A stretch of 64,000 nt of DNA from Mesotaenium endlicherianum (Eukaryota), in NCBI GenBank assembly GCA_009602735.1, contig WELA01001776.1, positions 1-64,000 on the forward strand, read 5' to 3'. Of this stretch, positions 1 through 64,000 are shown piece after piece; positions within the stretch are counted from its first letter, which is position 1; each line of letters starts with the position of its first letter. The translations under genes and the position numbers were made by a program. The notes under the pieces were generated by a model. The model did not search any database. It was not told the DNA's origin and saw nothing but the letters and a program-made list of their open reading frames with translations.

Positions 1-139
1 ATAATTGTGTAAAGTCCAGCAGACTGATTATTAACTAAAGTTCAGCAGACTGACTACTAACTAAAGTTCAGCAGGCTCAACTAAATTAACTATTACATTT
101 AAATGAATATTATATCTACTAATATACTGATTCATTACA
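1..139 (-). repeat. Partial family-D LTR (LTR 5' end, cut by window edge)
   Basis: Reverse complement of TGTAATGAATCAGTATATTAGTAG... that starts the LTRs at 51087 and 59187; near-identical. Confidence 0.92.
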
Positions 140-2397
140 CTCAACGTCTTGGTCGGTGTCCAAGCTGGCGTGGGTAACAAGATCACTTCTCATGTCGTGG
201 TAGTGCCCTTGTGGCAACAGTGTCAAGTGGATCATGGGCTGAGGTGACCCATCGTCGCAGCTCTGCCTAACTTGGCATCTGCTGGCGTGGCCTTTGCTTC
301 AATTCTGCCTGACTTGGGAGCTACAAGCGTGGTCTTTGCAAGCGTTCGTGGGGTTAGCTTTTCAATTGACCTGGCTGGTAGATCCCACACATTGTTGAGG
401 GTCACATTTGACTTGGTTTGATTGTGGTCACACCTCACGTGTGATGGATTGAACTTACGTTTAACGCTGACTTTTACATGTCAACAGCATCGGTCGACGG
501 GATAACAATTGATTGTCCAAACTTGAGGGGGTCGTGACTTCCGCCCAACGTGCTGCACCATTTAGCGAGCTATCATTCGGGACGTTAGCCAATTGGAGAG
601 ACAAGAGAATATTTGGTAAAATAGTTAGTAGCCAAGGTACAAGAGACGTAAAAAGGCTGGTCAGCTTGAAATGGACAGGACAAGCGGACGAGTAGACATG
701 TTTTGTATGGCGAGTAGTGTTTAGGAACAGTGCAGGCATTTGTAATAGTCATGAATTTAAATTAAGATTGTAGGAGGCAACTTTGGCGGAGCACGTACTA
801 GCGAAAATAAGAGTCGACAACTTTGTATTTGGTGTTTGGCAATGTACTAAAGGTTACACACTTTTGAAATGCTGTCCAAGATTATTCTTTGTGTGTATGT
901 TGCAAAATCCAAAGTGTGCTAGTGCAAACGACTGACTTGGAGTTTTAAACTTTTTGGAAATACTTTCATCATGACTAGACTTATGAGTTTCGATTCATGC
1001 ATCTTTTAGCAATCACACAGTATGTTCATGAGACTTCAATAGCAATGCAATGGCACACCTTTAAAGCTGCGTGAACGTTATAATAAATGCTTCAATGGTA
1101 CGCAAATACCAATTGGTAGAGAACATCAAGTGGATCGGTACTCTTATGTTATTTTGTGGAGGACTCAAATAAGCATCAAAGATGTACAACATTTCCCCAA
1201 CGAGCAAATTGAATCAACTTTCTCAAGAACATTGATAATTCAATATATAGCAATTTGCTTTATTGCCTGTATATAATTTCAATAGGTCATTTTTGGAGGA
1301 TAGGAAAATGCGCACTGCAGCACATTCATACTCCCATACATAACTAGGTATACACAAGTGTTGAGGAAGTCGTCAGCATGAGCAGTTAGGAATGATGTCA
1401 TTTCTTTGCTCTTGTACTCTAGAGTTACTGTAACTTTTGAAATATTTGGCATTCTATGAAGTCGGTTCAGTGCTGTGCCTGCTATTGAGTGCTTCTGTAA
1501 TACTACAAAGGCTTGTGTAAACATTGAGAACACAAGCTTGCTCCAAATTTTGCACACCATGCCGAGTCTACGGGCCTGTGTATAATCAACGTTCATGTTT
1601 GCTTACCACTCTGTTTTGAACAAGTGCTTATCTTTACCACGTACCATATCTTTAATTAGATTACAAAACGTGGTCTTTGCGGCAGCCATTAACACTTGAA
1701 ATCAATCTTGCTTATTCAAAATAAATATCTTTTATTTATATATATAAGATCAGAGATAGGTGGAAGCGTGTAAAACCAGGGAGCAATCTTTGCCCTTATA
1801 ATGAATTCCGTTTACTCATCTATACCCCTTGACTCACTTACCGTAGTGTGCCATAGTTGCACACTAACTCAAGGTATAAGAAAGAGGCGAGCTTGAGGAC
1901 TAAAGCTTCTCCTTTAGACACTCATGGCCTCTTGCCTACCAGGCATTCAAGCATGTATAAGCACATGTACAACATCAAAGGGCTGAATAGCAAAGGCGCT
2001 CTCATTCAGATTACCATAATATAGCTAAAACACATCTCACTGACATGGGTGCAAAACCAGGGAATCTGTCCGTTTTGTGACCCCGAAATGCCAGAGAGCA
2101 TAATTCTGTCAATACCAACTCCATATTAAAGCAAACTCAACGACAATGAACGCATATTGACGAGACCTTTCCAAAAAGTCCTAGTTCGTTCGATTTGGAG
2201 CACGGACGAGGAAGCCATGTCAATTTTCGTGAAAGTTGGTCATAATAACGAACCCCAAAAGTGCACATATGACTTCCAAGTAGAAATCCGACTCTAAAAC
2301 GAACTGTCCAGAATGAGGGACCACGAGATCCCAACCTACTATGTACCTAGTGACCACCTGGTTGACCACGGCGCAAGGTGCGCCGTTTCGTAGAAAA

Positions 2398-2880
2398 ATC
2401 GCCTACCCAGGAGTTAACCACACTGGTAGGACATCGGTTTACCAAATCTCAGTCGACCTTCCGACTTTCAGTATACTACGGTCACATGTGCCAATCTACA
2501 AACCATAATCGAAACGAATATGTTTATCCTCAGCGTACTGAAGCTAAGTATACCGACTAATATTAAACGAGCTTACTATATGTCAACCTACTAATTCTAT
2601 ATCCTCTATATAACGGATATATTAATTACCAGCAAACTATCAAATGATACAAAAGTCATCCTGCTGACCTTTTTGACAAAGTCAGCAAATTACACTATAA
2701 TACAAAAGTCATCCTTCTGACCTCTTTGACAAAGTAAGTAATCTCGCATTATATTGATATATATTCATTTTGATGAACTCGCACATGTGAGTATATTGAC
2801 ATAGTACTTATTTATTAATATATGTGTATGTGAAATTAATTAATTAAATAATAAATTGATTTATTACAACACTATTGTGA
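2398..2880 (-). repeat. Highly degenerate family-D LTR relic
   Basis: cgcctacccaggagttaaccacactggtaggacatcgg matches the reverse-strand D-LTR core; includes a ~53-bp tandem duplication at ~2647-2750. Boundaries approximate. Confidence 0.45.
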
Positions 2881-3284
2881 TTTTATGCTGATGCCAAAAG
2901 GCACAAGGGTACTGCTAGCTAAGAGAAACCTTTGCTAACAATTAAGACAGACGAAGCTACTTTCCAGTGTCGACAAGCAGCGATGGGAAGTAGTGGAGCC
3001 TACAATTTCATATTACTTCCTATTTAAGTTAATAAATAAGAGATGGAATATATGACCGTGCAAATTGGAAATCAGTAAAGCATGTCGAGAGCATTATGTT
3101 TGAGCAAGCGAGATGGTGAAGAGGAAGCTAAGTTCATTTATACAGTCCGTGTCAAAAGTAGTCAACTCAGGATAGAGCTCAAAGAGACCGAACAAATGCA
3201 GTCGTGCTTTGCTGACAGCTAATGTAATGAATTTGTATATCACTTGATAACCAAGTTACCTACGATGAATAGAAGAGTTGAAAC

Positions 3285-3600
3285 TGATAAACTTTACTTA
3301 GTCAGTGTAATGACTTAGCCAAATGTAATCGACTGAAGTCCTCTTTAATCAATTTGCTAATACGTTCCAACTGAGCACCTTAAGCAGAACTAGCAAAATG
3401 TTTAGTATTGTATCTATATAGTTATATCGGGATAAACAGATGGCCAGAATAAGCACGAGGTAGATATCGGTACAAAATGACGTGAGACAGTTGCGAATTT
3501 GATCCACAATTCTCCGACGTGCTTAATGCCCAAGTATGCAGTGTCATTTCATTGCATTACCGATTAACACTGAACTTATTCCATTTACATATGCTAATTA
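3285..3600 (+). repeat. Very degenerate family-D LTR relic
   Basis: Patchy similarity to the D LTR (tcagtgtaatgacttagcc...ctgaagtc...gatggccaga...ttccatttacatatgcta). Confidence 0.35.
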
Positions 3601-4318
3601 AGTTTGCTATCAACTTCGACATTGGAAGACAAGATTGGCTCTTTGTACATTGTAACAAGAAAGTTGATCGCTTCCTTCAAAAATGTAGATCATAAGAGGG
3701 CACAGATGCAAGCCGTTAAATGAGAGACAGAAAACTAAAACTGCTACTGGTGATAGGTCTCTGCATAATAAATTCTGAAAATTTACTTGGCTGTAGTCCA
3801 TAAGTAGCCGATCATTTAGAGTCCAAGTTTGCTCAATTTGGAGCACTGGTGAGAGAGATATGATGCTCAAAGTAGAAGGGGGTCAAGCTGCTGGAATTGT
3901 TAGGGCAGAATATGCCTTCTGACATTGTGCCCTCCCCTGAACTTGGAATGCTCTGAAACTCAAGACTCTGGTAGAACATCTTACAGCGCCCAGTTTGAGA
4001 CTTAGTTTGGAGCATTTGGAGAAGCATAAAAGGACTTATGGTTTTCAAAAGTTTCTGCACAGATTTGGAGGAGTGCCTACTCTCTCAGCTCTCAACGACA
4101 GTCCAGAAATTAGAATGCTCTCAAATTTAGTGACGCGGTAGAGTTCTTTGACGCGGTTCGTCTGGCACTCAAATTTTTAGATTTGGAGCAGTTCTGTGGC
4201 CGCTATGAATTTTTGAATTTGTGGCAGATTCTGGGCCAACTTGTACAAATTTCTTTATCATTAAGGAGTAGGCTAGCCAATAAGGTCACACCACCTACGA
4301 CCTTGCCTAGTCTACCTT

Positions 4319-4430
4319 ACATGTGTAGCACCTGACTTGGCGCCTTTGACTAGTCCTCTTCACATGTGTGGCATCTGACTTGAAACTGTTGACTAGTTTG
4401 CTCCACATGTGTAAGACCTGACTTGACGCG
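4319..4430 (+). repeat. Tandem repeat, ~2.6 x 43 bp, just upstream of a PPT
   Basis: acatgtgt...ctgacttg units start at 4319, 4362 and 4405. Confidence 0.8.
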
Positions 4431-4462
4431 CCGAGACGTCGCTTTTTCTATCGAGGGGGTGA

Positions 4463-4927
4463 TGTAGTGATTTGAGTTATTATATATTAGTTTGCATTTA
4501 TTTTAATGTTTTCAAATATATTAGGAGTAGCATTGTGTGGAGTCAAGTGTGAATTGGTACTCTAGTAACTTGGTTCATGTCCTTTGAACCTTCCAAGGCA
4601 TTTTCGAAGTTAGAGGAAAGACCTAGAAGAACTCCACGTGGCAAAAGTCAAATGTGCCATTTTTAGGTCAAAAGGACATGTGTACATTATTCTAAAAAGA
4701 GGTGGCAAGTTTCCTAGAAATTACTTATTTAGCAAGTATATAAACAAGAGCTAGTTCATAGAAAGACATAGGAGAATCACTCTTGTACTTGCCAAAATCC
4801 AGAAATATATTAACTTTCAAGAAGCCATCTCTCTTTCAAGAAGCTACCACTTGTGTTCAAAGATCCTTGTCTTGAATAGATAAAGTATTATATTTCACTA
4901 AGTACTTCATCTATCTGTTTCACTACA
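4463..4927 (+). repeat. Family-C LTR (3' LTR, preceded by PPT)
   Basis: TGTAGTGA...TCACTACA termini; purine tract gagggggtga directly upstream; same sequence as the reverse LTR at 24278-24780. Confidence 0.9.
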
Positions 4928-5692
4928 ACAAGCGTGCGGAAGGCACATAAAATGGTGAGTGCTGTGTTAGTTGCCAAGTTCTCAAAAGTCTCCGTAGTCG
5001 AATTGCTATTAGCAAGAGCAGGATTAATAGTTAAAATCCTCAGTGAAGAACTAAGCAAGCCCAGCCAGCAGTGGAAATTGCTAAGGCGCGGTGGTGAGCG
5101 AAGAGCCCACGCCAAGCCGACATAGATGCTATAGTTTCAGAGTTTTGTGAGCTATGACTTTGTGAAAGTTAAGCGAAAGCCCTGGTGGGCAATTTCCTCT
5201 GAAACTTGGTGTTGTGTCTTGATCTGCTCAGACGAGATTTTTGCAAACCAGAATTTATTTACTTGTGCAACCCTCATCTTGGGCAAAGTCTAATTGGGAG
5301 TAAGACACTTCCGTCCTACTTCTAAAAACTTGAGTTGATTGGTTCAGATGAACAAGAATTCCCAAGCAAATTGAAGATTAAGGCCTGTGAGGGCTGCCGA
5401 TGCTCAACCTGGAAGGGGACCCGGGAAATTCAACTGTAGATGCGGTTGAGGAGTGGAAGACTCTACCATCCAGTGAAGCGTGTGGAAGGTTCTGATTCAA
5501 GCAAGAGTCAACGAAGGAGTGAGACCCCTGAGCTGCTTGACAACCCGTGAAGTGAGCAACCGTTGGGAGACAAGTCTCGACATATGTCCGCAAACGATAA
5601 GAATCCGTATAGTGAACGTCTCTTTGCTCCTTATTTTGGGCAGAGCGTAAGACGCTTGGGCAAGAATCAGTGAAAATTGATCACCATTTGAG

Positions 5693-6115
5693 ATGGCTGG
5701 TGACGAAAGAGATGAGAATTCTGAGTTCAAGCTGTCTATTAAATGATTCAGTGGACAAATCGGTGGTAATAGTCTCACTTTCAAAAAATTTGATGAGATC
5801 TATCGGGCGGACTTCTCTGAAAAGATCCACAAGGATGCTTCATACACGCAGTCTGTTGCATTCATAAGTTTGGTTCACTACTTGGACAAAGATGCCTTGC
5901 TACTCTATCGCCAATTCCGAAAGGATAAGGACTTTACCCAGGAATGAGCATATGGAGAGAACAAATATGCTAGGGATTTGAAAATTCAAAAAGAGGCTGC
6001 TAAAGCCCAGATGATCGCTTTTTCTTCAAGAAGAGCAGTACGTGCTGCCCCTGTCGAGAGTGTAGACATAGCAACATTGACGCAAGAACTCGTAGACACA
6101 TTATAACAACTCATA
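5693..6115 (+). pseudogene. gag: Element B gag, N-terminal fragment
   Basis: MAGDERDENSEFKLSIK*FSGQ...LVHYLDKDALLLYRQF with stops and frameshifts; continues at 12312-12597 and 17263-17970. Confidence 0.5.
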
Positions 6116-6859
6116 TGAAAGGGGCAAAGTGCCCTAGTGGAAGCGTAGTGAATCACGAGGAAAGGAACTAGTTGCCATCATACTAGAGAGTGCAGCGGCA
6201 TATCACTAACAAAGCTTAGGAAAAATACTCAACATTTTGAGTAGCAAGAAACTGCTCACAAATGATGTAGGATGAAAGGCCTTGTCATTACAAACCCGTA
6301 AAAATTTACAGAAGTGAAAACTGATAAGAAACAAAGAAATTATGCCTATTTATAATTTTCTGCCTAAGTGCTCCTCCCTAGGAGGAAGCTACGGATTTTC
6401 CTAAGTGTTCGTCAAATTGTCCCTTCCAAAATATTTGTGAGTAAGCCAGATCAGTCTAATCTGACGTTTCGGGCCGAATTGACGTCCACATACATGCATC
6501 GACATTACTAGAATATTCTATCTTAGACGCGCTAGGCTAAACCGAAACTTCTAGGTAAATCGACCTAGTCGGCACTCGGCGTCAGCCGAACTTACGTGAA
6601 GGTTCGAGTTCATTCTAACGGGCCAGATCGCTTGACGCTGTCGGTAAATCCGACGGTCGCGCTCACCGCGAATTAAGGACAGTCGTCAACCGACCTCAAA
6701 ACTAATTAAACTTCGGAAATCCATAACTCTCTCAATACTTGACCAAATTCAATGAACTTTATCTCAAAATGACCACAAAAATGCACTCTACACTACTATA
6801 CAATCAAAACATACTTTCATGAAACTCAAAAATGCACTTTATAAACCTATGACCTTACA
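6116..6859 (-). repeat. A1 3' LTR
   Basis: TGTAAG...TTTCA in element orientation; adjacent PPT at 6860-6873. Confidence 0.95.
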
Positions 6860-9800
6860 TCATCCCCCTCCTCAAGATGCGACGTCCTCGACGCATTCTG
6901 CAGATAACGTCTCAACTTACTCTTACAATGAGTCAAGTTGGCCTCTGGCTCCCAAGTGTTGTCGTCCGCATGGTAGCCTTTCCACTTGACCAGATACTCT
7001 TGGGCAAATCGTTGACCTCGCTTGACTCGTCGATCGCCGACAATCGCCTCCACTTCATACTCCAATACATCATCGATCTCGACCGGTGGTGGCGGTGTAG
7101 GTAGTCGTCCTGGATGTCCTTCATTCGGGTCAACGTATGGCCGTCGACAACTGACATGGAACACATCATGGATATGCCAGCCTGAAGGAAGTTCCAACTT
7201 GTAGGCCACTGGAGTCACCTGTTTGAGCACTACAAAGGGACCTGTAAATCGTGCCCGCAGTTTCCTCTTGCCTGTGAAAGGTAGGTTCTCTGTGGACAAG
7301 AGTACTTTGTCGCCCACATGGAATGTCACTTCCCTCCTCTGCTTGTTAGCATGCTTGACCTGTTCTTCCTGTGCCTTCCGAATACACGTCTTCGCCATGT
7401 GCCAAGTATTGGCCATCTGCTCCATAAAAGCTTGTGTAGTAGGAACTTGAGTCTCCTTGGCCTTCTCCAACAAGATGTTCCCTGGATGATATACTTCTCG
7501 CCCATAAACCATAGCGAATGGTGGCTGCTTGGTGGAATCCTGCATGCTGTTGTTGTAGGCAAACTCCAATCCTGGCAGCTTCTTGTCCTACTCTGAAGGG
7601 TCCTCCATAGTGAAACTCCTGAGCACCTCTTGCAGAGTTCTGTTGAGCCTCTCACTCTGCCCATCTGTCTGAGGGTGATAGGAAGTGCTCATACTCAGCT
7701 TGGTCCCCATCAAAGTAAACAATGACCGCCAAAAGTTGCTAGTGAACCTTGGATCTCGATCGGAAACGATCACCTTCGGCAACCCATGTAACCTGAAAAT
7801 ATGATCAAAGAATAGCCGTGCCACATCCGCTGCCGTAGAAGTCTCCTTCATGGGAATGAAGTGAGCCATCTTGCTGAGTCTGTCAGACACAACCCATACT
7901 GCATCGTGCCCTTGACCACTGACTGGTAACGATGTGATGAAGTCCATAGCAATCTGCTCCCAAGGATACTCTGGAATAGGCAGGGGCCGCAATGTACCTC
8001 CCTTCTTTTGATTTGGTGTCTTGTTTCTCTGGCACGCATCGCAACTCCTGATCCACTCCTCGATGTCTTTGTCCATATTTCTCCAGTAGTATTCCCGCTT
8101 CAGCACGCTTGCCGTCTTCTCGTTTCCAAAGTGTCCAGCATATAAGCAGTCATGATGCTCCGCAAGCAGTAAGTCTCGTAGCTCCTTGATGTCAGGTACC
8201 ACCACTCTTTGGAATCACCATAATACCATATACCGTCCTTCTTCTGCATACTCGCGTTGAACTCCACTGCTCCACCATCAGCAAACTGTGGATCCTCCTC
8301 ATAACCTCTTTGAAGCTTCTCCTTGAAGTCCATATTCTTCTTGATGACTGAGACAGCTGCAAGGTCACACCTCCTGGATAAAGCGTCTGCAGGGTTGATC
8401 TTCCCAGGTAAATACTCAATCTTGTGGTCAAACTGTTGCAAAAACTCCATCCACCTTGCCTGTCTTCGTGTCAACGTTGGTTGCGTCATAAAATTCTCCA
8501 AGCTCCTGTGGTCGGTCTTGATAAACACCTTCCGCCCGTCCACATACCATCGCCAAATCCTCAAAGCCTGAATAATAGCCAACATCTCTCGCTCGTGTGC
8601 TGCATAGTTCTGCTCCGCAGGACTCAACTTTCTGCTCTCATATGCCACAGGCTGCAATCCTTTGCCTTGGTCCTGGAGAAGAATGGCCCNCCTTTGCCCT
8701 GGTCCTGGAGAAGAATGGCTCCCACTGCAAAATTTGATGCGTCCGTGATGATGGTGAAAGGAAGCTCTGGACTGGCAATTGCCAACACAGGTTCCTGTGT
8801 TAATAGCTCTTTAATCTTCTCAAAGGCTTGCTGCTCCTTGTCACCCCATAGCCACTTCTCCTGCTTCTTCAACATGTCCGTGAGCGGTGCACACACCTTG
8901 GCATGTCCTTCAACGAAACGTCGGTAATAATTCGCCATGCCGAGGAAACTCCTAAGTTGATGAATATCAGCAGGCATCGGCCAATCTCTGACTGCTTGCA
9001 CCTTCTTCTGCTCTACCTTGACTCCTACAGCTCCCACTACATGTTCAAGAAATTTGACTTCATTCAGACAGAAGTCGCACTTGCTCATCTTCCCGTACAG
9101 CTTCTGATCTCTCAAGACCTCCAACACCTTCCTCAGATGCTCCACATGCTCTTCCAGGGTCTTCGAATAGATCAAGATGTCGTCCAAAAATATTACCACA
9201 AACTGGTCCAAGGAGGGTCTAAAGATACTATTCATGAGTCCCATGAATGTAGCAGGTGCATTAGTCAATCCAAAAGGCATGACTGTGAACTCGAACAAAC
9301 CATAGCGAGTCCTGAAAGCAGTCTTTTGAACGTCTCCTTCCGCAATCCGTACCTGGTGATAGCCACTCCTCAAATCGATCTTCGAGAAATACTTCGCCCC
9401 GACAAGATTGTCAATCAACTCGTCCACTCGTGGAAGTGGGTACCTATTCTTGATGGTGACCTTGTTGAGTGCCCGGTAGTCGACACACATCCTCATAGTC
9501 CCATCCTTCTTCTTCACAAATAAGACTGGCGCTGCAAATGGAGACTCGCTGGGTCGGATGAATCCCTTCTCCAACAACTCTGTCAGTTGCTTCTTCAACT
9601 CATCCAACTCCGCAAACGATTGTCGATAGGCGGGTCTCACTGGTGGCTTGCTCCCTGGTTCCAACTCGATCTTGTGCTCCATAGCTCTCTGTGGAGGTAA
9701 TCCTGTGGGTAGCTCCTCAGGAAATACGTTCTTGAACTCCTCCAACAGCGCCTTAATTTGGGCAGTCATCTGAGCAGGCTTCTTCTCTTGAGCAGTTAGG

Positions 9801-10500
9801 CTCTGCTCCTTCTGAGCAAGGGGATCAGACACCACTACTTGCTCCTCCGGCGATGTACATTCGCCCAGGCTGTTAGGATTCACGCTTGCTCCATCTGATG
9901 ACCTGGCCAGGGCCACCGAAACAAGGTACATCTCCTTCACCTGATTCGCCCTGCATAGCTTCTTAACTTGCAGGCTCGAGAGAAGACAGTTACTTGTGGT
10001 CGTATCTACCTCCACCTGTTTCGCTGTCTCCATTTGACCATCACGCCCTTGGACTTTCACTTGTCCAGTGCTCCAGTGCACTTGAGGGTTGGCTTTTTTT
10101 TAGCCATGGTCGGCCCAATATCACCTCATGGTGACCGAACTCTGCCTGCTCCATAACTTCAGTAGTCTGGTGTCCAGCTACTTCCACGTGAATAGCTTCC
10201 GTAGGTGCACCACACTTGAGTCTCTGCCCATTCGCCAAAATTGCCTCCTTAGGCTCATAATGCTTTTGCACAGGGATTCGCCACTCTTTCACTTGCTTCT
10301 CGTGCACAAAGTTTGCACTTGCGCCACTGTCGACCATACACTTCGCCTTATTGCCGTCGACTACTCCTCCCACGATGATAGGCCTGTCGACATCTTGTCT
10401 TTTGCTTCCCGGCAGGCTCCTGGGGATAACCTCCTTGTGAGTTCTCGTCTTCACGCCAGTAGACACCCCAGAACGACTTACTGGCGTCCTCCTTTTTCCT
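6847..10500 (-). pseudogene. pol: A1 pol: PR-RT-RNaseH-INT-chromodomain (interrupted)
   Basis: VDSGAS (PR); FLDD (RT); TDAS/TDH/ADALSR (RH); HHCC and D,D,E (INT); [13 protein letters not shown]...YLVKWKGY...TWEP chromodomain. Frameshifts and a TAG at ~7588; the stop codon lies inside the LTR. Confidence 0.95.
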
Positions 10501-11497
10501 GCTGTTGAGGTTGCTTCGCCTTCACATGACAGTCTCGAGCCAGATGTCCAAGCTTGCCGCAATTATAGCAGGGTCCTCTCGGCTTGAAATTCTGCTGCCT
10601 GCGCTGGTACTGCACAAGTCCCAACTCCATGGGTACTGGACCTTGAACACTCGTGCTTGGCGCTTGAGATCCAAAGTGTCGATATCCTCCAAAGTTGTGG
10701 CTGCCCCACTGCCTCTGACTATACTCCACAGCGTCGACCCTTGTTGCCAATGCCATCATTTCTCCAAGACTGGTAGGGTCCTTGAGCGCCACTTCCTTGG
10801 CCACAGTTGGCTTGAGTCCCCTCTTGAACTTGTCCATCATCTCCGACTCGTGCATGGATGGACATTGAAGCACCAGCTCGTTGAAGCGCGATACATACTC
10901 TTGAACGCTTCCTCGTTGACGAAGGCGCACCAATAGATCTCGAGCGGTAGCCTCGGGTGCAATAGGTTGAAATTGCCTCTTCAAGCCTTCAAATAGCTGA
11001 TCAACAGTAGCAGGAACTCCAGACAGCTGCTCTTCTCGTTCATACCAAGCTCCAGCACTCTTCTGCAGCAAAGTTATGACAAAGGCGACTTGCCTGTCGG
11101 GCGTGAGCGCAGAATACTCCATAAACTTCTTCACTCCAAAAATCCATTGATGAACAGGCGGCGATCCACGCTCTCATGTATAAACTTCAGGCTTAGGCGC
11201 ACGCACTCCTGATGCGGGTGGAATAACTGGTTGCACCACTGGGTTAACATGAATCGGTGGCACAACAGGTGCAGGTGCCGAACTCGTCGAAGCGGCTTTC
11301 CCCATAACAATTCGCACCCTTCTCTCCACCTCCGCGCGCATATTTTGTTGAAACTGGGTGTAGACTTCTCCTCCAATTGCATTTGCCATGTGCCTTAGCA
11401 TCGCCTGCATTTCTTGTTGCTCTCTAGTCATCGTTGGTGCTGCCTGTTGCCCCGCGCGCTCAACATGCTCGACATGTTCGCCTCCTCCAGCTGCCAA
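10478..11497 (-). pseudogene. gag: A1 gag (one frameshift near 11172)
   Basis: LRQRGSVQEY...F capsid motif, PVPMELG, zinc knuckle [14 protein letters not shown]. Confidence 0.92.
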
Positions 11498-11546
11498 CTG
11501 CGACTCCGTAATATAATATGCAAACTAGCCCAGCTCCGATACCAAA

Positions 11547-12306
11547 TGAAAGGCACAAAGTGCCCTAGTGGAAGCGTAGTGACTCACAAGGAAAGGAACT
11601 AGTTGCCATCATACTAGAGAGTGCAGCGGCATATCACTAACATAGCTTAGGAAAATTACTCAACATTTTGAGTAGCAAGAAACTGCTCACAAATGATGTA
11701 GGATGAAAGGCCTTGTCATTACAAACCCGTAGAAATTTACAGAAGTGAAAACTCATAAGAAACAAAGAAGTTATGTCTATTTATAATTTTCTGCCTAAGT
11801 GCTCCCCTCTAGGAGGAAGCTACGGATTTTCCTAAGTGTTCGTCAAATCGTCCCTTCCAGAATATTCGTGAGTAAGGCAGACCAGTCTAATTTGACGTGT
11901 CGGGCCGAATTGACGTCCACATACATGCATCGACATTACTAGAATATTCTATCTTAGACGCGCTAGGCTAAACCGAAACTTCTAGGTAAATCGACCTAGT
12001 CGGCACTCTGCGTCAGCCTAACTTACGTGAAGGTTCGAGTTCATTCTAACGGGCCAGATCGCTGGACGCTGTCGGTCAATCCGACGGTCGCGCTCACCGC
12101 GAATTAAGGACAGTCGTCAACCGACCTCAAAACTAATTAAACTTCGGAAATCCATAACTCTCTCAATACTTGACCAAATTCAATGAACTTTATATCAAAA
12201 TGACCANATATCAAAATGACCATAAAAATGCACTCTTCACTACTATACAATCAAAACATACTTTCATGAAACTTAAAAATGCACTTTATAAACCTATGAC
12301 CTTACA
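11547..12306 (-). repeat. A1 5' LTR
   Basis: Near-identical to 6116-6859; PBS (gctccgatacca on + strand) at 11533-11544. Confidence 0.95.
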
Positions 12307-12597
12307 TCATAGAGGGCAAGCAAAGGGCCGTTAGAGAAGATGATGTTGGGTCCGTTAAAGAACAGCGTAAAGTATGTGCAAAGTTGTGTGAAAAGATTGC
12401 TATTGCCCAGGATCCTGTAACACGCCGAGCACCACCATTTGATAGTTAGCAAGGCAACAGTGCCACAACAGAAGCTAGCCATGCGCAAGCTCTGGCCAGT
12501 TGCTGTAGGGATGGAGGCCGGAGATGACCGGCTGAACTCTGAACATTGCCTGCGTCGTTTCTTTAAGTTACTTGAACAGCGATTTCCAGAGGATCGC

Positions 12598-15500
12598 TGT
12601 AAGGTTATGAAAGTGGAGTTGGTTTCTTTCTAGTATTTTATATGCATAGAGTGTGATTTTAGAAGAACTGTGGCCTTTATTTCAAGTCATTTGGACAAGT
12701 ATTGAGATAGTTATGAATTTTGGAAGTTTTTAGTGAGTTTTTAATGTCACAGATTCTATTTAGTGACAAGGACAGGTGCAGTGACGAAAATTTTGGTTGG
12801 AGTCCAGGAAGTAGGACATTGAAACATGAGGGTTCCAAAAAGGACGTACAATTACGTAGAGTGCCAAAGTAATCGTGGAATTTCTAGAAACTCCGTGAGG
12901 AGTTAGTGGATTGTGTAGTAGAATATTCTAGAGTGTGATTGTTTGCGTGTGAGTGTGCTAGCTTGTCCAACTAGGCAAGGTCACCTACATGGAAGGAGCC
13001 ATAGGAGAAGGTTCTGGAGGTACTTTGCTAGAGAGGACATTTAGAGCTAAAGGATACATGGGAAGCACAAGGAAGTAGAGGTGGCTTAGTCTAGTCTAAC
13101 CTTCTTATCTTGTACACGACTTTTCTTAATAAAGTGAGTTCTTTTCCACTCCTCTCTTATGTAGCCCTCTAACTCTTGCAAGGGTGGCATACCACCAGGC
13201 CACTCCACCTTGTGTATGCAACTAGGAAAGGTCTTCGTGCACGCTTCCACTCGCGGTGCGTGAGAGTGTATGGGCGCACTCCCCGCACCCTTCCCTCTTT
13301 CACATGGTATCGGAGCTACTTAGTTGCTTCATTCGGAGGAGGAGCTTTGGTTGGTGATGCTTGTAGGAGTTTACAGAGAGTATAGAGGAGAAGCAAAGAT
13401 GATTTATAAGTTGCTAAGGGCAGCCATGAAGACATGATGCAAGCTAGCACCTCTCTCTCTTGACGGAGGGAGAAGATGGGAAAAGGGAGGTGCTCCAAGA
13501 AAAGTTAACTTGGATGCAACCAGATTTCTGTACATCTTCCTTGTAGTATAAGAAGGTTGCCCAAGCATGGTAGTGATATAAGTAATATAGAGCAGCCTTT
13601 GCTTGAGTATGGAGACATATGAGCATGAAGAAAATCTGGAGTTCACACGGCTGGATTTTTCCTTGAAGATGCAAGCTCTTTCGTGTCAAGCTCTTTCTTT
13701 GATGAGGGGGCTTAGCATAGAGGTGATAGTGGCTAGAAAGGAGTGTGTGCCCATCTTTATTTCAGATCTTCAATGAAGGTGGAGCAGATTTTAAGGGTAG
13801 GCAACCAGGGACTTAGCAAGCATGTGTACTTGCAAGTCTAGGAGCTTTGGCGGGCATAGCACTCGCAAGCTCAAGAGGAGCTCATGAGAAGCTCAAGAGA
13901 GGGTGCACCGGGGTGTTGCACCAAGTTGGCCAAGTATGTGGCCGGATTTGGGTTGCCTTGCATCACTCCTATATAGCCATTGGATATGTTGACCAGCCAT
14001 GATGGAGCTTGGTCATTCTTATGGAGATTGATGAAGCCTCAAGCGAAGAAAAGCGCCGTGGAGAAGGCTTGGAGCAAGAAGAAGTGACACAGATTTTTCT
14101 TCAAGCAAGATAAGTGAAGATGGAGCCTTTCAAGTTCAGATTTTTCTTTTCTTATGGAGGAGACTACTATGGAGTACTTCAAGGTGAGAGCTATGATGAA
14201 GATAAGCCTATGGTGCGGAAGAAGAAGCAAGGTATGAAGTTGGTGCAAGAGGGCTAGTGCAAGAGATGTCTCCCACTAGAAGTGCGTGTGCGAATAGTGT
14301 TGTGTTGAGCATAGTTAAGGGGCGGATTTTGGTGCATCTATGGAAGCTCTTCATGTAAAAGTAGAGCACCAAGGCAAGCTGGGTTTAGTAGTAAGAAGTG
14401 TCATTGGGGTGACCAAGGCTAGAGTGCACTCAAGAAGCTAGGCATGTGGAAGGAGTTGCACAAAGAGAGTAGCCTATCCTCTAGTGCTTTAGTGCACGGG
14501 TCAAGTGAAGACCGAGGAGGAGTATGGTCAAGTGAGGATAGTGAAATAGGTGGAGGTAGATATGACCACAAGTAGCTATCTTCAGCCCGCTAGCAAAGAA
14601 GCGACGCGGGAAGGTGAAGGTGAAGGAGAAGCGCTTGTTTTGGTGACCTTGGCCGGTCATCACACGGAGCAAGCGTGCCTCCTAACAACCTTGGCGAGCG
14701 CGCATCGCCGGTGGAGCAAGTAGAGGTGTATGATCTCCTTGCTTATATATAGAGCGGACCCCAATTGCTCAAGTGGAGGAGCTTCTAGAAAGTGAGCTCA
14801 AGGGAAGCCTGCTTGCAAGACAAAGTGTGTGCGTGCACAAGATGAGGTGCAAGCACTAAGAGTATGTGCGTATGGCCAAGTTATGGAGCTCTTGGAGGCG
14901 TTCTAGATGTCTTTTCTTGGAGCCTTGTGTGAAGGCTGACCTTCAAGAAGAGCCAGAGGTATGTGGGAGTGAGCATCTAGCCAAGGAGAAGACTATGATG
15001 GAGTTTGGTGCACCACGAGCGAGACTACGCGCTCATGCCTTGTGAGATTTATTATTGCCGCTTGATGGACACTACGACTTTATGGATATGGACCTATGAG
15101 GAGGAGACCAAGTGTTATGGGGCTGATATGTCCTGCCTAAGATGGAGATATATGACAAAGACCTGGACATGAAGCTAGGAGAATCAGCGCCTATACAAGC
15201 AAGCACGAGAGAGGCGTAAAATCTGGACTTGGACACTCGAGTGGTAAGCGCCTTACCTTCATGATGAGGGGGGGGAGTGTTATAGTTGTTTATAGTGCTT
15301 GTAAGCAAGGTCAAACCAGTCCCATGAGTTCAGTTGTAACTAAGAGATGTGAAGTGGAAAGAAGTTTGAGAGCAAGAACTTGGAAGATACTCAAATCTGT
15401 CTATGTTTGAGGGTTTTACGGGTAGGCGAGCGCGAGGGTAAAAGTTGGCAGATTTTGGCTACTTTTTGCCTATTTAGGAGAGAGTGGGTAATATTTTCAC

Positions 15501-17257
15501 TATAAGCCCTACATGATGTGGGAGGCCTAGTATGAGGCCTGCCTTGAGTCATAGTCAAGTTTCAGAATCAGGGGTTGAAGCATGTGCCATTTGTAGGCGC
15601 GGGTGCTTGATACGTGTTGCGCGCATGTGCGTCCTACGAGCGTGAGGCACAAAGTGACGATCTCGTTTGAGTGTTAGACTTAGATACAGATTTTGAAATT
15701 TTGTGGAGAGGTAGTCCTATGGGTTGAGATTTAGAAAAAGTAATTTTTTTAATAAAAATATTAGTTTAAGTCCTGACAGTGCCACATGGCGGTCTGCTGG
15801 ACTTCCGTGCGAGCCACATGTGTAAGGCAAGGCGCAATCTGGTATCATGGTCTTAGGCTTGGAATCAGGAGAAACAAAGCATACCAGTGAGTTGAAAGGG
15901 GAGATATTATGTAGATTACACAACTTTCAGGCTAAAAATGTCAGAAAAAGTCAGGGGGGTGCCACTTGGCGTCTTGAGAGGTCACCACGAGTCACGCACA
16001 CAAGTGAGAGAGTGCAATACCTCTACAAGGAGTATGGCTTAGAGCTAGAGGTAGCCAAGGGTACCAAAAGGTTCAGGAACATAGTGGAGTCAGGTTCATG
16101 ATGGAATCTGGTCAAAATTATAAAAGCACCACGAGTAAGCCACATGGCGCGACGAGGAGCTACCACTTGTCCAAGAGGGCGAAGAATGAGTGTTTTGGCG
16201 ATTTGGCGGACTACTATGCCTTGGATCCAGCTTTGGAGTATGTGGAATGATGGAGGGAGTATGTCAAAGCCCTTATGAAGATATTGGCCTACTCCAAGAC
16301 GAAGGAGTTGAAGAGAAGATGCATATGTGTTAGGAGACGCCATGTGTGGAGCCAATGGAGCTTTTACTAAGTGGAGCAAGTTTGGAGTATTAAGTATCAT
16401 CTTGTAGCTTGTTCAAGACCTGAAACTTGTATAATAATATATGTGAATATGTGTTTTTCTAACGTACATATGAGCTCGATTCCTCATATGACGTCACTTA
16501 TGCTTAGTATGCGCCGAGGACGTCGCATCTTGAGGAGGGGGATGATGTAAGGTTATGAAAGTGTAGTTTGTTTCTTTCTAGTATTTTACACGCATAGAGT
16601 GTGATTTTAGAAGAACTCTGGCCTTTATTTTAAGTCATTTGGACAAGTATTGAGATAGTTATGAATTTTGGAAGTTTTTAGTGAGTTTTTAATGTCACGG
16701 ATTCTATTTAGTGACGAGGACAGGTGCAGTGACGAAAATTTCGGTTGGAGTCCAGGAAGTAGGACATTGAAACATGAGGGCTCCAAAAAGGACGTACAAT
16801 TACGTAGAGTGCCAAAGTGATCGTGGAATTTCTAGAAACTCCGTGAGGAGTTAGTGGATTGTGTAGTAGAATATTCTAGAGTGTGATTGTGTGCGTGTGA
16901 GAGTGCTAGCTTGTCCAACTAGGCAAGGTCAACTACATGGAAGGAGCCATAGGAGAAGGTTCTGGAGGTACTTTGCTAGAGAGGACACTTAGAGTTAAAG
17001 GATAAATGGGAAGCACAAGGAAGTAGAGGTGGCTTAGTCTAGTCTAACCTTCTTATCTTGTACACGACTTTTCTTAATAAAGTGAGTTCTTTTCCACTCC
17101 TCTCTCATGTAGCCCTCTAACTCTTGCAAGGGTGGCATACCACCAGGCCACTCCACCTTGTGTATGCAACTAGGAAAGGTCTTCGTGCACGCTTCCACTC
17201 GCGGGTGAGGGTGCGTGAGAGTGTATGGGCGCACTCCCCGCACCCTTCCCCCTTTCA
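12598..17257 (+). mobile_element. Element E: non-autonomous LTR element (LARD-like)
   Basis: LTRs 12598-13302 and 16546-17257 nearly identical; TSD ATCGC; PBS TGGTATCGGAGC at 13305-13316; PPT 16531-16545; no intact ORF in the ~3.2-kb interior. Confidence 0.92.
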
Positions 17258-17262
17258 ATCGC

Positions 17263-17970
17263 AGTTGTAAGGTGCATCGTTATGTGCATTTCGTCGGTCA
17301 AAATAACAAGACAATCATGGAGGTTAAGTCCAGATTGGTGAATCTTGCTAAAAAGGCAAGAATCTACGAGCCCATAATTTTGGCTGACAAAATTTTGTTG
17401 TGCTTGGGCAAGGAAAGAAGTCAGGCTACATCTTCCTGCAAAGCGCGGAATTAACTGGGACATTGACGAGGTTGCTGAAATAGCACGCAATGTTGAAGAA
17501 GGTAAAGTCTGGTATAAAGACACTTCCAGGTCGCTTACGGCTTCTCAGAGGAAGGAGGAATCCTTCCCGCCTAAAGCCACTAGCTCTAATTTTCAATTTA
17601 ATAAGAAGAGCGGGTCTTTCAATAAGTTTGCTAAGCATGCCAACACTGCTTAAACAGTAAAGGGATGTTGGATTTGTGGAAAGATCGGACATCAGATAGA
17701 GATAAAACTCAGATGCTAGGCAATTATCTGCTAGCAAAGCGCAGATATGTGCACATTGTAGCAAGAAAGGACACTCAGAAGATGTTGGTTTAAGAACTCA
17801 AATCTGAAGCCACCATGGGCTAACTACCACGAAAGAGACAGATGAAGGTAAAAAAAGAGGGAAAGACAGCTCTAGTGGTCGGAAGGGTAACCAGAAGTTT
17901 GAGGCTATGAGTGCTGAGATCGCGGAGTTGAAAGCTCAGTTTGCAAAACTAAATATACCAAATGCTTATT
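17263..17970 (+). pseudogene. gag: Element B gag, C-terminal part with two zinc-knuckle remnants
   Basis: Reads on from FPEDR (12597) across the TSD; GCWICGKIGHQ at ~17664 and CAHCSKKGHSE at ~17748. Confidence 0.75.
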
Positions 17971-18339
17971 AGGATGCAGATGTTTCCGAGAAAATCGTTC
18001 GCAAAGGCGAAAAATTGGTGCCTGAGAAGGTTACAGCTGTGGCGGCCAACGAGCGAGCAGATCATGACCGTTTGGTGCCTAGGAATGCTGGGAAGCTCTT
18101 GAGACCTTTCGGATCACTCTGGATGAGAATGAGATTACTCAGCTACGTCAAGCCAGAATTGGGATACGTAAGACATTTAGCTTTTCACTGGAGAAGCTGA
18201 AGGCATTGGTGGAATACCGGATTCAGCATGCTCCTTTGATATCGCTTGCGGATCAGCACATCAGAGTTTCCTCTCACAATAGAGGAAGCAAAGCGATAGT
18301 TGGATATAGCTGAGGAGAGAGCAAATAGCGCCTCACTGC

Positions 18340-18760
18340 CTACCAATTTCAGCACTATAAAAGTGCGTAATAAGGAAGGTGCCCTTAAGTTCAACAATTG
18401 GCCTGCTTCCAACATCTTATTGGACACAAGCGCACAGCCAGTCATCCTAGGAAAGTGAGCTGTGAAAGCTCTGGGATTGACTGCGAGGGATCTGAAGGAG
18501 AGTCCTTTCCCGTTGAGAACTGCATCTAGGCCGGTGACCAAGTCTTGTGGGATCATTCGCAAGCCCATTAGGATCCTGGTCAACTCAGGATAGCCGGAGG
18601 AGGCGTCATTGTGGATAGAATGGACAGTAAGAGGCAGAAAACTATGACATTCTCTTAGGGATTGAGGCTCTGATTCCTTTAAGTCTGGTCATTGATTTGG
18701 GGAAGCAGAGAGTGACTTACCAGCAGACGAACAAGCAATCAACGGGAGAAATTCCTGTAA
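18340..18760 (+). pseudogene. Element B aspartic protease remnant
   Basis: ILLDTSAQPVILG (DTG-like active site) at ~18415 and YDILLG at ~18643. Confidence 0.75.
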
Positions 18761-19059
18761 AAATAATATGCAGCGGAGAAGTAGTCTATGACATTTTGGA
18801 CTGTTGCGCAACCTCATCGTACCTAGGATACTTCAACGAGTTGCTGCAGAACGAGACGGAAGCTTATACATCTATTAATATGCCGTCGCCATTGGTATGG
18901 CAACCCAAGAAGATGATTCAGTTGGAAGCTGTGAGTAATATAGATCGCAGCCGTAAGAGTTGTTGCCGGTACCCTGCCCAGTCACAGTAGCATTGAATTT
19001 GATGGCAAAAGTGGCACCATTGCCCCAAGCCACTGTCAAGATGGAGAATCCGTTCCGAG

Positions 19060-20035
19060 AAAAAGTGGTGGTGTTGGAGCTATTTGCGAGATTGTGTTTT
19101 GGAACTAAGGCATTGATTCAGAGGGGAATAAAGGTGGCCAAAGTGATCTATGTGGACAACGACGACAACGCGTTTCACACATTTCAGGAGGCTACAAGTC
19201 AGATGCGCCAGACGCATCACTTTATGGAAATGACACCCGCCCACTGCAACATTATTCGCATTCTGGGAGGAGACATCATGCATCTTCAAGTGGCACATCA
19301 ATGACCTACATTCAATCAGGATCGACTGGATGGTCGCTGGATTTCCTTGCCAGCCCTTTTCTCTAGCTGGAAGAAGGAGAGGGTTCAGCAATCCACGGGC
19401 AGCACACTGGGGAGAGATGGTGAAAATAATCCATGCACTGATGGAACGTCAGCAACGCCCACCCGTGTTTGTACTAAAAATGTACATCTAAGAATAAGAT
19501 ATAACATGAAGCTAGGAGACCCATGGCTGATTTTTTAAAGTAACCTTGGGGCATCATAGCTTGCTGAACAACTCCAAACATGGAGGATTGTTGCAGAGGT
19601 CCAAGATATTTTGGACTAGTGGTATGCCGCCAAAGATCCTGAGAGGGGCGGAGCAGATTTCACAAAGACCATCGCACGACCAATGAGTAGGAGAGGTGCT
19701 GGAAGTCCTTACCAGGCCAGTAGAGAGGAGGGTCACTTATTCTCTATTCGACGTCAACAACCCAGGAGAACCAAGAGAGGTACTGCCCACTTTCACCGCA
19801 TATCCAAAATCCAAAGCTTTCACCAAAGGAGGATCGAGAATGGTCAAGGATATCTGCAAGTATGCTCTTTGGTGAGAAGCGTACGCTTTGGAAAAGGGAA
19901 AGTGTATGGGAATTCCAGAACGAATAGCCGTGCATATTATCAGTTCGGTTGGACAACCCGAGGCAGCCAAGATCTTCGGCAACATGATTAGACAACACAC
20001 TATGACATGGCTGGTGGAGACTATTCTCACTTGGC
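19060..20035 (+). pseudogene. C5 cytosine DNA methyltransferase domain within element B pol (frameshifted)
   Basis: Motifs in canonical order: I VVLELFARLCFG; II YVDND; III GDI; IV AGFPCQPFS (PC at 19345-19350); VI FVL[E]NV (1-nt loss); VIII QRSKIFWT; IX KCMGIP; X IFGNMI. Confidence 0.88.
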
Positions 20036-21833
20036 AACATATGACTTTCTACAACAAGCCTATGCCAATGCCACACGCGGTGCGAATTGCTAGAATAGTG
20101 GTGCATGTCTCAGACCAAAAACCTGACAGGAGCGTGCGCCAACGCTTGGAGGTAACTCCAACGCGCAGAAATGCGGACGAAGAACCCAACGGCGCAAGCA
20201 CTTCTTTTAAGGAGGCAGGTATGGCGGAACTGGCGCCATTCAAGAGTAGTTGGAACACTTGCACGCGCAGGGAATTGTTGCACAGGAGGAACCCCTGGAA
20301 AGGAAGACTACCCCACTGCAAGAAAGGATATTGGATCGCAGGCCTACTCCACTGCGGGAAAAAGAGCCTACGTTACCTTTGCAAAGGGAAGATACGCTTA
20401 TACTGGACAGAGGACCATCATTCAGGGGAGAAGAGACACCAGATCGGCAGGAGACGTTGTCATCAACAAAGACGACCCCTGTTTGCACGATGCCCCTGGA
20501 CAGTGAGGATCCTGGGTATGACTTCAACATTAATGGGAGGCAAGCTCAAGCAGTTAGAAAGCTAACCAGCTCTACCTCTCGTCTTCCTTAGAATGGTCAA
20601 CTCTAGCCAGGAGTATCCAAAGGTATCTTCTAAGGGACGCCATCGGGGGATGAGTCAAAGGAATTGAGAAGCAAGTCCACGCTATGCCTCACCGTCCCCA
20701 GGACAGTCAAGTGAGCCGCCCAGATGGGAATGTCCAATGGTAAACCACAATTAGCGCCAGTGCAACATCGGCAAATGGGCTGACGAGAGCAGGCAGAAGT
20801 CAGCAGACTCGGATACTTTTTCCATAAGGCAGGATAAAATAAACTTCTGTTTTGAGATATCCGTCAAGGGTACAGAAGAGGAGGTGATCAAGAAATTCAT
20901 CAAGTCACTTCAAGTCACTGGCTAGGCACCAACCAAGAAGGATTGTCAAGTATGTACAATCTGCGCAGTAGCTCACAAGATCTTTGACCAAGTGTTGGAC
21001 CAGCTCCAGGAGGCATACACGGAGGAAGCCAGAGACAAGAAGGCAGATCGAGTCGATCGTGTTTAGGGGACACTAAACAAGATCCCCCGTTTCCCCACAA
21101 AAGAGCTGAGTCTGCAGGAGCTGCAAGAGCTTCGGACAGACGACTGGGTGGATAACGGCTTGATGCTGGAGGGGGTCCATCCTCAAGACCTATAATCAAA
21201 ATTGGAAATTCCCACAGCTAGCGTGGCTGGATGTAATGAATCAGTATTATGCTACATATAACATTTATTGAAACATAATAGTTAATTAAGTTCAGTTTGC
21301 TGAACTTTAGCTAATATTAAGTCTGTTGGACTTTTGGTTGTTTTCAGTATACTGATTCAGCCGAGGGCAGCAGACTGAAGTCAACTTAGGTCAGCTTGCT
21401 GACACATTCTTTGTCAGTCAGCTGACTGCCGTACGCGGTATCAATGAATTGCCTAGATATGCATCTAAGTGTAATATGCTAGATGAATGACCAGAGGACA
21501 CTCTTGGGTGGATGGCGATTCGGGATGATGGGAGATGGCTGTGCATTTGGTTAGCCGAGGTCCTATTGACGTGGTTAACTCCCGGGTAGGTGGTGCCAAC
21601 GCACTTGTTGTTGAACAAGTAAACTCATTCCATGTACATAGGTTAGGTCATGCTCTCGAGTTTGGCATTCGGAAACGAGGCCAAGTCTCTTGTACCGCTT
21701 ACTGAGAGATATCTGAATCCAAGGCGAGAAGACATTCATGCGAATTGTTTTCTAACCTTGCTTATGTATGAATTTATTGATTGCATGATGATGCTCATTT
21801 ACTTGCATTTGACGCGTAAGTATTGTGATGCTA

Positions 21834-22345
21834 TGAAATGAATCGACTAACCAATAGGCGATTAACAATCAACAAAAGATCTTTTTATCACCAAGTAATG
21901 TCCATGGTATTTTTATCAACAAACTTAATAGCAAAGGACAATACACTAACAGTGAACAATACTCACAAGTCAAATGTAAGTAAACGTGCATCAATCATGC
22001 AATCAGTAAACTCATACATAAGCAAGGTTAGAAGACAATTCGCATCAATGGCTTCTCCCATTGGATTCAGATATCGCTCAGTAAGCTACACAAGAGAGTT
22101 GGCCTCGTTTTCGAATGCCGAACTCGAGGGCAATACCTAGCATATGTACATGGAATGAATTTACAGTTGAACGGCAAGTGCGATGGCACCGCCTACCCGG
22201 GAGTTAACCACGTCGGTAGGACCTCGGCTAACCACATCCACAGCAATCTTCCATCATCCCAAATCGCCATCCACCTTAAGGGTGTCATCCGGCCACTCAT
22301 CTAGCATACCACACTTAAAGCATAATTAGGCAATCACTGCTACCG
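21834..22345 (-). repeat. Inverted partial family-D LTR inserted into the D1 5' LTR
   Basis: Begins TGAAATGAATCGACT (reverse LTR end); joins family-C pol near 22345. Confidence 0.85.
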
Positions 22346-23036
22346 AACACTTCTTTGTAGTCCTCTAAGACTTCTTGTATCTCCTTGGAAACGGGGCTGC
22401 CTTCTTGACACTCAATGTCTTTTTGGATGTCTTTTGGCGTGATCAAGGCCAAAAGAAGCTCGTGTCCCTTCCTCACAAGTCTCTTGAGTTGGAGGGCGGA
22501 CAATAGTATCTTGTGTGTTGGCTTCTGGATGTCTTGGGTCTGGATGTTCTGGATTGCGCGCAAAATACAGATTCTTGAAGAGAGTCATTCTTGATCTTGA
22601 TTGTACCGGTCCTCCAATCAACTTGGGGATTGTGCTTGGTCAACCAAGGCGTCCCTAGGATGACGTCGTACTTGCCCAATTGCATGGGGGAGAACACTAC
22701 TCTATCCTTGAAGGACTTGATAGAGAGTGCCAAGGGGTACGTCTTCTTGGAAGGGGTAGCATAGGAGAATCCATCGGGCATCATAATCTCCTTGTCATGG
22801 TCAAGAGTTCGCATAGTAATACCGTGCTTGGTGGCAAAATTTGCAGCAATGAAGTTGCCTTGAGCTCCGCTATCCACCAAGATGTGGACCTTCTCTCCTT
22901 CAAGGTAACCTCTCAAACTCATTGGGGCTGGGACGTCGTCTTCAACGGGGGTCTCCACCTCACTTGGCGTGTTGCCTTCTCGTGAAGTGGGTCTTGGGGT
23001 GGTAGGCTCCTGGCCTACCGGCGCTGTCCGTTTTTT
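22346..23036 (-). pseudogene. pol: Family-C protease / start of pol (truncated)
   Basis: ILVDSGAQGNFI and YDVILGTPWL; ends ...VLEDYKEVF at the deletion junction. Confidence 0.85.
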
Positions 23037-24240
23037 GACAACTTTTTGGGGCATGAAAGTGCACGATGGCCCTTTTCCTTGCAATAGAAGCATAGTCCAG
23101 CCGTCATGAGAGCTTCTTTTTCAGCCGGGGAGAGTCTTGCTTTCACTCCTTGCTGGTTTCTTGCATCATAAGTGTCATTGGAGGGTCTTCCACTCTTCCG
23201 GGCAGCCGCGGGGTCCCTTTTAATAACTCCGATTTCCATGGGTGTGGGTCCAGATTCGGATGTGGAAGGGGCTGCGTACACCCGCGTCGCCGAAACCCGT
23301 GAAGATGAAGGCACGGAGTGCTTGAAATCCAAGGTATCCACCTTTTGGGCCACTTCAATGATCTTTGAGAAGTCCGTCAAGTCGCGTAACTCCACTTCCT
23401 TTGCCACCTTGGGTTTGAGGCCAAAGATGTAGCGGTCAATCTTCTCCTCGAGAGACATGTTGGGGATCTCAAGAGTGAGGGCGTGAAATCTGGATGTATA
23501 CTCTTGAACGGACGTCGTTTGCTTGAGATGGTGGAGCTTTCCTCGGGCAATCTTCTCCGCATTGATGGGCATGAATTGCTTCTTGAGGGCCTCACGAAAA
23601 TCTGCCCATCTTGCATATGATGGTGGGGGCTCTTGGCCGAGCATGGGGTGCGCCATAGCTTGATATATAGCCGCTTGATAGTTACGCCACCATGATGTTG
23701 CTGCTCCTCTAAGTAAGGTAACGGCAAAGGGAACGTAGTCCTCCTCGGGTACTTCAAGGAATGCGAGGTACGTCTCCACTTGGTAGAGCCATAAATTCAG
23801 GTTGGCACCTTTCCCGGGGTTGAAAGTGTCGGGTTTGCCGGGCTTGATGAGTTTCCTTGCTCTCGTTGGCTCTTGTGGAGGCGCTTGAGCCGGGGCTGGA
23901 TTTTGAGCATTGCTCGCAATAGGGGCAACTATGGCAGCCATAGCTTCTCTTGACACTTGCACGGTGCTTCATAGGTGGCCAAGCCCACTTGGTTGTGGAC
24001 GATCATTAGGAAGGCTGCCCACTCATTTGCGGGAACTCCTTGTGGTGGGGTCAACTTTGCTATAGCGGCTGCCACGGGATNNNNNNNNNNNNNNNNNNNN
24101 NNNNNNNNNNNNNNNNNNNNNNNNNNNNNNNNNNNNNNNNNNNNNNNNNNNNNNNNNTGGCGCTGGAGGAGGGTGTNNNNNNNNNNNNNNNNNNNNNNNN
24201 NNNNNNNNAAAGCTTGCTGTTGGTCTTGAGGATCGGCCAT
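23015..24240 (-). pseudogene. gag: Family-C gag (assembly gaps; frame change near 23960)
   Basis: KPDTF...WLYQVE, LKQTTSVQEY, PTPMEIG and a zinc knuckle. Confidence 0.88.
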
Positions 24241-24976
24241 CTTCTTGTGCTACGAAAGTGCCTAGCTCCGATACCACTGTAGTGAAACAGATAGATGAAG
24301 TACTTAGTGAGATATAATACTTTATCTATTCAAGACAAGGATCTTTGAACACAAGTGGTAGCTTCTTGAAAGAGAGATGGCTTCTTGAAAGTTAATATAT
24401 TTTTGGATTTTGGCAAGTACAAGAGTGATTCTGGAATGTCTTTCTATGTTCTAGCTCTTGTTTATATACTTGCTAAATAAGTAATTTCTAGGAAGGTGTA
24501 TGTTGATGTGTTGGCACCCAACACATCCCAAAACTTGCCACCTCTTTCTAGAATAATGTACACATGTCCTTTTGACCTAAAAATGGCACATTTGACTTTT
24601 GCCACGTGGAGTTCTTCTCTGTCTTTCCTCTAACTTCGAAAATGCCTTAGAAGGTTCAAAGGACATGTACCAAGTCACTAGAGTACCTATTCACACTTGA
24701 ATCCACACAATACTACTCCAAATATATTTGAAAACATTAAAATATATGCAAACTAATATATAATAACTCAAATCACTACAATACCTAATGTCCTACTACC
24801 CTACACTTCTACACAATCAACATAATGACAACACATAAATGGTCCACCCACTTTGACTATAATACAAGTCTACTCTATGCATCGACACACACACACACAC
24901 ATGCAAGCCCACCAAATTAACACAAGCAAATAGAGTCAGAAGTGCTTATTTACAACACTCCCTCTCAGCTCCTACT

Positions 24977-27900
24977 CTATTTAACTACACACTCTCTCAA
25001 ACCAAACATCTTTGCACACCACTGGTGCTTAGCTCTTGGGACTGCCTTTGTCAAGGAATCAGCCACCATCTTATCAGTCCTCACATACACAAAATTTACA
25101 CTGCCATCTAGCACACACACTCTACACTTATGATACTGAATTTCAATGTGCTTGCTCCTGGCATGCTCTACTGGGTTCTTGCCCAGTGCAATGCAGCTCT
25201 GACTATCACTCAAAATCACCGTGGGCCTTATTTGCTTGTAGCCAAGGTCCTTCAATAATCTTCTCAACCATAGAGACTTCCTGACCACCTGTGAAGCAGC
25301 CATGTACTCAGCCTCCATGGAGGACAATGCTACCACCTTCTGCCTCTTACTCTTCCAGGTACAACTCCCTTTGCAAGAGAGAAAGCATACCCTACAGTAA
25401 ACCTCCTGCTGTCCAGAGCACCACCCCAATCAGAATCACTACAACCCTCCAATTTCACACTCTCTGCTCCTCCCAAATGCAACCACAAATCAGGAGTGCC
25501 CCTCAGATATCTCAGGATCTCCTCTTCATCGCCTCCCAGTGAGCAGGACCTGGGTTCTCCATGAATTGACTCACTACTCCCACAGCATTAGCAATATCAG
25601 GCCTAGTGCAGACCATCAAATACATTATGCTACCAGCTACCTTCCTTATGGGCACCTGAGACATCATCTTCCATCCTCTCTCACCCTTGGCACACATACT
25701 CAAACTCATCCTATGCTTAGGACCAAGAGGCACACTGACAGGCTTGCACGTCTGCATATCAAACCTTTCCAAGAGTGTCTGCAGGTAAGCTGGTTGCCCA
25801 AGCATGATCATCCTCTTGGCCCTGTCTCACTTCACCTGTATGCCACGTACAAACTCCATCTCTCCAAGATCTTTCATATCATATGTGCTGCTCAGCACAT
25901 CCTTCACCTCCTGGATCTTCTCCACCTTCTTCCCAACTAGCAGCAGATCATCCACATACAGCACCAACATCACTCGGTCTTCTCCAACGCCCTTCACAAA
26001 GAGGCTGTTGTCTGCATTTGACCTCACAAATCCTTGCTCCAACAGGAAAGAGTCAATCTCCTGGTTTCACATCCTGGGAGTCTCCTTCAAGCCATGAAGA
26101 GACTTCTTCAGCTTACATACCTTCTTGGGGAACCTGGCCTCAACAAATGCTTCAGGCTGCTCCATGTACACTTCCTCCTCCAAGTCCCCATTCAGGAATG
26201 CAGTCTTCACATTCATCTGGTGCATCTCCATATCCTTTACAGCTGCGATCTGGGCCACCACTCTCACAGTAGCGATCTTGGCAACAGGGGCAAACGTCTC
26301 ATGATAGTCTTCTTCCTCTGTTTGTGAATACCCCTTGGCCAAATACCTTGCCTTTTACCTGTCCACAGATCCATCATCTTTTCTCTTCTCTCTGTAAATC
26401 CATCGGCCACCACAACCTTTTTGCCAGGTGGCAGATCCTTTAAGTCCCAGGTGTGATTCTTCTCCAATGACTGTATTTTCTCTGCTGAGGCCTTGCTCCA
26501 CTCCTCTGCTGCTTCTGTCTTCATGGCTTCCTCATAGGTTTTTGGCTCAGAGTCATCGACCATACAGGCAACCTCACACTCCATCTCATTTTATGCCAGC
26601 TCCTCCACGAGCTCCACATACTCGTCCACTCCAAACTTCACAGGCTTCACACTCTGTCTGGTGGAGCGTCTCCTTGCTGCATGGCCCTCTCCACTGGTTG
26701 AGGCCTCTGCACCAGATGCTGACTTGGAGCTTCTCCCAGCTCCCTTTGCTACAGCAGGGTCCTTGCTTGCTCTTCTCCTTGGTCTCCTTCTGGTTGCACT
26801 TCAAGGTCTCTCTCCGACGAACTCCACTTCACTGTCAAAGTCAGAGGCAGCTCCCTCTTGCTCAACACCCGTCTCCACTTCTGCCTGTCCTCCTGCAGCT
26901 GGCTGCTGCTCCTCAAGCTGTACCTGAGCTCCCTCTGGAGATGCAGCCAGTCCAGGCTGCACTCCCTCTGGCAATGCAGCCAGTCCAAGCTGCACTGCTA
27001 CCTTTTCTTCTAGATCTTTTGGAACATACCCCTCATATTGGTTGGAGTTCACAGGATCCATCACCCTCTCGTTGAAGACAACGTCCCGACTCACAACCAA
27101 TTCACCATTCCTGACATTTAAGAGCCGGTATCCCTTGCTCTTATCTGCATATCACCCAAACACACATCTCTCCGACTTTGGCTGCAGCTTGTTCCTCTTT
27201 TCAATGGGGATATGAGACCACACCTCAGAACCAAACACTCTGAGTTCCTGCACAGACAACTTTTTCCCGCTCCAAACTTCTTCTGGAATCTTCCCTCCAA
27301 GAGATAAGGATGGCAACCTGGTACTGACATATGCTGCTGTCTTCACTGCCTCATCCCACAGGCTCACATGCATGTCTGCAGCAAACAGCATAGTCCTTGC
27401 TGACTCAATTTGCGTCCTGTTCTTCCTCTCTATCACCCCATTTTGCTGGGGAGAGTAGGCCACCGTGTGTTGGTGCCTGATTCCCTCCTCCTTCAGGTAC
27501 TTTGGAAAGTATCCATTCACATACTCTCCTCCGTTGTCTGTCCTCAGGGTCTTGATCTTCCTCACACTCTGGTTCTCCACCACTACCTTGTACTCCAAGA
27601 ACTTCTCAAATGCTTGGTTCTTGTGCTTCATGAAGTACACCTCTGTCTTCCGGGAATAAACATCAATGAAGGTGATGTACATTTTATTCCCTGTTCTCCT
27701 GGCTGCTGTACTAGCAGGCCCTCACACGTCCAAATGGACCAACTCCAAGGGCTCTGTGGCCCTCTTCACCTCTCCTCCTCTTGGAAATGCGACTCTCGAC
27801 TGTTTTCCCATCTGGCACCCTCTGCAGTACTCCAAGCTCTGCCCACTGAAATCTGGTAGTCCTCCCCGCTTATCCTTTGACATCCTCTTCAACTTCTTCT

Positions 27901-30119
27901 CATTGATATGTTTCAGTCTCTGATGCAACAGGTTGATGTCTCCACTCTTCTTCTCTTCAACCTGGGCCACTCCTGCTGAGTCAACCGCTTTGGCCTCCAG
28001 GGCCTGCAGTCCACGCACCACCTCAGCTTCACACTTCAATTGGAACAAACTTCCCTTGACTGCTGCCTTATGTGCTTTCAGGACAACTTCTCTCTTTTCA
28101 ATAAAAACTAAGCAGACAGAACCTTCAAATACCACCTTGTCCCCAATGTAGTAGTCTTGGGCACAGAGAACAGATTCTTCACCAAGCCAGGGGTGTGCAA
28201 AACATCCTGCATTGTGAATTTCCACCGCTTTCTCCCAAACTTCGAATGCACGACTACCTTTCTTGTGCCAATCCCTTGCAGCAAATTTCCATCTCCCACT
28301 CTGGTAGGAACAGGCTCCCACAGCTTGTAGTCATGCAAGAGATCTCTCTGTGACGTGCAGTGCCTGGAGGCTTTTGAGTCTACATACCACCTGTTCCTAT
28401 CCTCCTCTTCAGCACATGTGTATGCTTCATCAACAGTGACAGCATGTGCATTCTCCTCCTAGGCACGAGAGGATGTACCTTCACTCTTCCTCTGTGGGCC
28501 ATTCCTGGCAATGTGGCCCTTCTCATCATATCTGTAACAGACAAAGTCTGTGCAGCTCGATGCCAAATGCCAGGCTTTCCACAGTGATAGCACGCCCTCA
28601 CTCCTCCCTTGCCTCTTCCTCCTTGATGGCCACCTCTGCTGGATGACCCTCCTCCTTCTCGACTTGTGCTGGCCAAATTCATCTCCTCTATTTGCAGAGC
28701 CAGATCTGCTACTACTGCTTTCTTCACTCTAACCATCTCCATTTCCTTTTCCGTGTTCAGCAGTCTGGTCTCCACCACTATCAGTGTCATGGCATTCACA
28801 TCTATGTTCAGCAGCACCTCCTTCGTCATATTCAACTCAGGTCTCAGTCCCATTAGCAATTGGATCAATTGGTCTCCCTCTCCTACCTCAGTGAAAGGGG
28901 CAGAGTGCCCTAGTGGAAGCGTAGGTACTTACGAGGAAAGAAACCAGTTGCAATCATACTAGAGAGTCCAGCGGCATATCACTAACAAAGCTTAGGAAAA
29001 ATACTCAACATTTTGAGTAGCAAGAAATTGCTCACAAATGAACTAGGATAAAAGACCTTGTCATTACAAACGCGTAGAAATTTACAGAAGTGAAAACTCA
29101 TAAGAGACAAAGAAGTTATGCCTATTTATAATTTTTTGCCTAAGTGCTCCTCTCTAGGAGGAAGCTACGGATTTTCCTAAGTGTTTGTCAAATCGTCCCT
29201 TCCAAAATGTTCGTGATTAAGCCAGATCAGTCTTATCTGACGTGTCGGGCCGAATTGACGTCCACATACATGCATCGACATTACTAGAATATTCTATCTT
29301 AGACGCGCTAGGCTAAACCGAAACTTCTAGGTAAGTCGACCTAGTCGGCACTCCGCATTTGCCGAACTTACGTGAAGGTTCGAGTTCATTCTAACGGGCC
29401 AGATCGCTGGACGCTGTCGGTCAATCCGACGGTCGCGCTCACCGCGAATTAAGGACAGTCGTCAACCGACCTCAAAACTAATTAAACTTCGGAAATCCAT
29501 AACTCTCTCAATACTTGACCAAATTCGATGAACTTTATATCAAAATGACCACAAAAATGCACTCTATACTACTATATAATCCTAACATACTTTCGTGAAA
29601 CTCAAAAATGCACTTTATAAACCTATGACCTTATTCTCAGCTTCAATAGCTTGCATTTTTTGACTTAACTTCAGCATGCGGGAGAAGTACCCCTGTATGC
29701 CTTCTCCATCTTCCATCGCAAACTGATTGAACTGCCTCTTGTAAATTGGCTTGCTGGCTGTGCCGACTGACTGATGAAATGTCTTCAATGCATCCCACAC
29801 TCCTCTACCGGTTGTCAGTCTGCACACTCTAAGCAGAGGCTCCGTCCCTAAGCTCTTGATCAGGTTGGAGAAGGCATGTGCCTCCTTTCTCTTCCACTTC
29901 GCGTGCTCCTTCTCTCTAGTCGTCACATTTGCTGCTGATGCTCCTGCTGCCAACTCTACAGGCAACGTATCTGTCCCGAGAACAAAGTCCTTCAACTCTT
30001 ACCGTGCTAACTGCGCCCATACACTTCATTGACCACACAAAGTACTCTGTACTCTTCCCATCAAAGTGCGGCATTCTCGAATCGCCTGCTTCGATACCAT
30101 GTAAATCCTCTTCTTCCAT
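24977..30119 (-). pseudogene. Copia gag-pol (multiple frameshifts, split by a solo LTR)
   Basis: CYHCGKPG knuckle; LRTDNGGEY and QQNGVIERKNRT (INT); MNVKTAFLNG and LYVDDLL (RT); SSMEAEY and SKHIEIQYH (RH). Confidence 0.92.
28892..29635 (-). repeat. Family-A solo LTR inside Copia gag
   Basis: Matches the A1 LTRs; TSD CTCAG (28887-28891/29636-29640); no PBS or PPT. Confidence 0.93.
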
Positions 30120-30570
30120 CTAATCTTATTACCGCACTTTCTTAACTGGTCACACAGACAACTTCTTCTCTCTTCAAGTCACACAGACTTAGCTGGTTAC
30201 ACAGACAGCTTCCTTTAGTCACACAGACAAGGTCACACAGACCTGTAGCAGATCAAGCACTTAGCATAGATCTTGCACACACACTTTCCTCGGAGGCTTT
30301 TCTTCTTTCTTACATTCAAGAGTTCACCATACATCTTCTTTCACAGCGCCTATATTCACTTGGCGGCTGCTCACCCACCTCACACTCATCGACACTTCAA
30401 ACCTAATGTCCCACTACCCTACACTTCTACACAATCAACACAATGTCAACACATCGACGGTCCACCCACTTTGACTATAATACAAGTCTACTCTATGCAT
30501 CGACAAACACACATGCAAGCCCACCAAATCAACACAAGTAAATAGTCAGGAGTGCCTATTTACAACAATA

Positions 30571-31266
30571 TTTATGCGTCAATGGGAAAGCCTCCGTTTA
30601 AACTCAGTCTAGATAGAGTCTCTAGGTCTCCCTTAGATGTCCTACGGCAGTCATCAGCTCACTCCAAGGGGATTGACAATCCAGTCTCCCTTCAGTTGAC
30701 TCAGAATTTTGTTGACACTCTATCAGAAGTTCAACACAATCTGTACAAAGTACAAAAAAACTAACAAAAATATGCCAATCAACACCGTCGGGACATGACA
30801 TTTTGTAAGGAGGACTTGGTTAAATTGCATTCTTAGCATCTGTACCTTCCTGGGGTCATCAAGAATAAAGCTTGGGCGAGTCTGGGTCGGTCCATATTTG
30901 CTGATACGCCGAGTCGGTCAGGTTGCTTACAAACTGAACATGTCAGCAAAATTCAAGGGTCACCTAGTCTTTAATGTCTCAATCCTGGAACTATACATTA
31001 AGGGCAACACACTGTTCACAGGTCGGTAACCTGTCCGACCAGGTACGATTCCCGCCGTCCAAGATGGTGACCCTGAGGAATATGAGGTGGATGAGATTCT
31101 AAAAGCTCGATCTGTCTGTTGATCATCTAAATATGTCATAAAGTATCTGGTCCAATGGAAGGATTATGATGCATCTTGGGACATCTGGGTATTTGAAGAC
31201 CATATGGTCAATGCCAAAGGGGCGTTGAAGCGTTTCTATCTTCGAGAAGCTGGGACATCACCCTAA
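30571..31266 (+). pseudogene. pol: D1 pol 3' remnant (integrase C-terminus plus chromodomain)
   Basis: Homologous to ~56440-57129 ([12 protein letters not shown]...[11 protein letters not shown]...WKDY) with stops. Confidence 0.88.
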
Positions 31267-31638
31267 CTGTCATTTCAACTGACACGGAAAGGTGACAGGA
31301 GGTTCTGCCTCCAGGTAAGTTGGAGGGGAAAGTGACAGAAAGTGACAGGTAATGACAGGCAGCCCACTTAAACATTAAGTTGAAGGGAGTGTGACAGATA
31401 CTTGCCAAGCACAACTAGCATTTTACACAAGCGTTCTGCACACTCAACTGCCTTCACAACTCACTCACCATTTTGCATCGCTACTTTCTTTCCACCTTTG
31501 GTCCTTACTCAGGTAAACCTTCGGTATATGTTGTCTTTGTAAGTGGGATAATGTTTATTATTGCTCTTACTCCTTACTATACTCATTGCACAGATGCTTG
31601 GGACTATACTAATGCACATGTGTGTGTGTGTCAGCAGG

Positions 31639-33263
31639 ATGCCTACCAACCAAAAACAAGACAGGAAGCGCAAGGCCGAACTGGCTCAGAAGGAGTTGGA
31701 ACGCCATTCGCAAGAGATCACCCAGACGTCCCTTTTGCAAAGAGAGGAAGAGCGAGCTCAACAACAAGGCTGAGGAGGCCAGATTGAGGAAAGAACAGGA
31801 GGATGTTGCTGAAGCAGAAAGACTCAAGAAAGTGGAGGAAACAAGGTTGAGGAAGGCTGAGGAGGCCAAGAAGCAAGAGTGGGCCATTTACAGGTACACT
31901 GTGATAAGCCAGAACTTTGATAATCTTAGGGTAGCTTTGCTGGTTGCTCAAGAGATCAACAGGGACACTCACCAAAAATTACTCGAGAAGGAAGGGAAGG
32001 AGCCCCGGACAAGTATATAGAAACTGGCACCGATTTACGAAGATTATGCAAACATGGTGGGATACACAGAGGATGAGGCAGCAAACCTGGCCCTTGATGG
32101 AGAGTTTACACCAGTTTTGGTGCCTTGCATAGTGGGCTGCCACAGGGTCATCAGGATGGTGGCCATGGAACCAGACAGCTTCAAGGATGTCAAGCACTAT
32201 CATATGCTGATTCTTTTCTACAATGAGGTGGAGAGAAGAAGCACGGAGTCCTTGGCCTGGGAGACAGGCCTACAGATGTTTGCCCCCCACTGGTTTCCTT
32301 GCACACTGACCAAGGCCAATCATGGACAGGAGTACTACCAACATCCCACCACAGACAGGAGATGGATGACCATCATCAATGAGAAGCAGAAGTGCAAGCC
32401 AGCCCTACCTGACGATTTCCATTATGATATGGATGGATTTCTCATTCTGCCGTCTCATATTGTCCCTTGGGATCCCAGGCTCAATGACTGCCTCTCGAAC
32501 ATGAGCCGCTAAGAAGTACAGGAAGCAGGGGCGGGACTATTTCTCTAAGGAGAAGCACGCCTTTGACATATGGACAAAGCATGAAGGGCAAATAGAGCTT
32601 AGCAGGCTCAGGGTCCAGCAACCCCTAAGGAGGTCTAAAAGGGGGCAATCAGTTGACTACTCCAGGATTGCAAGGGAGATGGATGTCATGGCTGATGCTA
32701 CCCCAACCCTCTACAAGGAAAAAAGTGAGGGGGAGGAGGAACAGGAACAGGTAGTGGGAGAAGCATTCTCTTCGGGAAGAGCACAAGAGGCAGTTGAGAA
32801 GGTACCGTCTCCAGGAAGACGAGGCGTATGGGTGGTGACTTCAACTGTGGAGCCTATTTCACCTCCGCACAGGCCATCCAATCCCCTGTTACAAGTGTCT
32901 GAAAAGGAGGAGCTTACTGTCTTGGACAGCAGACCTACAAGAAGGTCTCTTGATGAGAGAACGGCTAGGAGGGTGGCCAGAGGAGTGGCCAGAGGAGTGG
33001 CAGCAACTTCCTCCAACCATGGCAATGTCCCTCTTGCCAATGTGTTTCTCCATCCTATGGGACTCCCAGTCTATGTAAGTGTCAGCACATAGGTTGCTGA
33101 GGAAAGGGCTGGAGTTTAGTTGCAGTCTCCCAAGGGGTCCTTCCTTAGAGAAAGCAGGGGTATTTAGGAGACCACCAAACAGAAGTAGAGGACGGTTTAT
33201 AGAATCCGAGTCCAGGTCTACGTATCAGTCTCTTGATCCCAGAGCCCCAGGAGCATCTCTTAA
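31639..33263 (+). pseudogene. Family-D accessory ORF, copy 1 (frameshifted)
   Basis: YRYTVISQNFDNL, MVGYT, DSFKD, YNEVERRS, HWFPC, RWMT, PWDPRLN and GNVPLANVFLHPMGLPVYV are colinear with 57397-59073. Confidence 0.88.
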
Positions 33264-33495
33264 TAAATGTAAACCATCCTTCAGTCAACCTCGCTGGGGG
33301 TCTCTCTGTGTGCATTCCACAGTGGCAGTGGGCTGAGGTTGGAGGTGACAACTTGCTGCTACTAGTGATCCCCACAGTTAGGCAACAGTGTTGAAGCAAG
33401 AGGCAGTGGTAGGGAGATCAGTACTGTCAGCTGGATGGACACCTGGTATTCATAGTTAGTGTTGTCGAGACGACAACAAGTTAAGTTGGAGGGAT

Positions 33496-34210
33496 TGTTA
33501 TGAATCAGCATGTTGCTGGATATGATATTCATCTAAATATAATAGCTGGTTGAGTTTAGTCTGCTGAGCTTTAGTTAATAATAGTCTGCTGGACTTTTAG
33601 TTACATTCAGTATAATGACTCAGCCCAGGGCAGCAGGCTGAAGTCAACTTTGGTCAGCTTATTGTTACATTCTTTGACAGTCAGTTGACTGCCGTACGCG
33701 GTATCAGTAAAATGCCTAGATATGCATCCAAATGTGATATGCTAGATAAATGGCTAGAGGACACCCTTGGGTGGATGGCGATTTGGGATGATAGGAGATG
33801 GCCGTACATTTGGCTAGCCGAGGTCTTACCGACGTGGTTAACTCCGGGCAGGCGGTGTCATCGCACTTGTCGTTGAACAAGTAAACTCATTCAATATACA
33901 TAGATTAGGTCACGCTCTCGAGCTCGGCATTCGAAAACGAGGTCAACTCTCTTGTACAGCTTAGTAAGAGATATTTGAATCCAAGGCGAGAAGCCATTGA
34001 TGCAAATTGTCTTCTAACCTTACTTATGTATGAGTTTATTTATTGCATGATTGATGCTCGTTTACTTGCATTTGACGCGTGAGTATTGTGATATTAGTTG
34101 TGGAGTCCTTTTCTGTGTATTGAGTAACCAGAAATGCCAGAAAGATTACTTGTTGATATGAAGATCTTTTATTAAGTGGTAATTTTCTATTGGTAAGTTG
34201 ATTCATTTCA
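33496..34210 (+). repeat. D1 3' LTR
   Basis: TGTTATGAATCAG...ATTCATTTCA, preceded by PPT aagttggagggat. Confidence 0.92.
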
Positions 34211-35156
34211 CTGCACTAAAATCTGTTGGCCAGGATTTATCGTAGCGGACGCCAAAATTAATAGCGTGTGCCGCTAAGAAGGAGCCTCCTACATAGGGAA
34301 GAAAACCAGCACGGTTGAGCAAACTAAGGAAGGTAGCTCGTGAAGGGAATGCGCCATTCAAGTGTATGCTAATGCGCTATCTGAAGCAGCGAGGTCAAGC
34401 ACGCAGAGAAGGAGTTCCAACTTGAACCACTGCTCCCCCACCAACCCCCATCAAAGAGATTTTTGAGAAAGAGGGAGAAGCACGTCTCATATGCAGAGCT
34501 GCTGCAATGGAAATTAACATTTCCATGGTCACACCCTTCACCACAAGAACGTGGGCCAGAGCAAAACCTGCCCCTAGATTACCAACAGCTTCAGAACAGG
34601 AGCTCGTTGACCTGAGAAGGACAGTGCAGCGCCTGGTAGAGGAGAATGCGGTGCGCAACAGGATGGCAGACCTGCAAGATCGGCGTTTTGTTTCACGTGG
34701 CTGGACAGTCACACCCCCTCTTGGAGAAGATCCTAAAGTGACAGTGGATCGTATAACCACGTTGGAGCGACAATGGGGATGGACAATTGATCCAAGCACA
34801 ACAACTTCCAACACGGTTGGGTGGCCAGCAGCCAACACGCACCCACGACCTGATGAAGGCGGAATGAGCACCTGTTGGACCAAAGAAGATGAGGAGCAAT
34901 TCCTGCAACGACCAGTCAAGAGGCGCTTGAAATACACTTCCCAGCAGGAGAAGCGTAGACCACAAGGGAAAGGCAAGTGGTCAAAGGGAAAGGCCACAGA
35001 GCCCAAGTCTCAACAGAATAAGGCTGAGAAGCGTGTCACTCCACCGCCGAGCAGTCAGGCTGAACAGCCAAAGAGAAAGATGAGGGTGAGAAACCCTCGT
35101 CTGAACCCAAGGAGTAGCAATTACTGGATGCCTTTGCTGGAAAGAAGCAGCCTAAA

Positions 35157-37520
35157 GTGGAAGCTTTTGCCGTTCGAAAAATGGTCTCATCACAGCAAAG
35201 AACACAAGTGGGAAGGCTGTTGAAGAAACATCCCAAGGTGTTTGCTTTTACTAAGGAGAAGATTGGCGAAACCACTGCCAATATGTATGAAATCACACTA
35301 ATTACTGAAAATTCAGTCATTCTTGGGTCACATAAGCTCTGTTAGACAGAATGGGACTGTGTGGAGAAGACTTGCCAGGAGCTGCATAAGCTCGGCATGA
35401 TTGAAAAATTACCCTTAGTACATGGGACTCCCACAGTAGTAGTCGCAAAGAAGGATGAGGCTGGCAATTACACTGCCACCCGTATGTGTGGTGGTTACCA
35501 AAGATTGACTCTTCACACAGAGCCAAACAGCTATGTGATGCCTACGCCAGAGGAATCTTCTCTATCGCCACCACCCGGAAGATGTTCAGCATTATTGATC
35601 TGCGGCAAGGATTCGACGAGATTCTTGTGAAAACGGAGGATCAGGGTAAGACTGCTTTCTGGACTCAAAAAGAATTATGGCAATGGACAGTATTGTCATT
35701 TAGGCTAAAAAATGCCCCTCCCATTTTTCAAATGACTATGGATAAGGTGCTAGAGGGGCTAGACTTTGTAAAGCCATGCGTTGATAATGTGGTGGTGTTT
35801 AGTGAGTCAGTAGAACAACATCTTGGACACTTGAAATAATGTTTTGCTCTTGGAGAAATTCCGAATGACACTGCCACCTAGAAAGTGCAGGTTTTTCGGG
35901 GCACATGTGCCCTATCTAGAACATGAGAATGGAAACAGTGCCATGTCCCCTCAGGCTGTAAAGATTGAGGCCATTTAAAAGAGACCTGCACCTGCAAATT
36001 TGTCTAAGCTAAGAGCTTTTTTAGGGTCGAGTGAATACTATCGTAAATTTGTGAAAGATTATTGCAAAATTGCTAAGCCCTTGACAGAACTTCTGAAAAA
36101 GAATGTACTCTTTGTGTGCACAGAAACTCAAGTGAAGGTCATGAACGAACTAAAAGAGAGGTTGGTAACAGCCCTTGTCTTGCGCACGCCAGATTATTCC
36201 AAGCCGTTCAACCTGCACACATATTGGAGTCGTGTGGGGATTGGAACAGTGCTCATCCAGGCCAAAAGTCCTAGGGAGGAGTAAGTCATTGCCTACGCTT
36301 CTCGCTCGAACAACTGAGAAGAGAGCAACTACTCATCCTACGAAGGAGAACTACTGGCAGTGGTTTGGGCCGTCGCACATTTCAGAGAGTACCATTCATG
36401 TTGACCACCGATTACTCGCCATTAATTTGGTTGATGAAAAACAGAGACCTCACTGGTAAGTTAGCTCGCTGGCCTCTCAAGCTGCAAGAGTACCAAATGA
36501 CGGTGGTGCTCCGAGCAGGTGTACTAAACAACGACGCCGATATGCTCAGTAGGAGTCCTAATCCATCTTTTGACAACTGAATAGGAGCTCGTGAGGACGA
36601 AGACGCGAACAGCCCAGCAGAGTTGGCCGCCTGTGTAGCCGAGATGGCTGGTATGGCAGAGTCAGGTCAAGCCGAGCTCCCATCCTTGTTCAGTCCAGAG
36701 ATCTGGAAGGATCAAGCCACTATGCACTGGCTGAAGACAGGAGTCCACCTAGAGGGACTATTTCTGAAAAAGAGACCAGGTGAGCCATCGCGCTAAGAGA
36801 TTTTCCTGGAAACGCAACAACCTCCTTAAAATTGAAGAGAGTGGTCAGGAAAAACTAGAACCTGCCAAAAGGTGATCTCTTGTGCGGGAAATGCATGAAA
36901 ATACTGGATACAATGGTGTCAAAAAGACTTACAATCTTTTGGAGCTGTCTTTCTGGTGGAGGGGCATGAAGCAGCAGTGTGAGGACATGGTCAAGGCCTG
37001 CAAAAGCTGCGACCGCGTCAAGGCTGGATTTACCCAGCAACAGCCGCAATTGCAACCTCTGCCGATCATGGGCCAAGGCTATCGCTGGACCTGCGACCTC
37101 GTAGGTGAGCTACCGCTGTCAAAGCGAGGTAACAAGTACACTATGGTCATGATCGAGTATTTTTCTAAGTGGATAGAGGTTGTACCCCTCACTGCTAAGA
37201 GAAGTCTGGGGACGGCGGAAGCTCTCCTTAGCAATGTTATTGTGCGTCATGGAGCTCCAGCAGAAGTGCTGACAGACCAAGGGTATGAGTTCCAAGGATC
37301 TTTTAGAAAACTCCTGGATAAATGCTTCATGAGTCATTGCACAACTTCTAGAGATCATCCTCAAGCGGACGGTCTAGAAGAAAGGATGGTGCAAATTAGC
37401 AAATCAGCTCTACGGAAGTAGTGCCTGGAGCATGACAAGCGAGAGATTGGGACTTGGCACTGCATGGTTGGTAATGGGCTACAGGTTCAGCAAGCAGGCT
37501 GCTTTAGCAAACTACTCGCC
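35157..37520 (+). pseudogene. pol: Element B RT, RNase H and integrase N-terminal half (decayed)
   Basis: FSIIDLRQGF, KTAFWT, LKNAPPIFQ, CVDNVVVF (RT); LRAFLG, TDYSPL, DADMLSR (RH); H...CKSC, TCDLVG, LTDQG, ADGLEERMV (INT). Confidence 0.9.
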
Positions 37521-38262
37521 TGAAAGGGGCAGAGTGCCCTAGTGGAAGCGTAGTGACTCACGAGGAAAAGAACTAGTTGCAATCATACTAAAGAGTGCAG
37601 CGGCATATTGCTAAGAAAGCTTAGGAAAATTACTCCACATTTTGAGTAGCAAGAAACTGCTCACAAATGATGTAGGATAGAAGGCCTTGTCATTACAAAC
37701 CCGTAGAAATTTACAGAAGTGAAAATTGATAAGAAATGAAGTAGTTATGTCTATTTATAGTGTTCTACGACGGCCGCTCGCCCCTAGGCGAGAGGGCCGC
37801 TTAGCAACAAATTTTCCTAAGTCTTTGTCAAATCGTCCCCTCCGGAATATTCGTGAGAAAGCCAGATCAGTCTCATCTGACGTGTCGGGCTGATTTGACG
37901 TCCACATGCATGCATCGAAATATCTAGAATATACTAACTTAGACGCGCTAGGCTAATCCGAAACTTGTAGGTAAATTGACCTAGTCGGCACTCCGCGTCA
38001 GCAAAACTTACGTGAAGGTTCGAATTCACTCTAACGGCCCAGATCGCTCGACGCTATCGGTCAATCCGACGGTCGCGCTCACCGCGAATTAAGGACAGTC
38101 GTCAACCGACCTCAAAACTAATTAAACTTTGGAAATCCATCTCTCTCTCAATACTTGACCAAATTCGATGAACTTTATATCAAAATGATCACTAAAATGC
38201 ACTCTAGACTTCTATAAAGTCAAAACATACTTTCATAAAACTCAAAAATGCATTTTATAAAC

Positions 38263-41200
38263 CTATGACCTTACATCATCCCCCTCCTCAAGATGCGACG
38301 TCCTCGACGCATTCTGCAAATAACGCCTCAACTTACTCTTACAATGAGTCAAGTTGGCCTCCGGCTCCCAAGTGTTGTCGTCCGCATGGTAGCCTTTCCA
38401 CTTGACCAGATACTCTTGGGCAAATCGTTGACCTCGCTTGACTCGTCGATCGCCGACAATCGCCTCCACTTCATACTCCAATACATCATCGATCTCGACC
38501 GGTGGTGGCGGTGTAGGTAGTCGTCCCGGATGTCCTTCATTTGAGTCAATGTATGGCCGCAATCAACTGGCATGGAACACATCATGGATACGCCAGCCTG
38601 AAGGAAGTTCCAACTTGTAGGTCACTGGATTAACCTGCTTGAGCACCAGAAAGGGACCTGTAAACCGTGCCCGCAGTTTCCTCTTGCCTGTGAAAGGTAG
38701 GTTCTCTGTTGACAAGAGTACTTTGTCGCCCACATGGAATGTCACTTCCCTCCTGTGCTTGTTAGCATGCTTGACCTGCTCTTCCTGTACCTTCTGAATA
38801 CAAGTCTTTGCCATGTCCCAAATCTTGGCCATCTTCTCCATAAAAGCTTGTGTAGTAGGAACCCGAGTCTCCTTGGCCTTTTCCAACAAGATGTTCCCTG
38901 GATGATATACTTCTCGCCCATAAACCATAGCGAATGGTAACTGCTTGGTGGATCCCTGCACGCTATTGTTGTAGGCAAACTCCAACCCTGGCAGCTTCTT
39001 GTCCCACTCTAAAGGGTCTTCCATAGTGAAACTCCTGAGCACCTCTTGCAGGATTCTGTTGAGCCTCTCACTCTGCCCGTTTGTCTGAGGATGATACGCA
39101 GTACTCATACTCAGCTTGGTCCCCATCAAAGTAAACAATGACCGCCAAAAGTTGCTAGTAAACCTTGGATCTTGATCTGAAACAATCACCTTCGGCAACC
39201 CATGTAGCCTGAAAATATGATCAAAGAACAGCTGTGCCACATTTGCTGCCGTACAAGTCTCCTTCATGGGAATGAAGTGTGCCATCTTGCTAAGCCGATC
39301 AGACACGACCCAAACTGTGCCGTGCCCTTGACCACTCACTGGTAAAGATGTGATGAAGTCCATAGCAATCTGCTCCCAAGGATACTTTGGAATAGGCAGG
39401 GGCTGCAATATACCTCCCTTCTTTTGATTTGGTGTCTTGTTTCTCTGGCACGCTCGCAACTCCTAATCCACTCATTGATGTCCTTGTCCATATTTCTCCA
39501 ATAGTACTCCCGCTTGAGCACGCTCGCCGTCTTCTCGCTTCTAAAGCGTCCACCATATAAGCATTCATGATACTCCGCAAGTAATATGTCTCGTAGCTCC
39601 TTGATGTCAGATACCACCACTCTCTTGGAATCACCATATGTACCATATCATATGCCGTCCTCCTTTTGCATACTTGAGTTGGACTCAGCTGCTCCACCGT
39701 GAACAAACTCTGAGTCGTCTTCATGACCTTTCTGAAGCTTCTCCTTGAAGTCCATACTCTCCTTGATGACTGAGACAGCTGCAAGGTCACACCTCCTGGA
39801 TAAAGCGTCTGCAGGGTTGATCTTCCCAGGTAAGTACTCAATCTTGTGGTCAAACTGTTGCAAAAACTCCATCCACCTTGCTTGTCTTGGTGTCAACGTT
39901 GGCTGCGTCATAAACTTCTCCAAGCTCTTGTGGTCGATCTTGATCAATACCTTCCTTTCGTCCACATAACATCGCCAAATCCTCAAAGCTTGGATAATAG
40001 CCAACATCTCCCGCACGTGTGCTGCATAGTTTTGCTCAGCAGGTTTCAACTTCCTGCTCTCATATGCTACAGGTTGCAATCCTTTGCCCTGGTCCTGGAG
40101 AAGAATGGCTCCCACTGCAAAGTTTGATGCGTCCGTGATGATGGTGAAAGGAAGCTCTAGACTTGCAATTGCCAACACAGGTGCCTGTGTCAACAGCCCC
40201 TTAATCTTCTCAAAGGTTTGCTGCTCCTTGTCACCCCATAGCCACTTCTCCTGCTTCTTCAACATGTCCGTGAGCGGTGCACACACCTTGGCAAATCTTT
40301 CAATAAAACATCGATAATAATTCGCCATGCCGAGGAAACTCCCGAGTCGATGAATATCAGCAGGTACCGGCCAATCTCTGACTGCTTGCACCTTCTTCTG
40401 CTCCACCTTGACTCCTTCAGCTCCCACTACGTGCCCAAGAAACTCGACCTCCTTGAGATCGAAGTCGCACTTGCTCATCTTCCCATATAACTTCTGATCT
40501 CTCAAGACCTCCAACACCTTCCTCAGATGCTCCACATGCTCTTCCAAGGTCTTCGAATAGATCAAGATGTTGTCCAAAAATACCACCACAAGCTGGTCCA
40601 AGTAGGGTCTGAAGATACTATTTATGAGTCCCATGAATGTAGCAGGTGCATTAGTCAATCTGAAAGGCATGACTGTAAACTTGAATAAACCATAGCGAGT
40701 CCTGAAAGCAGTCTTCAGAACATCTCCTTCCACAATCCGTACCTGGTGATACCCACTCCTCAAATCGATCTTCGAGGAATACTTCGCCCCGACAAGCCTG
40801 TCAATCAACTCGTCCACTCGTGGAAGTGGGTACCTGTTCTTGATGGTGACCTTGTTGAGTACCCGGTAGTCGACACACATCCTCATAGTCCCATCCTTCT
40901 TCTTCACAAGTAAGACTGGTGCTGCAAATGGAGACTCGCTGGGTCGGATGAATCCCTTCTCCAATAACTTTGTCAGCTGCTTCTTCAACTCATCCAACTC
41001 CGCAAAGGATTGACGATAGGCGGGTCTCACTGGTGGCTTGCTCCCTGGTTCCAACTCAATCTTGTGCTCCATAGCTCTCTGTGGAGGTAATCCTGTAGGT
41101 AGTTCCTCAGGAAATACGTTCTTGAACTCTTCCAACAGCGCCTTAATTTGGGCAGGCATCTCAGCAGGCTTCTTCTCTTGAGCAGTTGGGCTCTGCTTCT

Positions 41201-41890
41201 TTTGAGGAAGGGGATTAGACACCACTACTTGCTCCTCCGGCGATGTACATTCGCCCAGGCTGTTAGGATTCACGCTTGCTCCACCTGATGACCTGGCCAG
41301 GGCCACCGAAACAAGGTACATCTCCTTCACCTGATTCGCCCTGCATAGCTTCTTAACTTGCAGGCTCGACAGAAGACAGTTACTTGTGGTCGCATCTACC
41401 TCTACGTGTTTCGCTGTCTCCATATGACCATCATGCCCTTGGACTTCCACTTGTCCTGTGCTCCAGTGCACTCGAGGGTTGGCTTTCCTCGGCCATGGTC
41501 GGCCCAATATCACCTCATGGTGACCCAACTCTGCCCGCTCCATAACTTCCTTACTCTGGTGCCCCGCTACTTCCACGTGAATAGCTTCCGTAGGTGCACC
41601 ACACTCGAGTCTCTGCCCATTCGCCAAAATTGCCTCCTTTGGCTCATAATTCTTCTGCTCAGGGATTTGCCACTCTTTCACCAGCTTCTTGTGCACAAAG
41701 TTTGCACTTGCGCCACTGTCAACCATACACTTCGCCTTGTTGCCGTCGACTACTCCTTCCACAATGATAGGCTTGTCAACATCTTGTCTTTCGGTTCTCG
41801 ACAGGCTCCTCGGGATAACCTTCTTGTGAGGTGACTTCTTCACGCCAGTAGACACCCCAAAACGACTTACTGGCGTCCTCCTTTTTCCTG
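38263..41890 (-). pseudogene. pol: A2 pol: PR-RT-RH-INT-chromodomain
   Basis: 767-aa PR-RT-RH ORF (catalytic FLDD mutated to FLDN), then frameshifted INT and chromodomain. Confidence 0.94.
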
Positions 41891-42807
41891 TTGTTGAGGT
41901 TGCTTCGCCTTCATACGACAGTGTTGAGCCAGATGTCCAAGCTTGCCACAATTATAGCAGGGTCCTCTTGGCTTAAAATTTTGCTGCCTGCGTTGGTACT
42001 GAACAAGTCCCAAGTCTATAGGTATCGGACCTTGAACACTCGTGCTTGAGATCCAAAGTGTCGATATCCTCCAAAGTTGTGGCTGCCCCACTGCCTCTGA
42101 CTATACTCCACAGCGTCGACACTTGTTGCCAATGCCATCATTTCTCCAAGACTGGTAGGGTCCTTGAGCGCCACTTCCTTGGTCCCAGTTGTCTTGAGTT
42201 CCCTTTTGAACTTGTCCATTATCTCCGACTCGTGCATGGACGGAAATTCAAGCACCAGCTCGTTGAAGCACGAAACATACTCTTGAACACTTCCTCGTTG
42301 ACGAAGGCGCACCAATAGATCTCGTGTAGTAGCCTCGGGTGCAATAGGTTGAAATTGCCTCTTCAAGCCTTCAAAGAGCTGATCAATAGTAGCAGGGACT
42401 CCAGACAGCTGCTCCTGTCGCTCACACCAAGCTCTAGCACTCTTCTTCAGCAAAGTAATCACAAAGGCGACTTGCCTGTGGGGCGTGAGCGCAGAATACT
42501 CCATAAACTTCTTCACTCCAAAAATCCATTGATGAACAGCCGGCGATCCACGCTCTCCAGTATAAACTTCAGGCTTAGGCGCACGCACTCCTGATGCGGG
42601 TGGAATAACTGGTTGCACCACTGGATTAACATGAATGGGTGGCACAACAGGTACCGAACTCGTCGAAGCGGCGTCCCCCATAACAACTCGCACAATTCTC
42701 TCCACCTCCGCGCGCATATTTTGTTGAAACTGGGTGTAGACTTCTCCTCCAATTGCATTCGTCATTTGCCTCAGCATCGTCTGCATTTCTTGTTGCTCTC
42801 TGGTCAT
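41867..42807 (-). pseudogene. gag: A2 gag
   Basis: Close homologue of A1 gag; frameshift near 42045; [14 protein letters not shown]. Confidence 0.92.
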
Positions 42808-43682
42808 CGTTGGTGCTGCCTGTTGCCCCGCGCGCTCAACATGCTCGACATGTTCACCTCCTCCAGCTGCCGACTGCGACTCCGTAATATAATATGCAAA
42901 CTAGCCCAGCTTCGATACCAGATGAAAGGGGCAGAGTGCCCTAGTGGAACCGTAGTGACTCACGAGGAAAAGAACTAGTTGCAATCATACTAAAGAGTGC
43001 AGCGGCATATTGCTAAGAAAGCTTAGGAAAATTACTCAACGTTTAGAGTAGCAAGAAATTGCTCACACATGATGTAGGATAGGAGGCCTTGTCATTACAA
43101 ATCCGTAGAAATTTACAGAAGTGAAAATCGATAAGAAATGAAGTAGTTATGTCTATTTATAGTTTTTTACGACGTCCGCTCGCCCCTAGGCGGGAGGGCC
43201 GCTTAGCAACGGACTTTCCTAGGAGTTTGTCAAATTGTCCCTTCTAGAATTATCGTGAGAAAGCCAGATCAGTCTCATTTGACGTGTCGGGCCGATTTGA
43301 CGTCTACGTGCATGCATCAAAATATCTAGAATATACTAACTTAGACGCGCTAGGCTAATCCGAAACTTCTAGGTAAATCGACCTAGTCGGCACTCCGCGT
43401 CAGCCAAACTTACGTGAAGGTTCGAATCCACTCTAACGGCCCAGATCGCTTGACGCTGTCGGTCAATCCGACGGTCGCGCTCACCGCAAATTAAGGACAG
43501 TCGTCAACCGACCTCAAAATTAATTAAACTTTGGAAATCCCTAACTCTCTCAATACTTAACTAAATTCGATGAACTTTATATCAAAATGATCACTAAAAT
43601 GCACCCTAGACTTCTATAAAGTCAGGACTTTCTTTCATGAAACTCAAAAATTGACTTTATATACCTATGACCATACATCGCC

Positions 43683-44285
43683 ATACCAGATCCTGTTTGG
43701 AAGGAGCCCAATAGTGCCCAGCATCAGATAGTGAAGAGGTCAAAGATCTGGACAGCATGAGCTGTTTAAAGTCATGGTACACCGGAAGGCGTTATTTGAA
43801 TGCATGATGCCATGCGTTCAAATAACGCTCTGTTGCTCTGGACAACTTGAAAATTGCGCGAAAAAGAGACACACAACGCTATGTAAAGACACAAGGTGGA
43901 AGCTACCGCCTACAGATGACTCAGATTAAAGGAGATTTTGTCTACAGAAAGCGGCAGACCAAGACCACCATCGACACTAGTTCAGGTGCATTAACCTTGC
44001 GCGTGAAACATGCTTTTGGAAATGGTGCGCTAGAGTTGGAAGGCTCTGACGGCAGAATCATGAGGGATCATGTGTAGAATTGCTCGCTATGCCATTTGCC
44101 AAATATCAACCCAACGGTGAAGGCTGTGCCGGAGGAATTGGTGCCACTCACACCTTGTGCCAATTGCAAAGTGCTGGATGACCAAGAGGCTATGGTAACT
44201 TGCGATAAGTGTGGTGTTGAATGGCACACATTTTGCATTGGTGATGAAGAAGTCATGGGAGGACGCTAGGAATTCCCCACTGCCT
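43683..44285 (+). pseudogene. Element B integrase C-terminus plus PHD finger
   Basis: PYQILFGR resumes after the TSD; GALELEGSDG...NCSLCHLP; CANC-x10-CDKC-x4-H-x2-C from 44156, with a decayed W-x-C-P-x-C. Confidence 0.82.
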
Positions 44286-44367
44286 TCTTGAACCCCCTAA
44301 CTAAAAGGCTGTAAAATAGATAGCTTTCGTCTTAAGATGCAGGGAGGCCTCAGTTGAAAGGGAGGGG

Positions 44368-44986
44368 TGTAAGGGAAAAATGAAGGATGGAAAACTTTTT
44401 GCAAAAATCTGCTAAGTCTTGAAATAGGAATTGAAGAGGTTCTGCTCAGTGTGAGAACATTAAGTGTGGATCCCTTCTCCGCATTTGCTTCGATGGAGAA
44501 AGATCAGGAATGAGTCAACCACAGACAGCTTCTCACCGACACACGTGCTTGGGGCAATCGACCAGGTTGATTTACTTCGTGCAGAGATGCACCGACCAAT
44601 CGACCAGGAAAAGCCCACACGCGAGGAGGACCACCGACGCATCGACCAGGTCGATGGCACACGTGCTTGGAAGACTCACACGTGTCCAGGCCCCGACGCC
44701 GTTTGGCACGACATGATTCATGAAACAGCTCGTTAAACTTATCGGAGTACCTAGAAATATCGCTTTTGTTGCTGGAGGGCAATGTCGAACTAAGGGGGGT
44801 AGCCAGGCAACCAGCTATGCCGACTTCGGCGTGGCACAGTATCGCAATCTTTGTCGTAAGGGGCACGCACCATAAAAAGTACTCTCATTGTAGTATTTGA
44901 TAAGGACTTGAGAGGATCAAGGCAAACGCTTCTGAGACGTTGATGTTTGATCGAAGTTCCATGTTGTACGGCACAAAGTCTTCACA
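44368..44986 (+). repeat. Putative 3' LTR of element B
   Basis: Starts TGTAAG immediately after PPT gaaagggagggg; plausible end ...TTCACA. No second copy in the window, so the right boundary is uncertain. Confidence 0.6.
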
Positions 44987-46539
44987 AGTTTTCAGCCCAT
45001 TTTGCTCTAATGCGTAAGCAGTATAAGTAGCGTACTAAACACACGAATTGGACATCGAATTTGAGAACGACATTTTTGGCCGAAGAAAGAGTCAAATAGG
45101 ACCGCATTGTAGGAGTAGCCTTGAATGACGTGGTGTTGTAGTTAAGAGATCCGTATATACACACTTAATCGCGTGTAAATTCACGTGCGTCTACCTTCGT
45201 CAGAGTTGACCCGCATTGGCAGCCCTTGAACTTGCTGTATTACAACCCATCCTCGCAATCTAAATCGCTATTATGTTGAAATAACCATTTTACCAAATCG
45301 GGAAAACCCCGACTTGGAAGACTTGAAATTGCTCTTTTCACGATTTTCAAGAATGGGCGTGGAGTTGCCAGCTTCCTGCCCACATCCAGCTTGTGGCGTA
45401 CTGTGCCGCACGTATCCTCAACGTGCGTCCAATCTCTAATCCGACAATAAAACGAGCGGATGCGACGGATGGTGTCAGAAAATCGTACCCCCACTCCACA
45501 TTCGCCGATTATATTGAGCACTACGACTTATTTAAAACCTATCAAAATCAATCCGAACCCGTCAACGGGGTTCGGAGGTCAAATACCTGTCGGTTAAGTC
45601 AATGGGCGTGTGAAGAGGCGGTCGCACGTGTTTCAGGCAAAGTACATTTCCGACAGTGCACGTGCGTTACCTCACGGTAATTTACATAAAAATTGAATAT
45701 GAAGAAGTTTATATTCATGGTAGAATAATGAACAACAGTGGCGGAGTGTAGTCTCACGAGATGCGCATCGAATTTTGCTTGCGTCAAACGGCACGCACGT
45801 CAATGACCTGCGGGTCAATTAAGACATCGTCACACATTAAGCATGTAAAAGAGTGGCTGCGCATACATGGACCCATCTTTGTGCAATTACGCTTATATTC
45901 ATGTGCCGACGCACCATCGAGATTTCACGATCACAACACACGAATGCGCCAACAATTTTCTTTTTGCGTCACATTGGCATTTCAAAGGACGCTCACACAG
46001 ACGTCTGCAAGTGTGTGCGCTTATATGTACTCCCTTGAACCAACCCACCAACCCTTGTATTGTAAAGCATATGTGTGGAACCACATCTTCATCTTGTTAT
46101 GATTATTGTTTTATGCTTCCAATCTCGACAATGCGCAAAAGACAAATCCCTTAAAATAGTCGGTCGGTCTTTTTGTTACACAATCTATACATGTGTTGCT
46201 TGCAAAGTACTTCCTCGTTGATTAAGTACAACATGAAGTACCTCAACAAATGCCATCTCTCTTAGCTTCTCAATAACACTTAAATATGCGCTTCAGTAAG
46301 AACTTATGACTGTAAGGTAATGGAACAGGGAACTGAGGGGAGAAAAGGTAGTTGGGGAAAATGTAGCCACACTAGTGGGACAATGACATTTTCGAGAGTG
46401 ACAGTCAAGAAGTAGTCTGAGTAATCGTAGGTCTTCAGCCCCAAACATGTAATACTGGTGTAACGAATCATATTTTCAGGCGTACTTTTGGACATATTTC
46501 AAATTTGACCCGCACACTTCCATAGCAGGTGACTACCAA

Positions 46540-47350
46540 ACAAAGACACACAGGGCCTTACTCCTTCGCTTCAGCGGTAGGCCTGGATCCTGTGATCTAC
46601 ACACCTCTATGTTTGAGTTTGATGACTACTTTGGCAACGCACAGCTAAAGGCACCTACGCTCACCGAGCGCGAGGTGTACTTGGCTCGCTGATGCAAAAG
46701 ATACTAGCCTGCACAAAGCTTGTGGGAGAACCTCCAATCGCCACGTCACTTGTAGATCCCGTAACTCAATTTTGGACCATACTCAGGACGGAATGTCAAT
46801 CTTTTATTAAAAAGGTGTACAGGCTGCACCTTCTCCCGAGGGAAGGAAGAGACGACGTATAATTGCTTTATTAACCTACGCAGAGAAGTGGGCTCTGTCA
46901 TCAACCGTGAGGCCGCGAAGGTCTTTCTACTAGCTAGAGAGACATGAGAGAGAGGGCCATCGCACCTCCCATTGATTGTGTTGGCATTGAATAAACGTTG
47001 GCCGACGTCTAGGGCCGTGGAGAGACAGAGTCAATCTTGCGGTCGAACGCAGCAACATTAGTAAGCAGGTCGGATTCGGCGTCCACTGGCGTGCGCCAGG
47101 AGCTCTTGACACTCCTCTTCTCCTTTGCACACTTCACATCGGCTCGCTAGCCACTGCAACAGCTGTAGAGCAGCGTTGACAGTCTGCTACGCAGCAGCAC
47201 AGCGCTCCGCATGGCCGCATCTTTATGCATGATCGCCACTATGTAGAATAACCCTTGTTGAGGCTGCAGCAAGACTGGTCACTCTCGCCGGGACTGCACC
47301 ATTGCACAGAAAGACAAGCCAAACACTGCACTCACTGCAGCAATGTCGAG
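46540..47350 (+). pseudogene. Ancient gag relic of an unrelated retroelement
   Basis: FSGRPG...FEFDDYF N-terminal motif and zinc knuckle C*GCSKTGHSRRDC at ~47256-47297. Confidence 0.5.
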
Positions 47351-48028
47351 CTTCAACAGGTGAATTGGCTGTAGGAAAAGGGCGACCTCAAACACGGGCG
47401 GACCCGCGAAGGCTCGGCACCGACTTTGGGCCGACGCGCAGGACCGGCATCACCGCAATGAGTGCAGCCGTAGTGTGAGTTGACGCCGCTCTAAAATGTG
47501 GTGAGGACGCGTTCAATCACGACGCGATCAGCGACACGCTGGTTGCATCCGAGGGCGAGAAATATGGACGATGCATGCTGGACGCTATTTTCACTCGTGC
47601 CCGCAGCCGATGCTGTCACCTTGACACTTGGTGCATGCACAACTTCTGTATGACACCTGGCAGGACGGCGGGCTGCCGACAGGCGTAGTTGCGACAAGCA
47701 ATCTGCCATCGTCCACACGTCCGTGCGTTGACGCAACGCCATATGGTAATTGTACGATCGCTACGTTGTATTGTGTGATTATTGGAATATGGTCCGTAGA
47801 CCGGCACTCCTTATTCTACTTTGTTGTGACTAGGCAAGTGGGTGTCGCGTCGATACGTGACGCGCGCCAGGGTGTCAATAGCCTTGCTTGGTTTGTCGTT
47901 AGTCAATTTGGTTCGTAACATAGTCGTTTGTTGGTAATCGTTCGAATAAGTTAGTAATTATGAGTTGTCACTTCCACCCGACAACGAAGATGTCGTAAAC
48001 GTTCATAAACATTTGTGAACGTTTGTTA

Positions 48029-48066
48029 GGGGGGGCAGAGGGGCAGAGGGGGCAGAGGGGGCAGAG
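48029..48066 (+). repeat. G-rich minisatellite (GGGGCAGA)x4
   Basis: Directly visible. Confidence 0.85.
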
Positions 48067-48247
48067 TGGCGGAATGGTGTAGTGAGTTACTTAAGACCAT
48101 AAATTGTAACCCAGAAAACTAACTCACTGAAAGTGGAGAGTTGGGCACCTTGCATATTTTCGTGCTATCATATATTTTAAGTCGGAGTTCGTTCAAGTGT
48201 GTGAGTGACAAAGGGTGCCATGGACGAAGAAAGTAGTGAGTTTCAAC

Positions 48248-48961
48248 AGTGATAAATCAGTATATTGGTAGATAAAGTATTCATTTAAATGCAGTACTTA
48301 ATTAAGTTAAGTCTGCTCAATTTTAGTTGATATGAAGTCTGCTGGACTCTTAGTTATATTCAGTATAATGACTCAACCGATAGCAGCAGGCTAAAGTCCA
48401 CTTGAAACAGCTTGCTGCCACATTCTTTGACAGCCAGCTGATCGCCGTACGTGGTACCAGTAAATTGCCTAGTTCTGCATCTAAGTGTGATATGCTAGGT
48501 GAATGGCCGGATGATACTTTAGGTGGATGACAATTCGGGATGATGGGAGATGGCTGTGGATTTGGTTAGCCGAGGTCCTACCGACGAGTAACTCTTGGGT
48601 AGGCGGTGCAATCGCACTTGTCGTTGAACAATAAACTCATTCCATGTACGTATGCTAGGCAATGCTACTGAGTTTGGCATTTGGAAACGAGGCCAATTCT
48701 CTGTACAAAAGACCAAGAGCACATCTGAATCCAAGGCTGCAAGCCGTTACACGAACTGCTTACTAACCTTGCTTATGAATGAGTTTACTGATTGGACAAT
48801 TGATGCACGTTACTTGCATTTGACTTGTGAGTATTGCTTACTGCTAGTGATGTTGTCTTTTGCTGTTTAATAAGTAAATAGGAAATTCTATATAGATTAC
48901 TTGCAAATGTGAAGATCGTTTGATAACTGTTTATCGCATATAAGTAAGTCGATTTATTTTA
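48248..48961 (+). repeat. Diverged family-D solo LTR
   Basis: Full-length colinear similarity to 51087-51831; no PBS or PPT adjacent. Confidence 0.85.
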
Positions 48962-49808
48962 TATTAAGTTAACACCATACATATTACATGTTCATTTAAG
49001 GTTCTCCACAAACTTGTTAGTTGCTTCTTGGTAAGTCCATTTATTAATTTTGCAACTTTGAATCTGTGTTCTTTCAGTAACTTCTACAAACAATTGGTCT
49101 CATCTCCAAATAGCGCACACACAAAAACCTGAGGAGAACTTAAAACGCTACAAAATTCCTTCTATCAAAGTTAGGTTCATTATTAGTGAATATTAATTAC
49201 AACTCAATCTGTCACATATAGCCAATTACTCGGTTGACCATCCTATCATAGCCACACTAGTCAAGATCCTCCTGACGGTTACCCTGCTTCTACTTGAAGT
49301 CATATTTTATTATCTACCAATCACAATATTTTTGCTACCATTTACTTACTGACCTGCCGTCGTGCGCTACTATTTGTACCTCCCATTATACTAAAATCGG
49401 TTGCCTAGTTAAGATACACGCTTATACAGTCTCTTTTGGCCATATAGTACAAATTGTCATACGCAGTATAATCATGCGGCGTAAATTGCGTATAAATCGA
49501 TTTCCCAATTTATTCCCAAAAATTTATAGTCAATTTATATCACCGACGCTCACATATTACGCCGAAAGGCGACGTATTATTTTGGAAACCACGTACAATA
49601 CGTATGGTCTATACGCACTAACGTGTAAGCATATCCATACTTCACAATTATGATCGGTTAAATAAGGAGAATCATTCTTCAAACGACACGTAGACTGCGA
49701 GGAAAGACTCTTTTTTAATTTTCAGTAAGTAAGATATAACTATAAATTTTGGTGCTTTGTTCATTTTGTGACCCCAAAGCATAGGGAACTTTTTTGTTCG
49801 TGTTCAAT

Positions 49809-50313
49809 TGTAATGAAAAAGTATATTGGTATATATATATGAAAATAGTATTTTGTAATAGTTAAATGAGTTCACTTTGCTAAAGTTTAGTCAATATCAA
49901 GTCCGCTGGACTTCTAGTAATAATCAGTATAATGACCTAGCCGAGAGGAGCACGCTGAAGTGTACTTAAATCAGCTTGCTGACGCATTCTTTGACTGCCA
50001 GCTGACCGTCTTGAGCGGTACTAGCAAATTGCCTAGTAATGGATCCTTTTGTGATATGCTAGAACAGTGTCCAGATGACACCTTAGGGGGATTGCCATTC
50101 GAGATGATGGGAGAAGGTAGTGGATTTGATTATTTGATGTCCTATTGACCAGGTTATCTCCTAGGTAGGCGGTGCCATTACAGTGGCTCTTGAACATTAA
50201 ACTCATTCCATGTACATATGCTAGGTTTGCTATCAGGTTCGGCATTTGGAAACGAGGCTAACATACTGTACATACTACAAAAAGAATTATTAGATCCAAG
50301 GCTGCAAGCTATT
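49809..50313 (+). repeat. Old family-D LTR truncated by insertion of D3
   Basis: TGTAATGAA... colinear with the D LTR up to ccaaggctgcaagc, then an inverted D LTR begins. Confidence 0.8.
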
Positions 50314-51832
50314 TGAAATGAATCGACTTACTAAAACGGCGATTAACAATTAATGAAGATCTTTATATCAGCAAGTAATCTTTATGGTATTTTCTGTTGA
50401 TTGATTAAACAGCAAAAGACAACACACTAGCAGTGGACGATACTTGTAAGTCAAATGGTAGTAAACTAGCGTCAATGATGCAATCAGTAAACTCACACAT
50501 AAGCAAGGCTAGGAGACAGTGCGTATCAATGGCTTCTCGCCTTGGATCCAGATCTCTCTCAGTAAGCAGTACAAGAGAGTTGGCCTCGTTTTCGAATGCC
50601 GAACTCGAGAGCAATACCTAGCATATGTACATGGAATGAGTTTACTGTTCAACGGCCAGTGCGATGGCACCGCCTACCCGGGAGTTAACCACGTTGGTAG
50701 GACCTCAGTTCACCAAATCCACCACCATCTCCTATCATCCCGAATCGCCATCCATCCTAAGGATGTCATCTGGCCATTCATCTAGCACACCACACTTAGG
50801 TGCGTATCTAGGCAGTTCGCTGCTACCAAGTATGGAAGTCAGCTGGCTGGCAAAGAATGTGTCAGCAAGCTGACCTAGTAGACTTCAACCTGCTGCCCCC
50901 AGCTGAGTCATTAGACTGATTATTTTATAAAATCCAGTAGACTCAATATTGACTAAAATTTAGCAAGTATTTATTTCACTATTATATTTAAATGAATATC
51001 ATATCAACCAATATACTGATTCATCACAATCCCTCCACCTTAACATGTTGTCGCCTCGACAACACCAACACTAGTAACAGCGTGCTTGTAATGAATCAGT
51101 ATATTAGTAGATATAATATTCATTTAAATGTAATAGTTAATTTAGTTCAGCCTGCTGAACTTTAGTTAGTAGTCAGTCTGCTGAACTTTAGTTAATAATC
51201 AGTCTGCTGGACTTTACACAATTATCAGTTTAATGACTCGGCCAAAAGCAGCAGGCTGGAGTCAACTTAAGTCAGCTTGCTGACACATTCTTTGACAGCC
51301 AGCTGACTTCCGTGCTCGGTAGCAGCGAACTGCCTTGATATGCATCTAAGTACCACCTGCTAGATGAATGGCCAGATGACATCCCCATGATGGATGGCTA
51401 TTCGGGATGATGGGAGATGGCGGTGGATTTGGTTAACCGAGGTCCTACCAACGTGGTTAACTCCCGGGTAGGCGGTGCCATCGCACTGACCGTTGAACAG
51501 TAAACTCATTCCATGTACATATGCTAGGCATTGCTCTCGAGTTCGGCATTCGGAAACGAGGCCAACTCTCTTGTACAGCTTACTGAGAGAGATCTGAATC
51601 CAAGGCGAGAAGCCATTGATACGCACTGTCTTCTAACCTTGCTTATGTATGAGTTTACTGATTTGCATCATTGATGCTAGTTTACTCGCATTTGACTTAC
51701 GAGTATTATTCCCTGCTAGTGTATTGTCCTTTGCCGTTTAACTAGTTAACGGAAATACCATAAAGATTACTTGCTGATATAAAGATCTTTATTAATTGTT
51801 AATCGCCTATTTGGTAAGTCGATTCATTTCAG

Positions 51833-51844
51833 TGGTATCGGAGC
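51833..51844 (+). promoter_or_regulatory. Primer binding site (initiator tRNA-Met type)
   Basis: TGGTATCGGAGC, 1 nt after the LTR end. Confidence 0.9.
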
Positions 51845-51865
51845 AGTTATCACAGTCTTCTTTGT

Positions 51866-53344
51866 ATGGTAAGGACAAGGTCTCAAACTAGCAACTCCCG
51901 AGACATGGAGAACCAGGATAACGAGAATGTCGAAAACCAGGCGGAAAGCCATGTAGCGGGAAACCGTACCTATTCGGAAGCAGTAGCGGATACTGCAGCT
52001 AGGGAGGCAGCAGATGAGGCAGCTGCTATTGCCTCAGTCGCAGCTCAGCAAGCTGAGGAGGAGATAGCCAGACTAGAAGCTGAACAAGTAGCAAAGGCCG
52101 CTGAAGATATACAAAGGAGGGAAGGACAGCCAGCTGACGAGCGCACTGTTGAAGAACTTATGGCATCAAGGGCCAATGTTCTGAACCCACCTCCTGCCGT
52201 ACAACTCAATGTACCCCTAGGTCAAATACGTGACCGGCTGAATGCGGCAGGAATTGCTGCTGCAGGAGCAAGAGGGATTGTTGAGGACACTACTCAGCGA
52301 GTAGATGCCAATGCTGCTGCTGCATTTGCTAATCTACCACCCCAAAATGTAGACTTGGGAGCATTGTTCGTTCAGATGCAGTCGCAAATGGCGACCATGT
52401 ATCAGTCCCAGCAGGAGGACAAAAGAATCATAATGTCCCTACTCCGGGACAGAGACCAACTGGGGTCTCACACCACTAGTGGTGGTGGCCGAGGGCCTAG
52501 TAAGCCCAAGCCGAAACCTCCCCAGGACTATGATCCTGAGGGAAACAGAAAATATTACCTGATCAAGTTTCTCGCGGATGTTGAGCAGTGGCTGGAGAAC
52601 TACCCAGAACTGCAAGATTACGAGAAGGTCAGGCACACCGGTGCGCTACTGAAAGGCAGTGCCGCAGACTGGTGGCTTTACTGGAAGGAAGAGCGTAAGG
52701 CTCGGCAACTCGGTGACCCTACGTGGGTAGAGTTTGTCGAGAAGTTGCATGAGAAGTTTGATGTCATCAACCAGCAGGAGAAAGCTATCTATGCGATGAT
52801 CTCCCTGACACTGAAGCAGACCACTTCAGTTGCTGAGTTTGCTCAAAAGTTCCAAGAGAACATGATGAAGCAGCCTGATTTGCCAGAACGGTATAGGATA
52901 GCATACTTCAGGTATGGCTTGAAATCCGAGGTCTCTGGTCATTTTGCTGAGAAAAAGTATGAGAAACTGGCTGACTTGATCCAGGATGCTGACGCCTGGG
53001 ATCAGCAGCAGTTCAATCACAAGCGCCAGAGTAACGCTTTGGTGTCTAAGATTGTCAAAAAGCCCCACGGTTCCTACAATGCAGTTGAAGGAGACCAGGC
53101 TGAGGATAATCAGGGTGATGAATATGAGTATGAGTACAATGCTATTCAGTCTAGAGGTAGAGGTGGTCCCTCTCGAGGTGGCTATGGAAGGGGTGGTGGT
53201 AGGACTAAGCCGAGACCAGCCTCAGCAAAATCTACTTGCTACCATTGTCAGCAGAAAGGCCACTACAGAGAACAGTGTCCGGTCAAGCACCTGCCTAAGG
53301 TCGAGAGAAAAGACCAGCCTTTAAAAGACAGCAACAGTCAGTAA
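51866..53344 (+). CDS. gag: Gag, 492 aa
   Basis: [22 protein letters not shown]-rich tract and [14 protein letters not shown] knuckle. Confidence 0.96.
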
Positions 53345-56300
53345 TCCAGTCTACTGACTGTGAGGATGCTAGAGATAGTGAGTCGTCACTAGCTGCCCTC
53401 GTAGCAGGTATTATGGGTCCTGCTGAACTGGATTCACTATGCATGCCTGACAACCAGATAAAGGAGACCATCAGCAATATAGACGTCCAGAGAGTGCACA
53501 CTCTGGATGCTCTTGTTCCACCTGATGTCCAACATTTCTTTGCTACGTCAGGAGAACAATGCGAAAGTCAGGAAAAGACAGTCCCCCCTATCCTACTGCA
53601 TTGCATGATTGCAGGTAGGAAGGTGAGGGCATTTGTTGACGGAGGGGCGTCACATACTTTTATCCACAAGGACTTAGTTAAGCGGCTAAGGCTGCCTACT
53701 GTCACCCAAGGGAATAGAAAAATATTCCTTGGAGATGCCTCAAGTATCCCGGGAGGAGTTATAACCAAGCCTATTGAGGTCCAGTTAGGTTCTGGCATTG
53801 CAGTTCTAACTGAAACGCTTACATTTGAGGTACTCAACACTGGCTTTTATGATCTCGTGCTAGGCAGGTCCTGGCTTAATAGACATCAAGCTGAAGTGTG
53901 TTGGAGCAGAGGTACAGTTAAAGTGAGAGGAGCCAGTGATGGGCAGACTGACTTGGCACCCACCAGTGCTCTTCCTCTTGTCCTGTGTGGATGGCAAATG
54001 AAGGAAAAGAAGAGGCTTCCAGAAGGATGCAAGTTGCTGAATGCAATGGAGTTCGTCAAAAGCTGGAACCAGAAGGAAGACAGAATGTTCTGTCTGCTGC
54101 TAAGAGAGGTACCTCCTCAACCTGAAGAAGTGGTTGAGAAAAAGGTACACCCTCCGGAACACCCTACTGCTGCAAACATTGTTGCTCAGTACACGGATGT
54201 GTTTAATATGCCTCCAGGACTACCCCCTAAGCGGGAAGTAGATCATAGGATTGATTTATTACCTGGTAGCCAGCCACCCTGGCAACGCACGTATGGCTTG
54301 TCTTATTTGGAGAGTGAGGAGTTGAAAACACAGATTGCAGAGCTGGAGGAAAATGGTTACATTTCTCCCAGTAAATCACCGTACGGCGCACCTATCCTAT
54401 TTGTTAAGAAAAAGGATGGCAGTATGCGGATGTGTGTGGATTACAGAGCCCTGAACAGAATTACAGTAAAGAACAAGTATGCTTTACCCAGAATCGAGGA
54501 CTTGCTTGATACCCTGTCTGGCGCTAAGGTGTTCAGTAAGATAGATCTCAAGAGTGGTTATCATCAAATCAGAATTGCTGAGGGGGATGAACACAAGACT
54601 GCTTTCCGCACACGTTATGGACACTATGAGTTCAACGTGATGCCATTTGGACTGACTAATGCTCCTGCTACCTTTATGGGTGCTATGAATGACATTTTCA
54701 GACCTTATTTGGATAAGTTTGTGCAAGTTTTCCTGGATGATATTTTAATTTTCTCTAAAGATGAAGCTCAGCACACTGAACACTTAAAGAAAGTGCTGGA
54801 CACTCTGCGGAAAAATCACTTGTATGCTAAAATGAGCAAGTGTGATTTCTTTAAGGAAAGTATTGAATTCTTAGGCCACGTTGTCAGTAAAGAGGGCATC
54901 AGTGTGGATCCTAAGAAAGTCCAGACCATAAGGGACTGGCCAGTACCACAGTCTGTCTCTGAAGTTAGATCCTTCCTCGGGTTGGCTAACTACTATAGGA
55001 GATTTATTGAGAATTATTCCACAAAGGCCAGTAAACTGACTGACCTTACTAAGAAAGACATCGGGTATGTGTGGGGGGAAGAGCAGCAGGCTGCCTTCCA
55101 GACCCTTAAAGATGCCCTTTGTTCTGCCCCAGTGCTAGCCGTGTATGACCCCAGCAAACCGGTGCAGGTGGTTACTGATGCCTCTGATTTTGCCATGGGT
55201 GCTATTTTGTTGCAGCCTGCTGACAAAACCACAAAGGATGGTAAGGTACGGCAGGAGTGGCATCCTGTGTTGTATGAGTCTATGAAATTTAATCCAGCGG
55301 AGATTAATTACTCAGTGCATGATAAAGAGCTGCTAGCTATCATTCATGTACTCAAACAGTGGAGAGCATACTTACATGGTAAAGCTTTTAAGGTGATTAC
55401 AGATCATCTAGCTCTGACCCACTTTCAGAAGAAGTCCAAGCTGTCGAGGAGGGAGAACCGCTGGAGCCAGATGCTGGAGCAGTTCCAAGTCCAGATCGAC
55501 TACAAACCAGGGAAGTTGAATCCTGCTGATGCACTCTCTAGAAGACCTGACTTGCAAGAAAGGAACTTTAGTCAGCATGCTGTAGATAAAGTCCTGTGTG
55601 CACTCACTTCACTAAAGGTGAAAAAGTCCTTCCTTGAACAACTTAGGAAAGCCTACCTTTCTGACCCAACATTTGAGCCCAGCCCCACTACTGGTGTGTG
55701 TCGTGCTACTGCACTCGGGTATAAGCTCAAGGGAGGGGTCTGGGTGACTGAAACCACTTCAGGCAGGCTGAAGCTGGTCATTCCTAATAATTTGGAAATA
55801 AGGTCTCTCTTACTGAGTCAAGCTCATGACAGTCTCCTGGGTGGACATTTGGGGCAGGCCAAAACTGTTGGCAAACTGGCAAAACATTATCATTGGGAGC
55901 AGTTACCCCGGGAGGTCTTGAAATATGTCAAGTCCTGTGACCAGTGTCAGAGAAATAAGTCTCGGCACACACCACCCGGAGGTCTCTTGCAACCGCTACC
56001 CATCCCAGCGGGACGTTGGGAAACTATATCCATGGACTGGGTGGTCTCACTACCACGAACGGCCAACGGGCATGATTCATTACTGGTAGTCGTGGATAAA
56101 TTGACAAAAATGGTCATTTTTATACCCACAACTGTCAAAGTAACTGCACTCGAAACAGCGAGACAGTTTTACAACCATGTAGTTTGCCAACATGGGCTCC
56201 CTTCTAATATCATCTCAGACAGAGACTCAAAATTCACCTCTAAGTTCTGGAGAGCTTTAATGGGGTTAATGGGAGTCAAACAGCTGCTCAGCACAGCAAA

Positions 56301-57129
56301 CCACCCTCAGACTGATGGGCAGACTGAAAGAACTAACCGAGTTCTGCAGGAGGTGCTGAGAGCATATATTAACCAAAAACAAGATAATTGGGATGACCTG
56401 TTGCCTCAAATTCAGTTTGCGGTCAACAGTGCGGTGCACGCGTCAACGGGCAAAACTCCTTTTGAACTCAGCCTGGGTAGAGTCCCTAAGTCCCCTCTAG
56501 ATGTGCTAAGGGAATCTTTAACTCACCTTCAAGGGATTGACAACCCGGTCTCCCTCCAGTTAACTCAGGAGTTTGCTGACACCCTGTCAGAAGTCCAACG
56601 AAACTTGCACACGGCCCAAGAAAACCAACAAAAATACGCTAATCAACACCGTCGGGAACTGACATTTTCCAAGGGGGATTTAGTCAAACTGCATTCTCAA
56701 CACCTGTACCTCCCTGGTGTGGTCAAGAAAAAGCTTGGCCCTGTCTGGGTCGGTCCATATTCGGTGGTCCGTCGTGTCGGTCAGAATGCTTACAAACTGA
56801 ACATGTCAGCTGAATACAAGGGGCACCCGGTCTTTAATGTCTCCTTCCTGGAACCGTACATCAAAGGTGATACACTGTTCACAGGTCGGTTCCCTGTCCA
56901 ACCGGGACCGGTCCCCGCTGTCCGGGACGGCGACCCTGAGGAATATGAGGTCGATGAGATTTTAGACGCTCGCTCGGTCCGTCGATCGTCTAAATATGTC
57001 ATGAAATACCTCATTCGATGGAAGGGTTACGATGCCTCTGGGGACACTTGGGAGTTTAAGGACCACTTGACCAATGCCAAAGGGGCGTTGACACGGTTCC
57101 ACCTTCGGGCCGCTGGAGTCCCTCCATAA
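53320..57129 (+). CDS. pol: Pol (PR-RT-RH-INT-chromodomain), probably made by -1 frameshift from gag
   Basis: Frame open from 53320; VDGGAS, FLDD, TDAS...[25 protein letters not shown]...YLIRWKGY...TWE. Confidence 0.96.
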
Positions 57130-57292
57130 CTGTCATTTCAGTTGACACGGGAAGGTGACAGGCGGTCCTGTCTCCATTTAAGTTGGAGGGGAAAATATAT
57201 GACAGTTAGTGAGCGAGAGCGATAAAAACACACTCATACGTTTATGTGTAGCGCATCGCAACTACGTCAACTTTTAGCAATCATCCTGTAAG

Positions 57293-57395
57293 GTAAACAG
57301 CAGCGAAGCCACTATACTAAATACTAACATACTTCCTGCAATCCCTATGACAAAGGTCCATATCCTACTAACTTGTGCCCTGGTTACATGTGCAG
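57293..57395 (+). other. Putative 5'-UTR intron of the accessory ORF
   Basis: AAG|GTAAAC donor, TACTAAC branch point at 57366-57372, GCAG|G acceptor 1 nt before the ATG; equivalents in the other two copies. Confidence 0.65.
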
Positions 57396-57396
57396 G

Positions 57397-59073
57397 ATGG
57401 CGCCCACCACACAAAAGGAGGACAGAAAGCGCAAGGCAGAAGAAGCCAGGAGGACAATGGAGCAATACCAGAAGGAGCTGGCGGCGACGTCCCTCACCAG
57501 GAGAGAACAAGAAAGGGTCCGCAAACAACAAGAGGCGGCAGAAGAGGCACAGAGGAAGAAGGATCAGGAAGCGGAAAACCTCAGGAAGGCTGAGGAGGAG
57601 AGACAGAAGAAACAGCAAGAAGAAGCGGCAGCGGCAGAAGAGGAGAAAAGAAAAAAGATTGAAGCGGACAGACAGAAGAGCTTGGCCACTTACAGGTATA
57701 CTGTGGTGGGTGGCCAAAACTTCGATAACCTGAAGGAAGCATTGCTGGCAGCCCAGGAGATCAACAGGCTGGAACAGACAACACTGCTACAGAAGGAAGG
57801 AGCTACAGCACTGGACAGGTACATCGAGACACACACCGGCGTGGTCCTTTACGAAGATTATGCTAAGATGGTGGGCTATACAGCAGAGCAGGCCCGGTAT
57901 CTCGCAGATGATTCAGAGGACAAGCCGGTCCCCATACCGGGAATAGTGGGAGATCAGAGACTCATCCGGATGGTGAGCATGCGGCCCGATAGCTTTAAGG
58001 ATACGGTATTCTACCTCACACTCCTGCCAGCTTACAATGAAGTTGAGAGAAGGAGCTGGGAGTACTTGGCCAGGGAAGCAGGACAGCAGATGTTCTCTCC
58101 CCACTGGTTCCCGTGTAAACTGAGGAAGGCTGAGCACGGACCCCAGTACTACCAGCAGCCAACAGACTGGAGGTGGATGACCGTCACAAATAAGAAGCAG
58201 GAGTGTGACCGAGCCCAACCGGATGACTTCCACTATGGCCTAGACGGCTATCTCATCCTACCACCTCACATTGCCCCTTGGGACCCCAGGCTGAATGGAT
58301 GCCTGAGCAATATGAATGCAGAGACCAAGGAACATAGGAGGAGGGGAAGAGACTACTTCTCTAAGGGAAAGCATGCCTTTGTCAAATGGGCAAAGAATGC
58401 AGGCCGGATAGATATCAGTAGGCTGAAGGCCAAGCAACCTCCAGCGCGCCCTAAGAAAGGGAGGTCGGTAGACTACTCCATGTCTACTAGGGAGCAGGAC
58501 GACTTAGTGGACGAGACCCCTACTCTCTCCGAGGAGGAGGATGAGGAGGCTGAGGAAGAAGAACAGGGCAGAGGAGAAGCATCAGCAGCAGGTACTCAGG
58601 ATACCCAGGGACAGGTAGGGGCGCTTCTTAAAGAACCACGATCAGGTGTTTGGAATGTGATCCCCGTTATGGCGACTACTGGACCCCGCGCTCGCTCCCA
58701 CAGCCCACCTGCCCAAGCAGGGGAAGAAGCTGATCTGACTGTATTGGGCAGCAGACACAGGCAGAAATCCCCAGAGGACAGGGGTGCCAGAAGAGGGACA
58801 CGCGGGTGGGCCAGAGGTATGCCAGCCTCCCCCTCCGCTCAGGGGCATGTACCTCTAGCCAATGTATTTCAGCATCCTACTGGAATGCCTGTCTATGTGG
58901 GCATCAACACCCAAGTGGTTGAAGAGCAGGCTACCATCCTTCGTTCTCCTCGAGGTCCAACTTTAGAGCAAACCGGGTTCTTTAGAAGGCCAGCTGACAG
59001 ACCTAGAGGGCTGTCCAGATCTAGGTCCAGATCTCCGTCCCCTGATCCTGAAGCCCCAGGAACCACCCCTTAA
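57397..59073 (+). CDS. Accessory protein of unknown function, 558 aa (coiled-coil N-terminus, conserved globular core, acidic and RS/SP-rich tail)
   Basis: Intact sense ORF between pol and the PPT; homologues at 31639-33263 and 59963-61619; the ATG in GCAGGATG is conserved in all three. Confidence 0.9.
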   Translation: MAPTTQKEDRKRKAEEARRTMEQYQKELAATSLTRREQERVRKQQEAAEEAQRKKDQEAENLRKAEEERQKKQQEEAAAAEEEKRKKIEADRQKSLATYRYTVVGGQNFDNLKEALLAAQEINRLEQTTLLQKEGATALDRYIETHTGVVLYEDYAKMVGYTAEQARYLADDSEDKPVPIPGIVGDQRLIRMVSMRPDSFKDTVFYLTLLPAYNEVERRSWEYLAREAGQQMFSPHWFPCKLRKAEHGPQYYQQPTDWRWMTVTNKKQECDRAQPDDFHYGLDGYLILPPHIAPWDPRLNGCLSNMNAETKEHRRRGRDYFSKGKHAFVKWAKNAGRIDISRLKAKQPPARPKKGRSVDYSMSTREQDDLVDETPTLSEEEDEEAEEEEQGRGEASAAGTQDTQGQVGALLKEPRSGVWNVIPVMATTGPRARSHSPPAQAGEEADLTVLGSRHRQKSPEDRGARRGTRGWARGMPASPSAQGHVPLANVFQHPTGMPVYVGINTQVVEEQATILRSPRGPTLEQTGFFRRPADRPRGLSRSRSRSPSPDPEAPGTTP

Positions 59074-59962
59074 GGTGACAGGCTGAAAAGATAGTCAGTA
59101 AGGGAGGCTGGTCAGGGTCAGTTTCCTTATTTAAAGCTTTTGCAGTTTAATGTTGTCGAGGCGACAACAAGTTAAGTTGGAGGGATTGTAATGAATCAGT
59201 ATATTAGTAGATATAATATTCATTTAAATATAATAGTTAATTTAGTTCAGCCTGCTGAACTTTAGTTAGTAGTCAGCCTGCTGAACTTTAGTTAATAATC
59301 AGTCTGCTGGACTTTACATAATTATCAGTTTAATGACTCGGCCGAAAGCAGCAGGCTGAAGTCAACTTAAGTCAGCTTGCTGACACATTCTTTGACAGCC
59401 AGCTGACTTCCGTACTCGGTAGCAGCGAACTGCCTCGATATGCATCTAAGTGTGATATGCTAGATGAATGGCCAGATGACATCCCTATGATGGATGGCTA
59501 TTCGGGATGATGGGAGATGGCGGTGGATTTGGTTAACCGAGGTCCTACCAACGTGGTTAACTCCCGGGTAGGCGGTGCCATCGCACTGACCGTTGAACAG
59601 TAAACTCATTCCATGTACATATGCTAGGCATTGCTCTCGAGTTCGGCATTCGGAAACGAGGCCAACTCTCTTGTACAGCTTACTGAGAGACATCTGAATC
59701 CAAGGCGAGAGCCATTGATACGCACTGTCTTCTAACCTTGCTTATGTATGAGTTTACTGATTTGCATTATTGATGCTAGTTTACTCTCATTTGACTGACG
59801 AGTAGTATTCCCTGCTAGTGTATTGTCCTTTGCCGTCTAACGAGTTAACGGAAATACCATAAAGATTACTTGCTGATATAAAGATCTTTATTAATTGTCA
59901 ATCGCCTGTTTGGTAAGTCGATTCATTTCAGTGCTGTCCCTTCCGCCTCCAGCCTACTGCCA

Positions 59963-61619
59963 TTAGGAGGGAGATGTCCTTGGGGCCCTATACTCAGGGG
60001 AGCCAGACCTCGTCTTGTCTTGGGGTCTCCTGAAGCCTGGGGGATCCGCGTAGGGGCCTCGCGGAGAACGCAGTAACTGGGCTGTTTCCTCCGGCGCAGT
60101 CTGAAACTGAATGTAGGTAGCCTTCTCCTAGGCAGCCCTCATACTGTCAGGTACATATATCGGCATCCCAAAAGAATGTTGCATGACATGAGCCAAGGGC
60201 ACATGCCCTCTCTGCGAGGGAGATGCTGGCAGGCCTCTGGCTATCTCTCTAGCAGCCCTCCTGTCTGCCCTGTCTGACTGGGTCTCCGTGCCTGCTGATG
60301 AGCTCTGTCCTCTGGCCGTTCCCAGCCAAGTGATATCCTCCTCTTCAGCTAGCTGTTGCAAGGCCAATCCAGTCTTCTCCCTTACAGGGGATGTGGCAGG
60401 TGTCACGATCACAGCGGGGCTCATGTCCTCCTCCTTGCCTTCCTCTTCTTCTTCCTCTGATCCCTCCTCCTCTCCTTCCCTTGATTCCTCTGAGACTGCT
60501 GGAGTCTCTTCTATCAGAAGCTCTAGCTCTTCCCAAGAAAAAGAATATCCCACTGACCTTCCCCTTTTGGGTGCTGGTGGAGGCTGTTGAGTCCAGACCG
60601 CATATAGGTCCTTTTCTCCCTGCTTTGCCCATTTGGCATAAGCATGCTTTCCTCTAGAGAATGACTCACGAACCCTGCTCCTGTCCTCCTGCATTTCTCG
60701 GCTCATGCAGTCTCTTACTCCATCCAGTTTTGGGTCCCAAGCGGCAATATGAGGAGGCAACACTATGTTCCCCCGTAGGTCCGTTAGGAAGTCTTCCTCC
60801 CTTGCCTTGTCATTTTTGCTGGTCCCTCATGTTGATGGTCATCCACCGCCAATTGGTGGGCTTCTGGAAGAAGGCAGGGTCTGTCCTTTTAAGAGTACAA
60901 GGGTACCAGTGCCCTGCAAAGTCCAGCTGACTGGTTTCTCTTGCCAAAAATTCCCAGCTTCTTCTCTCCACCTCATTATACATGACCTTGAACCTGTTGT
61001 GGGATGTAGAGTCCTTAAAGCTGTCCGCGCCCATGGAGATCATCCTGATGACCCTATCTTTCCCCTAGATACTCGGAATCGATACAGCTCCTGTTTCTTT
61101 CATTTGGGCCATTGCCTTGGCCTTTTTGATCGTACATCCTACCATCCTGGCATAATCGTGGTAGAGGAAGAGTCCTGTGCTGACCTCTATATACTTGTCG
61201 AAGTTTTCAGATGTCTCCCCTTCCCTCTGGAGGATGTCCTGCTGTGCTTCACTGCGAATTCTCTGGGCATACTTGAAGGCCTCCTCCAGTAGATCAAAGC
61301 CCTTGCCCAGCACTGTGTAGCGGTAGCTGCTGATTCTCCTCTGTTCTTCTTCGTCAGCCTGCTGCTTCTGCCTCTCTTCAGCTTGCCTCTCCTCTTCCAC
61401 CTTCTTGGCCTCCTCTGCAGCTTTTCTTTCCAGTTCTTTCTGCCTCAGCCTGGCCTGCTCCTCCTCCTCCTTCTTCTTCTGTGCCTCCCGCTGTTGTTGG
61501 AGTTGTTGTGATTCCCGAGCGGAGATGGAGGATAATTCGATGTCGCCATAAAACTGCAAGTATTTTGCGTGTGCCTCTTCCGCTCTTCTCTTCCTCTTAA
61601 GCTCTAACTTCTGAGTCAT
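59963..61619 (-). pseudogene. Family-D accessory ORF, copy 3 (stops and a frameshift)
   Basis: YRYTVLG, LYHDYARMVG, DSFKD, YNEVERRSWEFLARE, HWYPC, WRWMT, LPPHIAAWDPKL, FSRGKHAY, ASPSQRGHVPLA. Confidence 0.88.
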
Positions 61620-61977
61620 CCTGCTCAATCATAAACACAATGCAGTCAATGAGGTCATGATACTTTGTCGCTACAGAGTGCCCGTGGTTAAGAAGAACGT
61701 GATAAGGAAAGTCCCTAGTGTGTAGCACCTTGTGTGAGTGAGTATAAGAGAAAATTGAGTTAGAGAGAAAAAGTGAGTATGAGCGCAGGTTGAGTGTGTA
61801 GAATGGTTATAAAATTTGCCTGGCTGATCCTGAAACGTAACACACTCCCTCCAACTTAAGTTTAAAGATGGGTTGCCTGTCACAACTGCCACTATCTGTC
61901 ACTAACTGTCATATTCCCCTCCGACTTATATGGAGACAGGACCTCTTGTCACCTGTCTATGTCCACTGAAATGACAG

Positions 61978-64000
61978 TTAGGGAAGGGTGCCAGCCGCCC
62001 TGAGGTGGAACCGTTTCAACGCCCCTTTGGCATTGGTCAGTTGGTCTTTAAATTCCCAAGTGTCTCCAGAGGCATCGTAACCCTTCCATCTGACCAGGTG
62101 CTTCATGACATATTTAGATGATCGACGGACAGAGCGAGCGTCTAAAATCTCCTCGACCTCATATTCCTCAGGGTCACCATCCCGGACAGCGGGGACCGGT
62201 CCCGGTTGGACAGGTAACCGACTTGTGAACAATGTGTCACCTTTCATGTACGGTTCGAGGAAGGAGACATTACAGGCCGGGTGACCCTTGTATTCCGCTG
62301 ACATGTTCTATTTGCAAGCATTTTGATCGACACGGCGCACCATCGAATATAGACCGACCCAGACAGGACCAAGCTTTTTCTTGACCACCCCAGGCAGGTA
62401 CAGGTGTTGAGAATGCAGTTTGACCAAATCGCCCTTAGAAAATGTCAGTTCTCGACAGTGCAGATTAGCGTATTTTTGTTGGTTTTCCTGGGCTTTGTGC
62501 AGGTTCTGTTGGACTTCTGACAAGGTGTCAGCAAACTCCTGAGTTAACTGGACGGAGACCAAATTGTCAATCCCTTCAAGGTGAGTTAAAGATTCCCCTA
62601 GCACATCTAAAGGAGACTTAGGGACTCTACCCGAGCTCAATTCAAAAGGAGACTTGCCCGTTGACGCGTGCACCGCACTGTTGACCGCAAACTGCATTTG
62701 AGGTAACAGGTCATCCCAATTGTCTTGCTTTTGGTTAATATATGCTCTCAGCACCTCTTGCAGAACTTGATTAGTTCTTTCAGTCTGCCCATCAGTCTGA
62801 GGGTGGTTTGCTGCGCTGAGCAGCTGTTTAACTCCCGTTAACCCCATTAAAGCTCTCCAGAACTTAGAGGTAAATTTTGAGTCTTTGTTTGAGATAATAT
62901 TTGAGTGTAGCCCATGTTGGCATACTACATGGTTGAAGAACTGTCTCGCTATTTCAAGTGCAGTTACTTTGACAGTTGTGGGGATGAAAATGACCATTTT
63001 TGTTAGTTTATCCAAGACTACCAGTATTGAATGCCCATTGGCAGTTCGTGGCAGTGTTACCACCCAGTCCCTGGATATTGTTTCCCAGCGTCCAGCTGGG
63101 ATGGGCAGCGATTGTTAGAGACCCCCCGATGGTGTGTCTCTAGACTTATTTCTTTGACACTGATCACAAGACTTAACATATTTAAAGACCTCCCGAGGTA
63201 ATCCCTCCCCAATGATAATGTTTTGCCAGTTTGCCAACAGTTTTGGCCTGCCCCAAATGCCCACACAGTAAACGGTCATGTGCTTAACTCAGTAAACGGG
63301 ACCTCATTTCCAAGTTATAAGGAATGACCAGCTTCAGCCTGCTTGAAGTGGTTTCAGTCACTTAGACCCCACCCTTGAGCTTATACCCGAGTGCGGTAGC
63401 ACGACACATACCAGTAGTGGGGCTGGGCTCAAATGTTGGGTCAGAAAGGTAGGCTTTCCTAAGTTGCTCAAGGAAGGACTTTTTCACCTTTAGTGAAGTG
63501 AGTGCACACAGGACTTTATCTACAGCATGCTGACTAAAGTTCCTTTCTTGCAAGTTTGGTCTTCTAGAGAGTGCATCAGCAGGATTCAACTTCCCTGGTT
63601 TGTAGTCAATCTGGACTTGAAGCTGCTCCAGCATCTCGCTCCAGCGGTTCTCCCNAATCTGGACTTGAAGCTGCTCCAGCATCTCGCTCCAGCGGTTCTC
63701 CCTCCTTGACAGCTTGGACTTCTTCTGAAAGTGAGTCAGAGCTAGATGATCTGTAATCACCTTAAAAGCTTTACCATGTAAGTATGCTCTCCATTGTTTG
63801 AGCACATGAATGATAGCTAGCATCTCTTTATCATGCNTCTCTTTATCATGCACAGAGTAATTAATCTCAGCTGGATTAAATTTCCTAGACTCGTACAACA
63901 CAGGATGCCACTCCTGTTTTACCTTACCATCCTTTGTGGTTTTGTCAGCAGGCTGCAACAAAATAGCACCCATGGCAAAGTCGGAAGCATCAATAATCAC
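61978..64000 (-). pseudogene. pol: D3 pol 3' part (RH-INT-chromodomain), decayed
   Basis: Nearly identical in protein to D2 pol, with several stops and frameshifts. Confidence 0.93.

Follow-up and report, generated by a model that had tools for sequence, protein, structure and literature searches.

In the 64,000-nt stretch of DNA analyzed here (the window), an intact chromovirus carries a third gene, ORF3, that lies after pol and before the 3' LTR. ORF3 is a real gene, an orphan accessory ORF with a core that evolves under purifying selection. What is new here comprises the protein family, as judged from database searches, its occurrence in an element with a group I chromodomain, its probable splicing and the likely exchange of old alleles between element lineages. 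The preliminary description of this locus, which had proposed a selected, family-wide nuclear accessory factor, included neither the conserved splice acceptor nor the likely cassette exchange.

ORF3 is an intact gene in an intact element

The element that carries the intact ORF3 (copy 1) is complete, as first described (Table 1). Its LTRs are 96.9% identical (22 substitutions in 744 aligned sites). They are flanked by a target-site duplication and enclose open gag and pol genes and a PBS that we take to be of the tRNA-Met type. A 26-nt repeat is present three times in U3 of the 5' LTR, and a stem-loop (fold z -2.9) begins 7 nt 3' of the predicted frameshift heptamer. The order PR-RT-RH-IN and the C-terminal chromodomain of its integrase (Pfam Chromo, E 2e-8, pol residues 1178-1230) make copy 1 a chromovirus (Ty3/gypsy). 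Between the pol stop (57129) and ORF3 lie 268 nt, and 113 nt separate ORF3 from the 3' LTR. An in-frame ATG 9 nt further upstream (57388) falls inside a predicted intron and is missing from the other copies.

Table 1. Coordinates of the ORF3-bearing element, its cassette and protein, and related copies in the window. Slashes in motifs mark predicted exon-intron borders.
Feature	Position	Strand	Remarks
Target-site duplication	51082..51086; second copy 59931-59935	+	GTGCT, 5 bp
5' LTR	51087..51831	+	745 nt, TG...CA
Donor-like site G/GTAAGT	51813/51814	+	near 3' end of 5' LTR
PBS	51833..51844	+	
gag	51866..53344	+	Ty3 capsid, zinc knuckle; intact
Predicted -1 frameshift heptamer	53320..53326	+	T TTA AAA
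pol	53299..57129	+	PR-RT-RH-IN-chromodomain (Pfam); open
Post-pol conserved stem	57127..57212	+	encloses PPT-like copy (57179-57191); left border of cassette
Exchangeable cassette	57213..59150	+	~1.9 kb: upstream region, predicted intron, ORF3, 3' UTR
Predicted 5'-UTR intron	57293..57395	+	103 nt; AG/GTAAAC donor, CTAAC branch 25 nt before CAG/G-ATG
ORF3	57397..59073	+	558 aa without internal stop
Charged helix	ORF3 residues 1-97		27 K/R, 24 D/E
Conserved core	ORF3 residues 98-345		~250 aa, 29 aromatic residues
Basic motif and acidic tract	ORF3 residues 346-400		
Disordered linker	after acidic tract		short conserved motifs
Acidic SIM-like stretch	ORF3 residues 443-450		pattern at homologous place in 2 of 3 copies
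R-rich repeat	ORF3 residues 462-474		
Conserved island	ORF3 residues 481-505		
P/R/S-rich tail	C-terminal end of ORF3		
8-bp hairpin, then PPT	59151..59186	+	right border of cassette
3' LTR	59187..59930	+	
Copy 2 ORF3	31639..33261	+	tblastn E 1e-134; stops and frameshifts
Copy 3 ORF3	59963..61619	-	tblastn E 4e-91; two stops, one frameshift
Copy 3 PPT and 3' LTR	51086-50314	-	continued past the insertion of copy 1

Colinear homologues had been reported in two other insertions, and tblastn confirms them, both as broken genes. The element of copy 2 is itself 5'-truncated (pol end 30576-31266, LTR 33498-34210). Core identity to copy 1 is 65% for copy 2 and 50% for copy 3, with a range of 44-65% among the alleles, and 160 residues are identical across all three copies. 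The core sequence blocks listed in the preliminary description proved invariant or almost so. ORF3 is present in all three internal copies of the family in the window, in keeping with a family-wide accessory gene; a six-frame HMM scan of the window found no fourth allele. In DNA run X1, summed contig depth at 90% identity, which is not a measure of copy number, was 0.49-0.57 million for ORF3 versus 0.75-1.02 million for pol.

The insertion site of copy 1 lies in the 3' end of copy 3, ~40 nt upstream of the PPT of that element. Many LTRs of the ORF3-bearing family lie in the window, together with several copies of a neighboring chromovirus family that lacks ORF3 and has a PBS identical to that of copy 1. 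A decayed neighboring element contains a piece of cytosine methyltransferase, a gene described from charophyte gypsy elements (PMC5890265).

The ORF3 core is under purifying selection

Pairwise dN/dS for the core was 0.14 (copies 1 and 2, 229 codons) and 0.18 (copies 1 and 3, 242 codons), values that are rough because core dS, at 1.6-2.3, is close to saturation. They are comparable to those for pol (0.16-0.17) and are not near 1, as the proposal of a selected gene had predicted. Third positions accounted for 107 of the 204 core mismatches between copies 1 and 2, and for 132 of 295 between copies 1 and 3. When copy 3 was compared with reads and contigs of its own allele class, 12 of the 19 ORF differences listed, these being the best-supported rows of the table, fell at third positions (P 0.007). 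These data show that the ORF3 core is under purifying selection.

The predicted protein begins with a stretch that had been likened to a coiled coil. AlphaFold predicts it as one long helix (pLDDT 83-94 over residues 11-90), and it may form a lone charged helix instead of a coiled coil. The basic, NLS-like motifs pointed out earlier are kept in all three copies: a K-R-K-R-type motif (residues 10-12) and K-[KR]-G (353-355). The TM segment is absent, again as described, the highest 19-residue Kyte-Doolittle mean being 0.73. The SRSRSRSPSP tail is a strict RS repeat in copy 1 and is absent as such in copies 2 and 3. C240 is the only Cys invariant in the three copies. ORF3 also has several S/T-P sites; its NES matches stem from a loose pattern.

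Searches return no relative of ORF3

A phmmer search of 1,835,955,588 representative proteins with the core gave no hit at E 0.001. In a 5.8-billion set, 0 of 3863 candidates (lengths 306-977) matched residues 85-350, and 0 of 3969 (lengths 23-450) matched the ORF3 alignment; longer fusion proteins were covered by the 1.84-billion representative search alone. Pfam returned low-complexity helix matches alone. One fragment matched Obc1_C (E 0.002, 17 bits, cut-off 27); the match was absent from scans of the full-length protein and of the other copies, and we attribute it to chance. Nothing appeared below E 0.15 in PHROGs or below E 0.2 among PDB sequences, and the best values in the ESM Atlas (Basidiomycota clusters) were under the useful level, with 0.85 reached by the core and 0.75 by the full protein. 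Among metagenome and viral contigs, 0 of 78 and 0 of 5 pattern matches were confirmed, and the PPT/LTR pattern had no match. Rfam gave no real match.

The AlphaFold models have pLDDT 50 (full length) and 40 (core). With them, Foldseek found nothing with E under 0.001 in PDB or BFVD, and the best VIA-align Z was 4.3. Because models at this confidence are too poor, these searches are uninformative on the ORF3 fold. A likeness of the core motif F-x-x-H-W-[FY]-P-C to Agenet/Tudor strands found no support in the Pfam and PDB sequence searches. The preliminary description did not recognize the domain, and no relative emerged from the protein sets, Pfam or PDB. By these searches, the ORF3 protein is a new family. 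No paper on it, or on cassette exchange of chromovirus ORFs, was found among open-licence titles and abstract openings.

ORF3 alleles lie on a cassette that was probably exchanged

Nucleotide identity between copies 1 and 3 drops from ~89% to ~60% after ~57212 and returns at 59151; it is 89% over the pol end and the LTR and 64% over the ORF3 core. For copies 1 and 2, identity is 78% at the pol end, 83% in the LTR and 70% in the ORF3 core. Fourfold sites show the same pattern. Between copies 1 and 3 they differ at 67 of 101 sites (66%) in ORF3 versus 21 of 101 (21%) at the pol end (Fisher P 8e-11). Between copies 2 and 3 the counts are 52 of 74 versus 28 of 77 (P 4e-5); for copies 1 and 2 the difference is marginal (66 of 114 versus 38 of 87 in pol, P 0.048). 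Such a gap at silent sites is beyond the reach of faster protein evolution, and we therefore infer recombination. The 66% versus 21% difference between copies 1 and 3 makes it likely that old alleles were swapped between backbones. The groupings also conflict, copy 1 joining copy 3 by pol and LTR and copy 2 by ORF3.

Reads pass from the copy 1 backbone to the copy 3 cassette at 57191, and one contig joins the copy 3 cassette to the common PPT at 59147. Two allele classes coexist in DNA runs X3 and X5, at a contig depth of ~3:1. Comparison of the three copies thus indicates that old ORF3 alleles have likely been exchanged between element lineages. Accessory genes can have a history apart from that of the element that carries them.

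The two borders of the cassette have distinct features. The post-pol stem at the left border is 81-87% identical among the three copies, which exceeds the adjacent pol in two of the three pairs, and it folds better than shuffled sequences (z -2.8, -3.2 and -1.8). Clustered TGACAG repeats after pol form the arms of this predicted RNA stem. A reading of TGACAG as a KNOX/BELL promoter motif was rejected, since the sequence is not enriched in the window (49 versus 51 expected) and fits stem arms better. At the right border, the hairpin is not ORF3-specific, since the PPT of the ORF3-less family has a comparable hairpin before it. Very probably, exchange of the cassette would come about when the template switches from one co-packaged RNA to another, at the shared stem/PPT-like block and the shared hairpin-PPT.

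ORF3 is probably spliced

In each of the three copies, CAG/G stands right before the ORF3 ATG and a YTRAY branch point lies 25-26 nt upstream; the upstream regions are otherwise 59-66% alike. By criteria chosen after sight of these sites, the arrangement occurs at 4 of the 2278 ATGs of the window, three of which are the ORF3 copies. Because branch point and acceptor are present in all three copies, it is highly probable that the ORF3 mRNA is spliced there. Two routes can be envisaged. Transcription could start at an internal promoter, with a leader intron of 100-125 nt; in the three copies, the distance to a donor-like site upstream is 103, 125 and 108 nt. Alternatively, a long splice could use the donor-like site near the 3' end of the 5' LTR, in which case the PBS would be removed too. 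GTAAGT was found near the 3' end of five of the six family LTR ends examined and is absent in the ORF3-less neighboring family.

Collapsed family contigs retain the predicted intron, with one difference in X3 (57120-57766) and none in X5 (57225-57587). With even depth and a retained intron, X3 behaves like DNA and was therefore not used as evidence for expression.

For expression, three polyA RNA runs without tissue or stage label were used, and 6-12% of each was read. Expression of an intact copy had been put forward as a check on the gene, and for the intact allele this check was negative in these runs: at 90% identity, depth over 57297-58916 of copy 1 was zero in all three runs, and at 80% identity the depth over the ORF was at most 1.1 (two runs). 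The copy 3 allele class had 11 reads from three starts in X23, in the sense orientation for most stranded libraries, and a few antisense reads too. No spliced ORF3 read was among the joints listed for the polyA runs. Since gag and pol were nearly silent as well, the family is off in these samples.

The element has a group I chromodomain

The aromatic cage of the copy 1 chromodomain, Y-W-Y, is complete (EYEV...RWKGY). This is the cage of group I chromodomains, found in Chlamyvir, Tcn1 and some Galadriel elements (PMC3350952). According to the available REXdb account, plant chromoviruses of this group are confined to algae, mosses and club-mosses (PMC6317226). Among pol proteins, the closest show ~50% identity; the best named ones, from Closterium and Haematococcus, are 43-45% identical over the full region. 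A quick RT tree was built from 56 rows; of the nameless hits, 25 were retained by identity and the others dropped. Copy 1 fell outside a 100%-supported group of 13 angiosperm hits, a placement to be read with its long branch and with hits that bear no clade labels. Among the algal and metagenomic rows it has no clear branch in this tree, which includes no labeled references. Together with the chromodomain group, the named pol relatives and the nearby cytosine methyltransferase piece, this makes a non-seed plant or streptophyte alga the probable host. By sequence, then, the element appears to have neither mark of Tekay: a group II chromodomain that lacks the first aromatic residue, or an RT in the seed-plant clade.

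Other traits point in different directions. As described in the REXdb account, Tcn1 elements are self-priming in 83% of cases and have a tRNA-Met PBS in 5%, and Chlamyvir elements, whose hosts are algae, have a tRNA-Met PBS in 41% and a gag-stop-pol layout in 80% (PMC6317226). The overlapping gag and pol frames of copy 1 match Tcn1 and not Chlamyvir, whereas its tRNA-Met PBS matches Chlamyvir. The RT of Tcn1 clades with Tf1/Sushi.

Relation to other accessory genes

Plant LTR retrotransposons have an established class of sense ORFs 3' of pol, named eORF-3'F (PMC6317226) or aORF-3S (PMC7264820). ORF3 has the properties of this class: it has at least 250 codons (558 here), is separate, downstream and in sense, has short internal repeats only, and is conserved, occurring in 3 of 3 internal copies with dN/dS below 0.2. 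REXdb gives the share of elements with an eORF-3'F as 74% for SIRE, 22% for Retand and 18% of 782 for Tekay, and the available portion of that account lists none for Chlamyvir (44 elements), Tcn1 (1500), Reina, Galadriel or CRM (PMC6317226). The earlier statement that chromoviruses usually encode only Gag and Pol is thus too strong for chromoviruses as a whole; it agrees with what is listed for Chlamyvir and Tcn1. Most extra ORFs in REXdb have no known domain (PMC6317226), and their role in plant LTR retrotransposons is described as an open question (PMC7264820). ORF3 differs from this class in residing in a group-I-chromodomain element, on a cassette with divergent, exchanged alleles, and from its env-like members in lacking a TM segment.

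Among chromoviruses, Tekay elements come closest. REXdb reports an eORF-5'F in 33% of them (PMC6317226), and conserved, NLS-bearing 5' aORFs are described from sunflower Tekay (PMC11728184). Like ORF3, the Tekay genes are conserved orphan ORFs with an NLS, helices and long disordered regions. However, they belong to seed-plant elements with group II chromodomains, the sunflower ORF lies upstream of gag, and database searches found no sequence similarity between ORF3 and Tekay extra ORFs.

CERV of the Caenorhabditis elegans element Cer1 is orphan, spliced and nuclear, and is partly encoded at the same position (PMC10309623). Yet some exons are common to CERV and gag, and CERV contains a G-protein-like domain and a Cys loop that is essential; nothing of this kind is seen in ORF3; the invariant four-cysteine loop of its M domain contrasts with the one invariant Cys of ORF3. 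Its export function is demonstrated, whereas for ORF3 we infer one. Gene23 of Grande and the Retand aORFs also follow pol, and gene23, which has a promoter of its own, gives a nuclear product, as far as PMC7264820 describes them; but these genes are antisense, reside in non-chromoviruses and match Transposase_28 or SMC-like domains, which ORF3 lacks. Multiple PPTs are described from the Sirevirus linker (PMC2829016). Those elements are Ty1/copia and most of their extra PPTs follow the ORF, whereas here the PPT-like motif precedes ORF3 and marks a cassette border.

Possible functions of ORF3

The most likely function of ORF3 is, in our tentative view, nuclear: it would promote export of the element's unspliced RNA, in the manner of HIV Rev and CERV. 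An element that replicates through RNA and keeps splice sites must get unspliced RNA to the cytoplasm. That RNA would also have to cope with the >2 kb of 3' UTR that follow the pol stop. In this model, the basic motifs would take ORF3 into the nucleus, where it would oligomerize via the N-terminal helix and bind the conserved post-pol stem, a candidate cis RNA target, keeping unspliced genomic RNA exported and stable. The export step, comprising nuclear entry, oligomerization and stem binding, is the weak link of this model. Sequence and structure searches found no homologue or fold linking ORF3 to RNA. Moreover, the intron argument needs no protein, because unspliced RNA is exported by Rev in HIV but by a cis element alone in MPMV (PMC10309623). 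Alleles with cores that are 44-65% identical, on backbones with nearly the same stem, fit a contest with a host factor as well as they fit housekeeping export.

If the export model is true, ORF3 would be a Rev-like factor outside animals. We consider doubtful the larger picture of a complex-retrovirus-like chromovirus in a non-seed plant or alga, in which a spliced, Rev-like protein of a new family would bind a post-pol RNA stem, and ancient alleles would act as plug-in cassettes, exchanged at duplicated polypurine tracts and maintained by balancing selection. An intact gene in a young, complete and very abundant element, with predicted splice sites, a candidate RNA target and natural alleles on backbones that are almost identical, makes allele-by-target tests straightforward.

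We favor export over the VANC-like role suggested in the preliminary description, which is possible but somewhat less probable. In that anti-silencing or transactivating role, ORF3 would bind DNA motifs of its own family, such as the TGACAG repeats that follow pol or the 26-nt repeats of U3, and lift or prevent methylation and heterochromatin there. Silencing pressure on the element is real, as judged from CpG depletion in its coding parts (o/e 0.41-0.49) and near silence in the three polyA runs. Abundance of the family is very high (of the 676,385 contigs of X1, 62,973 fell on the element), and its old, divergent alleles match an arms race. The nuclear-type motifs, long N-terminal helix and acidic tract of ORF3 are also compatible. 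VANC, too, is a family-specific, fast-evolving accessory protein of a silenced element, its targets form tandem repeats (PMC5735166) as the triple repeat of the LTR does, and it is predicted to oligomerize via coiled coils (PMC13547354).

However, this role found no direct support. VANC is a protein of VANDAL elements, which are Mutator-like DNA transposons, and its structure is related to that of MAIN (PMC13547354), whereas sequence searches found no similarity of ORF3 to VANC- or MAIN-like domains and, in Pfam, none to the PMD, MAIN, Transposase_28 or Athila ORF1 families. Repeats in U3 are common in LTRs, and the TGACAG copies, not enriched in the window, cluster as predicted RNA stem arms. 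Related VANCs hit different motifs (PMC5735166), whereas 50%-identical ORF3 alleles share 89%-identical LTRs. Were ORF3 nonetheless anti-silencing, a retrotransposon would possess a counterpart of VANC.

Counter-defence against host restriction at the RNA or protein level (small-RNA silencing, NMD or a restriction factor), with alleles that track host variants, seems unlikely. Near-saturated alleles on young backbones, in two classes at ~3:1, do resemble balancing selection. The disordered C-terminal half, with its conserved SIM-like stretch and island, is typical of host-binding segments, and accessory proteins of transposable elements are predicted to have many host contacts (PMC13547354). 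Against this, pairwise tests show purifying and not positive selection on the core, and the SIM-like pattern is at the homologous place in two of the three copies only.

It is improbable that ORF3 is a cofactor of the integrase complex in nuclear import or integration, steering insertion into, for example, copies of its own family. The NLS-like motifs, the position of copy 1 inside copy 3 and the many family LTRs in the window would suit such a cofactor; but a single nested case says little in a window so rich in repeats, the ORF3-less neighboring family is multi-copy there too, and the group I chromodomain is already a known route to heterochromatin (PMC3350952). Slightly less probable still is a selfish passenger or factor of competition between lineages that spreads by template switching without benefit to the backbone. 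Duplicated PPT-like motifs stand at the two ends of the cassette, it probably brings splice signals of its own, and it has likely passed from one backbone to another. Yet its core and C-terminal islands are under steady purifying selection, no cassette-free sibling exists among the three internal copies of the window, and contig depth in X5 is about equal for the pol end (64) and ORF3 (61-68).

It is very improbable that ORF3 encodes an env-like protein of the membrane or movement type or stems from a fragment of a host gene captured recently: position and strand are those of env-like ORFs, which can be spliced (PMC7264820), but the hydropathy maximum noted above largely refutes the env-like option, protein database searches found no host homologue, and the alleles diverged under selection inside the family.

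A chromovirus family without ORF3

The window also holds a second chromovirus family that lacks ORF3, the orphan accessory gene, and provides a natural control for the ORF3-bearing family of the intact element (copy 1). Both families have the same primer binding site. In the ORF3-less family, pol is followed directly by a hairpin and then the polypurine tract (PPT), and the LTR end is devoid of GTAAGT, the donor-like site of copy 1. From sequence, a –1 gag-pol frameshift site is predicted in copy 1.

Features of the window
Feature	Position	Strand	Remarks
Second chromovirus family, without ORF3	about 6100–12300 and 37500–43700	–	
Solo or truncated LTRs, family of copy 1	1–139, 21232–21813, 21834–22350, 48249–48959, 49872–50313		
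Second PPT-like motif, upstream of ORF3	31376	+	copy 2
Second PPT-like motif, upstream of ORF3	61858	–	copy 3
C5 cytosine methyltransferase piece	19234–19488	+	PF00145, E 1.4e-10
Stretch related to methyltransferase-bearing decayed region	near 12600–13400		
Slippery heptamer and stem-loop	53320–53400		copy 1 gag-pol

Possible origin and spread of the cassette

In the broken copies 2 and 3, the second PPT-like motif is followed by TG, as at an LTR start, and may be a relic of cassette acquisition; copy 1 lacks this arrangement. At 57226, twelve contigs of DNA run X1 diverge from the element; the different sequence that follows may represent an additional type of cassette. Across runs X1–X20, five organism labels contained 66–87% of the words sampled from the ORF3 region; these labels represent either close relatives or mixed samples where only the high-copy repeat assembled.

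Solo and truncated LTRs are 74–99% identical to that of copy 1. Copy 3 pol (62000–64000) contains Ns and short duplicated stretches, possibly assembly artefacts.

Three polyA RNA runs (X22–X24) gave reads on the LTR end (51627–51896) and pol end (56757–57026). Most of these reads are antisense and they extend into unrelated flanks, a pattern suggestive of host or read-through transcripts that include pieces of the family.

A decayed retroelement-like region (17200–21200) carries the methyltransferase piece downstream of protease-like sequence, recalling KnitGypsy-Dnmt3 of Klebsormidium (PMC5890265).
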